Source: Sulfuritalea sp.
Lineage (GTDB): Bacteria; Pseudomonadota; Gammaproteobacteria; Burkholderiales; Rhodocyclaceae
Direction: 5' to 3'
DNA length: 64,000 nucleotides
Assembly (NCBI RefSeq): GCF_017302275.1
Contig: NZ_JAFLDR010000016.1
Span: 22,156-86,155 of the forward strand
Shown here: positions 1-64,000 of the stretch, in pieces
Position numbering within the stretch: position 1 is the stretch's first letter
How the letters are laid out: every line of letters begins with the position of its first letter
Notes under the pieces: model-generated
The model's input: the letters and a program-made list of their open reading frames with translations, nothing else
Databases searched by the model: none
Told to the model about the DNA's origin: nothing
Position numbers and translations under genes: made by a program

Positions 1-140
1 TCGGCGATGTGGTAGCCGATGAACCAGTTGCGCAGGGTAAGGCTGACGTTGACAGCGCGGCTGGCCTGCTCGGCCAGGGCGGCATCCGCCTCGCGGATGG
101 CGGTGACGAGGCCGGCGAAATTGAGGGTCTTGGAACTCAT
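1..140 (-). CDS. YhcG/DUF1016 family (PDDEXK nuclease-associated) protein, N-terminal part, runs off window
   Basis: Not in ORF track; manual translation MSSKTLNFAGLVTAIREADAALAEQASRAVNVSLTLRNWFIGYHIA resembles the DUF1016 N-terminus (AVNxxLxxRNWxIG); lies directly downstream of hsdM. Confidence 0.75.
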   Translation of the reverse strand, partial: MSSKTLNFAGLVTAIREADAALAEQASRAVNVSLTLRNWFIGYHIA

Positions 141-191
141 GGCCGGGACCGCGTCGAGCTTGTGCAAGGGGTCATTGCACAAGTGCGAGCA

Positions 192-1856
192 TCAAAGCTC
201 ATAACCCAGCCCCGCCAGGTTCTTGCGGATTTCAGCCTCCAGTCGGGCGCTCTCGGCGAATTGATCGCGCAGCGTGGCGGTGAGGCGGGCCATCTTGTCT
301 TCGAAGGCTTCGCCGTCCGCCACTTGCGCGGCGGCGCCTACGTAGCGGCCGGGGGTGAGGACGTAGTCGCTCTTGCGGATGTCGATGAGTTCGGCCGCCT
401 TGCAGAAGCCGGGGATGTCTTGATATGCCGCTGGATTCCCGCTTTCGCGGGAATGACGCGGGATGGATTTCCAGGCGTGGAATGTGTCGGCCACCTTGGC
501 GATGTCCTCGGGCTTGAAGTCGCGCAGGACACGGTCTTTCATGTAGCCGAGGTTGCGGGCGTCGATGAACAGGGTTTCGCCACGGCGAGCGCGCACCCCA
601 TTGCGTTCGGCCTTGCTGCGGGTGAGGAACCAGATGCAGGCGGGTATCTGGGTGTTGGTGAAGAGCTGGCCGGGCAGCGCGACCATGCATTCGACCAGGT
701 CGGCTTCGATCAGGGCCTTGCGAATTTCGCCTTCGTTGTTGGTGTTGCTGCTCATCGAGCCATTGGCCAACAGCAGCGCCATGCTGCCGTGCGGCGCCAG
801 GTGGTGAATCATGTGCTGCATCCAGGCGAAGTTGGCGTTGTTGGGCGGCGGCACGCCGTACTTCCAGCGCACGTCGTCGTCCTTCACGCCTTCGTTCCAC
901 TCCTTCATGTTGAAGGGCGGATTGGCCATGATGAAGTCGGCGCGCAAATCCGGGTGCTGGGGTTTGTTGTAGGTGCTGGCCGGCTCCTTGCCGAAGTCGA
1001 AGTCCATGCCGCGGATGGCCATGTTCATCGAGGCTAGGCGCCAGGTGGTGGGGTTGGCTTCCTGGCCGTAGATGGAGAGCTGGCCGATGCGCCCGCCGTG
1101 CTCCAGCACGAAGCGCTCGCTCTGGACGAAGAAGCCGCCGGAGCCGCAGCAGGGGTCGTACACCCGGCCCTGGAAGGGTTCGAGCATTTCGACGATCAGG
1201 CCGACGATGCTCTTGGGCGTGTAGAACTCGCCGCCGCGCTTGCCGGCGGCAATCGAGAATTCGCCGAGGAAGTATTCGTAAACGTGGCCAAGGATGTCCT
1301 TGGCGTGCAGGCTTTCGTGCTTGAAGGGCACGGTGGCCAGCAGGTCGATCAGGCCGGGCAGCGCGCTGTCGATACGCCAGCGGGCGTAGCTCTTGTCGAG
1401 TACGTTCTTGAGCCTGGGGTTCTCCTTCTCGACGGCTTCGAGGGCGTCGTCGAGAAGGCGGCCGATGCCGGTGAATTTGTATTCGAAGGTCTTGCCATTC
1501 CTGACTTCGAGCTTCGTGCCGATGGCGACCTTGGCGCTGGCCTTGAGGAAATCCCAGCGGGCCAGGGACGGCACCCAGAACACGTTCTTCTCGGTGTAGT
1601 AGTCGCGGGCTTCGAGTTCCTGCTCGATCAGCTCGGTGCCGTCTTCGCCGAGATAGTAATCGTTGGCCGGGTCGGCGAAGGCGGCCTTGAGTTCCTCGCG
1701 GCGTTCCTTGAAGGCGTCGGAGACGTACTTGAGGAAGACCAGGCCGAGGACGACGTGCATGTAGTCGCCGGGGTTGAGGTTGGCGCGCAGCTTGTCGGCG
1801 GCGGTCCACAGGCGCTTGTCGAGGTCGTTGAGGAATTGTTGCTGCTTGTCGTCCAT
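192..1856 (-). CDS. hsdM: Type I restriction-modification system methyltransferase subunit M
   Basis: LWxAADKLR N-terminus, GEFYTP, VYDPCCGSGG (motif I), NPPF (motif IV), YVLTPGRYVG; ATG at 1856 chosen over ORF start 1910. Confidence 0.95.
   Translation of the reverse strand: MDDKQQQFLNDLDKRLWTAADKLRANLNPGDYMHVVLGLVFLKYVSDAFKERREELKAAFADPANDYYLGEDGTELIEQELEARDYYTEKNVFWVPSLARWDFLKASAKVAIGTKLEVRNGKTFEYKFTGIGRLLDDALEAVEKENPRLKNVLDKSYARWRIDSALPGLIDLLATVPFKHESLHAKDILGHVYEYFLGEFSIAAGKRGGEFYTPKSIVGLIVEMLEPFQGRVYDPCCGSGGFFVQSERFVLEHGGRIGQLSIYGQEANPTTWRLASMNMAIRGMDFDFGKEPASTYNKPQHPDLRADFIMANPPFNMKEWNEGVKDDDVRWKYGVPPPNNANFAWMQHMIHHLAPHGSMALLLANGSMSSNTNNEGEIRKALIEADLVECMVALPGQLFTNTQIPACIWFLTRSKAERNGVRARRGETLFIDARNLGYMKDRVLRDFKPEDIAKVADTFHAWKSIPRHSRESGNPAAYQDIPGFCKAAELIDIRKSDYVLTPGRYVGAAAQVADGEAFEDKMARLTATLRDQFAESARLEAEIRKNLAGLGYEL
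433..457. repeat. Palindromic ATTCCC-N8-GGGAAT element inserted in frame in hsdM
   Basis: GGATTCCCGCTTTCGCGGGAATGAC; translated as PRHSRESGNP within HsdM. Confidence 0.7.
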
Positions 1857-1984
1857 GGTGCGCAGTCCGGAGAGAAGGGCCAGCGGCAAGCGGTTCAGGG
1901 TGCCCGCCAAATGCCGTTCGACTAGGGGCGAATCATCGCACAGATCGGCGAGGCGTCGGCTATCGCGGAATCGCTGAACACCGG

Positions 1985-2007
1985 AAAAGTCGGCGCTGGC
2001 GGGACGG
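1985..2007 (+). repeat. Dispersed 23-bp motif, short form
   Basis: AAAAGTCGGCGCTGGCGGGACGG, intergenic hsdM/cidA. Confidence 0.85.
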
Positions 2008-2050
2008 CTCTGGCGATATCATCCAGGGCGTCTACATCTGCCGAACGCCC

Positions 2051-2425
2051 ATGCTCCTCGCCCTCACCCTGCTCCTCGTCTACCAACTGCTCGGTGAAGT
2101 CATCGCCCAGTTCTTCGCCCTGCCCGTGCCCGGGCCAGTGATCGGCATGGGCCTGCTGTTCGCCACGCTGGCGGTGCGTGGGGCGGTATCGGACGAATTG
2201 CGCGGCACGGCCAACGGGTTGCTGCAGCACCTGTCGCTGCTGTTCGTTCCGGCGGGGACCGGGGTTATGCTGCATTTCGGCCGACTGGCGGACGAATGGC
2301 TGGCGCTCGTGGCGTCATTGCTGATCAGCACGGTGGTCACCATCGCGGTGAGTGCGCTGCTTTTGCGTGCACTCATGCGCGCACTGATGGCGCGTGGCGG
2401 CGCCGACGCAGGGCGGGAATCATGA
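2051..2425 (+). CDS. CidA/LrgA family holin-like protein
   Basis: 124 aa hydrophobic protein with PGPVIGM and LSLLFVPAGTG motifs; overlaps the lrgB-like start. Confidence 0.9.
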   Translation: MLLALTLLLVYQLLGEVIAQFFALPVPGPVIGMGLLFATLAVRGAVSDELRGTANGLLQHLSLLFVPAGTGVMLHFGRLADEWLALVASLLISTVVTIAVSALLLRALMRALMARGGADAGRES

Positions 2426-3153
2426 ACCCGGTGACGCCGCGCCTGGGCGAGATTTGGGTCTATCTCTCGGCCTCGCCGCTGCTGGGCCTGACGCTGACGC
2501 TGTTGGCCTACCAGGCGGCCTTCTGGCTACACAAGCGCTGCAACGGCCACCCGGCGGCCAACCCGGTGCTGCTTTCGGTGCTGGCGCTGGTGGCGATCCT
2601 GTGGGCGACGGGCACGCCCTATGCCACGTATTTCGAGGGCGCGCAGTTCGTGCATTTCCTGCTCGGCCCGGCCACGGTGGCCCTGGCGATCCCGCTCTAC
2701 GCCCAACTGGCGCGCCTCAGGCGCCTGGCGCTGCCGCTGCTGCTGACGCTGGTGGCGGGCTCGGTCACGGCGGCAGTGTCGGCGGTGGCGGTGGCGGCGG
2801 CCCTGGGCGGCAGCCGGGTGACGCAGTTGTCATTGGCGCCGAAGTCGGTGACGACGCCGATCGCCATGGGCATCGCCGAGCGCATCGGCGGCCTGCCCTC
2901 GCTCACTGCGGTGCTGGTGATCATGACCGGCATCCTCGGCGCCATCGGCGCGCGCTACGTGTATCGCCTGCTGGCCATCAAGGACGAGGCGGTGCGCGGC
3001 TTCGCACTGGGGATCGCCTCGCACGGCATCGGCACGGCGCGTGCCTTCCAGGAAAGTGAACAGGCCGGCGCCTTCGCCGCGCTGGCGATGGGTTTGAATG
3101 GCCTGGCCACGGCGCTGCTGCTGCCCTTGCTGGTGTCGCTGATGACGGGTTGA
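2422..3153 (+). CDS. LrgB/CidB family membrane protein
   Basis: LGPATVALAIPLY, SLAPKSVTTPIAM, GIASHGIGTARA motifs; ATGA overlap with the cidA-like gene. Confidence 0.92.
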   Translation: MNPVTPRLGEIWVYLSASPLLGLTLTLLAYQAAFWLHKRCNGHPAANPVLLSVLALVAILWATGTPYATYFEGAQFVHFLLGPATVALAIPLYAQLARLRRLALPLLLTLVAGSVTAAVSAVAVAAALGGSRVTQLSLAPKSVTTPIAMGIAERIGGLPSLTAVLVIMTGILGAIGARYVYRLLAIKDEAVRGFALGIASHGIGTARAFQESEQAGAFAALAMGLNGLATALLLPLLVSLMTG

Positions 3154-3164
3154 AAGGAGAGGAA

Positions 3165-4160
3165 ATGCAAGCCTGTTACATCCAACGCTACGGCGGCCCG
3201 GAGGTAGTTCAGGTCGGCGTGCTGCCGGCGCCGACTCCCGGCGCCGGCGAACTGGTATTCCGCATGGAAGCGGCGAGCGTGAACCCGGTCGACTTCAAGA
3301 CACGCAACGGCATGCTGCGCGCGCTGCAGTCCTACCGCATGCCGGCGATCCTCGGCAACGATGCGGCCGGCGTGGTGACTGCACTTGGTCCCGGGGTAGA
3401 GGGCTTCGCAGTTGGCGACCGCGTCGCGGCGCGGCTGGACAAGGCGCGCATGGGGGCGTTTGCCGAGTTCGTGCCGGCACGCCAGCAAGACCTGGCGAAG
3501 ATTCCCGCGGGCGTGGATTTCGCGCCCGCCGCGGCGGTGGCATTGGCCGGGCTGACGGCCTGGCAATGCCTGACCGAGGTATTGCAGGTCGCCCCCGGCG
3601 AGCGCGTGCTGATCCACGCCGGTGGTGGTGGCGTCGGCCACCTGGCGATCCAGTTGGCGAAGGGCCTGGGCGCGCAAGTCACTACCACCGCCTCGGCGGC
3701 CAGCCACGACTGGCTGCGAGAACTCGGTGCCGATGTGTGCGTGGATTACCGCCAAGCCGACTTCAGGAACGAGTGCGCGCCCTTCGACGCGGTGCTCGAC
3801 ACGATGGGAGGCGAAACCCTGCTGCGCTCGATCACCCACACGAGGCGCGGCGGCCGCGTGGTCAGCATCGGTGACCTGCCAACGCCGGAAATCGCCGCCG
3901 AGTTTGCCAAGCCCTGGCTGGCGCCGGTGTTCTGGCTGCTCTCGCGCAAGCCGCGGGCGGCGGCTCGTGCGCAGGGAGTGGCCTATCGCTACTGGTTCAT
4001 GCGCGAGGACGGCGCGCAGCTGGCGCTGCTCCTGGACAAGATCGCGCGCGGCGAACTGCGGGTCAAGATCGACCGGGAGTTGCCGCTGGCGCAGGCGCCG
4101 GAAGCGTTGCGCATTTCGGAGACGGGCGGCGTTCACGGCAAGCTGGCGGTACTGCCTTAA
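3165..4160 (+). CDS. NADP-dependent oxidoreductase (MDR/quinone oxidoreductase family)
   Basis: AASVNPVDFK, VLIHAGGGGVGH; RBS AGGAGAGG before ATG 3165. Confidence 0.88.
   Translation: MQACYIQRYGGPEVVQVGVLPAPTPGAGELVFRMEAASVNPVDFKTRNGMLRALQSYRMPAILGNDAAGVVTALGPGVEGFAVGDRVAARLDKARMGAFAEFVPARQQDLAKIPAGVDFAPAAAVALAGLTAWQCLTEVLQVAPGERVLIHAGGGGVGHLAIQLAKGLGAQVTTTASAASHDWLRELGADVCVDYRQADFRNECAPFDAVLDTMGGETLLRSITHTRRGGRVVSIGDLPTPEIAAEFAKPWLAPVFWLLSRKPRAAARAQGVAYRYWFMREDGAQLALLLDKIARGELRVKIDRELPLAQAPEALRISETGGVHGKLAVLP
3217..3239 (-). repeat. Dispersed 23-bp motif, degenerate short form inside oxidoreductase CDS
   Basis: GGGAGTCGGCGCCGGCAGCACGC (reverse strand); encodes VLPAPTP. Confidence 0.5.
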
Positions 4161-4229
4161 GCGGCAAGGGGGTCGCGAAAAATGCATTGATTCGTCGTCG
4201 CGGCAGGGCGAGCGGCGCGTTTCGAAACA

Positions 4230-4259
4230 GAAAAGCGGGAGCGACGCCTCCCGCTTTTC
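4230..4259. terminator. Bidirectional intrinsic terminator
   Basis: GAAAAGCGGGAG-cgacgc-CTCCCGCTTTTC perfect stem with A/T tails, between convergent genes. Confidence 0.85.
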
Positions 4260-4278
4260 GTCGTTGCCGAGGCCGCGA

Positions 4279-4782
4279 TCAACCGAGGCGCGTCCGGCGA
4301 CGCCGGATCACGCCGAGCACTCCGAGGCCTACGAGCAGCATCGCGTAGGTTTCGGGCTCGGGGATGGCGGTCGGAGTCCAGTGTCCCGTCACTCTGACGT
4401 TCTTCCACTCCGGATCGGCCACGCCGCCATTCATTAACTCACCGTTTTTCCAGATCGTTGCGCCGATAACTCCATTTGGCGTATAGAGATCGCCATCTTT
4501 GACCGGGAAAGTACCGTCAGGCGGTGGGAAATCCCGTCCCTTGGTCAGTCTTGCGATTGGCTTGCCGTCATCGCCCAGGTACGAGATTTCCAGGTGCAGA
4601 TCGGTAGCTATGACACCCCTCGTGTTCTTGCATCTATAAAGCATCAATAACCCCCCCGTCGCAAACTCGCTGAAGGAGCAGACGCCGCCAGATATCTGGG
4701 CCTCTTTCTCAGCCCACGCAGCACCAGAACTCGACAAGAACACTGCAAACACTGATGCCGATACCAAGACTCTTATTGACAT
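4279..4782 (-). CDS. PEP-CTERM sorting domain exported protein
   Basis: Signal peptide MSIRVLVSASVFAVFLSSSGAAWA; C-terminus IPEPETYAMLLVGLGVLGVIRRRR; visibly AT-richer than flanks. Confidence 0.88.
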   Translation of the reverse strand: MSIRVLVSASVFAVFLSSSGAAWAEKEAQISGGVCSFSEFATGGLLMLYRCKNTRGVIATDLHLEISYLGDDGKPIARLTKGRDFPPPDGTFPVKDGDLYTPNGVIGATIWKNGELMNGGVADPEWKNVRVTGHWTPTAIPEPETYAMLLVGLGVLGVIRRRRTRLG

Positions 4783-5024
4783 GATTTCTCCAAGAAAAAC
4801 TAACTCAAAATCGGCCAAACACGCCCGACAACGATGACATATGCCTAATATACCAACCCACGATAACTGGTCAATACAGGGTTCTCGGTAGTCCAACTAC
4901 CGGAATCCAAGTAGCGAAATAGTTGTGCTGAATCAGGTCGGAGGCTGCGATCGACCACAGCCTCCTGCTCCGTTGCACGCCAAAGACGTAAAGTGCCGCC
5001 TACCGACCCCGGCCATCTCCTCCC

Positions 5025-5430
5025 ATGAAAATCCCGACCATTCCGCTGCGCCACGCGCTGACCTGGCCGGAAGCCCGGCCATCGGTTGGCAACGGCCTTT
5101 GGGTCATGGCGCTGTTTGCCGCCGGAGTTTTCGTCGCGCGGCAATACGCGGCGCAGATCGAGCAAGTGCTGGCCGGCTACGCGGCCGTGGGAATCGGCAT
5201 ATTCCTCGCCAGTTCGGTAATGGCGGCGCTGCTGCCGCTGCTCGGCAACTTGCCCCTGGTGCCGGCAACCGTGCTGGCCTGGGGTCCGTGGTGGACGGCG
5301 GGCATGCTGCTGTCGGGCTGGATCGTCGGTGCGGCGCTGGCCTTCCTGCTCGGACGCCATGCAGTTGCTGGTCTTCGGCGCTTCGGCGCTGGCCTTCGTT
5401 GCCTGCGTGCGCTGGGTGTGGCGCGGCCCG
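5025..5430 (+). pseudogene. VTT/TVP38 (DedA superfamily) membrane protein remnant with internal deletion/frameshift
   Basis: Hydrophobic N-half (NLPLVP..WGPWWTAGMLLSGWIVGAALAFLLGRH) stops abruptly at ~5360; a terminal TM helix (QLLVFGASALAFVACVRWVW) continues in another frame. Confidence 0.55.
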
Positions 5431-5607
5431 ACCGGCGCGCCGCAGGACGTCACCCGGCCTTGCCCCATCAGCGGAGTCACGCATCGTTCGCGATCCACGC
5501 GGCCGTCCATCCCGACCTGCGCCACGTCACGGCGCTTCGCCAGCTTGGGCATGCTGCAACTGCGTCGGCCTGGTCGCGCGGGTGGCGACGATTCGGCACC
5601 ACCATCG

Positions 5608-5630
5608 CCGTACCACCGGCGCCGACTATT
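5608..5630 (-). repeat. Dispersed 23-bp motif, short form
   Basis: AATAGTCGGCGCCGGTGGTACGG (reverse strand), intergenic. Confidence 0.8.
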
Positions 5631-5927
5631 GCGACGCCACGTCCCGAGCAGTGTCGACGTCGTCGGGTATATAGTCATTCGGCGGCGACACGGCGGTCGC
5701 GAAACCACGGCACCGATGCCGGCCAACCCCAGGAGACTCGACGATGGTCACGATCAGCCTTCTTCACCTCGATTCCGGAGCCTGCAGATTCGACGTCGCC
5801 TGCTACTGGAAATCGCCCATGCCCGTGGTCAAGAACAAGCCGGGCGACGCGCACGGGCGAACCGGCAAACCGCGGCGGCAGATGGCTTGAGCCACCCGTT
5901 CCAGGCATCGGTTCGCGTCGGGCGAGC

Positions 5928-6779
5928 ATGACACCCATCCATTTCCCCGCCAGCGACGGCCACCGCCTCGCGGCCTGCCGCTTCGATCCGCACGGCCCCG
6001 TCCGCGGCCAGGTCGTCATCGCGGCGGCGATGGCCGTGCCGCAGGCCTTCTATGCCAACTTCGCGCGCTTCCTGGCGCGACGCGGCTATACCACCTGGAC
6101 CTTCGACTATCGCGGCATCGGCGACTCGCTGAGCGGTCCGCGCCGCAAGCTGAAGGCCGACCTCAACGACTGGCTGCGCAAGGATTACGACGCCCTGCTG
6201 CGGACGATCGTCGCCGCCACGCCCGACGATCCGCTGTTCGTCGTCGGTCACAGCTTCGGCGGCCAGGTGGCGCCGCTGCTGCCTTCACGCGAGCGCCTCG
6301 CGGGGCTGGTCAACATCGCCGTCGGCAGCGGCGCGACGCGCCACCTGACGCCGCGCCTGAAACGTTCCGCGCCCCTGCTGTGGCACGTGCTGGCGCCCGC
6401 ACTGTGCCCGCTGTTCGGCTACTTTCCCGGCTCCCGCATCGGCGTCGTCGGCGACCTGCCCACCGGTGCCTTGTACCAGTGGCGGCGCTGGTGCCTGACG
6501 CCGGACTACCTGCTCACGGGCGAACCCGGCGCCCGCGAAGCCTATGCCACGGCCGACTACCCGGTACTGGCCCTGACCTTCGCCGACGACGAACTGCTGC
6601 TCGAAGAGGGCTCGCGCCTGCTGCACGGCGCCTACCGGCGGCGCGCCGTCGATTTCCGCCTGGTCGAACCCGCGCAGCATGGCCTCGCGCGCATCGGCCA
6701 CTTCGGCTTCTTCAAGCCGCCGAGCGAGGCCGCGTTATGGCCGCTGGTGGCCGAGTGGCTGGATCACCGGGCGCGATGA
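5928..6779 (+). CDS. Alpha/beta fold hydrolase
   Basis: FDYRGIGDS, VGHSFGG nucleophile elbow, C-terminal IGHFGFF; start 5928 rather than ORF start 5025. Confidence 0.88.
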   Translation: MTPIHFPASDGHRLAACRFDPHGPVRGQVVIAAAMAVPQAFYANFARFLARRGYTTWTFDYRGIGDSLSGPRRKLKADLNDWLRKDYDALLRTIVAATPDDPLFVVGHSFGGQVAPLLPSRERLAGLVNIAVGSGATRHLTPRLKRSAPLLWHVLAPALCPLFGYFPGSRIGVVGDLPTGALYQWRRWCLTPDYLLTGEPGAREAYATADYPVLALTFADDELLLEEGSRLLHGAYRRRAVDFRLVEPAQHGLARIGHFGFFKPPSEAALWPLVAEWLDHRAR

Positions 6780-6805
6780 CGCGACGTCCTTGGCGGGACG
6801 CCACG

Positions 6806-6852
6806 AAAAGTCGGCGCCCCACAGGGACTTCCTTCGGTCGCTGGCGGGGCGG
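6806..6852 (+). repeat. Dispersed motif, long form with 24-nt insert
   Basis: AAAAGTCGGCGC[CCCACAGGGACTTCCTTCGGTCGC]TGGCGGGGCGG, between convergent genes. Confidence 0.85.
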
Positions 6853-6876
6853 CGATCCACCTCCGAGCGATGCCGG

Positions 6877-7704
6877 TCACGCCGGCCGCGAACGACTGGC
6901 GAATTCGCCACCCACCCGGCGCTTCATGATTCGGGCGTAGAGCCCCGGCGCCAGCCGGGAAAGCCACCAGGCCATGCGCGAGGTGCTGTCGGGCAGCAGT
7001 AGCGCGCGGCCTTCCGCCACGGCCGAGAAAATGCGCCCGGCGATTTCCTCGGGCGAGGATTCGCCGCCGGTGGTGATGCGCGGACCGCTGACCGGCGCGC
7101 CGCTGCCGTCGGTGGCGGCGGCGCCGATGCCGGTGCGGATGAACGACGGGCAGACCACGGTGACGCCTACACCGGCGCCTTCCACTTCACTGCGCAGGCT
7201 GTCGAAAAAGCCATGCAGCGCATGCTTGCTGGCGGCATAACCGGTGCGGCCGGTCAGCGGCGCGAAGCCGGCGACGCTGGAGATGGCGACGACGAAGCCG
7301 CGGCGTGCGACGATGGATCCCAGCGCCGCGCGCGTCAGGTTCGCCGCGCCGAAGAAATTCACTTCCATGACGCGGCGGATCACCGCCGGATCGGTGTCCT
7401 GCAAGAGGCTGCGGGCGCTGATGCCGGCGTTGTTGATCAGGCCGTCGAGCGCGCCGAAATGCGCCAGCGTGGCGGCCACCGCCGAGACGCAGGCGGAGGA
7501 TTCGGTGATGTCGCCGGGGATGCCCAGGGCCTCTGCTCCGCCGGCGCGCAATTCGGAAACCAGGGCATCGAGTTTCCGCGCATCGAAATCCAGGGCGGCG
7601 ATGCGTGCGCCGGCGGCGGCATAAGTCCGGCACAGGGCGGCGCCAAGGCCGCCGGCGGCGCCGGTGATGAGAACGACCTTGCCCTTGAATTCGCGGCTAG
7701 TCAT
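6877..7704 (-). CDS. Short-chain dehydrogenase/reductase (classical SDR)
   Basis: TGAAGGLG, NNAGI, YAASK motifs. Confidence 0.92.
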   Translation of the reverse strand: MTSREFKGKVVLITGAAGGLGAALCRTYAAAGARIAALDFDARKLDALVSELRAGGAEALGIPGDITESSACVSAVAATLAHFGALDGLINNAGISARSLLQDTDPAVIRRVMEVNFFGAANLTRAALGSIVARRGFVVAISSVAGFAPLTGRTGYAASKHALHGFFDSLRSEVEGAGVGVTVVCPSFIRTGIGAAATDGSGAPVSGPRITTGGESSPEEIAGRIFSAVAEGRALLLPDSTSRMAWWLSRLAPGLYARIMKRRVGGEFASRSRPA

Positions 7705-7711
7705 TGCACAC

Positions 7712-7742
7712 GGGGCTTCGACAGGCTCAGCCCGAACGGTGG
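7712..7742 (+). repeat. REP-like element (GGGGCTTCGACAGGCTCAGCCCGAACGGTGG)
   Basis: Near-identical copies at 18554-18584 and, inverted, at 18512-18538. Confidence 0.75.
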
Positions 7743-7759
7743 TTTCACCGGCTCAATTG

Positions 7760-8716
7760 TCATCGGGCCTTGCCTTGACGCGAGCGGCGCCACAGGTCGA
7801 AGACCTCGGCGGAGGTCAGTTTCGGCACGTAGCCGAACTCCTCCTTGAGGCACCGGTTGGCCAGCACCGGGCGGTAGCGCAGGAAATCGATCTGCTCGGG
7901 GCCGTACCGGGTCATGCCCAGCTTCTTCAGCAGCCACAATGCCGCCTGCAGCAGGCCGGGCTGAAGCACTACGCAACGCTTGCCGAGGCGCTCGGCGATC
8001 TCGAAAATCGAAAGCTTGCCGTCGCCGGCGACGTTGAAAATGCCGGTCACGGTCGAATCGACACCTTGCACGATGGCGCCGACCACGTCCTGGTCGTGGA
8101 TGAAGACGAAGGGGCTATCGGAGCCTTTGATCGCGATCAGGCGCGGCTTTTCGAAGAGGTCGGTGATCTGGTTATGCACCGTCGCGCCGAGGATGGTGCC
8201 GATGCGGAACACGATCTGCTCCAGTTGCGGCTGGCTGGCGCGGTACTCGGCAAGCATTTCCTCGACCAGGCGCTTGTGCCAGGAATAGGCGAAGCTCTGG
8301 TTGCCGCGCACCGGGTCGGCCTCGCTCAGCCACTCCGGGTTGTCGGCGTGGTAGCCGTAGGCGGCGCCGCTGGACGAAACGATGATGCGCCTGACGCCAT
8401 GCGCCAGGCAGGCTTCGAGCAGATTGCGGGTGCCGCCGACATCGACGCTGAACTCGAACTCGCGATTGCTCTTTTTCCCCGGCGTTACGATCGAGGCCAG
8501 ATGCACCACGACGCGCGGCCGGTGGCGGCCGACGATGGCATCGACCTCGGCGGCGCGGATGTCGGCACTTTCGTAGATCACGCCCGGCAGGCGTTGCGCC
8601 GGGTCGCGCAGGTCGAGCGCGATCACCTCGATGTCGCCGCGCGCCGCCAGCGCCGCCACCACCTGGCTGCCGAGGTAGCCGGAACTGCCGGTGACGAGGA
8701 CGCAGGCCGGGTTCAT
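7760..8716 (-). CDS. NAD-dependent epimerase/dehydratase (extended SDR)
   Basis: TGSSGYLG, HLAS, SSSGAAYG, YSWHK; ATG 8716 overlaps the upstream gene stop. Confidence 0.88.
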   Translation of the reverse strand: MNPACVLVTGSSGYLGSQVVAALAARGDIEVIALDLRDPAQRLPGVIYESADIRAAEVDAIVGRHRPRVVVHLASIVTPGKKSNREFEFSVDVGGTRNLLEACLAHGVRRIIVSSSGAAYGYHADNPEWLSEADPVRGNQSFAYSWHKRLVEEMLAEYRASQPQLEQIVFRIGTILGATVHNQITDLFEKPRLIAIKGSDSPFVFIHDQDVVGAIVQGVDSTVTGIFNVAGDGKLSIFEIAERLGKRCVVLQPGLLQAALWLLKKLGMTRYGPEQIDFLRYRPVLANRCLKEEFGYVPKLTSAEVFDLWRRSRQGKAR

Positions 8717-9612
8717 GGCGGCGGCCGGCGGCTCCAGTAGGTCGACACCGTGAGGCCGGAAACGATGTGCCAGATGCCCCACCAGGCGGTGACGATGGCC
8801 ATGCCGCCGAGGCCGTCGAAGAAATTGAAAATCAGGATCAGGCCCAGCGCCGAGTTCTGGATGCCGACTTCAATCGACACCGCGCGCCGGTCGCGCTCGG
8901 GCAGGCCGCTGAACTTCGCCGCGAAATAGCCGGTGCTCAGTGCGAGTGCATTGTGGAGGAATACCGCGATCACCACGAATCCGACATAGTCGAGGAAGTA
9001 GCGCCAGTTGGCCGCCAGCGCGCCGATGACGAAGAGCCCGAAGACGCCGATGGAAAAAATCTTCACCGGCTTGTGGGCGCGTTCGACGAACACGGGAAAG
9101 CGATGGCCGGCCCACATACCGACGATCATCGGCAGACCCAGCAGGAGGAACACGGCGAGCAGCATGTCCAGCGGATCGAGGGCAACCACCTTGAGGATCT
9201 TTGCCGTTTCCGGGTTCAGCCCGCCCCACAGCGACAGGTTGAGCGGCGTCATGACGATGGCCACGGCGGTGGACAAGGCCGTCATGGTGATCGACAGCGC
9301 GGTGTTCCCCTTGGCGTAGTGCGTCAGGAAGTTCGAGATGTTGCCGCCCGGACAGGCGGCCACCAGCATCATGCCCAGCGCGATGCTGGCCGAGGGCTTG
9401 ATCACCATGATCAGCAGGAAGGTGAAGGCGGGCAGCAGCAGGAACTGCCCGACTATGCCGATGATCACCGGCTTGGGCATGGTCAGCACGGCCTTGAAGT
9501 CCGCCACCTTGAGGTCGAGCGCGACGCCGAACATCACCAGGCCGATGATGGCGTTGAGCAGCCACAGCGAACCCGGATTGAAATTCAGCCGGACCAGGTC
9601 CATCTCGTTCAT
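8713..9612 (-). CDS. Bile acid:sodium symporter (BASS) family transporter
   Basis: MFGVALDL, ACPGGNISN, EVGIQNSALG motifs. Confidence 0.92.
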   Translation of the reverse strand: MNEMDLVRLNFNPGSLWLLNAIIGLVMFGVALDLKVADFKAVLTMPKPVIIGIVGQFLLLPAFTFLLIMVIKPSASIALGMMLVAACPGGNISNFLTHYAKGNTALSITMTALSTAVAIVMTPLNLSLWGGLNPETAKILKVVALDPLDMLLAVFLLLGLPMIVGMWAGHRFPVFVERAHKPVKIFSIGVFGLFVIGALAANWRYFLDYVGFVVIAVFLHNALALSTGYFAAKFSGLPERDRRAVSIEVGIQNSALGLILIFNFFDGLGGMAIVTAWWGIWHIVSGLTVSTYWSRRPPP

Positions 9613-9637
9613 GGCATCGCCTCCGCCCGCGTCTGGA

Positions 9638-11389
9638 TTAAGCCTTCGGTTCCTCGTGCATCTTCTTGAAATGTATCAAACCCGGCGCCCACATGTGCTT
9701 CACCGGATCGACATCGACGTGGATCACGGCGCAGCCGCCGGTCGCCAGCGCGCGTTGCAGCGCGGGTTTCAAAGCCGCCGGATCGGAGACGCGCTCGCCG
9801 TAGGCGCCCATGCTCTCGCCCAGCTTGTCGAACTTGATTTCGCCGAGGTCGGCCTTGATCGTTTCGTCGGGATCGAGGTGCTTGAAGATCATGGTCTTGA
9901 TCGGCCGCAGCATGAACTGCTGGTTCATCTTGACCATGCCCCACTGCTTGTCGGCAAGAACGATGTAGATCACCTGCGCCTTGTTGCGCACCGCCGTCTC
10001 GACTTCCTGCGAATGGAAGCCCATGGCGCCGTCGCCGATGATGCAGCACACCGGCTTGCCCGGCCGCGCCAGCGCGGCGGCCACGGCCTGCGAGGTGCCG
10101 GCGCCGAGCATGCCGAACTTGAAAGTGGAGACCACCGTGTTGGGCACCGTGACGCGGTGGTAGAACATGGCCCAGATCGTCGCGTTGCCGCCGTCGGCGA
10201 CCAGCACCGAATCCGCGGGGAATACTTCCTGGCAGACAGCGCCGATGTGCGCCGGATGCATCGGCACCGCCATGTCGGAAAGCGCCTTGTCCCAGCCGGC
10301 GCGATCCTCCTGCATGGTCTTCGCGTAGCCGGCGACGCGGGCGCGGCGGGCATCAAGCTTGATCTCGCCCTGGCGCTTCTCCAGTTCGTCGCCCAGGCTT
10401 TCGAGGAAGCGTTTGGCATCGGCCACCACACCGAGGTCGGCGGGCTTGTTCAGCCCGATGATGTCGGCATCGATGTCGACCTGTATGGTCTTCTGCTCGG
10501 ATGGATGGCGCCAGTAGGGCGGCTTGCCCCACCAGTCGGTCTCGCCGATGCGCGAACCGAGGATCAGCACCACGTCGGCGTCGTTGCGCACCTTGTGGTT
10601 GAGCTTGACGTGGGGCATGGTGATGGCCAGCGGCGAATCCTCGCTCAACATGCCACGCGCCGCCCAGCTCGTGGTCACCGGCGCGTGCAGCAGTTCGGCG
10701 ACGCGGCGCAGGGCGTCGTAGGCGTGGCAATGGATGATGCCGCTGCCGGCGTGGATCATCGGAGCGCCCGCCGCGATCAGCCAGTCGGCCGCCTGCTTCA
10801 CCTGTTCAAGAGTCGGCGCTGACGGCACGGCGTTGCGGTACTGGTGCGGCGCCCAGAACGCCACCTCGGCCTTGACCTTGCCGTTCATGATGGTTTCCGG
10901 CACGTCCAGATGCACCACGCCGGGCCGGCCTTCCCAGCTCTTGCGCAAGGCCTTGCGCATCAGTTCCGGCACCCGGTCGAAGGAGGACACGGCCGCGCTC
11001 CACTTGCCGATCTTGCCGATGACCCCGCTCTGGTCGAAGCACTGGTAGCTGCCGCCGCGATCGGGATACATGATGGTCGGCCGGCGCGCGCTGGTGATCG
11101 CCAGCACGCGGTTGCCGTCGGCCTGCTCGACCACCAGGCCGGGCAGCAGGTTGGCGACGCCGGGGCCGTTGCTGGCCATGCAGACGCCGAGCTTGCCGGT
11201 CAGCCGGGCATAGGTGCCGGCCATGTGCGCGGCGCAGGTTTCGTGGCGCGGCGTGACGATCTCGATGCCGAGCCGGTGCAGCGCCGAATAGAAACCGAAA
11301 TAGGTGCCGTCGATGATGCCGAAGACCTTCTCGACGCCTTCCTTCTGCAACATGCGGGCGAGGATTTCGCCGCCACTGATTTCAGCCAT
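9638..11389 (-). CDS. Thiamine pyrophosphate-binding enzyme (acetolactate synthase-like / acyl-CoA lyase-like)
   Basis: RHE catalytic Glu, ASNGPG, GDGAMG TPP motif; RBS GGAGG before ATG 11389. Confidence 0.88.
   Translation of the reverse strand: MAEISGGEILARMLQKEGVEKVFGIIDGTYFGFYSALHRLGIEIVTPRHETCAAHMAGTYARLTGKLGVCMASNGPGVANLLPGLVVEQADGNRVLAITSARRPTIMYPDRGGSYQCFDQSGVIGKIGKWSAAVSSFDRVPELMRKALRKSWEGRPGVVHLDVPETIMNGKVKAEVAFWAPHQYRNAVPSAPTLEQVKQAADWLIAAGAPMIHAGSGIIHCHAYDALRRVAELLHAPVTTSWAARGMLSEDSPLAITMPHVKLNHKVRNDADVVLILGSRIGETDWWGKPPYWRHPSEQKTIQVDIDADIIGLNKPADLGVVADAKRFLESLGDELEKRQGEIKLDARRARVAGYAKTMQEDRAGWDKALSDMAVPMHPAHIGAVCQEVFPADSVLVADGGNATIWAMFYHRVTVPNTVVSTFKFGMLGAGTSQAVAAALARPGKPVCCIIGDGAMGFHSQEVETAVRNKAQVIYIVLADKQWGMVKMNQQFMLRPIKTMIFKHLDPDETIKADLGEIKFDKLGESMGAYGERVSDPAALKPALQRALATGGCAVIHVDVDPVKHMWAPGLIHFKKMHEEPKA
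10808..10830 (+). repeat. Dispersed 23-bp motif, short form inside TPP enzyme CDS
   Basis: AAGAGTCGGCGCTGACGGCACGG; encodes VPSAPTL on the minus strand. Confidence 0.8.
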
Positions 11390-11512
11390 GATTGCCTCCT
11401 TGCAAAGAATTCTTGTCATCGCCCGCGAGCGACGCTTTTGCGCAAGATTAGTCGCTTGCCGCAAAACATCGCTTGTCGCAGAATGCCACCCACTTTGTCA
11501 TTTCACGACAGC

Positions 11513-12586
11513 ATGCGACGAACCGATCCCCAGCCCGAGCCCGACCCGGCCGCCGCGCCCGGCGTCGGCGCCGGCTATGCGCGCCGCCTGTGCGAACTGG
11601 TCGAGCGCTTCGGCCTGCCGCGTCAGGGGCTGCTGCGCCACGCCGGCGCCGATCTCGCCGGTTGGGATCCGGCGCAGGCGCGCATCCCGCTCCCGGCACT
11701 GCTCGCGCTGTTTCGTTCGGCGCTGGTCCTCACCGGCCGGCGCGACCTCGGCCTCGAATTCGGCCGCCACGCCCGGCCGGACACCTTCGAGGTACTCGGC
11801 TACGCGCTGATGACTTGCCGCAACCTCGGCGAGGCCATCAGCCTGGTACCCCGCTATCGCCACGTCGTTTTCGACGCCGGCTACAGCGAAACCCGACTTG
11901 CCCGCGAAGGCGATGCCCTCAAGTTCTCCTGGGTCATCCTGCCCGAGGCCAGCGAAGCCGGCCTGCCCTACAGCGACGTCCTGGCGGAATCCCTGATCGC
12001 CAGCTGGTATGGCCTCGGGCGCTGGATCGCCGGCGCCGATCTGCCCCTGCGCGAAGCACGGTTCCGCCATGCCGCGCCGGAAGACAGCCTGCCCTTCGCC
12101 AATTTTTTTGCCTGCCCCGTGCGCTTTGACGCTGGCGAGAACGCGCTGCTGTTCGCCGCCGAACTGCTGGAGCAACCGCTGGTCCAGGCCGATGCCGAAC
12201 TCAACCTGGCAATGTGCGACGAAGCGCGCCGTTTCATCGAGCGCCGCCACGGCGACACCGGCATCGCCGCCCAGGTCCGCCGGGTGCTGGCACCGCTGAT
12301 GCCGAAGTGCGAGGCGACCCTGGCGCACGTCGCCGGCGCCATGGGCATCACGCCGCGCACCCTGCAACGCCGTCTCGCCAGCGCCGACTGTTCGTTTCAG
12401 GGGCTGCTCGACGACACGCGCCGCGAACTGGCGCAGGTGTATCTGCGCGATGCCGCCTTGTCGGCTCTGGATGTCGCCCTGCTGCTGGGCTATGCCGAGC
12501 AAAGCTCGTTCACCCGCGCCTTCCGCCACTGGTTCGACACCACGCCGTCCGCTTGGCGTGCCCGCCACGCACCACCCTCGACCTGA
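11513..12586 (+). CDS. AraC family transcriptional regulator (arabinose-binding_2 type N-domain)
   Basis: C-terminal double HTH: AMGITPRTLQRRL, LLLGYAEQSSFTRAFRHWFDTTPSAWR; divergent from the TPP operon. Confidence 0.92.
   Translation: MRRTDPQPEPDPAAAPGVGAGYARRLCELVERFGLPRQGLLRHAGADLAGWDPAQARIPLPALLALFRSALVLTGRRDLGLEFGRHARPDTFEVLGYALMTCRNLGEAISLVPRYRHVVFDAGYSETRLAREGDALKFSWVILPEASEAGLPYSDVLAESLIASWYGLGRWIAGADLPLREARFRHAAPEDSLPFANFFACPVRFDAGENALLFAAELLEQPLVQADAELNLAMCDEARRFIERRHGDTGIAAQVRRVLAPLMPKCEATLAHVAGAMGITPRTLQRRLASADCSFQGLLDDTRRELAQVYLRDAALSALDVALLLGYAEQSSFTRAFRHWFDTTPSAWRARHAPPST
12370..12392 (-). repeat. Dispersed 23-bp motif, short form inside AraC CDS
   Basis: AACAGTCGGCGCTGGCGAGACGG (reverse strand); encodes RLASADC. 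Confidence 0.8.
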
Positions 12587-12617
12587 ATTGCAGCACCCCC
12601 GTCCCGGAGACAACGCC

Positions 12618-13712
12618 ATGCGCCAACTCATCATGCTTGCCTTGATGATCTTTCCGCCGCTCACCGTCGCGCAATCGCTGGGCAGCATCAAGCTGCCTCC
12701 CGGCTTTTCGATCGAGCATTGGGCGAAGGTAGACAACGCGCGCCAGATGGCGCTGGGCGCGACCGACACCCGGGGTGGCGTGCTCTACGTCGGCTCGCGC
12801 CGGGCCGGCACCGTGCACGCGGTGCGCTTCGACGCCGCCTATCGCGCCGGCGCCGCGATCCGCGTCGCCGCCGGACTGAACATGCCCAGCGGCCTGGCCT
12901 GGCGCAATGGCGCGCTGTATGTCGGCGCGGTGAACCGCGTCCTGCGCTACGATGACATCGACAATCGCCTCGACAATCCGCCAGCGCCGGTGGTGGTCAC
13001 CGACAGCCTGCCGCATGACACCCACCACGGCTGGAAGTTCATTGCCTTCGGCCCCGACGGCAAGCTTTACGTGCCAGTCGGCGCGCCCTGCAACATCTGC
13101 GAACCCGGCGAGCCCTACGCATCCATATTGCGCATGAACGCCGACGGCTCGGGGCGCGAGGTATTCGCGCGCGGCGTGCGCAACAGCGTCGGCTTCGACT
13201 GGAGCCCTGTCGACGGCACGCTGTGGTTCACCGACAACGGCCGCGACCTGATGGGCGACGATGTCCCGCCCGATGAACTGAATCGCGCACCACGCGCCGG
13301 CATGCATTTCGGCTACCCGTATTGCCACGGCGGCGAGATCGCCGACCCCGAATACGGCGTGCGGCGCAAGTGCGCCGACTTCGAACCGCCGGCGCGGAAA
13401 CTCGACCCGCACGTGGCGGGACTCGGCATGCGCTTCTACTCCGGCACGATGTTCCCCGCTGAGTACCGCAACCAGATCTTCATCGCCGAGCACGGCTCGT
13501 GGAACCGCTCGAAGAAGATCGGCTACAGGGTTTCGCTGGTGCGCGTGAAGGATGGCCGCGCCGTGAGTTATGAAACTTTCGCGAGCGGCTGGCTGCAGGG
13601 CGAATCGGCCTGGGGCCGGCCGGCCGACGTGCTGGTGCTGCCTGACGGATCGCTGCTGGTGGCCGACGACCAGGCCGGCGCGATCTATCGCATCCGCTAC
13701 GGCGCGCGTTGA
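12618..13712 (+). CDS. PQQ-dependent sugar / sorbosone dehydrogenase family protein
   Basis: Signal peptide; HHGWKFIAFGPDGKLY, GVRNSVGFDW, DNGRD, GRPADV; RBS GGAG. Confidence 0.88.
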   Translation: MRQLIMLALMIFPPLTVAQSLGSIKLPPGFSIEHWAKVDNARQMALGATDTRGGVLYVGSRRAGTVHAVRFDAAYRAGAAIRVAAGLNMPSGLAWRNGALYVGAVNRVLRYDDIDNRLDNPPAPVVVTDSLPHDTHHGWKFIAFGPDGKLYVPVGAPCNICEPGEPYASILRMNADGSGREVFARGVRNSVGFDWSPVDGTLWFTDNGRDLMGDDVPPDELNRAPRAGMHFGYPYCHGGEIADPEYGVRRKCADFEPPARKLDPHVAGLGMRFYSGTMFPAEYRNQIFIAEHGSWNRSKKIGYRVSLVRVKDGRAVSYETFASGWLQGESAWGRPADVLVLPDGSLLVADDQAGAIYRIRYGAR

Positions 13713-15478
13713 ACGGGCGCCGTCTGCGGCGCAAGCAGCACCGCCAGCGCTTCGCGCAGCTGCTCCAGCTTGACCGGCTTGGTGATGAATCCGTTCATGC
13801 CGGCCGCAGTGCAGGCCACGCCGTAATCCTCGGCCGAATTTCCGGTCATGGCGATGATGGGCAGCGGCGGCCTGCCGCGGTCGCGTTCGCGGGCGCGGAT
13901 CGCGCGCGTCGCGGAGATGCCGTCCATGCCCGGCATCTGCAGGTCCATCAGGATCGCGTGGTAGCCGCCCGCCTCGGCCATCGCCACCGCCTGCTCACCA
14001 TCGGCGGCGACATCGACAACCGCCTGCAGCCTCTGGAGCATCGCGCAGGCCACCAACTGGTTGACCGGGTTGTCTTCCGCCAGCAGCACGCGCAGGCCGG
14101 CACCGGCCGGCGCAGCGACTGCAACGGCGACAGGCGCGGGGGCGATCGGCGCCTGCGCCACGCGCAGCGGCATCACGAGGCTGAAGATAGATCCGCTGCC
14201 GGGGCGGCTAGTGGCTTCCAGCGTGCCGCCAAGAAGTTGCGCCAGCTGACGCGCAATCGCCAGGCCGAGACCCGTGCCGCCATAGCTGCGGGCGATGGAT
14301 TCGTCGGCCTGGACGAAGGGCTCGAACACGGCGCGCAATTTGTCGGCGCCGATGCCGATGCCGCTGTCGCTCACCGCGAGGTGCAGCTTGCGGCCGCCAT
14401 CGGCGGCCGACAGGCGAACGCCGACCGTACCGCTGGCGGTGAACTTGAGCGCATTGGAAATCAGGTTGGCGGCGATCTGCCGCAGCTTGACGCCATCGGT
14501 CTCGATCCATTGCGGCAGGTCCGGCGCCAGGTCGACCTCGAACGCCAGTCCCTTGTCGCCGGCGCGCGCACCGAACAGCGCACGCAGGTCGCTGGCCATG
14601 GCGTTCAGATCGAAGGGCGCCGGTTCGACGCTGACATGTCCAGCGCGCATCCGGGCATGGTCGAGGATGGCATTCACCAGGTCGACGAGATTGCTGGTGC
14701 TGCTCCACAGGGCCTTGACCAGCGGTGCCTGCTCGGGGGAAAGCGTGGACTGGCGCATCAGTTCCACGGTGCCGGCGATGCCGGTCAATGGCGTGCGTAT
14801 TTCGTGCGTCAGGTTGGCGAAGAACCGCTCCTTGGCCTGCGACGCCTCGACCGCCACGTTCCGCGCTTGCGAAGTTTCCTCGAGGGCGCGGCGCAAGGCC
14901 TCGTTGCGTAGCGCCAACTCCCGCGTCAGCCTGCGACGCGCATCGAGCGCGATGTAGGCAAAGAATCCGCTGATGGTCAGGACCGCGATGACCGACATGG
15001 CCATGACCAGTTCGGCCTCGGGCACCACCACTTTGGGCTGCAACCAGCCCTGGCGGGCCGCGACCACCACGCCGACGGTTTCGATGATCGCCACGAGCAT
15101 GCAATACGCCGCCAGGCGGAAACGGCCGAGCATCACCACAGCAACGAAGGGCACCAGCAGCCAGATCACGATGCCGTTGTTGATCGAGGCCAGCAGCAGC
15201 AACTGGTAGCCGAACAGCAGCATACCGAGCGTGATGGCGAGAAGCAGGGAAAAGCCAGGATCGCGACCCGGCACCACGGCGATCAAACCCAGCACCAAGG
15301 CCGCAAGCACATGCGGCATGGCGAACTCGACCGGGCCGCGCAGGCCGTAGATCGCCGCGAACAGCAGCGCCGAGACGGCGCAGAACAGCGTCCCCCGGGT
15401 GATCATGGCGCGAGTCAGGTCGAGTTCCAGCGAATCGCCGGAAACGGTGAGCGGCGGCGCCGCGTGTTTCTGGTCCAT
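13697..15478 (-). CDS. Membrane hybrid sensor histidine kinase/response regulator
   Basis: 5-6 TM helices, HisKA (NLTHEIRTPL), HATPase (NALKFT, DSGIGI, GGTGLGL), REC (LMDLQMPGMDG). Confidence 0.93.
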   Translation of the reverse strand: MDQKHAAPPLTVSGDSLELDLTRAMITRGTLFCAVSALLFAAIYGLRGPVEFAMPHVLAALVLGLIAVVPGRDPGFSLLLAITLGMLLFGYQLLLLASINNGIVIWLLVPFVAVVMLGRFRLAAYCMLVAIIETVGVVVAARQGWLQPKVVVPEAELVMAMSVIAVLTISGFFAYIALDARRRLTRELALRNEALRRALEETSQARNVAVEASQAKERFFANLTHEIRTPLTGIAGTVELMRQSTLSPEQAPLVKALWSSTSNLVDLVNAILDHARMRAGHVSVEPAPFDLNAMASDLRALFGARAGDKGLAFEVDLAPDLPQWIETDGVKLRQIAANLISNALKFTASGTVGVRLSAADGGRKLHLAVSDSGIGIGADKLRAVFEPFVQADESIARSYGGTGLGLAIARQLAQLLGGTLEATSRPGSGSIFSLVMPLRVAQAPIAPAPVAVAVAAPAGAGLRVLLAEDNPVNQLVACAMLQRLQAVVDVAADGEQAVAMAEAGGYHAILMDLQMPGMDGISATRAIRARERDRGRPPLPIIAMTGNSAEDYGVACTAAGMNGFITKPVKLEQLREALAVLLAPQTAPVQRAP

Positions 15479-15517
15479 GGGCTGTCGGTTCTTCAGCCGG
15501 GAGCGCGAGGTATTGCC

Positions 15518-15928
15518 TCAGCCGCCGCCTTGCTGGCGCGCAAGTCCGCCAAAGCCGACAACGAAATCGGCCAGCTTGCGATCGTGGTCGACGACGTGCG
15601 GCAGGAAGGAAAAATCCAGCGCCGGGTGTCCCCGCGCCGCGTCGCCGTTGGGATCGAGCGTGGCTACCTTCATGCGTTCGATGGTTTGCAGGATTTCGTC
15701 ATGCACGCGCTTGTGCTCGATCACCTCGGGAAAGGCAATGATGCGCATCAGCGACTCCTCGACGGCGAAATGAAAGCGCAGCAATTCGTAAAGCCGCACC
15801 ATGAGGTAGTGCACGCTATGCCAGGCTTCCTTCGTCGCGACCGCCTCGATCACGGCAGTGGCCACCTGTTCGATCTCCAGATGCTGCGCGTCGATTTCGT
15901 CGATGCCGGTATGGTACTTGGCGTCCAT
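15518..15928 (-). CDS. Bacteriohemerythrin (single-domain hemerythrin)
   Basis: IDAQH, HFAVEE, EHKRVH, HVVDHD di-iron ligand pattern. Confidence 0.9.
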   Translation of the reverse strand: MDAKYHTGIDEIDAQHLEIEQVATAVIEAVATKEAWHSVHYLMVRLYELLRFHFAVEESLMRIIAFPEVIEHKRVHDEILQTIERMKVATLDPNGDAARGHPALDFSFLPHVVDHDRKLADFVVGFGGLARQQGGG

Positions 15929-16103
15929 GGATAGAATCAGTCGTGGGCAGTGTGTTGAATTGTATGCGACAGCGTACCGGGAATGAAAACCCGGCGCCAT
16001 CCGTATATACCCCGATCCTCACTCGTTCAGCGCACCCGCGACGCGAATGCCCGTGATGCCATCGTTGCCGAAATGCCCCGCCAGATCCAGCCCCGCCAGC
16101 TCA

Positions 16104-16150
16104 CCGTGTCGCCAGCGACCGAAGGAAGCCCCTGCGGGGTGCCGACTCTC
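16104..16150 (-). repeat. Dispersed motif, long form with 24-nt insert
   Basis: GAGAGTCGGCAC[CCCGCAGGGGCTTCCTTCGGTCGC]TGGCGACACGG, abutting the selD stop codon. Confidence 0.85.
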
Positions 16151-18425
16151 AAGCCAGCAAGGAAATCGGCTCCAGCGCCCTGCCCTGCGCCAGGACACGG
16201 CCGATGCGGACGGCCTGCGGATACCCGGCGGCTCGCAGTGCCGCGAGGCAGGCCTCGGCGCGCTCCGCCGGCAGGCTGGCCAGCAGGCCGCCGGCAGTCT
16301 GCGGGTCGAACAGCAGCGGATAGCTGGCGTGGCCCAGGGCCTCTTCCTGGTTCTTCAGCGCGCGGCGCAGGCGCAGGTTGGCTGGCTGCAGCGAACTGAG
16401 GACACCCGCTGCGACGCATTCGGCGGCGCCGGCCAGCAGCGGCAGCGCGGCGAGGTCGAGTTCCGCATCGACTCCCGAAGGCTTGGTCATCTCGACCAAG
16501 TGGCCGAGCAGGCCGAAGCCAGTGAGGTCGGTGCAGGCCGTCGCGCCGTGGGCCAGCAGCACCGGCATCGCGGCGCGGTTCGACACCTGCATCGATTCCA
16601 GTGCGGCATCGATCCACCGGCCGCGCGCTTTCAGCAGCTTGTGCGCGGCGAACAGGGTGCCGGTGCCGATCGGTTTGGTCAGGATCAGCGCATCGCCGGG
16701 GCGCATGCCGCCCTTGGTCAGCACCCCGGCCAGGCGCTCGTCGATCAGGCCGTTGATGGCGAAGCCCAGCGCCAGTTCGCCGCCCTCCCCGGTGTGGCCG
16801 CCGACCAGCGCGCAGCCGGCCTCGTTGAGCACCGAGACCGCGCCCGCCATCATCTGGAACACGATGTCCTCGACCTTGGCTTCCAGCCCCGGGGGCACGG
16901 TGGCGATGGCGGTGGCCGACTGCGCCTCGGCGCCCATGGCGAAGATGTCGCCGAGGGCATGGTTGGCCGCGATGCGGCCGAAAGTCCAGGGGTCGTCGAT
17001 GAAGGCGCGGAAGAAATCGACCGTATGCACCATGGCCTTTCCCACCGGCACCTTCACCACGGCGGCGTCGTCCGGCGCGTGCAGGCCGATCAATACGTCG
17101 TCGCGTTCGATCGGCTGCACGCTGGCCAGGGCACGCGACAGCACGCTGGCGCCGACCTTGGCACCGCAACCGCCGCAGCGCATGGCGACCGCCGAGATGG
17201 CCTGCGACTGCTCCTCGGCCGCCAGCGGCACGTCGTCGCGATCGAACTGGCGCTCGGCTGCCATCGGCGTCAACTCGGTGAACTTGCGCATGAAGCGGCG
17301 GTCGATCCAGTCCTTCCAGCGCCAGATCCAGTCGCCGCGCGCGTAGAGCGCGCCGCGCGAGGCGACGGCGTGGCGGTCGCCGGTGCTGATCAGGGCCAGC
17401 CAGCGCAGTTGCGGTCGATAGCGCGCGAGTTCCTGGCGGGTCAGTGTGCGGCGCAGGTTTTCCGCCAGCGGGCGGCCCATGCGCACGGCGAAGACGCCAG
17501 CCTTTTCCAGCCGCTGACCGCGCATCGAAGCGCAATCGCCGGCGGCGAAGATCTGCGGATCGGTCTCGCTCTGCAGGAAATCATTGACGCGAATGAAACC
17601 CGACTCGTCCAGCGCCAGCCCGGTGTCGGCCAGCCAGCCGGCGCCGCCGGCCTGGGTGACCCAGACAATCTCGTCGGCTTCGAGCGTCTCGCCGGCCTGC
17701 GTTTGCAGGCGCCCGGCATCGACTCGCACCACTTCCGCGGCGCGGTGCGTCACCACGCCCCGTGTCGCCAGCACCGACTCGAAGGCGCGGCGCACCGAGG
17801 TGTTGTGAGTGGGCAGGATGGCCGCCTCGGCGGAAAACAGGTGGAAGCGCAGTTCGTCGGGATTGCGCCCGAGCGCGACGAGTTCGTTGCGCAGCCGGTA
17901 TTGCATCGCCAGCGTAAGCTCGACCCCCGCGGCGCCGGCGCCGACCACGGCGATGGTGGTCGTCCCGGCATGGGCGCGCACGCGCTCGAACAGTGCCAGC
18001 CAGCGTTCGTTGAAGCGGCGGATCGGCTTCACCGGCACCGCATGGTCGGCGGCGCCTGGCACCCGGTCGAGCCTGGGCGTCGAGCCGATGTTGATCGACA
18101 GCGCGTCGTAGGCGACGGGCGGTCGATTGCGGCAGATCACCTTGCGTTCGCGGCGGTCGATGCCTGTCACCTCGTCGCGATAGTAGCGCGCACCGGCGAA
18201 TTCGGCCAGGCGGCGCAGGTCGATGTGGACTTCGTCGAAGCCGTAATGCCCGGCGATGTAGCCCGGCAGCATGCCCGAATATGGCGTATCGGTATCGGTG
18301 CAGATCACCGTCAGGCGCACGCCGGGCAGCGGCTTCATGGCGAACATGTGCAGCACGCCGACATGGCTGTGGCCGCCGCCGATCAGGACGATGTCGCGCA
18401 AAACAGGTGATGCCTTGGCCTGCAT
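16149..18425 (-). CDS. selD: FAD-dependent pyridine nucleotide-disulfide oxidoreductase fused to selenide,water dikinase (Cys form)
   Basis: N-domain LIGGGHSH, YSGMLPG, FAAGDC; C-domain CGGCGAK, DDAAV, TVDFF, GGHT, TDLTGFGLLGHL, DPQTAGGLL. Confidence 0.93.
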   Translation of the reverse strand: MQAKASPVLRDIVLIGGGHSHVGVLHMFAMKPLPGVRLTVICTDTDTPYSGMLPGYIAGHYGFDEVHIDLRRLAEFAGARYYRDEVTGIDRRERKVICRNRPPVAYDALSINIGSTPRLDRVPGAADHAVPVKPIRRFNERWLALFERVRAHAGTTTIAVVGAGAAGVELTLAMQYRLRNELVALGRNPDELRFHLFSAEAAILPTHNTSVRRAFESVLATRGVVTHRAAEVVRVDAGRLQTQAGETLEADEIVWVTQAGGAGWLADTGLALDESGFIRVNDFLQSETDPQIFAAGDCASMRGQRLEKAGVFAVRMGRPLAENLRRTLTRQELARYRPQLRWLALISTGDRHAVASRGALYARGDWIWRWKDWIDRRFMRKFTELTPMAAERQFDRDDVPLAAEEQSQAISAVAMRCGGCGAKVGASVLSRALASVQPIERDDVLIGLHAPDDAAVVKVPVGKAMVHTVDFFRAFIDDPWTFGRIAANHALGDIFAMGAEAQSATAIATVPPGLEAKVEDIVFQMMAGAVSVLNEAGCALVGGHTGEGGELALGFAINGLIDERLAGVLTKGGMRPGDALILTKPIGTGTLFAAHKLLKARGRWIDAALESMQVSNRAAMPVLLAHGATACTDLTGFGLLGHLVEMTKPSGVDAELDLAALPLLAGAAECVAAGVLSSLQPANLRLRRALKNQEEALGHASYPLLFDPQTAGGLLASLPAERAEACLAALRAAGYPQAVRIGRVLAQGRALEPISLLA

Positions 18426-18511
18426 TCAATGCTCTCCGGATGGGCCGCCGATCATACGCGAAGCCGCGCGTGCGGCGGCGGCGAAGCAAACCGTGGAAAC
18501 CCTGATTTGGT

Positions 18512-18584
18512 CCGTTCGCGTTGAGCCTGTCGAAACGCAAGTCTGCCAGATCAGGGGCTTCGACAAGCTCAGCCCGAACGGTGG
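18512..18584. repeat. Inverted pair of REP-like elements forming a long hairpin
   Basis: CCGTTCGCGTTGAGCCTGTCGAA ... TTCGACAAGCTCAGCCCGAACGG; same family as 7712-7742. Confidence 0.8.
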
Positions 18585-18603
18585 ATACTGGATCGGCGCT
18601 TCC

Positions 18604-19437
18604 CTACCTCCGGATGTCGTTGAGGCGCCAGTCGTAGTCGAGGAACTCCAGCTTGTAGTCGCCATTGCGCACCCTTGCCTGCGCCTCGGGTGTGGCCGCG
18701 AGCTGCGCGGCGTGGCGGGCGAAGGTGGTCTTCAGCGAGTCATAGCCCTTGTGGCCCTTCTCGAAATCCTTGCCGTACCAGTCGAAGATCTTCGACACCT
18801 GCAGGCGGCCCGCGGCGGCATCGAAGCGATTGCGCGTGCCGTCGGCGAGGAAGCGTTTCATGCCGTCGTCGAGTTGGGCATCGAGCTTTTCCGGTGTGAA
18901 GGCGTCAGGCCGCAGCATCGGGCAACCGATCGAAGCGCAGACCACGCCGACGTGGATGCGCGGGTCGTCGAAGGCACCAGGCGCGCGGATGATGCCGTGC
19001 TCGATGTCGTCGAGATGTCGCTCCTGCCCCAGCAGGGTGAAGAACTTTTTCTTCCACGGCGACGAGAACACCGAGCCGAGGTCCTTGATCGATTCGATAT
19101 CCGGGTATTTGCTCAGGATCAGCTCGACGGTGAAAGCGTTGTAGGCATTGATCAGGAAGGCCAGGCGCTGGGCCTTGTTCCACTTGCCGTAGTCGGCTTC
19201 GCCGACCGCCGAGAGCGCGGCGAGGTAGCCCTTGAGCGCCGTGTGCTCGGCCTTGATCGCGGCGTAATCGACGGCGCTGGCATTGCCGCTGGCGAAAGTC
19301 TTGACGTGCTTCGCCAGCAGCGCGTTCCAGGCCGCGTGCGAGTGGTCGAAGCCTTGCGCGCGCGCCAGCGAGGCGCCGGCGAGAAGCATCACGGACAGCG
19401 CGATGGTAAACAGGTTTCGTGCGAGTTTCATGCTCAT
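18604..19437 (-). CDS. DUF547 domain exported protein
   Basis: Signal peptide; FDHSHAAW, AFLINAYNAFT, DPRIHVGVVCASIGCP. Confidence 0.9.
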   Translation of the reverse strand: MSMKLARNLFTIALSVMLLAGASLARAQGFDHSHAAWNALLAKHVKTFASGNASAVDYAAIKAEHTALKGYLAALSAVGEADYGKWNKAQRLAFLINAYNAFTVELILSKYPDIESIKDLGSVFSSPWKKKFFTLLGQERHLDDIEHGIIRAPGAFDDPRIHVGVVCASIGCPMLRPDAFTPEKLDAQLDDGMKRFLADGTRNRFDAAAGRLQVSKIFDWYGKDFEKGHKGYDSLKTTFARHAAQLAATPEAQARVRNGDYKLEFLDYDWRLNDIRR

Positions 19438-21584
19438 TCTCCCCGCCGCCAGGCATGGAAGCGCGCCACCCAGGCGAGCAGCCCTTCCGGCGCGTGCGCC
19501 TTTTTCCAGACGCCGGCGACGTACTTGTTGGCCTCGGCGAGCGTCGGGTAGATGTGGATGGTGCCGAGGATCTTGTTGAGGCCGATGCCGTGCTTCATGG
19601 CCAGCACGTACTCGGCGATGAGGTCACCGGCGTGCTCACCGACGATGGTCACGCCGAGGATGCGGTCCTTGCCCGGCACGGTCAGCACCTTGATGAAGCC
19701 GTGGGCCTCGCTGTCGGCGATGGCGCGGTCGAGGTCGTCGATATCGTAGCGGCTGACTTCGTAGGCGATTCCCTTCTCCTTGGCTTCGGTTTCGTTGAGG
19801 CCGACACGCGCCACCTCGGGCTCGGTGAAGGTGGCCCAGGGGATCACCGAGTAGTCGGTACGGAATTTCTTGAAGGGGTCGAACAGCGCGTTGACGGCGG
19901 CATACCAGGCCTGGTGCGCGGCGGTGTGGGTGAACTGGTAGGGCCCGGCGACGTCGCCGCAGGCGTAGATGTTGGGGTAGGTGGTCTGCAGGAATTCGTT
20001 GGTGTCGACGGTGCGCGTCGCCGCCACGCCGATCTCTTCCAGGCCGTAGCCCTTGAGGTTGGCGACGCGCCCCACCGCGACCAGCACGGCATCGAAGGGG
20101 ATGCGCACTTCCCTGCCTTCATGTTCGGCGATCAGCGTCTTCTCGCCGTTCTCGGTGGTGAAGCGCATCGCCTTGTGGTTGAGCAGCACATCGACGCCTT
20201 CCTCGCGGAAGCGCGCGGCGACGAGCTCGGAGACTTCCGGGTCTTCGCGGATCATCAGCCGCGGCAGCATCTCGACCTGGGTCACCCTGGCTCCGAAGCG
20301 GGCGAAGGATTGCGTCAGCTCGCAGCCGATCGGCCCGCCGCCCAGCACCACCAGGCGTTTGGGCAGTTCGCGCAGGTTCCAGACATTGTCCGAGGTCAGG
20401 TAGCCGACTTCCTCGATGCCGGGAATCGGCGGCACGAAGGGGCGTGCGCCGGCGGCGATGACGATGCTGCGCGTGCTGAGTTTCCCGGTGGCGCCGTTGT
20501 GGCGCACGAACTCGACTTCCCAGGGCGAAACGATTCTCGCGCTGCCTTCGATGACGTCCACGCCGAGCCCGGTGTAGCGTTCGACCGAGTCGTGCGGCTC
20601 GACGGTCTTGACCACGCGCTGCACGCGCTCCATTACCTCGCTGAATTGAAAGTCGGCGCTGGCGGTACGGCGAAATCCGAACTCCTCGGCGCGCGCGACA
20701 TGCGAGAGGAACTTCGCCGAGCGGATCAGCGCCTTCGAGGGCACGCAGCCGGTGTTGAGGCAGTCGCCGCCCAGCTTGTGCTTCTCGATCAGCGTCACCT
20801 TGGCCCTGACCGCCGCGGCGATGTAGGCGGTGACAAGACCGGCGCTGCCGCCGCCGATGACGACGACGTTGCGATCGAACCTGGACGGCTTGGTCCAGCG
20901 CGCATAGACCTTCTTTGCCTTGACGCCGTCGACGATCTTCTTCGCGATCAGCGGGAAGATGCCGAGCAGGGCGAAGGAGCCGATCAACGCAGGCGAGAGG
21001 ATGCCGCGCAGGCTGTCGATGCCGGCCAGTTGCGTGCCGGCGTTCACGTACACGATGGTGCCGGCGAACATGCCGACCTGGCTGACCCAGTAGAAGGTCC
21101 AGGTGCGCATCGGCGTCAGGCCCATCACCAGGTTGATCATGAAGAAGGGGAAGGCCGGCACCAGGCGGAGGGTGAACAGGTAGAAGCCGCCATCCTTCTC
21201 CACGCCGCGATCGATGGCCGCCAGCCGCGGGCCGAAGCGCGCCTTGACCCAGTCGCGCAACAGGAAGCGCGCGGCTAGGAAGGCCAGCGTCGCGCCCAGG
21301 CTGGAGGCGAAGGACACCAGCACCGTGCCCCAGAGCAGGCCGAATACTGCACCGCCGGCGAGCGTCATGATCGCCGCGCCGGGCAGCGACAGCGCAGTGA
21401 CGGCGACATACACGACGAAGAAGATCGCCGCCGTCAGCCAGGGATGGGCCTGGCGATAGGCATCCAGCGCCGCCTGCTGCGCCTTCAGCGCGTCGAGGCT
21501 GAAAAAGCGGCCGAGGTCGAGCGCGAAATACAGCACGATGAACGCGGCAACGGCGGCAAGGAAGGAGAGTTTGCGCAGTGACAT
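19434..21584 (-). CDS. VTT (SNARE_assoc/DedA) domain fused to class I pyridine nucleotide-disulfide oxidoreductase (MerA/LpdA-like)
   Basis: N-terminal ALSLPGA / LRLVPAFPF VTT motifs; GGGSAG, GGDCLNTGCVPSK redox CxxxxC, GGGPIGCE, IHIYPT. Confidence 0.9.
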   Translation of the reverse strand: MSLRKLSFLAAVAAFIVLYFALDLGRFFSLDALKAQQAALDAYRQAHPWLTAAIFFVVYVAVTALSLPGAAIMTLAGGAVFGLLWGTVLVSFASSLGATLAFLAARFLLRDWVKARFGPRLAAIDRGVEKDGGFYLFTLRLVPAFPFFMINLVMGLTPMRTWTFYWVSQVGMFAGTIVYVNAGTQLAGIDSLRGILSPALIGSFALLGIFPLIAKKIVDGVKAKKVYARWTKPSRFDRNVVVIGGGSAGLVTAYIAAAVRAKVTLIEKHKLGGDCLNTGCVPSKALIRSAKFLSHVARAEEFGFRRTASADFQFSEVMERVQRVVKTVEPHDSVERYTGLGVDVIEGSARIVSPWEVEFVRHNGATGKLSTRSIVIAAGARPFVPPIPGIEEVGYLTSDNVWNLRELPKRLVVLGGGPIGCELTQSFARFGARVTQVEMLPRLMIREDPEVSELVAARFREEGVDVLLNHKAMRFTTENGEKTLIAEHEGREVRIPFDAVLVAVGRVANLKGYGLEEIGVAATRTVDTNEFLQTTYPNIYACGDVAGPYQFTHTAAHQAWYAAVNALFDPFKKFRTDYSVIPWATFTEPEVARVGLNETEAKEKGIAYEVSRYDIDDLDRAIADSEAHGFIKVLTVPGKDRILGVTIVGEHAGDLIAEYVLAMKHGIGLNKILGTIHIYPTLAEANKYVAGVWKKAHAPEGLLAWVARFHAWRRGE
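20648..20670 (+). repeat. Dispersed 23-bp motif, short form inside VTT-reductase CDS
   Basis: GAAAGTCGGCGCTGGCGGTACGG; encodes RTASADF on the minus strand. Confidence 0.8.
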
Positions 21585-21597
21585 GGAGTTTCCCGGG

Positions 21598-22167
21598 CTA
21601 AAGCAGCTTCAGCACCTTGGCCAGATAGTCGAAGAACAGACAATACAGCAGGATCGGCAGCGGCAAGCCGAGCAAGGTGCCCGTCAGGTAGGGCCGCAAG
21701 CGGACCCCCGACATCGCCAGCGTGTAGTTGAGCGCCGGCACCGTCTGGAACAGCATGCGCAGCACGACGATGCTGGTAACCGGGCGTTGATCGAGCCGGC
21801 CCAGCAGGTAATTGGCGACCCGGTTGTCCATGCGGCGCAGCGCGTCGCCGCCGACCAAGCGGATGACGAGGAAGGTCATCACGCAGGAAACGCTGGCGGC
21901 GACGTAGGTCGCCAGGCCGCCCGAGCCGCGCCCCAGGGCCAGCACCGCCGCCGCGAGGAACAGCCAGCCGGGTATCTGGATCAGGTTGCCCAGCGAAAAC
22001 AGCAGGACGAAAACCAGCAGGCCACCCAGCGGGTGGTCGCGGATCAACTGCTGCAGGAAGCCCACGGTGAAATGCTCCTTGAGGCCCGTCAGCGCGAAGA
22101 CCGCGTACAGGATCGCCAGGAACAGGAGCACCGCTAGCAGCCTTTGGTATTTTCGCAGCAGCGACAT
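21598..22167 (-). CDS. VTT/TVP38 (DedA superfamily) membrane protein
   Basis: GNLIQIPGW, LRMLFQTVPALNYTLAMSGV, YLTGTLLGLP; hydrophobic. Confidence 0.82.
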   Translation of the reverse strand: MSLLRKYQRLLAVLLFLAILYAVFALTGLKEHFTVGFLQQLIRDHPLGGLLVFVLLFSLGNLIQIPGWLFLAAAVLALGRGSGGLATYVAASVSCVMTFLVIRLVGGDALRRMDNRVANYLLGRLDQRPVTSIVVLRMLFQTVPALNYTLAMSGVRLRPYLTGTLLGLPLPILLYCLFFDYLAKVLKLL

Positions 22168-22210
22168 TCGGACTCCGGTCTCGCGCGCCATGGCAGGCAT
22201 CGCGCCTGGA

Positions 22211-22747
22211 TCACTGCATTCTATGTCCATTGTCGCGGCGCGCTATCAGGTGGTCGATCGATACGGCCCCCGGCCCCCGGGCGACGAGGAACAGCAGCAC
22301 CGCCGCCCAGACGCCATGGGTCGGGTAGGCATCCGGATACACCAGCAGTTGTATCGTCGCCGTCATCACCAGCAGCGCCAGCGCCGAAAAGCGCGTGGCC
22401 AGGCCGATCAGGATCAGCAGCGGAAACAGGTGTTCGGCAAAGGCCGCCATGGGCGCGGCGAGTTCGGGCGGCAGCAGTGGCAGCTTGTATTCCTCGCGGA
22501 ACAGCGCCACCACGGAATCCGAAAGCTGGGGCAGGCCGAGCTGGAACTCGCCATTGACAATGTCGATGGCAAAGCCCTGCACCTTGGTCTGGCCGGATTT
22601 CCAGAAGACCGCGGCAATCGAAAAGCGGCCGAGCAAGGCGATCGCGTCGTCCGGAATGCGTTGCAGCGCGGCGATGCCGGCGCGTAGCAGGCGGACCGGC
22701 AAGGGGCAGGCGCCTCCGGCGGCGCTGGCTGTAGCTAGCGTGTTCAT
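22211..22747 (-). CDS. DoxX family membrane protein (BufD-like)
   Basis: FWKSGQTK, LFREEYKLP, EHLFPLLILIGLATRFSAL, RGPGAVSID; ATGA overlap with the DUF2063 gene. Confidence 0.88.
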   Translation of the reverse strand: MNTLATASAAGGACPLPVRLLRAGIAALQRIPDDAIALLGRFSIAAVFWKSGQTKVQGFAIDIVNGEFQLGLPQLSDSVVALFREEYKLPLLPPELAAPMAAFAEHLFPLLILIGLATRFSALALLVMTATIQLLVYPDAYPTHGVWAAVLLFLVARGPGAVSIDHLIARRDNGHRMQ

Positions 22748-23529
22748 GCGTCGGTCCTCCTCGGGGTGGTGATGCCGGTGATCGCGCCGCAGCGGATCAG
22801 CAGGGCCAGCGTCGTCACCGGGTCGAAATCCGCATCCGCAGCCATCGACTCGGCGGTCGCCGCGGCAAAGGTGGCGGCCTGTTGCAGCAGGCCGATGAAA
22901 AGCGCCGTGCCGTGCCCGACGCGCCGGATTTCGACTTCCAGTCCGATGCGACAAAGCAGCGCCGACTCGGCCCGCGCCGGATCGACGGCAGCCAGCGCCA
23001 GCGCCGGCGACTCCGCCTGGTGCGCGGCCCACAGTGAAACCACGGCATGCTCCGACGGCAGCGCGAACAGCGCCGGATGCAGCGAAAGCAGCGAATCCGG
23101 CAGGCCTTCCGGCTCGGCCAGCACGGCGGCGATGCGTTCCGAGGTGACGGCGTCGACGTCGGCCGCGTGCCAGGACCTTACACGCAGGTATTCGAGGCGC
23201 GCGAGGTCGGCCAGGTAGGGCAGCCCGGCGGCCGGCGGAAAATTCCCGATGAAGCCGGGGAATCCGTCGCCATACAGCGCCAGCACCGGCGAGCGCGGCG
23301 GCTGTGCGCGCACGAACTCGCGCGCCATGGCACGGAAGAAGTCCTCGCCGACCATCGCCTGCGTCACCGGGAAACTGTCCGCCAGCGCATCGACCAGGCC
23401 GACGATGACATTGTTGCGATACACCGCGAAGCGCTTGTCCGGCGCCGACCCGTTCCAGGTCGTCAGGCCAGGCGGGCACGCCGCAGCGGGCGCCAGCAGG
23501 GCTTCAGCAAATACGGCCGGGCCGCTCAC
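22744..23529 (-). CDS. DUF2063 RiPP-recognition partner (BufC/HvfC-like)
   Basis: [36 protein letters not shown]; GTGA overlap with the DUF692 gene. Confidence 0.88.
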
Positions 23530-24419
23530 GCCGCGACCCCGCGCGCGGCAGGAAGCAGCCGCTCCAGGATGCGTTCCGCTTGGCGCGCCTCGGCCAGCAG
23601 CACCGGCAGCGCCGGTATGTCGTTGTCGCGCTCGATCAGGGTCGGCAGCGGCCCGGTCAGGTCCAGGGCATGGCAATACAGCGCCCACACGACTTCGGCC
23701 ACCGGCGCGCCATGGCTGTCGATCAAGAGCGGCGCACCGGCGGCATCGGTGTCCTCGGCAAAGCCGGCGAGGTGGATCTGCGCCACCGCAGCTAGCGGCA
23801 GGGCGCCGATGTAGTCGCGCGCATTGCGGCCATGGTTGGTGCAGGAAATATGGACATTGTTCACATCGAGCAGCAGGCCGCAGCCGCTGCGGCGCACCAC
23901 CTCGCCGATGAAATCCGTTTCGGCCAGCGTCGACGCGGCGAATTCGACATAGGTGGCGGGGTTTTCCAGCAGCATGTGGCGCTTGAGGCGATCCTGGACG
24001 CGGCCGATGTGCGCGCAGACGCGATCCAGCGTGGCGGCGTCGTAGGCCACCGGCAGCAGGTCGCTGTAGAAGTTGCCGCCATGGCTGGACCAGGCCAGGT
24101 GCTCGGAAAAGGATTCGGGCTGGTAGCGATCGAGCAAGGCCGCGAGTCGTTCGAGGTGGGCCTCGTCAAGCGGCCCCTCGCCACCGATCGAAAGCCCGAC
24201 GCCGTGGATCGACAACGGATAGCGCTCGCGGATGCGCGTCAGGTAATGGTGGAAGGGGCCGCCGTCCACCATGTAGTTCTCGGCATGGATTTCAAAGAAG
24301 CCGATGTCCGGCAACGTGTCGAGGATGTCGCGGAAGTGCTCGGGCTTGAGCCCGATCCCCGCCCTTGCGGGCAGGGATCGGTGCTTGCGCGCCGGCAAAC
24401 GGCTCGTTGCGGACCGCAC
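23526..24419 (-). CDS. DUF692 multinuclear non-heme iron oxidative enzyme (MNIO, BufB-like)
   Basis: [52 protein letters not shown]; exact start uncertain. Confidence 0.93.
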
Positions 24420-24442
24420 GGCATGCGTCCCGAGGCAACCGG

Positions 24443-24757
24443 TCAGGCCTTCTTTTCCTTGAACTCCGCCAGTTGCCCGTTGCCGGTCGGCGAGGTCTTG
24501 GACATGGTCTTCTCGCAAGTACCCTTGGGTACCATCGACCAGGCATTGCCCTGATAGTCGGTCTTCGAGGTTCCGGCGCAGGTGGTGCCGGCGCCCGCCT
24601 TGCAGTCGTTCTTGCCCTTCAATGCCACGCCGTAGCACTTTTCGGTCTCCGCCTTCATGGCGCCGCCATGCGAAGCGGCAATGGCGGGCGCGGCGGCGAT
24701 GCCCATGGCGGCACCGAAGGCAAGCGCGAGGGAAGCGGCGGAAAGGGTTTTGTTCAT
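24443..24757 (-). CDS. DUF2282 bufferin-type RiPP precursor (BufA1-like)
   Basis: Signal peptide, then [24 protein letters not shown]...W..VPKGTCEK (4 Cys); RBS AAGGAG. Confidence 0.9.
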
Positions 24758-24830
24758 GATGATCTCCTTGATGGACTGGGGGATGCGGATTGCTCCGTGC
24801 AGGCGCGAAAGCCGCCCTGCTGCTCCGTGA

Positions 24831-24856
24831 GTCGGGCAGGAAATGGAATCCTTACA
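24831..24856 (-). promoter_or_regulatory. Candidate ECF (SigF/ECF16-like) promoter of the bufferin operon
   Basis: Minus strand TGTAAG-N16-CGAC ~75 bp upstream of bufA, resembling GTAACC-N16-CGAA. Confidence 0.35.
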
Positions 24857-24985
24857 GCTTCAAGTATTATTTCGGCGGGGCCGGTCCGGGCGGCGTCGGC
24901 CGGGTCGCCGGCTGCGGGTGGGAGCTGTCCCGCAAGGCCGGAGGAGCTACGGGACGCGTGCGGGGTACATGGGCACGGCGCCCTT

Positions 24986-25008
24986 GAAAGTCGGCGCTGG
25001 CAATACGG
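24986..25008 (+). repeat. Dispersed 23-bp motif, short form
   Basis: GAAAGTCGGCGCTGGCAATACGG, intergenic. Confidence 0.8.
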
Positions 25009-25331
25009 CGATTGGTAGCGGGGATGGCGGCGGGAGGCGGCGATGGCGGGCTAACCGCCCCGGGCGATACTCGTCGATCCTGGTCGCGCTCCCCCTCAGG
25101 CTGGGAAGAGACACTCAGAATTTCGGGGTGACTGACGCCTAGGTGCCCCGAGGATACATCCGCCATCCTGATCTCATTGCCGTAGAGCTGCCGTTCACCC
25201 CTGCACACCCGCATAGGCACCCACTGGAGGAACGGCGGCAACGATGGCGATGCCTGCCAGTGCGGCCCAGGCAGTGATGAAGACACGGCCCGTGGCCCGG
25301 GACCAAATGCAGGGGCTGCACGCTCAGTTAG

Positions 25332-27386
25332 CTAGCGCGGCCGTTGGCCCTCCATCCTCTCGTCCGCGCGGCGAGGCGGCACCACCAGTGACGCGTGGTC
25401 CTTGACGACTGGCCACGCGATATTCATCGCCATGATGTTCTTGACGGCCTTGTGTCCGAACTCGTTGGGGTGGATTGTGCCCGTCGCCTTGTCCGGTCCG
25501 GTGTTTTCGATGGTCGCAGCTTCCCGTTCCCGGCGGAACCAGCGCATCCTGGGCTCATGCAGTCGCTCGGCGACGGGGTGCCCCGGCGCGAAATCATCGG
25601 CGTCGTAGGGCTCCCAGGCACAGGCTCCATGCGGCTCCATTGCATCGCGGATGCCCCCGATATAGGCCCAGCCGTTGGCCGCGGCAGCCTGCTGCACGGC
25701 ATTGTTCAACGGCGTCAGCACGTTCCGCGCGGCCCACCGCAACTCCTCCGCATTCGCCTCCAGGCCGCCCGGCGCGAGGTTGGGCGCAATCGAGTTGAGG
25801 ATCTGCTCGCACTCGGCCAGCCCGCCTCCCAAGGTCATACCCAACAGCGTTCTCGGTGGATGGTCCATCATGCCGAAGTTTGGGTACTCGACAAGATAGA
25901 CGTTGGGCGCCTGGATTTGCCTGGCCACCAGATCGGCCTTGACCAAGGCGTACGAGTTCCCGATGCCGTTGAGACCGCCGAGCAGGTCGCTCCAGTCGGC
26001 TATCCAAGAAAAGAATGAAATCGAGTTTTCGACCTCGGCCCAGTCTCCGGTCTTCACGCCATGCTCGATCTTTTCAAAATTCACAATGTACCGATAGAAC
26101 CCGTCCCGCATGACTAGGCCTGCCGCAGCGTTGGCGAACCCTGCATCGTTGCCGCCCGCCGTGATGATGAGCGCATCGATCCGACGCTTACCCGCGATGT
26201 CCTTCAACTGCTTCAACTGGCCGGGCAAGGGGTCGGCGGCGTCATGGAAGCGAGCGGTCTTGACGCCACCGTAGGGCCCGAGAAGGCCGCTGCTGAGCCT
26301 TGCGCCGGACATCGCGAGGTTGACGTAGGTGACGGAGGACTTGTCGCTGCTCTGCTCAAGCTCCAGCGCAAGTTGCGAACTGGCCGTGAAACTCGACCGA
26401 TGCGAGCGATAGTGCTGCTTATGTGTCGACGAGAACTGACTGAAGTCCGGTAGCCGCGCAGTCATCTTGACAGGTGTGCCAACACCGGCGAGGACGACCG
26501 CCGTGTTGTTTTCGACCACGACCTCTGGGTAGTGTCGACCGTCATCAGCCCAGAGGGTGAACGAGAATCCCCTTCTATGTTCGTCGCGAAGTTGAGTGCG
26601 TGCCCATTCGCGGTTGGCATGTGTATTCTGACGACCTGCGACAAGTTCCAGATTCGAAACGATCCGTCGCTCCGGTGTGCCTTCGCCAGAACCGTACGAA
26701 TCGCCGAGCTGCACAATGAACAGATCCTCAACCGATATGACGCGTCGTACGACATCCGACTGTCCGGTGTAGTTATCCACGGCGGTCAGCGTGATCGAGT
26801 AGTCCCCCTCGGGCAGGCACACGTCCGTTGTGTAGGGCGCCCCGTGAAGGGTAGGGGGCAGCTCCAGCGGCGGAACAAGCGCAGCCCCTTCGATCTTCCA
26901 GCTGGTCTGGCGCATCCGCACGCGCATCCGAGCATATTCGATCGCCGGGTCGGTGACGGGCTCAAAAGCGCCTGAGGCCGGCATGGCAGGGGCGGGCTGC
27001 TCGGGACGCAACGGCACGATCGGTGGATAGCTGGTTGCCGAGGTATCCAGAATGACGCGGAACTGTGGGGCGCCGTTCTCGCAGTCGTCCGCGACGCAGG
27101 AACAGCCCTGCGGGTTCCACGAGGGCAGGTTGTGCGTGTACTCGAAACTGTTCGGCAGATCGATGATCCCGTTGTTGTTCAGATCGAGTCCGTAGCGCGC
27201 GGGACGGCGCCAGGTGAAGGCGGCATCGATCTGACCCGCCGGGGCCCTCTGCCCCCGCTCCTGTGCGTGCTCTCGAGGGATAACGCGTTCCAGTTGCTGC
27301 CCGAGCGCGCCGGAAATGGTCACGGCCGTCAGGAACACAGGAAAGCACAGCGGGCTCAGGATGGCTTGCCGGCAAGCTTTGTTCAT
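25332..27386 (-). CDS. Secreted SGNH/GDSL hydrolase domain protein
   Basis: N-terminal signal peptide; QLGDSYGSGEG (block I), TAGGND (block III), TIHPNEFGH (block V); atypical codon usage. Confidence 0.75.
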   Translation of the reverse strand: MNKACRQAILSPLCFPVFLTAVTISGALGQQLERVIPREHAQERGQRAPAGQIDAAFTWRRPARYGLDLNNNGIIDLPNSFEYTHNLPSWNPQGCSCVADDCENGAPQFRVILDTSATSYPPIVPLRPEQPAPAMPASGAFEPVTDPAIEYARMRVRMRQTSWKIEGAALVPPLELPPTLHGAPYTTDVCLPEGDYSITLTAVDNYTGQSDVVRRVISVEDLFIVQLGDSYGSGEGTPERRIVSNLELVAGRQNTHANREWARTQLRDEHRRGFSFTLWADDGRHYPEVVVENNTAVVLAGVGTPVKMTARLPDFSQFSSTHKQHYRSHRSSFTASSQLALELEQSSDKSSVTYVNLAMSGARLSSGLLGPYGGVKTARFHDAADPLPGQLKQLKDIAGKRRIDALIITAGGNDAGFANAAAGLVMRDGFYRYIVNFEKIEHGVKTGDWAEVENSISFFSWIADWSDLLGGLNGIGNSYALVKADLVARQIQAPNVYLVEYPNFGMMDHPPRTLLGMTLGGGLAECEQILNSIAPNLAPGGLEANAEELRWAARNVLTPLNNAVQQAAAANGWAYIGGIRDAMEPHGACAWEPYDADDFAPGHPVAERLHEPRMRWFRREREAATIENTGPDKATGTIHPNEFGHKAVKNIMAMNIAWPVVKDHASLVVPPRRADERMEGQRPR

Positions 27387-28042
27387 GAGATCAAAGGATA
27401 GGAAATTCAAGCCACATGTGGCAGTACCTTCCACCCTGGTGCATACGTCATTTTCGCCGACGCGTAAACTTTGCGACAGAACCGCACCGTACGCCCACGA
27501 TCAATCCGAAGCAATAGCTGACCTGCTTGAACCCAGAACTACACTATGACAGAAGCGATATTCGTTGTGCGAAGCAGCATGCACGGCCGAACGGGTACTC
27601 TGGCGCATTGAGCGGAAAGCACCGCAATGCAGCATTCCGGCATCAAATGTTTATATGGAGATGGCACCGGAGTTTAATTCAGGAGTGGCCCGTCAAAACG
27701 AACTCCGCGACCTGGAAACCCATATCTGGAGAGCCATTGGAGGCGATGAATGTGGTGTCGATTTGAGCGACGGGCTAACGAATTCAGCACCGCCGATTCG
27801 ATGACCGGTTCCGATTAATTGAGCCAAACGAGTGACCAATGGAGAAACGGCGCCACCAGCTGGTCCTTGCCGACTGTACTCGGCGGGACTTCGAAGCTGA
27901 ATGACCGCTCGCGCTGCATTGCTTACTTCTCGACGCTACGCCCCGCCCGTCGGCGAGGTCCGCTAATGCCGCTTCCGCATAAGCACCCACGACTCCGCTT
28001 CAACCCCACCAACCCGCAAGTCATCGACGCACCGCCGCCCTC

Positions 28043-28089
28043 AATAGTCGGCGCCCCACAGGGACTTCCTTCGGTCGCTGGCGACACGG
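28043..28089 (+). repeat. Dispersed motif, long form with 24-nt insert
   Basis: AATAGTCGGCGC[CCCACAGGGACTTCCTTCGGTCGC]TGGCGACACGG, intergenic. Confidence 0.88.
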
Positions 28090-28291
28090 CGCTATTCGCC
28101 CTGTTTCGGCAGGATCAAGTATGAGTGCGGCCGCTACTTGCCCGCCCTGCGGCAGGACGTGGTTGCAAATTCCGCAGCGCCGGATTCGCCGCCAGCAGCC
28201 ACGCCCACCCACGAACGCCCCCCGTAGAACTACTTATTGCATCGCAGCAAGCAAGCGCTATGATGTTCATGTTTGCTTTTGGAGCACCCCC

Positions 28292-29710
28292 ATGAACGCG
28301 TTCCAGCCCGCCAATTCGGAGTACATCGAGAATCGCACCTTCGACGAGATCAGCGTCGGCGACAGCGCGACCCTGGTGCGCACGCTGCGCCACGAGGACA
28401 TCCAGATGTACGCCATCATGTCGGGGGACATCAATCCCTCGCACGTCGATCCGGAATACGCGAATTCGTCGATGCTGCGCGAGGTGATCGCCCACGGCAT
28501 GTGGGGTGGCGCGCTGATTTCCAACGTGCTGGGAACCCAGTTTCCCGGCCCGGGCACGGTCTACAAGGATCAGACGCTGCACTTCGCGCAGCCGGTGCGG
28601 GTCGGCGATACGCTGACGGTGACCGTCACCTGCGAGAAGAAATTCCCGCGCAACCACCACATGGTGTTCGACTGCCTCTGCGTCAATCAGGACGGACAGA
28701 AGGTCATCACCGGCACGGCGGAAGTGCTGGCGCCGACCGAGAAGGTCAAGCGCCTCAAGGCCAACCTGCCCGATTTCAAGCTGTCGGAAACGCGCAAGGC
28801 GCGCTTCGAGCACCTGCTGGAAATCATGCGCGGCCTGACGCCGATCTCGATGGCGGTGGCCCACCCCTGCGATACCGAGTCGCTGCGGGGCGCGCTGCTG
28901 GCGCGAGATCGCGGCCTGATCGTGCCGACCCTGGTCGGGCCCGAGGAGAAAATCCGCCAGATCGCCGAAGCCAACGCGCTCGACCTGTACGGCTGCACCC
29001 TGATCAACGTCGCCCACAGCCATGCGGCCGCCGAAGTGGCGGTGTCGCTGGCACGCGAAGGCCAGGTCGAAGCGCTGATGAAGGGCTCGCTGCACACCGA
29101 CGAACTGATGAGCGAAGTGGTGGACAAGGCGACCGGCCTGCGCACCGAACGGCGCATCAGCCATGTGTTCCTGATGGACGTGCCGACCTATCCGCGCCTG
29201 CTGTTCATCACCGACGCGGCGGTCAACGTCGCGCCCGACCTGGAAACCAAGGTCGACATCGTGCAGAACGCCATCGACCTGGCGCGCATGCTGAAGATCG
29301 CCGATCCCAAGGTGGCGATCCTCGCCGCGGTGGAAACCGTCAACCTCAAGATGCAGGCCACGCTCGACGCCGCCGCGCTGTGCAAGATGGCCGACCGCGG
29401 CCAGATCACCGGCGGCCTGCTTGACGGCCCGTTGGCCTTCGACAACGCGATCTCGGTGGTCGCCGCGCGCACCAAGGGCATCAAGTCGGCGGTGGCCGGC
29501 CAGGCCGACATCCTGCTGGTGCCGGACATCGAATCGGGCAACATGCTGGCCAAGCAACTGGAATACCTCGCCGATGCGCTGACCTCGGGCATCGTGCTCG
29601 GCGCCCGGGTGCCGATCGTGCTCACCAGCCGCGCCGACTCCGCCGAAACCCGCACCGCCTCCACCGCGGTGGCGATGGTCATGGCCCACGCCAAGCGCAA
29701 GAAGGCTTGA
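28292..29710 (+). CDS. Bifunctional MaoC-type enoyl-CoA hydratase / phosphate acetyl(butyryl)transferase
   Basis: SGDINPSHVD, IAHGMW (MaoC); LMKGSLHTDE, DGPLAFDNAIS, VPDIESGNML, LTSRADS (PTA/PTB). Confidence 0.93.
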   Translation: MNAFQPANSEYIENRTFDEISVGDSATLVRTLRHEDIQMYAIMSGDINPSHVDPEYANSSMLREVIAHGMWGGALISNVLGTQFPGPGTVYKDQTLHFAQPVRVGDTLTVTVTCEKKFPRNHHMVFDCLCVNQDGQKVITGTAEVLAPTEKVKRLKANLPDFKLSETRKARFEHLLEIMRGLTPISMAVAHPCDTESLRGALLARDRGLIVPTLVGPEEKIRQIAEANALDLYGCTLINVAHSHAAAEVAVSLAREGQVEALMKGSLHTDELMSEVVDKATGLRTERRISHVFLMDVPTYPRLLFITDAAVNVAPDLETKVDIVQNAIDLARMLKIADPKVAILAAVETVNLKMQATLDAAALCKMADRGQITGGLLDGPLAFDNAISVVAARTKGIKSAVAGQADILLVPDIESGNMLAKQLEYLADALTSGIVLGARVPIVLTSRADSAETRTASTAVAMVMAHAKRKKA

Positions 29711-29801
29711 CGCCCATGGTTTCGACGAGCCACACAACTGCATGACAAATCGCACTTCCGTCACGCAGCGGGCTAGAAAATGGGCCCGCCCCTCCCATCC
29801 T

Positions 29802-29840
29802 CCCCTCGCGGGGAGGCTACTGATCGGCTCGCTGCGCTCG
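29802..29840 (+). repeat. REP-like element family 3
   Basis: CCCCTCGCGGGGAGGCTACTGATCGGCTCGCTGCGCTCG; 35/39 identical to the reverse complement of 36519-36557. Confidence 0.75.
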
Positions 29841-29895
29841 ATGATGGCTTGGCGCGCCGATCAGTTTCCCTCACCTCGACTAGCGGCAACCCACC

Positions 29896-31095
29896 ATGGC
29901 TGATGGAATCCTGACCCTCAACGCCGGATCGTCCTCGATCAAGTTCGCGCTGTTCGCGCGGGAAGCCACCATTCCGCGGCAGCCGGTGCTGGTCGGCCAG
30001 ATCGACGGCATCGGCGCCGCCGGCCAGGCGGCGCACCTGAAGGCAAAGGATGCCGCGGGCAGGACCCTGGACGACGCCGACCTCGACCTCGACGGCCCGG
30101 CCCTGACGCCGCACCAGGCGGCGTTGCGCCACCTCGTCGGCTGGCTGCACCGACACGAGGCCGGCTGGCGCATCGCCGGCGTCGGCCACCGCGTGGTGCA
30201 TGGCGCGCAGCAGTTCTCCAGGCCGGTGGTGCTCGACGACGCGATGATCGCCGCGCTGCGCGGCTTCATCCCGCTGGCGCCTCTGCACCAGCCGCACAAC
30301 CTGGCAGGCATCGACGCGATGCGTTCGGCATCGCCCGGCCTGCCCCAGGTGGCCTGCTTCGATACCGCCTTCCACCGCAGCCAGCCGGAGGTGGCGCAAC
30401 TCTTCGCGCTGCCGCGCGCGATCACCGCCGAAGGCGTGAGGCGCTATGGCTTCCATGGCCTGTCCTACGAATACATCGCCGACGTGCTGCCGCAACACCT
30501 CGGCGACGAACGCGCCGATGGTCGCGTGGTCGTCGCCCACCTCGGCAACGGCGCCTCGATGTGCGCCATGCGGGGACGCCGCAGCCAGGCCTCGACCATG
30601 GGCTTCACCGCCGTCGATGGCCTGATGATGGGCACCCGCACCGGCAACCTCGATCCCGGCGTGCTGCTCTATCTGATGGATTACCGCAAGATGGACGTCG
30701 CCGCGCTGACCCGGCTGCTCTACAAGGAATCCGGCCTGCTCGGCGTTTCCGGCATCAGCCAGGACATGCGCGTGCTGCTGGATTCCCCGGCGCCGGAGGC
30801 GCGCGAGGCGGTGGACCTGTTCTGCTATCGCATCGTGCGCGAAATCGGTTCGCTGGCCGCGGCGCTGGGCGGTCTGGATGCGCTGGTGTTCACCGGCGGC
30901 ATCGGCGAACACGGTGCGCCGGTGCGCGAACGCGTCTGCGCCAGCCTCGGCTGGCTCGGAATCGAACTGGATGGGCCGGCAAACGCCGCCAACGCGGCGA
31001 AAATTTCGGCGACAAGCAGCCGGGTTGATGCTTGCGTGATACCCACCAACGAGGAATGGATAATCGCGCGCCACACGGCGGGCCTCATCGGCTGA
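29896..31095 (+). CDS. ackA: Acetate/propionate kinase
   Basis: LNAGSSSIKF, GHRVVHG, APLHQP, FDTAFH, RRYGFHGLS, HLGNGAS, GTRTG, FTGGIGE, IPTNEE. Confidence 0.95.
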   Translation: MADGILTLNAGSSSIKFALFAREATIPRQPVLVGQIDGIGAAGQAAHLKAKDAAGRTLDDADLDLDGPALTPHQAALRHLVGWLHRHEAGWRIAGVGHRVVHGAQQFSRPVVLDDAMIAALRGFIPLAPLHQPHNLAGIDAMRSASPGLPQVACFDTAFHRSQPEVAQLFALPRAITAEGVRRYGFHGLSYEYIADVLPQHLGDERADGRVVVAHLGNGASMCAMRGRRSQASTMGFTAVDGLMMGTRTGNLDPGVLLYLMDYRKMDVAALTRLLYKESGLLGVSGISQDMRVLLDSPAPEAREAVDLFCYRIVREIGSLAAALGGLDALVFTGGIGEHGAPVRERVCASLGWLGIELDGPANAANAAKISATSSRVDACVIPTNEEWIIARHTAGLIG

Positions 31096-31256
31096 GCAGG
31101 TACTTTCGCGTTTTTCCAGGCCTGTGGCGTCTGTCAACCCCCTTCATGGGATGCCAGCCGGCCCTCAAGCAATAAGCGGCCCAAACCGGCTTCAGCCCAT
31201 GCCTTGAAAAGCAGCGCCATCCCGCTGTTTTTCTTCCAATTTCACACCAACAAAAC

Positions 31257-31272
31257 ATACTATATCTAGTAG
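31257..31272. promoter_or_regulatory. NrdR box
   Basis: ATACTATATCTAGTAG matches acaCwAtATaTwGtg, upstream of a ribonucleotide reductase. Confidence 0.7.
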
Positions 31273-31416
31273 GGCGCACCCGGCAGTCGCACTAGGCGTT
31301 TTCGTAATTCATTGTTTTTGTTTGATAAAAAATTTTCCACTTTTCACGAACGAGAGCCGGGGTTATGCTTCGGCGCTCACTGGAACCTTAATCGGAACTG
31401 CCATTCGGAAGAGACC

Positions 31417-34311
31417 ATGACCACGACAATAAATAATACTGAGGAATCATCAAGCTACGAGTACACCGGGCAAATGGACCTGCCCCTGCCGCAAGAAATT
31501 TCAGGCGAAGTCCTGGTCGAGAAGTACGCCAAGGGCACTGAACGCGACGTTCGCGATGTCCGCAGCCGCGTTGCCCGCGCCCTGGCCTCGATCGAAACCG
31601 AAGACAAGCGCGCGCAATGGGAAGCGCGCTTCCTCGAAGCCCAGGAAAACGGTTTCGTCCCCGCCGGTCGCATCAACTCCGCCGCCGGCACCGACCTTTG
31701 CGCCACGCTGATCAACTGCTTCGTGCAGCCGGTGGGCGATTCGATCTCCGAGGTCGTCGACGGCCGTCCCGGCATCTACACTGCACTGCTGCAGGCCGCC
31801 GAGACCATGCGCCGCGGCGGCGGCGTCGGCTACGACTTCTCCTCGATCCGCCCGATCGGCGCCCACGTCAAGGGCACCCAGTCGCGCGCCTCCGGCCCCG
31901 TCTCCTACATGCGCGTCTTCGACCGCTCCTGCGAGACCGTCGAATCGGCCGGCAGCCGCCGCGGCGCGCAAATGGGCGTACTGCGCTGCGACCATCCGGA
32001 CATCGAGGAATTCATCCACGCCAAGGACGCCGGCGACCTGACCAACTTCAACATCTCGGTCGGCGTCACCGATCCCTTCATGCAGGCCGTGGAAGCCGAC
32101 GGCGACATCGAACTGACCCACCGCGCCACGCCCTCCGCCGACATCAAGGCCGCCGGCGCCTACCAGCGCGGCGACGGCCAGTGGGTCTATCGCAAGGTGC
32201 GCGCGCGCGACCTGTGGGAGCAAATCATGCGCTCCACCTACGATCACGCCGAACCGGGCATCCTGTTCCTCGATCGCATGAACAAGGACAACAACCTCTA
32301 CTACTGCGAGACCATCGAGGCCACCAACCCCTGCGCCGAACAGCCGCTGCCGCCCTACGGCTGCTGCTGCCTCGGCTCGATCAACCTGACGCTGTTCGTC
32401 AGGGAAGCCTTCGGCAAGACGCCCAGCTTCGACTTCGCCGCCTTCGGCCGCGTCATCGACACCTCGGTGCGCATGCTCGACAACGTGCTCGACGCCACGC
32501 ACTGGCCGCTCGAACAGCAACTCAAGGAGGCGCAGAACAAGCGCCGCGTCGGGCTCGGCTTCACCGGCCTCGGCGACGCGCTGATCATGCTCAAGCTGCG
32601 CTACGACAGCGACGCCGCGCGCGCCATGGCGACCCGGATCTCCGAATACATGCGCGACCGTTCCTACCTGTATTCGGTGGAGCTGGCCAAGGAACGCGGC
32701 GCCTTCCCGCTGTTCAACGCCGACATGTACCTGTCCGGCGGCAACTTCGCCTCGCGCCTGCCGCAGGAGATCAAGGACGCGATCCGCAAGCACGGCCTGC
32801 GCAACTCGCACCTGCTGTCGATCGCCCCCACCGGCACCATCAGCCTCGCCTTCGCCGACAACGCCAGCAACGGCATCGAGCCGCCCTTCTCCTGGACCTA
32901 CACGCGCAAGAAGCGCATGGCCGACGGCACCTTCAAGGAGTATGCGGTCGAGGACTACGCCTGGCGCCTTTACAAGCATCAGGGTGGCGATATCTCGAAG
33001 CTCCCGGACTACTTCGTCACCGCGCTGGAAATCTCGGCCCAGGCGCACGAGCGCATGGTCGCCGCGGTCGCCCCCTACGTCGACACCTCGATCTCGAAGA
33101 CGGTGAATGTTCCCGCCGACTATCCCTACGAGGATTTCGAGGACCTCTACATGGTGGCCTGGAAATCCGGCCTCAAGGGTCTTGCCACCTACCGTCCCAA
33201 CTCCGTACTCGGCAGCGTGCTGTCGGTGACGCCGACCGCCTCGGAAACCGCGCAAAAGCAGCCGCAGGACGTCACCATCGACCACGCCAACCGGCGCCTG
33301 TCGATCGGTGCCCTGCCGGCCCCGGTGCTTGCTTCCCTGCGCTGGCCCGGCCGGCCGCGCATGGCGGACGGCAATGCCGCCTGGACCTACATGATCGAGG
33401 CGCCGCACGGCGAGTTCGCCCTCTTCGTCGGCCAGATCGAGAACGACCTGGGCCGCGACGTACCCTTCGAAGTCTGGGTCAATGGCGCCGAGCAGCCGCG
33501 CGGCATCGGCGCCGTGGCCAAGACCCTGTCGATGGACATGCGCGCCAACGACAAGGCCTGGCTCAAGCTCAAGCTCGACGCGCTGGCCCGCACCCCTGAC
33601 GACGATTCCTTCGAACTGCCGATGCCGCCCAACGGCGAGCGCAAGCTGGTCCCCGGCGTGGTGTCCGCGCTAGCCCAGGTGGTGCGCTACCGCTGCGAGA
33701 AACTCGGCGCGCTGGAAGGCACCGAAGCCACGCCCGTGATCGACTGCATGTTCAGCCGCGACGAACCCAAGACCGGCACCGACGGCACGCTGTCATGGAC
33801 GGTGGACGTGGTGAATCCGGCGGCCAGCGAGGAATTCGTGCTCGGCCTCAAGGAAATCACCCTGCCCGACGGCGTCACGCGGCCCTACTCGGTGTGGCTC
33901 TCCGGCCATTATCCGCGCGCGCTGGATGGCCTGACGCGCCTGCTCTCGCTCGACATGCGCGTGCTCGATCCGGCCTGGATCGGCATGAAGCTCCGCAAGC
34001 TGCTGAACTACGCCGAACCGCTGGGCGATTTCATGGCCCGCGTCCCCGGCTCCAGCAAGCAACAAAACTGGCCCTCGACCGTGGCCTACATCGCGCGCCT
34101 GATCATGCACCGCTACGCCATGCTCGGCATCCTCGACGAGAACGGCTACCCGACGCGCGAAATGGGCATCCTCGAAGTCCCCGAGCAGAAGAGCGGCGGC
34201 GTCAAGGTGATGCAGGGCTCGCTGTGCAGCGAGTGCGGCAATTACACCGTCATCCGCAAGGACGGCTGCGATTTCTGCTCCGCCTGCGGCGCGGTGGGAA
34301 GTTGCGGCTGA
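31417..34311 (+). CDS. nrdJ: Adenosylcobalamin-dependent (class II) ribonucleoside-diphosphate reductase with TSCPD-type C-terminal region
   Basis: [44 protein letters not shown]-terminal CxxC...CxxC; no nrdB partner adjacent. Confidence 0.92.
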
Positions 34312-34338
34312 GCGACCCGGAGCGCTTTCGTTTCACCG

Positions 34339-34374
34339 AAGCCCCGGAGCCGCAATGCGGCCGGGGCTTTTTTT
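34339..34374 (+). terminator. Intrinsic terminator of nrdJ
   Basis: AAGCCCCGG...CCGGGGCTT followed by a T7 run. Confidence 0.85.
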
Positions 34375-34376
34375 CG

Positions 34377-34399
34377 CCGTGTCGCCAGCGCCGACTCTT
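34377..34399 (-). repeat. Dispersed 23-bp motif, short form
   Basis: AAGAGTCGGCGCTGGCGACACGG (reverse strand), just after the eamA-like stop. Confidence 0.88.
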
Positions 34400-34406
34400 G
34401 TACTGC

Positions 34407-35327
34407 TCAGCTCCGCCGCGAGGCGACGAAGATGCCGGCGACGATCAGCAGGAAGGCCAGCCCGTGGTAAGCCTCGGGCCATTCGCCGATGACCAGAACC
34501 GAGAGCACGGCGGCGATCAGCGGTGTCAGGTTGTAGAAGATCGCCGCCATCGCCGGCCCTGCCTCCGCTACCGCCAGTCCCCATGAGCGGTAGGCGATGA
34601 CCGATGGACCGACGGCGATGAAGACGATGGTGGCGACCAATCGCCAGTTCCAGTCGGGCGTCATCGAGGGTGCGACGGCTTCGCCGATGCCGGCGGCGGC
34701 GAAGCCGATGACCACGCCGAACAGGCATTGCGCGAACAGGAACTCGGCCCAGTTCCAGTCCGGCCGCGCGGCGCCGCTCATGTGCGCCGGCGGCCGCGCC
34801 AGCATCCAGCTGTAGACCGCCCAGCCGATGATGGCCAGCACCATCAGCAGGTCACCCTCGACCGGCTGGATGCGCAGCAGGACATCCGGGTCGCCACGCG
34901 ACAACACCGTCAGCACGCCGGCCAGCGAGAGCATGGCACCGAACGATTGCGGCCGCGTCGGATGCACGCGGTAGAAGAGCGCGCCGACAATCATCGACCA
35001 CAGCGGCAGGCTGGCGGCGATCAGCGTCACGTTGAGCGGCGTGCTGGTGCGCAGGGCCACGTATTGCAGGCCGTTGTAGGCGCCGACGCCGATCAGGCCG
35101 AGGGTGCCGAGATGGACCCAGCGTGCGCCGATCCTGGCGCGCGCCTCGGCGGTCGCCAATACCTTCCAGCCCAGCGGCAGCAGGATCAGCAGCGCCAGCC
35201 CCCAGCGCAGGGCGTTGAGCCAGAGCGGGCCGATGCTGTTGATCGCCAGCCGGGCGAACACGGCATTGCCCGCCCACAGCAGCGGCGGCAGGATCAGCAG
35301 GAGCACCAGGCGCGGGGACAGATGCAT
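34407..35327 (-). CDS. EamA/DMT family transporter
   Basis: LLWAGNAVFAR, 10 TM pattern, duplicated EamA halves. Confidence 0.9.
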   Translation of the reverse strand: MHLSPRLVLLLILPPLLWAGNAVFARLAINSIGPLWLNALRWGLALLILLPLGWKVLATAEARARIGARWVHLGTLGLIGVGAYNGLQYVALRTSTPLNVTLIAASLPLWSMIVGALFYRVHPTRPQSFGAMLSLAGVLTVLSRGDPDVLLRIQPVEGDLLMVLAIIGWAVYSWMLARPPAHMSGAARPDWNWAEFLFAQCLFGVVIGFAAAGIGEAVAPSMTPDWNWRLVATIVFIAVGPSVIAYRSWGLAVAEAGPAMAAIFYNLTPLIAAVLSVLVIGEWPEAYHGLAFLLIVAGIFVASRRS

Positions 35328-35358
35328 GCGGGGTCGGGGCCGTGCCCGCGCCGTCGCC

Positions 35359-36177
35359 TCAGGCGGCCGCTGCCGCTCGATCGAGCCGCGCGATCCAGTC
35401 GAGCACGGCCGCCGTGGTTTCCTCGGGCTTCTCGAAGGGGAACAAGTGCGTACCCTCGATCCAGCTGATGCGCCCCTGTGTCAGCTTATGCGTCGCCGCG
35501 AGGCCTACCTGCCCCACCTCGCGCGACCGCGTGCCGGCGATGAAGGCGATCGGCCCGCCCGGCGGATGCGTGCGCAGGTAAGGCACCAGGCGATGCGGTA
35601 CCGTGGAGTAGATGCTGGCCTCGATGTCGGGGCGGAACTTGAGGCGTCGCGCGGCACCGGCGGCATCGGCCGGATCGGGCTCGGTGCCGTGGCGCACGTA
35701 GTCATCCAGCATCGCCGGATGCCAGCGCGCGAACATCGGCTTGGCGGCGAAATGACTATGGACTTCGCCTAGATCGGACCAGCGATCGCGGCGGCGCAAC
35801 GCGCCGGCGGCCGGAGAGACGCGCGGCATCTGGCCGGCGGCCTTGACCACGCTGATCAGGCCGGACTTCCAGCCGTGGATGATCGGCGCGTCGAGCACGA
35901 TGACGCCGCGTACCCGGCGCGGCCGCTGGCCGGCGGCGAGCAGGCTGAGGTAGCCGCCCATCGAGTGGCCGACCAGCCACAGGCGGGGTTCCGCAAGGCC
36001 GTCGATCAGCGTCGTCAGTTGCTGCGTCATGCCCTGCCAGCGCCGGTCGACGGGAAACTGCGCGTCATGGCCGAAATGCTCGACGGCGGCGACCTCGTGG
36101 CCGGCGGCGCGCCAGCCATCGAACAGGCGTTGATAGGTGGAAGCGCAATAGCTGTTGGCGTGCGAAAAAACGATCAT
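35359..36177 (-). CDS. Alpha/beta fold hydrolase
   Basis: FSHANSY, VGHSMGG, GTHLFPFE. Confidence 0.85.
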   Translation of the reverse strand: MIVFSHANSYCASTYQRLFDGWRAAGHEVAAVEHFGHDAQFPVDRRWQGMTQQLTTLIDGLAEPRLWLVGHSMGGYLSLLAAGQRPRRVRGVIVLDAPIIHGWKSGLISVVKAAGQMPRVSPAAGALRRRDRWSDLGEVHSHFAAKPMFARWHPAMLDDYVRHGTEPDPADAAGAARRLKFRPDIEASIYSTVPHRLVPYLRTHPPGGPIAFIAGTRSREVGQVGLAATHKLTQGRISWIEGTHLFPFEKPEETTAAVLDWIARLDRAAAAA

Positions 36178-36190
36178 GGCATGGCTCGGA

Positions 36191-36475
36191 TCATGCGGAT
36201 GTGGCAAGCGGATTCAAACTCATGCCGGCCGCCAGGGCGCGCTTTTGCGCCGCGCTGAGCTGCTTGATGCTGTGTTCGGCCTTCGACGCCGCCGAGCGGT
36301 CGGCATGGGCCTCGGCGGCCAGCATGCGCAGCGGCGGATGCGCCCGCGTGTAGTGCCCGCCGCGCCCTTCGCGGTGGGCGGCGAAGCGCGCCGCCAGGTC
36401 CACCGTGATGCCGGTGTACAGGCTGCCATCGACGCATTCGATCAGGTACACGAACCAGGTTTTTGGCGCGGCCAT
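36191..36475 (-). CDS. GIY-YIG nuclease family protein (UPF0213/YhbQ-like)
   Basis: FVYLIECVDGSLYTGIT, RFAAH, YTRAHPP, ASKAEHSIKQLS. Confidence 0.9.
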   Translation of the reverse strand: MAAPKTWFVYLIECVDGSLYTGITVDLAARFAAHREGRGGHYTRAHPPLRMLAAEAHADRSAASKAEHSIKQLSAAQKRALAAGMSLNPLATSA

Positions 36476-36518
36476 GGAGTTAGCGGGAAACAATTCGTTC
36501 GGAGCAGCGGGTGGTAGC

Positions 36519-36623
36519 CGAGCGAAGCGAGCTGACCAGAAGCCTCCCCGCGAGGGGGCGAGGCGGCAACTCGCGACGCATGCGTCGCGCCGCCGCAGCC
36601 GGCTGGCTGTGCAAAGCCAGCCG
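36519..36623. repeat. Composite repeat: family 3 element plus family 4 hairpin element
   Basis: 36519-36557 matches 29802-29840 (inverted); 36585-36623 matches 48407-48445. Confidence 0.7.
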
Positions 36624-36711
36624 TGGGCCGCGCAGCGGATGGGTGGGGCGGGCCACTATTTCGCTTTTCGCGTGTTTCATCATCGGCGGGTGTCTCCCAC
36701 TGCCATGAGCG

Positions 36712-37146
36712 TCACGTCAGCAGCGGATGCATCCAGACGAACAGCACCTGTCCCTGGGCGTCGGCCAGGCGCGCCAGGTCCGCCAGGTCGAGGACCAGTG
36801 CCAGCACCTCCTCGGGATCCCAGTGCTCCATCTCGAAATCCTCCGTGGCCGCCAGTTCGGCGGCGACGAGTTCCAGTGCCTCCTCCTCCAGCGTCGCCAG
36901 CCGCTCGGTGGCTTCATCGGCCAGGCGCAGCACCACCGCCCCCTCGCCGCCGACATGGACCGGCTCATAGGTGCTGATCGCCAGGTCGAACTCCTCGCCG
37001 GTAAGCAGGCAGTGCAGCGTGGCGATCTTGGCGGTGTCGATGCCGCGCCGCTCGATGCCGCTCCACTCTTCCAGCGGACGCAGGGATTCGCCGATGGCGA
37101 CACATTCGTCTTCCTCGGCGGCAACGATTTGCGTGAGTATTCCCAA
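36712..37146 (-). CDS. Conserved hypothetical acidic protein
   Basis: 144 aa, TTG start with AAGGAG RBS, host-like codon usage. Confidence 0.65.
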   Translation of the reverse strand: MGILTQIVAAEEDECVAIGESLRPLEEWSGIERRGIDTAKIATLHCLLTGEEFDLAISTYEPVHVGGEGAVVLRLADEATERLATLEEEALELVAAELAATEDFEMEHWDPEEVLALVLDLADLARLADAQGQVLFVWMHPLLT

Positions 37147-37216
37147 GCCTTAACTCCTTTGTACGAGGCCCGCGGATCATAGCGGAAACCACCCACCATG
37201 CCGAAACCTGCGGCGA

Positions 37217-37657
37217 TCAGCGCCGCCGCCGGCCCGCCTTCAGGGCGACCACCGCGGGCAGGCCCAGCGCCAGCCGCGAAAGGCGATCCGCCTCGGCGTT
37301 GCGATGGCGCGGAATCCAGACCAACTCCACGTCCACGAATGGCCGCAGGAGCTCGCCGGCCCGCAGCGCGAGCAATGACAGGCGCTCGATCCGCGTCGCC
37401 GCGGGCACGCGCGCATAACGCAGCGCGACATCGCTGTCGCTATGCAACCGCAGGCGGCAGACGCCCGCCGCAGCCGCCAGTTCCAGCGCGGCGCACAGCG
37501 CATGCAGTTCGGCTTCGTTGTTGCAGCCGTGAGCGCCGGTCAGCGATGAGTTTTCCTTCCGGGTCCCGTCCGGGGCGACGAGGACCACGCCGATGCCGAT
37601 CTTCCCCGGATTGGGCAGCGCCGACCCATCGCACCAGGCCTGCCAGAGCGGCTCGAT
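37217..37657 (-). CDS. Ribonuclease HI family protein (RNase_HI_like)
   Basis: AWCDGSALPNPG, NNEAE, HSDS, WIPRHRNAEADRLS; no canonical start near the domain, ATC at 37657 proposed. Confidence 0.8.
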   Translation of the reverse strand: MEPLWQAWCDGSALPNPGKIGIGVVLVAPDGTRKENSSLTGAHGCNNEAELHALCAALELAAAAGVCRLRLHSDSDVALRYARVPAATRIERLSLLALRAGELLRPFVDVELVWIPRHRNAEADRLSRLALGLPAVVALKAGRRRR

Positions 37658-37665
37658 GTCGGGCC

Positions 37666-37941
37666 TTAGAAAAGACTGCCGACCACGAAGCGATCGCGCG
37701 CCGCGAGCTTTTCGAGGCCCTTCACCACTTCCAGCGAAGCGCCCCACTTCACGATGTGGGCGAGAAAAGTGGTCATGGCCTGCGACAGCGCGTAGCCGGT
37801 CTCCTTCCAGTCGCGGCGGAACTCGTCGAATCCCACGGTCTTGGCCGAGAGTCGGCCGCTCCTCATCGGCACCAGGGTAACGCTGTCGCCCCGGTTGCGA
37901 ATCACGATCGCGGTAGTTCGTTTGCCGTTGATGACGACCAC
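37666..37941 (-). CDS. Hypothetical protein (91 aa)
   Basis: GTG start with GGAGG RBS; host-like codon usage. Confidence 0.65.
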   Translation of the reverse strand: MVVINGKRTTAIVIRNRGDSVTLVPMRSGRLSAKTVGFDEFRRDWKETGYALSQAMTTFLAHIVKWGASLEVVKGLEKLAARDRFVVGSLF

Positions 37942-38032
37942 ATGCGCCTCCCTTGCCTATCCGACGGGGCAAGCCTATCCGCCGTGACCGGCGCACGAGC
38001 CACGGAAAAAACCGTCTTTTCGGGGCCAGCTT

Positions 38033-39958
38033 TCAGGCCTTGGCTTCGAGCGCTTCCCAGCGCTGCAATGCGGCGTCGATTTCGGCATCGACGGCGGCAA
38101 GCCGGTCCTGTGCCTGACGCTGCAAATCAGCGGCTTCCAGATAGAAGGACGGATCGGCGAGGCGGCCGTGCAGCGCGGCCTGCTCGGCTTCCAGTGCGGC
38201 TATGCGCGCGGGCAATTGATCGAGTTCGCGCTGCTCCTTGAAGCTGAGCCTCTTGCCCGCTGCCGGCTTTGCCGGCGCCGTGTCGCCGGCGCCGACTCTT
38301 GCGGTACCGCGAAGGTCGGGACCTCCGGTGGCATCGAAACGCGCCGCCACCGCCGCCGGCCGCTGCCGCAGCCAGTCGCTGTAGCCGCCGACATATTCCT
38401 TCCACCGGCCGCCGCCTTCGGCCGCGATGGTCTGCGTCACCACGTTGTCGAGGAAGGCGCGATCGTGACTGACGAGGAAGACCGTGCCGCTGTAGTCCTG
38501 CAGCAGGGCTTCGAGCAGTTCCAGGGTTTCGATGTCGAGATCATTGGTCGGCTCGTCGAGCACCAGCACGTTGGCCGGGCGCGCGAAGAGGCGCGCCAGC
38601 AGCAGGCGGTTGCGCTCGCCGCCGGAGAGCGACTTGACCGGCGAGCGGGCGCGCTGCGGCGCGAACAGGAAGTCTTCGAGATAGCCGATCACGTGCTTCT
38701 TCGAACCGCCGATCTCGACGTAGTCGGAGCCGGGGCTGATGATCTCGCACAGCGGAGCCTCGGGATCGAGCTGGCTGCGGAACTGGTCGAAATAGGCGAC
38801 CTCGATCCTGCTGCCCAGGCGTACCTGTCCGGCGTCCGGCTGCAGTTCGCCGAGGATCAGGCGCAGCAGCGTGGTCTTGCCGGTGCCGTTGGCCCCGACC
38901 AGGCCGACCTTGTCGCCGCGCTGGATGCGGCAGGAAAAGTCCTTGACCACGGTCTTGGCGCCCGCTGTTGTCACATAGCGCTTCGAGACATCCTCAAGTT
39001 CGGCCACCAGCTTGCCGGAAGCATCGCCACGCACCACCTTGAAGTCCACCTTGCCCAGTTGCTCGCGCCGCGCCGCCCGCGCCGCACGCAGCTGTTCCAG
39101 GCGCTGGACGCGACCGACGCTGCGCGTGCGCCGCGCCTCGACGCCCTTGCGGATCCAGACCTCCTCCTGCGCCAGCATCTTGTCGGCACGCGCATTGGCC
39201 AGCGCCTCTTCGTTGAGCATGAATTCCTTGCGTTCCTGGTAGGCGGCGAAACGCCCTGGAAACGAGACCAGCTTGCCGCGATCCAGCTCGACGATGCGCG
39301 TCGCCACGCCGTCGAGGAAGATCCGATCGTGGGTGATCACCATGATTGCGCCGGCATAGCCGCGCAGCAGGTCCTCCAGCCAGAGGATGCCGTCGACATC
39401 GAGGTGGTTGGTCGGTTCGTCGAGCAGCAGCAGGTCCGGCTCCGCCACCAGCGCGCGGGCCAGCGCGACGCGCTTCTTGCCGCCGCCGGAGAGCGCGTCG
39501 ACGCGCGCATCGCCGTCCAGCGCCAGGCGCGATATGGCCTGCTCGACGCGCGAATTCAGGGTCCAGCCGTCGTTGGCTTCGAGTTGCGCCTGCAGATGCT
39601 CCAGGCGATCCAGGGTCGCCGTGTCACCAGCGCCGACTTTATGGGTGACCTCATGGTATTCGGCCAGTACCCGCGCCACCTCGCCCAGGCCCGCGGCGAC
39701 AGCATCGAACACCGTGTCGTGGCTGGCGAATTCCGGCTCCTGCGGCACGTAGGCGACCGAGAGGCCGGGCTGGCGCCAGAGCAGGCCGTCGTCGAGCGCG
39801 CCGAGTCCGGCAAGCGCCTTGAGCAGGCTCGACTTGCCGCTGCCGTTGCGGCCGATCAGGCCGACGCGCTCGCCGGCATCGATCTGCAGCGCGGCATGGT
39901 CGAGCAGTGCCACATGGCCGTAGGCGAGGCAGGCGTTGTCGAGGGTCAGGACGGGCAC
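38033..39958 (-). CDS. uup: ABC-F family ATP-binding protein (Uup-like)
   Basis: Two ABC domains (GRNGSGKS/LSGG; GANGTGKT/LSGGE), C-terminal KRLSFKEQREL domain. Confidence 0.88.
   Translation of the reverse strand: MPVLTLDNACLAYGHVALLDHAALQIDAGERVGLIGRNGSGKSSLLKALAGLGALDDGLLWRQPGLSVAYVPQEPEFASHDTVFDAVAAGLGEVARVLAEYHEVTHKVGAGDTATLDRLEHLQAQLEANDGWTLNSRVEQAISRLALDGDARVDALSGGGKKRVALARALVAEPDLLLLDEPTNHLDVDGILWLEDLLRGYAGAIMVITHDRIFLDGVATRIVELDRGKLVSFPGRFAAYQERKEFMLNEEALANARADKMLAQEEVWIRKGVEARRTRSVGRVQRLEQLRAARAARREQLGKVDFKVVRGDASGKLVAELEDVSKRYVTTAGAKTVVKDFSCRIQRGDKVGLVGANGTGKTTLLRLILGELQPDAGQVRLGSRIEVAYFDQFRSQLDPEAPLCEIISPGSDYVEIGGSKKHVIGYLEDFLFAPQRARSPVKSLSGGERNRLLLARLFARPANVLVLDEPTNDLDIETLELLEALLQDYSGTVFLVSHDRAFLDNVVTQTIAAEGGGRWKEYVGGYSDWLRQRPAAVAARFDATGGPDLRGTARVGAGDTAPAKPAAGKRLSFKEQRELDQLPARIAALEAEQAALHGRLADPSFYLEAADLQRQAQDRLAAVDAEIDAALQRWEALEAKA
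38278..38300 (-). repeat. Dispersed 23-bp motif, short form inside uup linker
   Basis: AAGAGTCGGCGCCGGCGACACGG; encodes RVGAGDT. Confidence 0.85.
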
Positions 39959-40056
39959 GGGAAACAAGCCGGGAAAAGGGGGAGCGCGATTATAGGCGCC
40001 GACTCCCGCCTCCGCCCGGAGAAGGCATACGCGCTGTTATAGAATTCGGGCCTTGC

Positions 40057-40132
40057 GCCCTTGTAGCTCAGTGGATAGAGCGACCGCCTCCTAAGCGGTA
40101 GGTCTCAGGTTCGATTCCTGACTTGGGCGCCA
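40057..40132 (+). tRNA. tRNA-Arg(CCT)
   Basis: 76 nt cloverleaf: TAGCTCAG D-arm, ACCGC/GCGGT anticodon stem with loop CT-CCT-AA, TCAGG-TTCGATT-CCTGA T-arm, encoded CCA; two U-U mismatches in the acceptor stem. Confidence 0.93.
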
Positions 40133-40163
40133 GAACACCTTAGTCGGGCGTATTATTCGCGCA

Positions 40164-40823
40164 ATGATTGCCGATCTCTCGTCCCTCGAAGAGCAGTTGA
40201 TCCTGGCCCAAGCCGATTCCCGCGACATGAAGCGCACGGTGATCGCGCTGCGCTCGGAACTCGAAGCGGCGCATGCCGAAATCCATGCGGCGGCGTTGCG
40301 CGTTACACAAGCCAATGCGGCCGAAATCGCCCAGCTCAAGACCACGGTAGGTGTCCTGCGCGAAGAACTGGAAGGCGCGCGCACCGAGCGCGAAACCGCG
40401 GTCCAGCAGGAACGCGTCGCCGCCAGCCAGGAAATCCAGATGCTCAGGGCCACCGCCGCGGCCTTGCGCGAGGAACTGGAACGATCGCGCGCCGAGCGCG
40501 ACCATGCGGTGCAGCAGGAGCGCGTCGCCGGGCACAACGAAATGCAGCAGCTGAAAGCCACATCGACGGCGTTGCGCGACGAACTGGAGCGGGCGCGGGC
40601 CGATACGGACAATGCCGTACGCACCGCGCTGGTTGGGGCCCAGGGCGAGATCGCGCAACTGCGCCAGACGGTCAGCGGCCTGCGCGAAAACCTCGAGCTG
40701 GCACAGATCGACCGTGCCAATGCCATCAGCCGCGAGCGCAGCCTTTTTGCCGACGAAGGCTCCCAGCTGCAGATCACCATCCAGGCCCTGCGCGACCAGG
40801 TCGAAAGCTTGCGCCGCAGTTGA
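40164..40823 (+). CDS. Coiled-coil protein made of tandem 36-aa repeats
   Basis: Units such as EIAQLKTTVGVLREELEGARTERETAVQQERVAASQ and EIQMLRATAAALREELERSRAERDHAVQQERVAGHN. Confidence 0.8.
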   Translation: MIADLSSLEEQLILAQADSRDMKRTVIALRSELEAAHAEIHAAALRVTQANAAEIAQLKTTVGVLREELEGARTERETAVQQERVAASQEIQMLRATAAALREELERSRAERDHAVQQERVAGHNEMQQLKATSTALRDELERARADTDNAVRTALVGAQGEIAQLRQTVSGLRENLELAQIDRANAISRERSLFADEGSQLQITIQALRDQVESLRRS

Positions 40824-40834
40824 AGGCGATCACC

Positions 40835-43135
40835 ATGAACAATCCCGCCGAGCCCATCGAACACCGGAAGCGAACGACCGCCGAACGCGACCAGGAGGGC
40901 CGTCGTCGCCTGCGCCACCTCGAACTGCTGCTCGAGGTCACGCGCCGCATGGCCGGCTACGGCACGCTCGACCAGGTGTTGCAGGCCCTGGTGGAAATGA
41001 CCACCACCGAACTGAATGCGGAGCGCGGCTCGCTGTTCCTCAACGACCCGGACACCAACGAGTTGTATTCGCGCGTGGCGCAGGGCAACATCCAGCGCGA
41101 GATACGCATCCTGAATACCAGCGGCGTCGCCGGCTACGTGTACACCGCCGGCGAGGCGCTGATCATCCATGATGCCTACGCCGACGACCGCTTCAACCGT
41201 TCGATCGACGAGCAGACCGGCTTCACCACGCGCAATATCCTTTGCGTGCCGATCAAGACGGTGAAGGGCGAGATCATCGGCGTCGCGCAGACGCTCAACA
41301 AGCGCACCGGAAAGTTCACCAGGCAGGACCTGAACCTGCTCGAAGCCATGACCAGCCAGGGCACGCTGGCCCTGCAAAGCGCGCAGTTCATCGAGCGCAT
41401 GCAATCCATTCGCCGCCAGGAGATGGAATTCATCGACGTCGTTTCCGAAGTCACGGCGGACATCAAGCTGGGCTCGCTGCTGCAGAAGGTCATGGGCGAG
41501 GCGACGCGCCTGCTCAATGCCGAGCGCTCGACGCTGTTCCTCAACGACGAAAAGACCAGCGAACTGTGGTCGGAAGTCGGCCAGGGCCTGGAGTCGGTGC
41601 AGATCCGCCTGCCCAACCACCTCGGCATCGCCGGCGCGGTGTTTTCCTCGGGCAAGGCGATCAATATTCCGTATGCCTACGCCGACCTGCGCTTCAACCC
41701 GGCCTTCGACAAGAAAACCGGCTATTTCACGCGCTCCATCCTCTGCGTGCCCATCGTCAACAAGCACGGCAAGGTGATCGGGGTGACGCAGGTGCTGAAC
41801 AAGCGCGGCGGCCCCTTCACCGGCGAGGACGAATCGCGGCTGCGCGCCTTCACCGCGCAGATATCGATCGCACTGGAGAACGCCAAGCTTTTCGCCGATG
41901 TGCAGAACATGAAAAACTACAACGAGGCAATGCTGGAATCCATGTCGAACGCGGTGATCACGCTCGATGAAGCGGAGAAGATCGCCACCTGCAATGCCGC
42001 CGGCCTGCGCATCCTGCGCGTGACGCCAGCACAGATCCTGCAAAAGCCGGCTGTGGAGTTCTTCGCCGGCAGCAATGCCTGGGTGCAGGAGAAGCTCAAG
42101 CGCGTCGGCGAAACGCAAACCACCGAACTGGCGATGGAAGCGGAACTCATCGTCGGCGAAGAAAAGCTTTCGGTGAACCTGACCGCCCTGCCCCTGCTCT
42201 CGGCGGAGAAGAAGCGCCTGGGCTCGATGCTGATGCTGGAGGACATCTCCAGCGAAAAGCGCATGCGCTCGACGATGTCGCGCCTGATGGACCCCGGCAT
42301 CGCCGACCAGATGCTGGCCGGTGGCGTGGACGCGCTGGGCGGCAAGAACGTCGTGGCAACCGTGCTGTTCTCCGACATACGCGGCTTCACCACGATCACC
42401 GAATCGCTTGGCGCACAGGGCACGGTCGCCCTGCTCAACGAATACTTCACGCTGATGGTGGATTGCATCCAGCGCGAGGAAGGCATGCTCGACAAGTTCA
42501 TCGGCGACGCGATCATGGCCGCTTTCGGCATCCCGGTCGGGCATGACGACGATGCCGACCGCTCGGTGCGAACCTCGATCGCCATGATCCGCGAGCTGTG
42601 GAACTGGAACAAGCTGCGCGTCAACGAGGGCAAGCTGCCCGTCGACATCGGCATCGGCCTCAATACCGACAACGTCGTGTCGGGCACCATCGGCTCGAAG
42701 AAACGCATGGACTACACCATCATCGGCGACGGCGTGAATCTTGCCGCACGGCTGGAGTCAGCCTGCAAGCAGTATGGTGCGCACATTCTGATCAGCGAGT
42801 TCACCTACAAGCAGTTGCGCGGCACCTATTACAGCCGCGAACTCGATCTGGTGGTGGTCAAGGGCAAGACCAGGCCGGTGGCGATCTATGAAGTGCTCGA
42901 CTACCACACCGACGAGAGCTATCCGCAGATGACCGACGCCCTGCGCCATTTCAGGTCGGGGCTGATGAAATACCGGCAGCAGAAATGGACCGACGCAAGG
43001 AACGAGTTCGGTGAAGTACTCGCGCTGAACACGCAGGACAAGGCGGCGAAAATCTACGTCGAGCGCTGCGACCATTTCCGCGCCAATCCGCCCGGAGATG
43101 ACTGGGATGGCGTCTGGGTGATGGAGTCGAAATAA
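40835..43135 (+). CDS. Class III adenylate/guanylate cyclase with two GAF domains and a PAS domain
   Basis: Two GAF repeats (DxRFNxxxDxxTGFxTRxILCVPI), LFSDIRGFT, DKFIGDAIM, DYTIIGDGVNLAARLE, C-terminal TPR-like tail. Confidence 0.93.
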   Translation: MNNPAEPIEHRKRTTAERDQEGRRRLRHLELLLEVTRRMAGYGTLDQVLQALVEMTTTELNAERGSLFLNDPDTNELYSRVAQGNIQREIRILNTSGVAGYVYTAGEALIIHDAYADDRFNRSIDEQTGFTTRNILCVPIKTVKGEIIGVAQTLNKRTGKFTRQDLNLLEAMTSQGTLALQSAQFIERMQSIRRQEMEFIDVVSEVTADIKLGSLLQKVMGEATRLLNAERSTLFLNDEKTSELWSEVGQGLESVQIRLPNHLGIAGAVFSSGKAINIPYAYADLRFNPAFDKKTGYFTRSILCVPIVNKHGKVIGVTQVLNKRGGPFTGEDESRLRAFTAQISIALENAKLFADVQNMKNYNEAMLESMSNAVITLDEAEKIATCNAAGLRILRVTPAQILQKPAVEFFAGSNAWVQEKLKRVGETQTTELAMEAELIVGEEKLSVNLTALPLLSAEKKRLGSMLMLEDISSEKRMRSTMSRLMDPGIADQMLAGGVDALGGKNVVATVLFSDIRGFTTITESLGAQGTVALLNEYFTLMVDCIQREEGMLDKFIGDAIMAAFGIPVGHDDDADRSVRTSIAMIRELWNWNKLRVNEGKLPVDIGIGLNTDNVVSGTIGSKKRMDYTIIGDGVNLAARLESACKQYGAHILISEFTYKQLRGTYYSRELDLVVVKGKTRPVAIYEVLDYHTDESYPQMTDALRHFRSGLMKYRQQKWTDARNEFGEVLALNTQDKAAKIYVERCDHFRANPPGDDWDGVWVMESK

Positions 43136-43149
43136 CTGGGCTTAGCCCC

Positions 43150-43171
43150 GGAAAAAAAGGGCGGCGCCCTA
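43150..43171 (-). terminator. Intrinsic terminator after sspB
   Basis: Minus strand AGGGCG-cc-GCCCT-like GC stem followed by a T run. Confidence 0.55.
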
Positions 43172-43585
43172 CTTGACCCGGGTGAGGACAGGCTTGCCGG
43201 TGGGCCGCTCGGTCGGCGTGCCGGCCTCCGCTGCCGGGCTCGCGCCGGTCGCGGCAGGGTCGGGGGTGACCGTCACGACCTCGCTCACTTCGAACGCCAT
43301 GCCTTCGCCATTTTCGCTGGCATAGATGGCGGCGACACGCTCGATGGGAACCACGACCGGGAATGCCTTGCCGCCAAACCGCGCCTGAAAGGTGATCTCC
43401 TCGTTGCCCACGGACAACTGGTGGGTCGCTTCGAGTCCGACGTTCAGCACGATCTCGCCATTCTTCACGAACTCCCGTGGTACGCGCGTGCTTCCGTCGA
43501 CCTTGACCCCGAGGTAAGGCGTGAAGCCCTGATCCATACACCATTCATGGATGGCGCGGATCAGGTAGGGTTTGGTGGACTTCAT
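43169..43585 (-). CDS. sspB: ClpXP protease specificity-enhancing factor SspB
   Basis: STKPYLIRAIHEWC, NGEIVLNV, F.ARFGG, AIYASENGEGM, C-terminal LTRVK. Confidence 0.95.
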   Translation of the reverse strand: MKSTKPYLIRAIHEWCMDQGFTPYLGVKVDGSTRVPREFVKNGEIVLNVGLEATHQLSVGNEEITFQARFGGKAFPVVVPIERVAAIYASENGEGMAFEVSEVVTVTPDPAATGASPAAEAGTPTERPTGKPVLTRVK

Positions 43586-43631
43586 GGACGTGCGCCGGAA
43601 CGTGCCGGGCGGCCGCCGAAAAAGATGCGCC

Positions 43632-44228
43632 TCAACGGCGCATCATCTTTTCCGTGGGAGTCAGCGCGTCGATGAAGCCCTGCCGCGAGAAGATACGTTC
43701 GGCATACTTCATCAACGGCGCCGCGGTCTTCGGCAACTCGATCGCGTAATGGTCAAGACGCCAGAGCAGGGGCGCAATCGCCACGTCGAGCATGGAAAAG
43801 TCTTCGCCGAGCAGGAACTTCTGCTTGTTGAACATGGGCGCCAATTCAATCAGGCGATCGCGCATATGCATGCGCGCCTTGTCGGCCGATTTCAGGTTTT
43901 TTTCCACGGCGTCGATGTAGCTGAACAACTCGTGTTCCATCGTGAATAGCAGTTGCCGCGCCTTGGCGCGGGTCTGCGGATCCGGCGGCATCAGTTGCGG
44001 ATGCGGAAAGCGCTCGTCGATGTACTCGTTGATGATGTTCGACTCGTAGAGCACCAGATCGCGATCGACCAGCACCGGAACCCGGTTGTACGGGTTGATG
44101 ATGGCGATGTCTTCCGGCTTGTTGAACAGGTCGACGTCGATCACCTGGAAGTCCATCTGCTTTTCGTAGAGGACGATCCGGCAGCGGTGGCTGAACGGAC
44201 AGGTGGTGCCCGAATACAGGTTCATCAT
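43632..44228 (-). CDS. sspA: Stringent starvation protein A (GST-like)
   Basis: MMNLYSGTTCPFSHRCR, NPYNRVPVLVDR, NEYIDERFPHP. Confidence 0.93.
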   Translation of the reverse strand: MMNLYSGTTCPFSHRCRIVLYEKQMDFQVIDVDLFNKPEDIAIINPYNRVPVLVDRDLVLYESNIINEYIDERFPHPQLMPPDPQTRAKARQLLFTMEHELFSYIDAVEKNLKSADKARMHMRDRLIELAPMFNKQKFLLGEDFSMLDVAIAPLLWRLDHYAIELPKTAAPLMKYAERIFSRQGFIDALTPTEKMMRR

Positions 44229-44337
44229 GGCGCTGGTGCCCCACGAGTAATCCGCGTCACGCACCACTTTGCGGACCGGTGGTGCGTTCATTTCTCGATG
44301 CCCCATAGTTTGCATTCGCGTACCAGAGTTAGTGGAA

Positions 44338-45048
44338 TTAATGGATGTCTTTCCAGTACTCGCGTTTCAGCGCGTACGCAAAGACAAAGATCACGGACAG
44401 GAAAATCAGCACGATCACACCCAGCTTCTTGCGGAACTCGCCTACCGGCTCGCCCATGTACTTGAGATAGGCCACCAGGTCACCGACCATTGCATCGTAT
44501 TCCTGCGGCTTCATCCTGCCGGGCTTGACCAGGGCCAGCTTGCGGTCGGAGCCCATCACTTGCTCGCCTTGCAGTTCCCAGAGCGCATGCGGCATGCCGA
44601 CGTTCTCGAAGACGACGTTGTTCCAGCCAGTCGGGCGACTTTCATCGCGGTAGAAGGTGCGCAGATAGGTGTACAGCCAATCGGCGCCACTGCCGTGCTC
44701 CGACGCGCGCGCCCTGGCGATGATGGTCAGATCCGGCGGCCCGGCGCCGAACCAGGCCTTGGCTTCCGCACGCTGCATGGCGATCTTCATCGGCTCGCCG
44801 ACCTTCTCGGCGGTGAACATGAGATTGTCCTTGATCTGCGCGTCGGTAAGGCCAATATCCTGCAGACGGTTGTAGCGCATGTAGGACGCGGAATGGCAGT
44901 TGAGGCAGTAATTGACGAAGATCTTGGCGCCGTTCTGCAATGCGGCCATGTCATTGGACTTGTCTGGCGCGCTATCGAGGTGCAGCGTGGCTCCCGCAGC
45001 GAACGCCAGGATCGGCGCGAACAGGATTGCGGTAAGGAATTTCTTCAT
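44338..45048 (-). CDS. petC: Cytochrome c1
   Basis: CLNCH haem motif, PPDLT, GMPH, C-terminal TM + WKDIH. Confidence 0.95.
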   Translation of the reverse strand: MKKFLTAILFAPILAFAAGATLHLDSAPDKSNDMAALQNGAKIFVNYCLNCHSASYMRYNRLQDIGLTDAQIKDNLMFTAEKVGEPMKIAMQRAEAKAWFGAGPPDLTIIARARASEHGSGADWLYTYLRTFYRDESRPTGWNNVVFENVGMPHALWELQGEQVMGSDRKLALVKPGRMKPQEYDAMVGDLVAYLKYMGEPVGEFRKKLGVIVLIFLSVIFVFAYALKREYWKDIH

Positions 45049-46340
45049 TTCATCGTCACCCGGTCCGGTTCCGGCTTGCAGCGATCCAGGGAAGACCAGA
45101 TCGGCATCGTCAGGAAAAACAGGAAGTAATACACACTGAGCAGTTGCGCGACCGGGGCGCCAGGAATGAAGCCGAAAAACTTGTAGGCCGGATCCTTGGT
45201 ACCAAGAAAGCCAAGGATGAAGAAGCCGACGACCCAGACCGCGAGCAACCACTTGGTGATCGGACCGCGATAGCGGATCGATTTCACCGGGCTGCGATCA
45301 AGCCATGGGAGGAAGGCAAATATCAGGGTACCGGCGCCCATTGCGACCACGCCCCAGAACTTGGCATCGATGCCGAACAAAGGATAGGTCACGGCGCGCA
45401 GCAGGGAGTAGTACGGCGTGAAGTACCAGACCGGCGCGATGTGCGGCGGCGTCACCAGCGGGTCGGCGGGGAAGAAGTTGTTGTATTCGAGAAAATAGCC
45501 GCCGCCCTCGGGCATGAAGAAAACCACGATCGAAAAGACGAAGAGGAAGACCACGACGCCGACGATGTCCTTCACCGAATAGTAGGGGTGGAAGGGGATG
45601 CCGTCCAGCGGAACGCCGTTCGCATCCTTCTTCTTCTTGATCTCGATGCCGTCCGGGTTGTTCGAACCGACTTCGTGCAGGGCGATGATGTGCGCCCCGA
45701 CCAGGCCGATCAGCACAAGCGGCATGGCGATGACATGGAAGGCGAAGAAGCGGTTCAGCGTCGCGTCGCCCACCACATAGTCGCCGCGCAGCCAAATCGA
45801 CAGATCCGGCCCGATCAACGGGATCGCGGAGAACAGGTTGACGATGACCTGGGCGCCCCAGAAGGACATCTGGCCCCAGGGCAGCAGGTAGCCGAAGAAG
45901 GCCTCGCCCATCAGGCACAGGAAGATGCCGATGCCGAACAGCCAGATCAGTTCGCGCGGCTTGCGGTAGGAACCGTAAAGCAGGCCGCGAAACATGTGCA
46001 GGTACACGACAACGAAGAACGCCGAGGCTCCGGTCGAGTGCATGTAGCGGATCAGCCAACCCCAGGACACGTCGCGCATGATGTACTCGACGCTGGCGAA
46101 GGCGACGGGCACGCCCGAGGCGTTCAGCGCCGCATCCGGCTTGTAGTGCATGGTGAGAAAGATGCCGGTGACGATCTGGATCACCAGCACCAGCATCGCC
46201 AGGGACCCGAAGAAGTACCAGAAGTTGAAGTTCTTCGGCGCGTAGTACTCGGCCAGATGGGCCTTCCAGTTCGACGTCAGCGGAAATCGCTCATCGACCC
46301 AGTTCAGCGTGCCTTGCAGCAGTGCGTTCACTTTGCTCAT
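45045..46340 (-). CDS. petB: Cytochrome b
   Basis: RYMHSTGAS, LPWGQMSFWGA, RFFAFH, PPHIAPVWYF. Confidence 0.97.
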   Translation of the reverse strand: MSKVNALLQGTLNWVDERFPLTSNWKAHLAEYYAPKNFNFWYFFGSLAMLVLVIQIVTGIFLTMHYKPDAALNASGVPVAFASVEYIMRDVSWGWLIRYMHSTGASAFFVVVYLHMFRGLLYGSYRKPRELIWLFGIGIFLCLMGEAFFGYLLPWGQMSFWGAQVIVNLFSAIPLIGPDLSIWLRGDYVVGDATLNRFFAFHVIAMPLVLIGLVGAHIIALHEVGSNNPDGIEIKKKKDANGVPLDGIPFHPYYSVKDIVGVVVFLFVFSIVVFFMPEGGGYFLEYNNFFPADPLVTPPHIAPVWYFTPYYSLLRAVTYPLFGIDAKFWGVVAMGAGTLIFAFLPWLDRSPVKSIRYRGPITKWLLAVWVVGFFILGFLGTKDPAYKFFGFIPGAPVAQLLSVYYFLFFLTMPIWSSLDRCKPEPDRVTMK

Positions 46341-46344
46341 CGCA

Positions 46345-46938
46345 TCAGGCCTTCTTGTCTTCGCCAATGATCAGCTTGGCGTCGCCAAGGTACATGTGCG
46401 GCGGAACTTCCAGGTTATCCGGGGCCGGCTTGCTCTTGTAGACACGACCGGCGAGGTCGAAGGTGGAACCGTGACAGGGGCAGATGAATCCGCCCGGCCA
46501 GTTGGGATCAACGCCCGATTCGGCACCAGTCTTGAATTTTTCGGTCGGCGAACAGCCGAGGTGGGTGCAGATGCCTACGGCGACGAGGATTTCCGGCTTG
46601 ATCGAACGCGTGTCGTTCTTCGCATACTCCGGCTGCATGTTCTTGTCGGACTTGGGATCGGCCAGCTGATCGCCGATCTTTGCCATGGAGTCCAGCATTT
46701 CCTTGGTGCGATTGATGATCCAGACCGGCTTTCCGCGCCACTCCACGGTCATCATCTGACCGGGCGCTAGCTTGCTGATATCGACCTCGACCGGCGCGCC
46801 GGCTGCCTTGGCCCGCTCGGAGGGCAGCATGCTGGCCACGAAGGGCACCGCAGCTGCCACGCCGGCCACTCCGCCCACGGTTGCCGTGGCAACCAGCAGA
46901 CGCCGTCGCCCGCAATCGACTTTTTCGTCACAACTCAT
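46345..46938 (-). CDS. petA: Ubiquinol-cytochrome c reductase Rieske iron-sulfur subunit
   Basis: Tat-like RRRLL, CTHLGC and CPCHGS motifs. Confidence 0.97.
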   Translation of the reverse strand: MSCDEKVDCGRRRLLVATATVGGVAGVAAAVPFVASMLPSERAKAAGAPVEVDISKLAPGQMMTVEWRGKPVWIINRTKEMLDSMAKIGDQLADPKSDKNMQPEYAKNDTRSIKPEILVAVGICTHLGCSPTEKFKTGAESGVDPNWPGGFICPCHGSTFDLAGRVYKSKPAPDNLEVPPHMYLGDAKLIIGEDKKA

Positions 46939-47085
46939 GGTGTTAGTCCCTGAATGCTGAAGAATGCTGGAACGCAAACTCGGAAAGACGGCAATTGTAG
47001 CGAATCTCTCGACGTGATTAAAGCCCCGAACTGGGCCGACTTGTCACCGTTGACAGATGCAAGCTATTTTTATCTTTAGAAACCG

Positions 47086-48297
47086 TTAGATAACCCCATC
47101 GTTTCGCAACTGAACCAGATCTTCCGGGGAGTATCCGAGGCGACCGAGCAGCAGCTCCGTGTGCTCGCCAAGCTCCGGTCCCAGCCACTCGGTCTCACCC
47201 GGCGTCAAGGTCAGCTTCGGGACGATGCCAGGAATCAAAAACTCTTTTCCACCAGGTAGTTGGACCTTTTCCAGCATCTGGCGAGCGAGAAACTGGGGAT
47301 CACGGAACATGTCCGCCACCGAAAAAATCCGGCTGGCCGGCACCTGTGCCTGTGCTGCAATGCGCAAAACTGCTTCTTCGTCATTCGCCGCCACCCAGGC
47401 GTCGATCACGGCATAGATTTCCACGGCACGCGCATCGCGACCGGCGTTGCTGGCAAGCTGCGGATCGTCAGCAAGGTCGGCGCGACCAATCGCCCCCATC
47501 AGGCGCCTGAAGATCGCGTCGCCGTTGGCACCGATGATCAAGTGCTTGCCATCCCGGGTCGTGTGCGTATTCGAGGGCGTGATGCCCGGCATCACGTTGC
47601 CGGTGCGCTCGCGGACGAAGCCGAAGACGTCGAACTCGGGTACCAGGCTTTCCATCATTGCGAACACCGCTTCGTAGAGCGCTACATCGACCACCTGCCC
47701 GCCACCGCCTTTCACTTCGCGATGGCGCAGCGCCATGAGCGCTCCCAGGGCACCCCACAGTGCGGCAATCGAATCGCCTATGGAAATGCCGGTCTTGACC
47801 GGCGGCCGGTCGGCGAAGCCGGTGACGTAGCGCAGGCCACCCATGGACTCGCCGATGGCGCCGAAGCCCGGTTGGCTCGCCATCGGCCCGGTCTGGCCGA
47901 ATCCGGATAGGCGCACCATGACCAGCCCCGGATTGAGTGTCGATAGCGTCTCCCAGCCCAAGCCAAGTTTTTCCATGACGCCTGGCCGAAAATTCTCCAC
48001 CACGATGTCGGCCTCGGCAATCAGGCGCTTCGCGATCTCGATGCCTTCCGGATGCTTGAGGTTGAGCGCAAGGGATTGCTTGTTGCGCGCCTGAACGAAC
48101 CACCACAGCGAAGTTTCGCCATCGCCGGTGGGATACAGCTTGCGCCACTTGCGCAAGGGATCACCCTCCCCCGGCGCCTCGACCTTGACCACCTCGGCGC
48201 CGAATTCGCCAAGTATGCGCGAGCAGAACGGTCCGGCAATCAGTGTGCCGAACTCGATGACCTTGACGCCGGCAAGTGGCTTGGCGGTAGCGTTCAA
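47086..48297 (-). CDS. CaiB/BaiF (class III) CoA transferase
   Basis: IAGPF, GAEVVKVE, RNKQSL, ENFRPG, GFGQTGP, LGEHT; TTG start. Confidence 0.9.
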   Translation of the reverse strand: MNATAKPLAGVKVIEFGTLIAGPFCSRILGEFGAEVVKVEAPGEGDPLRKWRKLYPTGDGETSLWWFVQARNKQSLALNLKHPEGIEIAKRLIAEADIVVENFRPGVMEKLGLGWETLSTLNPGLVMVRLSGFGQTGPMASQPGFGAIGESMGGLRYVTGFADRPPVKTGISIGDSIAALWGALGALMALRHREVKGGGGQVVDVALYEAVFAMMESLVPEFDVFGFVRERTGNVMPGITPSNTHTTRDGKHLIIGANGDAIFRRLMGAIGRADLADDPQLASNAGRDARAVEIYAVIDAWVAANDEEAVLRIAAQAQVPASRIFSVADMFRDPQFLARQMLEKVQLPGGKEFLIPGIVPKLTLTPGETEWLGPELGEHTELLLGRLGYSPEDLVQLRNDGVI

Positions 48298-48406
48298 TCC
48301 AGACTCAAAGCTTGTGAAGAAATCGTCGCGAGCGGGCCGCAGCGGGGTGCGGCCGGAGTGCAGCTACCGGAACATATGTCGTTATATTTGAGGGCGAGGC
48401 GGGGTT

Positions 48407-48445
48407 TCGCGCCGCCGCAGCCGGCCGGCTGTGCGAAGCCGGCCG
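48407..48445 (+). repeat. Family 4 hairpin repeat
   Basis: TCGCGCCGCCGCAGCCGGCCGGCTGTGCGAAGCCGGCCG; matches 36585-36623 with a compensatory stem change. Confidence 0.7.
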
Positions 48446-48503
48446 CGGAAGAGCACCGCCCAAGCCCCGATCCGGCACGCGCAGTAGATTTATTCATAAG
48501 CTT

Positions 48504-49118
48504 TCAAACGAAGTCGCGCCGCTCGCGCAGCGCCTGCGCCACAGTCGCGGCGTCCGAGAATTCCAGTTCCCCGCCCACCGGCAGACCGCGCGCGATGCGG
48601 CTGACCTTCAGCCCGCGCGCGTGCAGCAGCTCCGAAAGGTAATGCGCCGTGGCCTCGCCTTCGTTGGTGAAATTAGTGGCGAGAATCACTTCACGCACCA
48701 AGCCGTCGGCGGCGCGCGAGAACAGGCGTTCGAAGGCCAGTTCCTTGGGCCCGATGCCGTCGAGCGGCGAGAGCCGGCCCATCAGCACGTAGTAGAGGCC
48801 GTTGTAGGCGTGGGCCTGCTCCATGCTGATTGCGTCGATCGGCATTTCGACAATGCACAGTTGCGTCGCATCGCGTCGCGACGAAAGGCAGCGTTCACAG
48901 ATTTCGGCCTCGGTGAAGTTGTTGCAGCGAGCACAGTGGTGCAGGTATTTCAGCGCCGCGTCGAGCCCTCGCGCGAGGCGGTCGGCGCCTTTGCGGTCGC
49001 GCTGCAGCAGGTGATAGGCCATGCGTTGCGCCGACTTCGGACCGACGCCAGGCAGACAACGCAAGGCCTCGATCAGTTCGTCGAGGCTAGACGCCACGCT
49101 GAGCCTCGAGGAACTCAT
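48504..49118 (-). CDS. recR: Recombination mediator RecR
   Basis: [12 protein letters not shown]4 zinc finger, TOPRIM ([11 protein letters not shown]), GLPVGGELE. Confidence 0.97.
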
Positions 49119-49214
49119 CCAAACTACAACCTCCCCCTATCCCCCGCCAGTGGCGGGGGCTACTCATTTGCTCGCCTCGCTAGAAATCACGGGCCACGTC
49201 CGCCGCAACATAGC

Positions 49215-49538
49215 TCAGAACGGAAGTTTCATTCCAGGCGGAAGGTTGAGCCCGGCCGCGAAGCCACCCATCTTTTCCGCCGTCGTTGCTTCGGCGCGCC
49301 GGTTGGCGTCATTGAGTGCCGCCGCCACCAGGTCTTCCAGCATCTCCTTGTCGTCCATCACCGACGGATCGATCGTGACGCGCTTGACGTCGTGCTTGCA
49401 GGTCATCACCACCTTCACCGCCCCGGCGCCGGACTGGCCCTCGACCTCGATCTGCGCCAACTGTTCCTGCGCCTTCTCCATGTTGGCCTGCATCTGCTGG
49501 GCCTGCTTCATCAATCCGGCTATGCCACCCTTCATCAT
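49215..49538 (-). CDS. ybaB: YbaB/EbfC nucleoid-associated protein
   Basis: [30 protein letters not shown]; between dnaX and recR. Confidence 0.95.
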
Positions 49539-49555
49539 GCTGTGTGCTCCTTGAA

Positions 49556-51178
49556 CTAAACGGGTTTGATCGTCGATTCGTCGATGCTGGCGTCGAACAG
49601 GTCCACCACCTCCCGAACGAAGGGGTCCTTTTCGATCGAGGCCACGGCCTTTTCCTGTCGTTCGCGCTGGGCGTTGCGGCTGCGTTCAGCCGGGGTTTCG
49701 GCCGCCGGTTCGGCAACGTCGATTTCCAGCCGCAGCGGGCGGCCGAAGTGGTTCTGCAATTCGCTTTGCAGCTTGTCCTGCTGCGCCTTGCCCAGCAGGT
49801 GCTTGTGCAGTGGCGCCAGACGGAGGCGAACCGAGGCATCACCGCGTTCGGCAAGCTCGCAGTGCTGGGCCAGTTGCCTTGCCATGCCGGTCAGCGATAG
49901 CTGCGCCACCAGGGCGTGCCAGTCGTTCTCGCCCGCAACCGGCGTGGCGGCGGGCGGCGTCGCTGGCACGCCTTGCCGTTGGCCTGCGGCTGCCGCGGGA
50001 TCGGGAGTCGGCGCTGGCGGTACGGCGGCTTTCGCCGGCGCGACTGGCACAGGCGTCGATTGACGCGGCGGCGCGGACGCGGCAACCGCAGCCGCGCGCT
50101 CCGGACGGAAGGCATGCAGGCGGAGCAGGCTCATGGCGAAACCGGCGTATTCGTCGGGCGCCAGACCAAGCTCATCGCGACCATGGACCGCGACCTGATA
50201 GGCCAGTTGCAGGTATTCGGCATCGAGGGCGCGAGCATAGGGAGTCAGGCGCTCACGCTCGGCGTCGTCCAGCAGCGCTTGCGGGGCGAACTGCGCCAGC
50301 GCGATGCGATGAAACAAGGTCGCCAGTTCCTGGAGGCCGCCGTCGAAGGACAGGCTGCGCGCATCCATCAGCCTGGCGACGTCGAGCATTGCCGACACAT
50401 CCTGCGCCACGAGCGCATCGAGCAGTGCGAACAGATGCTCGTCACCGACGGTGCCGAGCATCGCGCGCACCCCTTCGTCCTCGATCCTGCCCGCACCGTG
50501 GGCGATGGCCTGGTCGAGCAGCGACAGGGCATCGCGCATGCTTCCGGCCGCGCCTTTGGCCAGGTGGCGCAGGGCCGCGACTTCGAACGCCACGCCTTCC
50601 GCTTCGAGAACCCGCGACAGATGGTCGACAATCTGGGTTTGCGGCATCTGCTTCAGGTTGAACTGCAGGCAGCGCGAAAGAACCGTGACCGGAATCTTCT
50701 GCGGGTCGGTGGTGGCGAGGACGAACTTGACATGCTCCGGCGGTTCTTCCAGGGTCTTCAGCATCGCGTTGAAAGCGTGGCCGGAAAGTTGGTGCACCTC
50801 GTCAATGACATAGACCTTGAAGCGCCCGATGGTCGGCGCGTAGGTGGCGCGTTCGAGCAATTGCGTCATGTCATCCACCCCGCGGTTCGACGCCGCATCG
50901 AGTTCGATGTAATCGACGAAGCGACCGCTGTCGATTGCCGCACAGGCGGAACACTTGCCACATGGCGTGGAACTGACGCCGGTCTCGCAGTTCAGGGCCT
51001 TGGCCATGATGCGCGCCAGCGTGGTCTTGCCGACGCCCCGTGTCCCGGTGAAAAGGTAGGCGTGGTGGAGGCGGTTTTGGTCCAGCGCATGAGTCAGCGC
51101 CCGTACCACGTGCTCCTGGCCAACCAGTGTGGCGAAGGACTTGGGGCGCCACTTGCGGGCGAGGACCTGATAACTCAT
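49556..51178 (-). CDS. dnaX: DNA polymerase III subunit gamma/tau
   Basis: [42 protein letters not shown]. Confidence 0.97.
50003..50025 (+). repeat. Dispersed 23-bp motif, short form inside dnaX linker
   Basis: GGGAGTCGGCGCTGGCGGTACGG; encodes VPPAPTP on the minus strand. Confidence 0.8.
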
Positions 51179-51209
51179 GCGACGATTTTATCAGGGCGTG
51201 CACGGCAAA

Positions 51210-51243
51210 CGGGGCAGCCCGCGCAAACAGGCTGCCCCGCTTT
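51210..51243 (-). terminator. Hairpin/terminator after the Spy-like gene
   Basis: CGGGGCAGCC...GGCTGCCCCG perfect 10-bp stem. Confidence 0.65.
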
Positions 51244-51258
51244 CCACTCTGGAATCGC

Positions 51259-51801
51259 CTAGCTCTTGTGTCCTTCGTGGCCGACAGGTGCGCCGGGGCC
51301 CTCGCCCCTGGGGCCGCCGCGACCAGGACCGTTACGGCCCTTGCCCATGGCACTGAAGTGCTTGTCCGCCATGGCCTTCTGCTCGGGGCTCAAATCGGCG
51401 TAGAGGCGCTTGAAGGATTCATTCACGGTTTCCATCGCGGCTACGCGCTCCTTCATCCTGCTTTGCATCAGCGCCATCCGATCGGGTGCGCTGAGCGGTT
51501 TGTCGTCCGCCATGCGCTCGCGCATCGCCTGCATGGCCTTGCCGGCTTCAGCCTTCGACCGCTCAGCGAAAACCTGCCACAGCGGTTCCTGTTGCCGGGT
51601 CAGCTTGAGTTCGCTTTTCAGGCGATTCAGGCGCTGCTCGACCCGAGCCACCGGATCGACCATCCCGTCCCTCTGCATCGAACTGCGCTTCATGCCCGGA
51701 CGGCCTTCGCCATCGCATCCCGGACCCTGTGCATGGGCGATGCCAAAAAATGCGGCGCTGGCGGCAACGAAGCCCGCGACGAGTAGTTCCTTCCGGTTCA
51801 T
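51259..51801 (-). CDS. Spy/CpxP family periplasmic chaperone (LTXXQ motif)
   Basis: Signal peptide; LKLTRQQ and LSPEQK motifs; Gly/Met/Arg-rich ends. Confidence 0.85.
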   Translation of the reverse strand: MNRKELLVAGFVAASAAFFGIAHAQGPGCDGEGRPGMKRSSMQRDGMVDPVARVEQRLNRLKSELKLTRQQEPLWQVFAERSKAEAGKAMQAMRERMADDKPLSAPDRMALMQSRMKERVAAMETVNESFKRLYADLSPEQKAMADKHFSAMGKGRNGPGRGGPRGEGPGAPVGHEGHKS

Positions 51802-51923
51802 GTTCTGCTCCTGTCTTGAATGCCTCATGGCAGAACGTATTTGAACGATGACCTGTAAGCCCGATGTGACCGGGCGGCAATCTTTGTAAGGGAAAGTTGC
51901 CAAACAATGACTGCGCAAATGGA

Positions 51924-52029
51924 GGTGCGGCGAGCCTGACCCCCGGCACTTGCAGAAAACGGCTGTGGCTGCTTCCTTCCGGACCTGACCAGGTTCACCG
52001 CCCCGCAATGCGGGGAGACCCGCCGCACC
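51924..52029 (-). ncRNA. ffs: Signal recognition particle RNA (4.5S)
   Basis: Conserved GGTCAGGTCCGGAAGGAAGCAGCC core; terminal GGTGCGGCG/CGCCGCACC pairing; near dnaX. Confidence 0.93.
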
Positions 52030-52149
52030 AAGATTTTAGCAGCTTTCGATTGCGGTCCCTGATAACCCTGGCAGTACGCTGTCGCGGCAAACGAAACAGC
52101 CTCGGCACAGACGAGCACGGATCCTTCACGGTCGAAGCGCGACAGAGGA

Positions 52150-52500
52150 TCAGCGCAAAACCCGGCAAGCTACAGCCATCTTTTCCGACATGCCCCCCGG
52201 AACCTTGCTGTTTTTGCTCTCAAGCGTGCACCACCCGGCCTCCACCTTTATCCCGGTTACCATGAAACTATCGGAGACCATCCCGCTATCGCGTTGGTAC
52301 TGAAAAGGAATCACGTCACCGACGCTGATGATTTCCGGAAGCCGTATGCCACCATACCGCCCGCCGCCGGTGGGTCCGGCTTCCGAGGGCCGATCCAAGC
52401 CTGCAAGCCCCTGCGGTGCGATGGAGATCGCCGTTTCCTGAGCGGTTGCCAACGGCGACCAACATAGGAAAAGTGCAATGGAAATGAGATTCTTCTTCAT
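52150..52500 (-). CDS. Hypothetical exported protein
   Basis: Signal peptide MKKNLISIALFLCWSPLATA; AT-richer than flanks. Confidence 0.65.
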   Translation of the reverse strand: MKKNLISIALFLCWSPLATAQETAISIAPQGLAGLDRPSEAGPTGGGRYGGIRLPEIISVGDVIPFQYQRDSGMVSDSFMVTGIKVEAGWCTLESKNSKVPGGMSEKMAVACRVLR

Positions 52501-52590
52501 GGCCCGGCTCCCGAATGGTTTAGTTGCTGCCCAAAAGCGTAGTCCTGTTCGCAGCGAAAGTCATGGGCATGCTTCACGTCGGAGTCGACG

Positions 52591-52866
52591 TCAACCACCG
52601 CCGCGCTGGTAATAGAGCGTGAAGCGTTGCATGAAGCGTTCCTGCTCCTCCACGCTCAATCCGTCGAAGTCGATTTCGACGCGATGACGTTCGAGCCGCA
52701 CAAGGCCGATCTCCAGTGGCGCGATGCGAGTCAGCCGAAGCGACCAGCCGCTGCCGCGAAAGCCGCCATCCATTTCGTCGATCGCGTTCTGGCCGGTGGC
52801 CAGTGGCAACAGGCGCACGAAATCGTCACGCGTGGTTGTCGCGTCGTAGGCAAACGGGAATCTCAT
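52591..52866 (-). CDS. Small protein at end of AOR operon (AorE-like)
   Basis: ATGA overlap with the MoaD-like gene; ends YQRGGG. Confidence 0.65.
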   Translation of the reverse strand: MRFPFAYDATTTRDDFVRLLPLATGQNAIDEMDGGFRGSGWSLRLTRIAPLEIGLVRLERHRVEIDFDGLSVEEQERFMQRFTLYYQRGGG

Positions 52867-53117
52867 CCGCCCGCTACGGGTGGCCAGATCGCCAGTGTTT
52901 CACCGTCACGCAATATGCGCCCGGCGCGCTCCGCCGGCGGCACGAAGTTGCCATCGATCAGAACCAGATGCACCAGCTTTTCGGGCAGGCTGAAGCGCGT
53001 GATGAGTTGATCGACCGTGGGCGCTTCCGCCAGGTCCAGGCTCAACGCATTGGTTTTCCTCCCCTCCGGGGGCAGGTAATCCTGGAGCGTGGCAAAGAGC
53101 TTGAAGGTGACCTTCAT
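52863..53117 (-). CDS. MoaD/ThiS family sulfur carrier (AorD-like)
   Basis: KLFATL, LAIWPPVAGG C-terminal di-glycine. Confidence 0.9.
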   Translation of the reverse strand: MKVTFKLFATLQDYLPPEGRKTNALSLDLAEAPTVDQLITRFSLPEKLVHLVLIDGNFVPPAERAGRILRDGETLAIWPPVAGG

Positions 53118-54367
53118 GCGGCTTTCTGCGCGGTGGCCAGGTAGGCGGCCATGAATTGCGTCGGGTCGGCGAGCAGGCGGGCCTTCCATTGGCCCAGCGG
53201 CGCCTGCGTCTGCACCAGGCCGCGCAGGGCGCCGACATGGTCGGTCCAGCCGATGCTGGTGGCGCCGATCAGCACGTCGTCCTTGAACTGCAGCGAGAGG
53301 TAGCCGTTTCTGGCCGGATCGACCCGTTCCACGCCGGACCCGCCCGCGGCGGCCGGCACGCCCTGCCACTGGCCGAAGGAGGTGGAGATCAGCCCCAGGG
53401 TGTCGAGCACGTTGATCGCCAGACTGCCGCCGCTGCTGGAGGCGCCACCGGCCATGTTGTGCGCGGCGACGCGCGCCTGGTCAACGGCATTGGGCTGGAT
53501 GGCGTTGAGTTCGGGCTGCCCGGTATGGAAACCCGGGGCTTCGGTGACGTCGCCGGCGGCATAGATGTCGGCGATGCTGGTGCGCATCGCGTTGTCGACC
53601 CGGATCCCGCGCTCCATGCTGATGCCGCTGCCGGCAAGGAATTCGATGTTGGGCCGCACGCCGGCGGCGCAGATGACCAGGTCGGCCGTAAGTTCGCCGC
53701 CGGTACTGAGCGTGACCGCAAGGGCGCCGTCTTTTTGCGCCACCGCGGTGACGCCGGTGTTGCAATGCACCGCCACCCCCTTGCCTTCGACCCAGGTCTT
53801 GATCATGGCGCCGGCGGTCGGGGTCATCATGCGCGGTACCATGCGGTCGCCCATTTCGACGACGGTGAGCGTGACGCCACGCGCGGCAAGCGCTTCCATG
53901 ATGATGCAGCCGATGAAGCCGGCGCCCAGTTGCAGTACGCGGCTGCCCGGCTTGGCCTTGGCCGCAATCGCCCGGGCGTCTTCCAGGGTCCAGCAGGTGT
54001 GCACGTTGGGCAGGTCGATGCCGGGCACCGGCGGCAGGATCGGCCGCGAGCCGGTGGCGATCAGGAGCCGGTCATAGGGCAGCCGGTCGCCGCTGGCGAA
54101 TTCGATCTGCCTGGCCTGGGGATCGACCCGGGTGACGCGCCCTTCGATCAAGTGGATGCCGTGTTTGGCGTAGTGGTCGTGGGCCTTCCTCAAATGGGTG
54201 CCGACTTCGGCAATGTTACCGTGCAGGAAATAGGGGATCGCCATGCGCGAGTACGGCGGTTCCTTCTCGTCGCCGATGAGGGCGATCTCGGCCTCGGGTT
54301 GCAGCCGACGCAGGGTTTCGGCGGCGACCAGTCCGGTCGGGCCATTGCCGATGATGACGTGTTTCAT
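53114..54367 (-). CDS. FAD/NAD(P)-dependent oxidoreductase (AorC-like)
   Basis: IIGNGPTG, PYSR, LLIATGSRP, GAGFIG, IYAAGDV. Confidence 0.88.
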   Translation of the reverse strand: MKHVIIGNGPTGLVAAETLRRLQPEAEIALIGDEKEPPYSRMAIPYFLHGNIAEVGTHLRKAHDHYAKHGIHLIEGRVTRVDPQARQIEFASGDRLPYDRLLIATGSRPILPPVPGIDLPNVHTCWTLEDARAIAAKAKPGSRVLQLGAGFIGCIIMEALAARGVTLTVVEMGDRMVPRMMTPTAGAMIKTWVEGKGVAVHCNTGVTAVAQKDGALAVTLSTGGELTADLVICAAGVRPNIEFLAGSGISMERGIRVDNAMRTSIADIYAAGDVTEAPGFHTGQPELNAIQPNAVDQARVAAHNMAGGASSSGGSLAINVLDTLGLISTSFGQWQGVPAAAGGSGVERVDPARNGYLSLQFKDDVLIGATSIGWTDHVGALRGLVQTQAPLGQWKARLLADPTQFMAAYLATAQKAA

Positions 54368-54430
54368 GGGGTTTCCTTGAAAGCGATCAGGGGACCGGCT
54401 GGGCCGATCCCCTGAAGGGTGGGGCAGGAG

Positions 54431-56281
54431 TTACAGGCCGAGGCGATCCAGGGTTTCCTTGGTCGGCACGCCTTCGGGCGACCAGCCACGCACCTTGTAG
54501 TACTCGGGTCGCATCTTGTCGACGCCATTGACCAGACCCTTGGCCGGACCGGTCTTGGCCGGCTCGTTCTTCAGCCGCGGCGGCAGGTCGTCGTCCTTGG
54601 CGGTGAAGCCGGCGGCGTTGTTGAAGACGCGTTCCATGTTCCATACGCGCTCGCCCAGGAGCGCCAGCTTTTCCATGGTCCAGTTGCCTTCGCAGGCGGC
54701 GTCGAGTTGCGGTTGCAGGTCGGCCAGCGTCCAGGCGAAGGTGGTGAACACGCAGACGCCGGCACTGTCGAATACGCTGGTGGCGTCCTGGAAGGCCTTG
54801 ACGAGATCGGCCTTGCCTTCGGTGACCAGCGGATCGGTCTTGACCGGGATGCCCAGCACTTCGGAGGCGACAGTGTAGCCACGCAGGTGGCAGGCGCCCC
54901 GGTTGGAGGTGGCGTAGGCCAGCCCCATGCCCTGGATGCCGCGGCTGTCGTAGGCAGGGAATTCCTGGCTCTTGACGCCCATCGACAGTTCCGGGCGGCC
55001 GTACTTGGCGCACAGGCGTGCCGAGCCCAGGCCAAGTTCCTTGCCGAAGCCCTCGCCCTTGGCCGTCATCTCGGCCAGCGTGATCAGGGCCTGCGCGGAA
55101 CCGAAGGGGGCTTCGAGGCCGATCTGTTCCTTGGTCAGGATGCCCAGGTCGTAGAGTTCCATGGCCGCGGCCACGGTGGCACCGAAGGAGATGGGGTCGA
55201 AACCGTCTTCGTTGCACAGGACGTTGGCGTATTGCAGGGCTTCCAGGTCGCCCACGCCGTTGGCCGAGCCCAACGCCCAGGCGGCTTCGTATTCGAGACC
55301 GCCGGAGGCGCCCCAGTATTCGGGCTTGTTCACGACGCTGAAGTGGGTTTCGTCGATCCTGGAGATGCGCCCGCAGGCAATGGTGCAGCCAAAGCAGGCG
55401 GCATTCGTCACCAGGTGGCTCTTGCCGTCGGTGGGCCGCTTCTCGTGCATGGCTTCACCGGAAATCTTGCGCGCATCCTCGAACTGCACATCGCGGTGAT
55501 TGCGCGTGGGCAAGGCGCCCATTTCGTTGATGACGTTCATCAGGACCTGGGTGCCGTAGGTCGGCAGGCCCTGCCCGGTGACGGCGTTGTCGGCGAGGAC
55601 TTTCTTGGCGGCCTTGGTGGCAGCCATGAAGGCTTTGGGGTCCTTGATCGCGCCGCCGCTGCCCTTGGTGCCGCGCACGGCGACGGCCTTGAGGTTCTTG
55701 GCTCCCATCACGGTGCCGACCCCGGAACGCCCGGCGGCGCGGTGCAGATCGTTGACGATGCAGGCGAACTTGACGCCGCTCTCGCCGGCGCGACCGATGG
55801 AGCAGATCCGCATCTGCGGGTCCTGGTGGCTCTTCTTGATGATTTCTTCAGTCTGGAACACGGTCTTGCCCCACAGGTGGGCAGCGTCGCGCAGTTCGAC
55901 CTTGTCGTCTTCGATGGAGAGATACACGGGCTTGGCGGCCTTGCCTTCGAAGATGATCATGTCCCAGCCGGCAAACTTGAGTTCGGCGCCAAAGTAGCCG
56001 CCGGAGTTGGAGCAGGCGATGGCGCCGGTCAGGGCCCCCTTGGTGACGACGGAGTAGCGTCCGCCGGTGGAGGCAACCGTGCCGGTCAGGGGGCCGGTGG
56101 TCATGATGAGCTTGTTGTCGGGCGAGAGGGGATCGACTTTGGGGTCGACTTCTTCAACGAAATACTTGGTGGCGAGCCCGCGCTGCCCCAGGTATTCTTG
56201 GGCCCATTCCATGTTGAGGGCTTCGGTCTTGCAGCTGCCGGTGCTCAGATTCACGCGCAGAAATTTCTTGTTCCAGGCCAT
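54431..56281 (-). CDS. Tungsten-dependent aldehyde:ferredoxin oxidoreductase catalytic subunit (AorB-like)
   Basis: SNSGG, RAAGRSGVGTVMGAKNLKAV, CFGCTIACGR, EYE, YDSRG, RGACH, DDDLP, YY..RGW. Confidence 0.93.
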   Translation of the reverse strand: MAWNKKFLRVNLSTGSCKTEALNMEWAQEYLGQRGLATKYFVEEVDPKVDPLSPDNKLIMTTGPLTGTVASTGGRYSVVTKGALTGAIACSNSGGYFGAELKFAGWDMIIFEGKAAKPVYLSIEDDKVELRDAAHLWGKTVFQTEEIIKKSHQDPQMRICSIGRAGESGVKFACIVNDLHRAAGRSGVGTVMGAKNLKAVAVRGTKGSGGAIKDPKAFMAATKAAKKVLADNAVTGQGLPTYGTQVLMNVINEMGALPTRNHRDVQFEDARKISGEAMHEKRPTDGKSHLVTNAACFGCTIACGRISRIDETHFSVVNKPEYWGASGGLEYEAAWALGSANGVGDLEALQYANVLCNEDGFDPISFGATVAAAMELYDLGILTKEQIGLEAPFGSAQALITLAEMTAKGEGFGKELGLGSARLCAKYGRPELSMGVKSQEFPAYDSRGIQGMGLAYATSNRGACHLRGYTVASEVLGIPVKTDPLVTEGKADLVKAFQDATSVFDSAGVCVFTTFAWTLADLQPQLDAACEGNWTMEKLALLGERVWNMERVFNNAAGFTAKDDDLPPRLKNEPAKTGPAKGLVNGVDKMRPEYYKVRGWSPEGVPTKETLDRLGL

Positions 56282-56292
56282 GTCGGTCTCCT

Positions 56293-56772
56293 TTAAGCGC
56301 CAGCGCGCGGTTGGGTGTCGGTCTTGCCGGCCCAGGCCCGCATCTTGTCGAGCCCCGTCCAGTCGGCAGCGACGTAGGTGATGGCACCCGTCGGGCAGGC
56401 GTCGGCACAGGCCGGCTCGCCTCCGCACAGGTCGCATTTCTGCACCTTGCCGGTCGCGACGACATAGTTCACCGTGCCAAACGGGCAGGCAATGGTGCAT
56501 ACCTTGCACCCGACGCAGACGTCTTCATGCACGACCTTCGCCCCCGTCTTGCCATCGATCCGGATCGCATCAACCGGGCACGCCGTCATGCACCACGCTT
56601 CCGCACATTGCGTGCAGGTGTACGGCACCTTCCGCCCCGCATGCTCGAAATTGAATACCTTGATCCGCGACTTGGAGATGTTGAACACCCCATGGTTCTC
56701 GTACGAACACGCCATCTCGCATTGCAGACAGCCCGTGCATTTGTTGGGATCGATGTGCAACGATTTTTGCAT
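56293..56772 (-). CDS. 4Fe-4S dicluster electron-transfer subunit (AorA-like)
   Basis: CTGCLQCEMAC, CTQC..AWCMTACP, CVGCKVCTIACP, CDLC....CADACP. Confidence 0.92.
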   Translation of the reverse strand: MQKSLHIDPNKCTGCLQCEMACSYENHGVFNISKSRIKVFNFEHAGRKVPYTCTQCAEAWCMTACPVDAIRIDGKTGAKVVHEDVCVGCKVCTIACPFGTVNYVVATGKVQKCDLCGGEPACADACPTGAITYVAADWTGLDKMRAWAGKTDTQPRAGA

Positions 56773-56933
56773 GATGCCTCCGGTAATTGGTTGCGGCGCA
56801 AGCGCCTTTCGGCTCGCACCAAGCTGGCTCAAACGCGGGCCGGTATATGCGACCGAATGCCTATTCTAGGCCGCGGAAAATTTTGACATGCAAACTTTCG
56901 ATGCTGCTTAGCAGCATGGCCTGACGGGAAAGA

Positions 56934-57788
56934 TCAGGCCAGGAGAAACTCCCGCACCGGAGCGACCTGCCCGGAATCCATCAGCATCGGCGCATGTCCC
57001 ACGCCGGGAACTTCGACCAGGCGGGCACGCGGTCCGCGAAGGCCCATTTCCAGCGCCGCCTCATGGGTCAGCAGGTCCGATGTCGCACCACGCAACAGCA
57101 GCGTCGGACAGGCGATGCCGTCATAGGCCGGCCACAGTTCGATATCTTTGCCGCCGCTGGCGGCCTGCACTTCGCGGAACGCCTGGGCTATGCCCGGATC
57201 ATAGGCAAACTCCACCTTGCCATCGGCCGCGACACGGGTGACGTGCACCGTGAGGTGGCGCCACTGGGCGTCATCGAAGTTGCCGAAACTGGCCGAAACG
57301 AAGCGCACGAAGGCCTCGGCCTGTTCGATGCCGTCGAAGCGCGGCGCGGCGCCGAGGTAGGTGCCGATGCGTTCCAGCGAGGCCGCAGTGATTACCGGGC
57401 CGACATCGTTGAGCACCAGGCGCCGGATCGGTGTTTCCGGCTGGGAAGCGAGCACCATGCCGATCAATCCGCCCATCGAGGTGCCGACCCAATCGACGGT
57501 CTCCGCGCCGAGCTTCGCCAGCAGCGTCGTCATGTCGGCGCAATACTGCGGCAGCGCGTAGAGGGATTTGTTGCGCAGCCAGTCGCTGCGCCCGCGCCCC
57601 ACCACGTCGGGGCATACCACGCGGTAGTCCGCCGCCATCGCCTGCGCCAGGAAATCGAAATCGCGCGAGCAGCGCGACAGACCATGGACGCAGACCAGCA
57701 CCCGGGGATTCGTTGCGTCGCCCCACTCGACATAAGCCATGTGGTGAAAGCCTGCGGCACTCAAACACTTCACTTTTCCTTCACGCAT
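56934..57788 (-). CDS. Alpha/beta fold hydrolase
   Basis: CVHGLSR, DVVGRGRS, GTSMGG, GVGHAP. Confidence 0.88.
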   Translation of the reverse strand: MREGKVKCLSAAGFHHMAYVEWGDATNPRVLVCVHGLSRCSRDFDFLAQAMAADYRVVCPDVVGRGRSDWLRNKSLYALPQYCADMTTLLAKLGAETVDWVGTSMGGLIGMVLASQPETPIRRLVLNDVGPVITAASLERIGTYLGAAPRFDGIEQAEAFVRFVSASFGNFDDAQWRHLTVHVTRVAADGKVEFAYDPGIAQAFREVQAASGGKDIELWPAYDGIACPTLLLRGATSDLLTHEAALEMGLRGPRARLVEVPGVGHAPMLMDSGQVAPVREFLLA

Positions 57789-57925
57789 TTCCATCTTCGC
57801 TTCTCCAATTCCGCGGGCAAAGCCCGCCCTATTTCGTCGCCCCCTTCCCTCGCAAGGGGGATGGGGGGGGACGGTCTTATACAGAGCCCTCGGCAAGGGA
57901 TGAGGGCGATTTACGCTCTCATTCC

Positions 57926-58915
57926 TTACCGGGGCGCCAGCGGAGGCTCCTGCATTATCGCGATCTGCTCGCGCAGTTCGAGTATGCGTTCTTCCCAGTA
58001 ACGATTGGTCGCGAACCAGGGGAATGCCGCCGGAAACGCCGGATCGTTCCAGCGTCGTGCCAGCCAGGCCGAATGATGCATCAGGCGCAGGGTACGCAGC
58101 GCCTCGATCAGGTGAAGTTCGCGGTCGTCGAACTCGCGGAAGGTTTCGTAGCCGGCCAGCACGTTGCCGAACTGGCGGCCCATCTCCTCGGCGTCGCCGG
58201 ATAGCAGCATCCACAAGTCCTGGATCGCGGGCCCCATGCGGGCATCGTCGAAATCCACGAAATGCGGGCCGTCCGGTGTCCATAGCACGTTGCCCGCGTG
58301 GCAGTCGCCATGCAGCCGCAACAACTTCACCTTGCCCGCACGCGCATAGCATTGAGCAACGCCTTCCAGCGCCTGCTCGGCGACGCCCTGCCATACCGAC
58401 TCCAGATCCGGCGGCAGTGCCTGGTTGGCGAGCAGCCAATCCAGCGAGTCCGTGCCGAAACTGTGCAAGTCCAGCATCTCGCGCAACGCGAAATCCTCGC
58501 GTACTCCGACCTGGTGGATGCGCGCCATGAGCCGTCCCATCCATTCCAGGATGGCCGGCTCGGCGAATTCCGGCGCCCGTCCGCCTTGTTTGGGAAAAAC
58601 CGAAAAATGGAAGCCACCATGACTAAACAGCGTCTTGCCACCGATGGCGAGGGGCGCCACCACGGGCAGTTCGTCGGCCAGCATGGCGGCGCAGAAGGCG
58701 TGCTCCTCTTCGATCTGCCCGTCGCTCCAGCGACCTGGACGGTAGAACTTGGCGATCAGCGGACGATCGCCTTCAATGCCGACCTGCCAGACGCGGTTTT
58801 CGTAGCTGTTGAGCGCCATCAGGGCGCCGTCGCAACGGTAACCCACGCTCTCGATCGCGTCGAGAATGCGCTCCGGCGCCAGGCCGGCAAAGGGAATCGT
58901 GTCGGTCGCGCTCAT
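57926..58915 (-). CDS. srkA: Stress response kinase A (RdoA/YihE family Ser/Thr kinase)
   Basis: LNSYENRV, KFYRPGRW, RLHGDCHAGN, DFDD, AIQDLWMLL, AFPAAFPWF. Confidence 0.93.
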   Translation of the reverse strand: MSATDTIPFAGLAPERILDAIESVGYRCDGALMALNSYENRVWQVGIEGDRPLIAKFYRPGRWSDGQIEEEHAFCAAMLADELPVVAPLAIGGKTLFSHGGFHFSVFPKQGGRAPEFAEPAILEWMGRLMARIHQVGVREDFALREMLDLHSFGTDSLDWLLANQALPPDLESVWQGVAEQALEGVAQCYARAGKVKLLRLHGDCHAGNVLWTPDGPHFVDFDDARMGPAIQDLWMLLSGDAEEMGRQFGNVLAGYETFREFDDRELHLIEALRTLRLMHHSAWLARRWNDPAFPAAFPWFATNRYWEERILELREQIAIMQEPPLAPR

Positions 58916-58944
58916 CGCCGTGCCCGGGGAGGTTCAGGCGCGGA

Positions 58945-61329
58945 TTATAGGGTCGGCTGCGAATGCCAGTAGCGACGCCGGAGTTCGCGCTCGTGGCGGA
59001 AGACGACACCGGTTCCGTCAATCGCGATGCCGATCGCACCGTGGGCGTCGGTACGATGCAGGCGTGCGCCGCTTTGCACATAGCGCTCCAGCACATCCTG
59101 CTTCGGGTGGCCGAAGCGGTTGCGATAGCCGACTGGAAAGACCACGTCACGCGCTGCGACGGCGGCAACGAACTCGGGAGTCGATGAAGTGCGACTGCCG
59201 TGGTGCGGCGCCGTCATCACCGACGCCGCCAGCCGGACGCGATTCGTAGCCAGCAGTGCCTGTTCCGAGACCGCCTCGATGTCCGAGGTGAGCAGCATCG
59301 ATCGACCGCCCGCCGTCACCCGCAGCACGCAGCTGAGGTCGTTGCTCTTGCGCGACAGGGTTTGCGCGCCGGGATGCAGCACTTCAAAGCGCACCCCGTC
59401 CCACTCCCATGCATCCCCATCACGACAGGTTTCATGCGCCACCGGCAGCGCCGACAGCGCGTGCTCGAACGGCAGCGAACTCTTGAGCACGGTCACCGGC
59501 AGTGCGGCGATCACGGAGGCGGCGCCGCCCTCGTGGTCCTTGTCGCCATGGCTGATGACCATCGCGTCGAGCCGGCGCACGCCTTGCGCGCGCAGGTAGG
59601 GCGCGATGATGCGGTTGCCGCTGTCGGCATCGGCCGAGTAGGCCGGCCCGGCGTCGAACAGCAGGTCGTGGGTGGCGGTCTGGACATGGATCGCCAACCC
59701 CTGGCCGACGTCGAGCACGGTGACCGCGGCCGCACCGGCCACGGGCCTCGGTGGCAGCAGGGTCAGCAGCGGCAGGAAAGTCAGCAGGCCGAGCCAGCGC
59801 GCCGCGACACCGCGCGGCAGCAGCAGCCAGAGGCTGCCGGCAAGCGCCAGCAGCACGGACCATGGCGGCGGCGCCGCCTGTTGCCAGACAGCGAGCGGCA
59901 GGGCAGCCAGCCAGTCGATGAACAGCATCAGCCAGGCGGTGAGCAGCTGTGCCAACGACAACAGCGGATCGAGCAAGGGCAGGCTGCCCAGCAGGGCCAG
60001 GGGCGTAATGACCAGGCTCACCAATGGAATCGCCAGCGCATTGGCCAGCGGCGAGACCAGCGAAAACTGCTGGAACAGGGCCAGCAGCGCCGGCAGCATC
60101 CCCAGCGTGACGGCCCATTGCGCGCGCCCCCACTCGAGCAGCCAATGTGCAGGTCCCAGGCGCCCGCCGCCGATGTGGAACAGCAGCGCCACCGCGGCGA
60201 AGGAAAGCCAGAAACCGGCCGCCAGCACCGCCAGTGGATCGAGCAGCAGCACCAGCATCAAGGCCAGAGCCAACACCCTCGATGCGGCCACTTCACGGGC
60301 CACCAGGTGCGCCAGCGCGACCACGCCGAGCATGTACAAGGTGCGCTGCGCCGGCACCGCGAAACCCGCCAGCAGGCAATACAGGATCGCCGCCAACAGA
60401 CCGCCCAGCGCTGCCGCATGCTGCGCGGGAAGGCGCAGCGGCAAGCGCGTCGAGCGTCGCCACAGGCAGTTGGTCAACGCATAGGCCAGCGCCGCGAGCA
60501 TGGTCACGTGCAACCCGGAAATGCTCATGAGATGGGTGATTCCGGTGCGGGCGAACGTCTGCCACAAGCCGGCGTCGATCGAGTGCTGGTCGCCGATCGC
60601 GAGCGCGATCAGGATGCCGGCATACGGCGCCTCGGGCAGCGCACTGCGAAACCCGTCACGTATCGCTTCGCGCAGCATCTCGATCGCATACCCGGGCCGC
60701 CATACGCGGGCCTGCAGGCGTTCCGCCGAGCGCGGACGGACGTAACCCGTGGCGCGGATACCGCGCTCGAACAGCCATGCCTCGTAGTCGAATCCGTGCG
60801 GGTTGAGGTTGCCGTGCGGCCGCTTCAGGCGCACCGTGAAGCGCCAGCGCTCGCCGGCCCGCACCGGAATCCGCGGCGTCGCGTCATCGTCCACGTCGTC
60901 GCGACCGCGATACCATGCCAGCGCAACATGCGGCGGCACGCCAGTTGGCGACTGCTCGACATCGAATTCGTAGCGCACGCCGCACTCCAGTTCCTGAGGC
61001 AGTCCGGCGACCACGCCGACCAATTCGATGTCGCGCCCTTCCAGGTCCGGCGCGAGTTCATTTGCCAGGCGCAAGTGGGCATATCCGCACGCCCAGGCGA
61101 AACCGAGGCAGGCGGCCGCTCCGGCAAGCATCGCCAGGCCGACCGGACGCCGTGGCGCCAGCGACCGAAGGAAGTCACCTTGGGGTGCCGACTCATCGAC
61201 GTGCCGACCAAACAAAAAGAGAATCGGCGCAGCAGCGACAAGGCCCGCAAGCCAGCCGACTCCGGGCAATGCGGGTTGCTGCTGCAGCAGCCAGATGCCG
61301 AAGGCAAATGCCAGGACAAAAATGCGCAT
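58945..61329 (-). CDS. comEC: DNA internalization competence protein ComEC/Rec2
   Basis: DUF4131/OB region, HLMSISGLHV, VPAQR, GFWLSF, LDVGQG, SHGDKDHEGG, N..SCVL, LLTSDIE, PHHGS. Confidence 0.95.
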   Translation of the reverse strand: MRIFVLAFAFGIWLLQQQPALPGVGWLAGLVAAAPILFLFGRHVDESAPQGDFLRSLAPRRPVGLAMLAGAAACLGFAWACGYAHLRLANELAPDLEGRDIELVGVVAGLPQELECGVRYEFDVEQSPTGVPPHVALAWYRGRDDVDDDATPRIPVRAGERWRFTVRLKRPHGNLNPHGFDYEAWLFERGIRATGYVRPRSAERLQARVWRPGYAIEMLREAIRDGFRSALPEAPYAGILIALAIGDQHSIDAGLWQTFARTGITHLMSISGLHVTMLAALAYALTNCLWRRSTRLPLRLPAQHAAALGGLLAAILYCLLAGFAVPAQRTLYMLGVVALAHLVAREVAASRVLALALMLVLLLDPLAVLAAGFWLSFAAVALLFHIGGGRLGPAHWLLEWGRAQWAVTLGMLPALLALFQQFSLVSPLANALAIPLVSLVITPLALLGSLPLLDPLLSLAQLLTAWLMLFIDWLAALPLAVWQQAAPPPWSVLLALAGSLWLLLPRGVAARWLGLLTFLPLLTLLPPRPVAGAAAVTVLDVGQGLAIHVQTATHDLLFDAGPAYSADADSGNRIIAPYLRAQGVRRLDAMVISHGDKDHEGGAASVIAALPVTVLKSSLPFEHALSALPVAHETCRDGDAWEWDGVRFEVLHPGAQTLSRKSNDLSCVLRVTAGGRSMLLTSDIEAVSEQALLATNRVRLAASVMTAPHHGSRTSSTPEFVAAVAARDVVFPVGYRNRFGHPKQDVLERYVQSGARLHRTDAHGAIGIAIDGTGVVFRHERELRRRYWHSQPTL
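61150..61196 (-). repeat. Dispersed motif, long form with 24-nt insert, in frame inside comEC
   Basis: ATGAGTCGGCAC[CCCAAGGTGACTTCCTTCGGTCGC]TGGCGCCACGG; encodes ESAPQGDFLRSLAPR between two TM segments. Confidence 0.85.
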
Positions 61330-61409
61330 CCGGCATTATGTCCCCGGCGTGAGCCGGGGACGGTATCCCCGTGATATGTCCCCGGCGTGCGCCAGGAACT
61401 GGCGCCGCA

Positions 61410-62000
61410 TCAGGCGTGCAGTGCGGCGCTGATCTCGGCGAAGTTCTGTGCGATCTCGACGGTTTCCACGGGTTCGCCGAGTTGCAGGGCGATCTGGGAA
61501 CAGGACAACAGGCCGCGCAGCACCTGGTGGCCCTTGTCATCTTCATCCACCACCGCCGCGTGTCGTCGCCCGGTGGCCTTGAGGGTTGCCACGACGTGGC
61601 CGACATGGGCATGCAGCACGTCGTCCATGCTGATCACTTCGAGGCGACTGGCCGGCGTCATGATGTCGCGCACCAGCGCATCGGCGCGGGAAATTCCGCG
61701 GGCGCTGATGCACTGCAAGGTCTTTTCGCCGATCAGGTCGTTCGAGGTGATGATGCCGATGACCACGTTGTCGACATCGACCACCAGCAGCAAATGCACC
61801 TTGCGCCGGCGCATGACGCGTGCCGCCGTATCGACACTGACATCGGGATCGATGGTGAAAGCCGGCACCTTCTGGAAATCGGTCATCACCGCTACCGCCG
61901 CATCGTCGAGGGTTACACGTGGTGGCAGATCCTGGCGAGGCACGTGGAAGCTGGTCTCCGATTGCAGCGCCCGGCGAGGCAGCACGGAATAATTGCGCAT
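61410..62000 (-). CDS. CBS domain pair protein
   Basis: VMTDF, LLLVVD...VIGIITSNDL, VRDIMTP; RBS GAGGAG. Confidence 0.85.
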   Translation of the reverse strand: MRNYSVLPRRALQSETSFHVPRQDLPPRVTLDDAAVAVMTDFQKVPAFTIDPDVSVDTAARVMRRRKVHLLLVVDVDNVVIGIITSNDLIGEKTLQCISARGISRADALVRDIMTPASRLEVISMDDVLHAHVGHVVATLKATGRRHAAVVDEDDKGHQVLRGLLSCSQIALQLGEPVETVEIAQNFAEISAALHA

Positions 62001-62273
62001 GGTGTTTTCTCCTCGATGTGTTGTCGAATCCGCCTCTGCGTGCGGGTGGAGCGGATTCTTCTCCGCAAACCAGCCCACCGTCAAAACCATTTTTTTGATA
62101 TGACCATTGATTCACTCCGAATTCCTGCAGTGCAGCAAGATTCTGCGATACCACCAACCGGGCGGCATCCCTGCCGTGACAACGATATCGTCGCGAACGT
62201 CCTGTACCGCCACCGGAAGAAATGCTGCGCCCCGCCAGTGAGCGATAATCGCCCACTACACTCAGGAGCCGCC

Positions 62274-62972
62274 ATGAACCATGTCTTCCCCCCCGCACCC
62301 ATTCCCGTCGTTCCCGTCGCCGGGAACACCTCCGGCTTTCCCGTGCGCCGCATCTATTGCGTCGGCCGCAACTACGCCGCCCATGCGCGCGAAATGGGTT
62401 CGGATCCGGACCGCGAGCCGCCCTTCTTCTTCTGCAAACCAGCGGATGCGGTGCTACCGGTGGCGCCCGGCGCCACCCGAGAACTCGCCTATCCGAGCGA
62501 AACAGCGAACTACCACCACGAAGTGGAACTGGTAGTGGCGATCGGCAAGGGTGGCCAAACTATCCGGGCCGAGTCGGCCAACGACCACGTCTTCGGCTAT
62601 GCCGTCGGCTTCGACATGACGCGGCGCGACCTGCAGTTCGCCCTGCGCGACAAAGGCCGTCCCTGGGAACTGGGCAAGGCCTTCGACCAGTCGGCGCCGA
62701 TCTCGCCCATCATGCCCGTTGCACGCAGCGGCCATCCGGCGGCCGGACGCGTCTGGCTCACCGTCAATGGCACGCTGAAGCAGGAGGGCGACCTCGCCGA
62801 CCTGATCTGGTCGGTTCCGGAAACCATCGCCCACCTGTCGAAGTACTTCGAACTCTGTCCCGGCGACCTGATCTTCACCGGCACTCCGGAGGGCGTCGGC
62901 CCGGTGGTGCGTGGCGACCGGATGGTCGGCGCGGTGGACGGCATCGGCGAACTCTCGATCCGCGTCGTCTGA
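62274..62972 (+). CDS. Fumarylacetoacetate hydrolase family protein
   Basis: RIYCVGRNYAAHAREM, HHEVELVV, DMTRRD, GKAFD, GDLIFTGTPEGVG; RBS AGGAG. Confidence 0.92.
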   Translation: MNHVFPPAPIPVVPVAGNTSGFPVRRIYCVGRNYAAHAREMGSDPDREPPFFFCKPADAVLPVAPGATRELAYPSETANYHHEVELVVAIGKGGQTIRAESANDHVFGYAVGFDMTRRDLQFALRDKGRPWELGKAFDQSAPISPIMPVARSGHPAAGRVWLTVNGTLKQEGDLADLIWSVPETIAHLSKYFELCPGDLIFTGTPEGVGPVVRGDRMVGAVDGIGELSIRVV

Positions 62973-62999
62973 GGGGAAGCGAGGACTTCCGTCCGGCCC

Positions 63000-63551
63000 A
63001 TGCGTCGCCACATCCGCAAGTACCTGCCCGACCACGAAGCGATCCGCGCCAACCGCTGGCTGGCGCCGTTCGAAAACACCCTGCTGCATCCACGCCTGTG
63101 GGATCTCAACCGCCATTCGGCGGCGGGCGCGGTGGCCGCCGGACTGTTCTGCGGCCTGATTCCGGGGCCCTTGCAGATGCTCGGTGCCGCCATCTGCGCG
63201 GTGGTGTTTCGCGTCAATCTGCCGCTCGCATTGCTGACTACGCTCTACACCAACCCCTTCACCATCGTCCCCTTGTACATCGCCGCCTTCGCCATCGGCC
63301 AGTGGGTCTTGCCCGGTTCCGGACAAAAATTCATCGAGCCGCCCGAAGCGGGCGACGCCGGTTTCGTGGCCTGGTTTCATGCGCTGGTCGACTGGATGGC
63401 CAGCATGGGCGCGCCGCTGGCGCTGGGCCTGCTGCTGCTGGCCTCCGCACTGGCGCTGGCCGGCTACCTGTTGATGCAACTGGCCTGGCGCGCCTACCTG
63501 ATCCATGCCTGGCGCCAACGCAGCCGAAGGCGCGCGGCGCAAGGGCGCTGA
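63000..63551 (+). CDS. DUF2062 family membrane protein
   Basis: LLHPRLW.LNRHS.AGAVA.GLF, NLP, YTNPFT. Confidence 0.88.
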   Translation: MRRHIRKYLPDHEAIRANRWLAPFENTLLHPRLWDLNRHSAAGAVAAGLFCGLIPGPLQMLGAAICAVVFRVNLPLALLTTLYTNPFTIVPLYIAAFAIGQWVLPGSGQKFIEPPEAGDAGFVAWFHALVDWMASMGAPLALGLLLLASALALAGYLLMQLAWRAYLIHAWRQRSRRRAAQGR

Positions 63552-63552
63552 A

Positions 63553-64000
63553 TCAGCCGCGCAGGAAGCCGTCCTCCAGATGCGTCAACCGGTGCGCACG
63601 CGCCGCGAGATCGGTATCGTGTGTCACCAGCACCATCGCCGCGCCGCGCTCCCTGCACAACTCCAGCAGCAGGTCGAATACCGCGTGCGCCGAAGCCCGA
63701 TCGAGGTTGCCGGTCGGCTCATCCGCCAGCAGGCAGGTCGGCGCGGTGACCATGGCGCGTGCCACCGCGACGCGCTGGCGTTCGCCGCCTGAAAGTTCGC
63801 CGGGGCGGTGCGTCAGGCGATGGCCAAGTCCGACGCGTTCCAGCACGGCGCCCGACCGACGCAGCGCCTCGCCGCGATCGATGCGCCGGATCAGCAGCGG
63901 CATCGCGACGTTTTCCAGCGCGGTGAATTCCATCAGCAGGTGATGAAACTGATACACGAAGCCCAGCGCATGGTTGCGCAGCCTGCCACGCTCCGCCTCG
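63553..64000 (-). CDS. lolD: Lipoprotein-releasing ABC transporter ATP-binding subunit, C-terminal part (runs off window)
   Basis: [56 protein letters not shown]. Confidence 0.9.

Follow-up and report, generated by a model that had tools for sequence, protein, structure and literature searches.

Gene organization of the locus

The window analyzed here, a stretch of 64,000 nucleotides, contains eight genes on the minus strand in the order bufA-bufB-bufC-doxX-VTT-VTT::reductase-DUF547-TIGR03169::SelD. The order and the shared strand had been reported in a preliminary description of this DNA, and both agree with the coordinates and with the domain matches, whose bit scores were compared with the curated cutoff of the model if it has one. 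The first gene, bufA (24443..24757), encodes a bufferin-1 precursor (DUF2282/BufA1; PF10048, 85.6 bits). Its translation has a Sec signal peptide and four Cys residues and, as described previously, contains no in-frame UGA. The second gene, bufB (23526..24419, with GTG at 24419 or TTG at 24398 as the start candidate), encodes an MNIO (DUF692) bufferin maturase (NF050167 MNIO_BufB, 377 bits versus a cutoff of 310; PF05114, 346.7 bits). The DUF2063 partner/RRE protein BufC (22744..23529; PF09836, 92.6 bits) starts at a GTG that overlaps the bufB stop, and doxX (bufD; 22211..22747; PF07681, 58 bits) starts at an ATG that overlaps the bufC stop. The bufferin core consists of bufA, MNIO, DUF2063, and DoxX genes (PMC11626156, PMC12452194). 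Judged by these family matches, bufABCD is a textbook bufferin-1 cluster, as had been proposed.

The cluster is followed by a gene for a small VTT/DedA-type (TVP38/COG0398-like) membrane protein (21598..22230; PF09335, 56.4 bits) and by a gene in which a VTT domain is fused to an FAD/NAD(P)H class-I disulfide reductase (19434..21584; PF09335, PF07992 (Pyr_redox_2), and PF02852 (Pyr_redox_dim)). Among the fusion partners of COG0398 DedA proteins, the combination of PF07992 and PF02852 is the most common (PMC10127716). The DUF547 protein (18604..19437; PF04784, 91.4 bits) has an N-terminal signal peptide, its ATG overlaps the VTT::reductase stop, and the CxxxxCP motif noted earlier reads CASIGCP.

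Three 4-bp stop/start overlaps were confirmed, at bufB/bufC (GTGA), bufC/doxX (ATGA), and VTT::reductase/DUF547 (ATGA). At the doxX/VTT junction, the two frames overlap by 20 bp or lie up to 43 nt apart, according to which start codon is used, and the spacing from VTT to VTT::reductase is 13 nt. From bufB through DUF547, the frames are suited to translational coupling, and their overlapping or near-abutting arrangement argues for a single transcript. The only large gap, as stated before, is that of 178 bp between DUF547 and selD, in which a pattern search found the inverted repeat pair noted there before. Upstream of bufA, a non-coding stretch of 574 bp (24758..25331, minus strand) between the stop of a GDSL-like gene (25332) and the bufA ATG (24757) is the presumed promoter region of the operon, and no sigma-70 consensus was found in it. 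A search for promoter or terminator consensus through the region also gave none, which leaves room for an internal promoter inside doxX or VTT. Metatranscriptome contigs, which are short and unstranded and may include DNA, span 24590-25316 and cross the doxX/VTT and VTT/VTT::reductase junctions. Co-transcription from bufA to DUF547 is plausible.

VTT::reductase and DUF547 in an ArsS-type operon

Judged by gene neighborhoods, the small VTT, VTT::reductase, and DUF547 belong to the core of a separate and widely distributed ArsS-type operon, and the latter two are not bufferin accessories. VTT::reductase and DUF547 of the window are orthologous (59-94% identity) to genes located between ArsS and TIGR04283/TIGR04282 in an operon found in many Beta- and Gammaproteobacteria. 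As drawn from 160 loci, the full module comprises the ArsS radical-SAM gene, u326 (a 326-aa gene), VTT::reductase, DUF547, TIGR04283, TIGR04282, DUF3047, and a TIGR03169 NDH, and is sometimes joined by ArsM. Its members score above cutoff (ArsS TIGR04167, 442 bits; TIGR04282, 186; solo TIGR03169, 337; TIGR04283, 263). In 26 of the 32 evaluable metagenome loci, the gene directly upstream of DUF547 is VTT::reductase. TIGR04282, DUF3047, DEP, NDH, or ArsS lies downstream of DUF547 in 30 of 36 evaluable loci, and selD in none of the 36. Of the 51 genome loci flanked by 5 kb or more on both sides, 33 have at least one further module gene. We found no description in the literature of VTT::reductase, DUF547, DUF3047, or TIGR03169 as members of an ArsS neighborhood. 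The module carries the NCBIfam label 'arsenosugar biosynthesis', formerly 'rSAM/selenodomain-associated' (TIGR04167 ArsS, TIGR04282, TIGR04283). The 'arsenosugar' label stems from a cyanobacterial enzyme and NCBIfam naming, and the function of the proteobacterial module is putative. ArsS, the two transferases TIGR04282 and TIGR04283, DUF3047, and u326 are absent from the window, which holds a truncated copy of the module; this copy may be non-functional or act differently.

We then considered how the buf cluster and the module are linked. The order from bufA to DUF547, with its tight packing as described earlier, is conserved in the Sulfuritalea-type relatives L001, L008, and L094, and a decayed bufC remnant is kept in Accumulibacter (L002-4). 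Apart from these relatives, 5 of 51 distant genomes have a buf cluster next to the module, in three geometries. In Thiobacillus L060 and Lysobacterales L072, buf is divergent from the module with a shared promoter region of 160 bp; it lies downstream of the module in Methylophilaceae L071 and upstream in L067 and L027.

These data bear on the reading that buf, VTT/reductase/DUF547, and selD are three unrelated neighbors that share neither regulation nor function and were brought together in a region prone to rearrangement. The flanks do vary: the GDSL gene occurs only in the window, and the small VTT gene, which keeps its position in L001, is exchanged for a GGDEF-EAL gene in L008. Two deletions around selD were seen among the relatives, 46 of the 51 VTT::reductase loci have no buf genes nearby, and extra genes in bufferin clusters are very infrequent in published surveys (PMC12452194). 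However, the frames are packed from bufB through DUF547, and the five distant genomes amount to about ten times a rough expectation of less than 1%, a figure reasoned from one or two buf copies per genome and not computed. We consider such a coincidence unlikely.

The TIGR03169::SelD fusion and its position behind DUF547

The last gene (16149..18425) encodes a TIGR03169 NDH-2-like flavoprotein fused to SelD (TIGR03169, 512 bits versus 310; TIGR00476, 289 bits versus 125). The TIGR04369 'not SelD' model scored 479 bits, under its cutoff of 700. The residues equivalent to Cys17 and Lys20 of E. coli SelD are retained in the fusion, and the nearest solved structures to its N-domain are NDH-2 enzymes. 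Among SelD fusions, NADH-oxidoreductase::SelD is the most frequent, with a predicted role in producing the substrate of SelD (PMC2432076, PMC4561486). The protein would be active as a selenophosphate synthetase and would carry its own NDH-2-like reductase, a domain that others have proposed to supply reduced selenium.

The window was compared with JACRIY010000003, the contig of the nearest relative with a long contig (loci L008 and L005). The two are colinear except for 142 bp in the window versus 12.6 kb in the relative, and blastn colinearity breaks exactly at 18465..18606. The 12.6 kb hold 14 genes between DUF547 and selD, five of them on the opposite strand. As judged from this alignment, the adjacency of DUF547 and selD arose by a recent deletion of ~12.6 kb in this species, to which the junction is restricted among ~14 close relatives. 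The junction is not a product of misassembly: in four DNA metagenome runs, unitigs could be chained over it with 0 mismatches, and the gene order recurs in L089, an independent MAG contig of the same species. The joint contains an inverted pair of 25-nt REP-like repeats (18512..18581), with copies at 18512-18536 on the plus strand and 18557-18581 on the minus strand, which fold into a long hairpin (-81.5 kcal/mol, z = -2.5). A third copy lies at 7715-7739, giving three in the window versus 0 expected by chance, and the repeat is high-copy in metagenomes.

The preliminary description had treated all eight genes as one metal/chalcogen stress operon, in which selenophosphate and a MerA/LpdA-like reductase detoxify or build a selenium metabolite or bufferin. 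The genes are close together on one strand, the order is repeated in L089, no terminator consensus was found, and selD/sen clusters recur near VTT/DUF547 genes in other lineages. The packing of the bufferin cluster with VTT through DUF547 stood; the selD linkage did not, since it was seen at none of the 36 evaluable DUF547 loci. Conserved linkage of the selD fusion is contradicted by the 14 genes that separate it from DUF547 in the closest relative, and selD is set apart by its 178-bp gap and the strong REP hairpin. The fusion contexts also differ among relatives, with a sen cluster in L007, ArsS/ArsM in L006, and regulators in L005. For a selenium-containing RiPP variant we found no supporting evidence: bufA has no UGA, published MNIO chemistry targets Cys, and no SelD partner was reported among thousands of bufferin clusters surveyed (PMC12452194). 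As described earlier, tRNA-Sec, selA/B/U, and senA/B are absent among the ORFs scanned within the window. Such a stress operon of all eight genes is very improbable.

Selenium could enter in another way, if the module were a selenium pathway in Proteobacteria (selenosugar, selenolipid, or reduced-Se trafficking) in which the SelD fusion replaces the solo NDH and its position is functional. The module's usual last gene is a solo TIGR03169, of the family defined by SelD fusion, and in a neighbor-joining (NJ) tree, which carries no support values, the clade of SelD-fused N-domains also holds the solo module NDHs of L042 and L011. Clusters of selD or sen adjoin the module in L009, L023, L027, L095/96/102/104, and L167, in several independent arrangements, so that the adjacency here might be selected and not accidental. 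Small VTT and YHS (seleno)proteins accompany the sen clusters of L007 and L167, ArsS and ArsM lie directly upstream of the SelD fusion in L006, and DedA-family proteins have been tied to selenite resistance (cited in PMC10127716). However, 77 of 80 module loci have no selD within 10 kb, and in L009 and L095 it is unrelated filler genes that separate selD from the module. Of 80 genome loci, 13 have an ArsM-like arsenite methyltransferase with the module, the established chemistry of ArsS concerns arsenic (NCBIfam names), and the loci examined showed no module genes with an in-frame UGA (Sec). We regard this selenium pathway as improbable, although more credible than the eight-gene operon. Since the fusion N-domain belongs to the family of the module's last gene and selD/sen neighbors recur, a family-level link between the module and selenophosphate synthesis is plausible.

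A probable composite locus and its known counterparts

Taken together, these results favor, with some confidence, a locus composed of three units and not one pathway. In the first unit, BufA would be exported by Sec, the MNIO BufB and its partner BufC would turn the BufA Cys residues into 5-thiooxazoles, and the periplasmic bufferin-1 product would chelate copper, as expected from family membership. In the second, the small VTT, VTT::reductase, and exported DUF547 would represent the front part of an ArsS-type operon whose most likely task, at the membrane, is the synthesis or processing of a sugar-type organo-metalloid (As or Se) compound. Its thiol-redox arm probably consists of the membrane-anchored NAD(P)H disulfide reductase together with DUF547, the CxxxxC protein. 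Among Sulfuritalea-type bacteria, the module appears to have been joined head-to-tail to the buf operon, and bufA to DUF547 are probably read as one transcript from a promoter upstream of bufA. The third unit, the SelD fusion, would have come to lie behind DUF547 through the ~12.6 kb loss, with the REP hairpin marking the joint; it may receive read-through and does not appear to be a conserved operon member.

The first four genes and their order are those of the bufferin 1 cluster (buf1ABCD/gig operon) of Caulobacter vibrioides and Cupriavidus metallidurans, including a DUF2282 precursor with a Sec signal peptide and four Cys, an above-cutoff MNIO BufB, a DUF2063 partner, and DoxX. Unlike in that system, the operon here runs unbroken into three genes outside the described bufferin core, and no ECF sigma/NrsF regulator adjoins it. 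In this organism, the bufferin chemistry and the copper response are putative. Compared with the ArsS-type neighborhood, the window has bufABCD and the small VTT in place of ArsS and u326, whereas the family of the terminal TIGR03169 gene is represented by the N-domain of the SelD fusion. This fusion has the same two-domain architecture as known NADH-oxidoreductase::SelD fusions (TIGR03169 and TIGR00476), with SelD above the equivalog cutoff; the protein is ordinary, and the one feature specific to this species is that it lies 178 bp behind DUF547. In the selenoneine sen cluster (senA-senB-senC, sometimes egtD), the SelD fusion of L007 (83% identity) directly follows SenB, SenA, and EgtD, all above cutoff, and so would serve as SenC there. 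Unlike L007, the 64-kb window has neither senA nor senB.

VTT::reductase shares with MerA and dihydrolipoamide dehydrogenase (LpdA), its nearest solved structures, the class-I flavoprotein disulfide reductase fold and the redox-active CxxxxC (GGDCLNTGC). It also has an HxxxxE-type C-terminal motif, and its best PDB matches are to these two enzymes. It differs in scoring below both equivalog cutoffs, in lacking a C-terminal Cys pair and an NmerA domain, and in its fused N-terminal VTT membrane domain. In plants, GRX, DEP, and DUF547 are fused in one protein (PMC13621322), which matches the sharing of one operon by DUF547 and DEP genes, with DUF3047 between them, in L001 and L008. DUF547 is paired with a thiol-redox module in both these class IV glutaredoxins and the present locus, whereas in bacteria the parts are encoded as separate proteins, a flavin disulfide reductase takes the place of GRX as redox partner, and the DUF547 protein of this locus carries a signal peptide.

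Gene set and encoded proteins of the cluster

The GC content of the window was about 65%, and the best protein matches, at 92-100% identity, came from activated-sludge and wastewater MAGs of Sulfuritalea, Sterolibacteriaceae and Rhodocyclales. Using Pfam and NCBIfam, we recovered all eight genes of the cluster, on the minus strand from 24757 to 16149, with the domains named in the preliminary description. bufA (24443-24757) matched DUF2282 (PF10048, 85.6 bits), and its product had a Sec signal peptide and four Cys residues in the core. bufB (23526-24419) scored 377 bits against the MNIO_BufB equivalog NF050167 (cutoff 310) and remained below the cutoffs of the HvfB, MbnB and ChrH models. bufC (22744-23529; DUF2063, PF09836, 92.6 bits) stood directly after the MNIO gene and was followed by doxX (22211-22747; PF07681, 58 bits). 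At the sequence level, these four genes agreed with the published bufferin-1 (gig) operon in every criterion (PMC11626156). The bufferin-1 gene set is complete, and the bufferin part ordinary. By analogy with the family, the cysteines of BufA would be converted to thiooxazoles (5-thiooxazole) by BufB and BufC, and the exported product would buffer copper. A large survey described the MNIO cluster core as precursor, MNIO, DUF2063 and DoxX, with other conserved genes only at extremely low proportions, and VTT/DedA, DUF547 and SelD go unmentioned there (PMC12452194). A selenium-containing bufferin had also been proposed, and nothing in this analysis supported the entry of selenium into the bufferin.

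The next two genes encode a small VTT protein (21598-22230) and a 716-aa protein with VTT, Pyr_redox_2 and Pyr_redox_dim domains (VTT::reductase, 19434-21584). Among COG0398 DedA proteins, the fusion partner found most often is PF07992 with PF02852, according to a paper that assigns it no function (PMC10127716). The reductase had been called MerA/LpdA-like. MerA and LpdA were indeed the nearest solved structures of the reductase half, but the protein scored below both equivalog cutoffs (TIGR02053 for MerA, 366 bits against 454; TIGR01350 for dihydrolipoyl dehydrogenase, 388.2 bits against 408.8). The redox-active motif GGDCLNTGC was present. The C-terminal Cys pair of MerA was missing, the C-terminus (...AWVARFHAWRRGE) having no Cys, and the N-terminus was the VTT domain, with no NmerA. 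An identity as MerA or LpdA was therefore rejected; the VTT::reductase is a class-I disulfide reductase and not a mercuric reductase.

The DUF547 protein (18604-19437) had an N-terminal signal peptide and the motif CASIGCP. In plants, GRX, DEP and DUF547 are found fused (PMC13621322). In the relatives L001 and L008, DUF547 and a DEP-domain protein shared an operon with DUF3047 between them, and because of this together with the plant fusions, we infer a thiol-redox role for DUF547. The DEP protein of these Sulfuritalea-type DUF547/DUF3047 operons was about 345 aa long with two DEP domains (L001:13772-14809; L008:11503-12558; also L090, L098 and L111); to our knowledge, DEP domains are rare in bacteria. 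Judging from the gene arrangement, the membrane-anchored reductase could form a redox pair with the exported DUF547 protein and so serve an organo-metalloid pathway.

The last gene (16149-18425) encodes a 758-aa fusion of a TIGR03169 NDH-like flavoprotein (512 bits, cutoff 310) to SelD (TIGR00476, 289 bits, cutoff 125). Type-II NADH dehydrogenases were the nearest solved structures of the NDH half. The SelD half contained AIRS (PF00586) and AIRS_C (PF02769), and residues equivalent to Cys17 and Lys20 of E. coli SelD were conserved, GGCGAK being aligned to AGCGCK of 3u0o. Assignment to TIGR04369, the "oxidoreductase/SelD-related fusion, not SelD" family, was rejected at 479 bits, below the cutoff of 700. 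As is known for the family, the SelD half would make selenophosphate. The fused NADH oxidoreductase was proposed to produce the reduced form of selenium that SelD uses as substrate (PMC2432076), and genomes carrying the fusion show ordinary selenium traits (PMC4561486).

Elsewhere in the window, a tungsten-type aldehyde:ferredoxin oxidoreductase (AFOR_N/AFOR_C, 692 aa) was followed by a Pyr_redox_2 flavoprotein of 417 aa (53114-56509, minus strand). After a tRNA-Arg(CCT) gene at 40057-40132, GC was lower (0.59-0.63) over a stretch with an 817-aa ORF without Pfam match (40091-42544, minus strand); the stretch 40057-48000 may be an integrated island.

The ArsS-type operon and its bufferin neighbours

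Searches anchored on the VTT::reductase (80 GTDB species genomes, 59-85% identity) and then on DUF547 (80 metagenome contigs) were annotated by phmmer, Pfam and NCBIfam. We found a conserved gene order of ArsS, a 326-aa gene, VTT::reductase, DUF547, TIGR04283, TIGR04282/DUF2064, DUF3047 and a solo TIGR03169 NDH-like flavoprotein, frequently with an ArsM-like methyltransferase nearby. The full order was present in L123, L125, L146, L147, L162 and L165, among others. Family scores exceeded the cutoffs for ArsS (radical SAM, TIGR04167, 442 bits against 300), the transferases TIGR04283 (263 against 182) and TIGR04282/DUF2064 (186 against 134), and the solo TIGR03169 protein (337 against 310, in L035). 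VTT::reductase lay directly before DUF547 in 26 of 32 evaluable loci, and other genes of the operon followed DUF547 in 30 of 36. Of the 51 VTT::reductase loci flanked by 5 kb or more on each side, 33 contained at least one further operon gene; this count is a lower bound, since divergent homologues escape single-sequence phmmer. ArsS itself was found in 23 of the 80 genome loci. The 326-aa protein had no Pfam or NCBIfam match and usually stood between ArsS and VTT::reductase (for example the homologue at L125:3727-4644); in L035, the source of the query (L035:8532-9512), it stood after the solo NDH instead. In L016, from the selenate-respiring bacterium Sedimenticola selenatireducens BK-1, the VTT::reductase was 71% identical to that of the window, and no other operon gene was detected within 10 kb.

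The VTT::reductase and DUF547 pair of the window follows this conserved order. In the 64-kb window, phmmer gave no match for ArsS (L035 query), TIGR04282 (DUF2064) or DUF3047, and there was no TIGR04283 among the ORFs scanned with Pfam. The window thus holds a truncated operon, consisting of its front only: small VTT, VTT::reductase and DUF547. No selenocysteine (in-frame UGA) form of any operon gene occurred among the 169 loci, split hits being due to TAA, TAG or alignment breaks. An in-frame TAG in a DUF547 gene (L106:8349-8351) and an in-frame TAA in an ArsM-like gene (L072:13789-13791) are probably pseudogenes or assembly errors, not UGA/Sec.

We then compared the positions of the buf genes. 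The head-to-tail arrangement of buf genes and operon was kept in the Sulfuritalea-type relatives L001, L008 and L094. The order in L001 was bufA, bufB, bufC, doxX, VTT, VTT::reductase, DUF547, DUF3047, DEP and TIGR04282. L008 had the same order, except that a GGDEF-EAL gene replaced the small VTT and TIGR04282 was absent, and L094 ran from bufA to doxX, then VTT::reductase, DUF547, TIGR04282 and an ArsM-like gene. In Candidatus Accumulibacter (L002-L004:9748-10014), DUF547 was absent and an 88-aa HvfC_N/DUF2063 (bufC) fragment directly upstream of VTT::reductase appears to be all that is left of a decayed bufferin cluster. Beyond this clade, 5 of 51 large loci had buf genes no more than 10 kb from VTT::reductase, arranged in one of three ways: divergent, with ArsS about 160 bp away (Thiobacillus L060, Lysobacterales L072), directly downstream of the operon (Methylophilaceae L071), and upstream of it (L067, L027). 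With one or two buf copies in a genome, we would expect roughly a tenth of this, a rough and uncomputed estimate of our own. Buf cluster and operon are therefore separable but non-random neighbours. In the Sulfuritalea-type clade, they are probably one transcript, since their reading frames overlap.

The junction between DUF547 and selD

By blastn, the window was colinear at 83-93% nucleotide identity with contig JACRIY010000003 of a related MAG, which includes L008 and L005, through the PTA/MaoC gene, the buf genes, VTT::reductase, DUF547, selD, hemerythrin, a hybrid kinase, GSDH and a TPP enzyme. Between the PTA/MaoC gene and bufA, the window has a 700-aa protein with weak GDSL-lipase matches (25332-27434, minus strand), where L008 has a small PEP-CTERM protein. 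There was a single major break in colinearity. In the relative, DUF547 and selD are separated by 12.6 kb containing 14 genes. Nine of them share the strand of the cluster (DUF3047, DEP, a 135-aa gene, DUF3179, three phosphonate-type ABC genes, a 104-aa gene and CMD), and five are encoded on the opposite strand (AraC, AhpC, an EF-hand protein, a response regulator and a MASE1 kinase). In place of this segment, the window has 142 bp (18465-18606), which include the REP pair described below. The window likewise lacks a second segment, of 4.3 kb, from the interval between selD and hemerythrin. DUF547 was followed by both DUF3047 and TIGR04282 in L001, and by one or the other in each of the twelve close DUF547 relatives for which downstream sequence was available (L090-L104); L008 had DUF3047. 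Therefore, the gene-rich state is ancestral and the state of the window derived, and the adjacency of selD is the result of a recent deletion. The eight genes had been read as a single metal/chalcogen stress module. This interpretation is partly supported. The linkage of selD to the buf, VTT and DUF547 genes is not conserved, as other genes follow DUF547 in the relatives; the preliminary description had itself named non-conserved linkage as refuting evidence, and by that measure its selD part fails.

The 178-bp gap between DUF547 and selD, the sole large gap among the eight genes, contains an inverted pair (18512-18581) of a 25-nt REP-like element, CCGTTCGSGYTGAGCYTGTCGAARC, located at the deletion joint and predicted to fold into a long hairpin. 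A third copy lies at 7715-7739, the chance expectation being 0. Among the 169 fetched loci, the element occurred only in the conspecific contig L089; in sludge metagenomes it was very high-copy, its unitig depth reaching about 180 where the flanks had about 10 (DNA and RNA runs X1-X24). An Rfam scan of the region gave a sole, sub-threshold match, on this pair. Such a repeat could have caused a misassembly. This was ruled out by DNA unitigs from four independent metagenome runs, which chained over the junction with 0 mismatches, and by L089, a separate MAG contig (SelD 100% identical) with VTT::reductase, DUF547, selD, hemerythrin and histidine kinase in the order of the window. Alternative branch sequences at 18502, 18584 and 18616 in the DNA runs matched none of the fetched loci.

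The other junctions are tight. bufB/bufC overlap by 4 bp (GTGA), as do bufC/doxX (ATGA), and VTT::reductase/DUF547 overlap at ATGA. The small VTT and VTT::reductase genes are 13 nt apart, and doxX and VTT either overlap by 20 bp or lie up to 43 nt apart, according to which start codon is used. A promoter and terminator consensus scan of 15.4-25.6 kb found none above shuffled background and is uninformative at 65% GC. Metatranscriptome contigs of four sludge runs, which are short, unstranded and of mixed strains, with DNA carry-over possible, spanned the doxX/VTT junction (22088-22396, no mismatch) and the VTT/VTT::reductase junction (21414-21640). None crossed 18585-18615, and coverage of the DUF547 3' end was near zero; they were thus set aside as evidence either way for co-transcription of selD. 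From the anatomy, bufA to DUF547 would form one transcript, and the REP hairpin might act as a 3' stabiliser or partial terminator before selD. The safest statement is that the SelD fusion appears to be an intact, normal selenophosphate synthetase, whose N-terminal domain family also seems to work in the ArsS-type operon, and that its position in the window is accidental or at most opportunistic. A tempting over-reading of the window as a selenium bufferin locus is thereby checked.

Selenium genes around the operon

In relatives, the SelD fusion (83-92% identity) was found in differing contexts. It lay amid regulators in L005. In L006, an ENA wastewater contig (5728-12274), ArsS (TIGR04167, 444 bits), an ArsM-like methyltransferase, a PHO4 transporter and a HAD hydrolase stood directly upstream of the fusion (86% identity) and a transposase followed, which is another context tying the fusion to ArsS. 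In L007 (6903-12274; Sulfuritalea MAG GCA_016710465.1), the fusion (83% identity) directly followed EgtD, SenA (473 bits, cutoff 420) and SenB (454 bits, cutoff 300), all above the NCBIfam cutoffs, and is SenC in this complete selenoneine cluster. A small VTT protein, an ATP-grasp protein and a YHS protein were encoded just upstream of that cluster. Queries with SenA and SenB of L007 gave no phmmer match in the 64-kb window.

At the level of protein families, a link between the operon and selenium persists. The usual last gene of the operon encodes the solo TIGR03169 protein, of the family defined by the SelD fusion. In a neighbour-joining tree of 38 TIGR03169 domains, built without support values, the SelD-fused clade included solo operon proteins of Polaromonas (L042) and Accumulibacter (L011). 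selD or sen genes also adjoined the operon in several independent arrangements. selD was two unrelated genes upstream of VTT::reductase in L009, and in L023 the solo NDH was followed by SelD and SenB on the other strand. Limnohabitans L027 had VTT::reductase and DUF3047, then convergent NDH::SelD and SenB. The order in L095, L096, L102 and L104 was ArsM-like, NDH::SelD, an AAA_14/DUF4143 filler gene, DUF547, DUF3047 and TIGR04282, and in L167 SelD, SenB, SenA and EgtD stood beside VTT, a YHS (seleno)protein and DUF547. selD was within 10 kb in 3 of 80 genome loci, above our own rough estimate of chance, about 0.2 per 80.

We consider it a speculative and rather improbable reading that the proteobacterial ArsS-type operon, annotated as arsenosugar by analogy, is a pathway for selenium handling or for a selenium metabolite, or one that serves As and Se alike, with its terminal NDH the same enzyme as the SelD-fused one, bufferin and sen clusters as recurrent partners, and the window as a reduced form with the SelD fusion in the NDH position. 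The recurrent bufferin and selenoneine neighbours hint at a shared metal/metalloid stress regulon.

Three families of the operon are named "arsenosugar biosynthesis" in NCBIfam. Our literature search found no paper placing VTT::reductase, DUF547, DUF3047 or TIGR03169 in an arsenosugar neighbourhood, and no functional study of the bacterial operon under DUF547, DUF3047, DUF2064, DUF3641 or the TIGR IDs. The VTT::disulfide-reductase fusions, DUF547 and DUF3047, families without assigned function, and the TIGR03169 flavoprotein are now placed together with ArsS and two transferases in a single conserved operon, which gives them a concrete context testable in cultured strains. What is new here is not RiPP chemistry but the recognition of this second operon and its recurrent partners.
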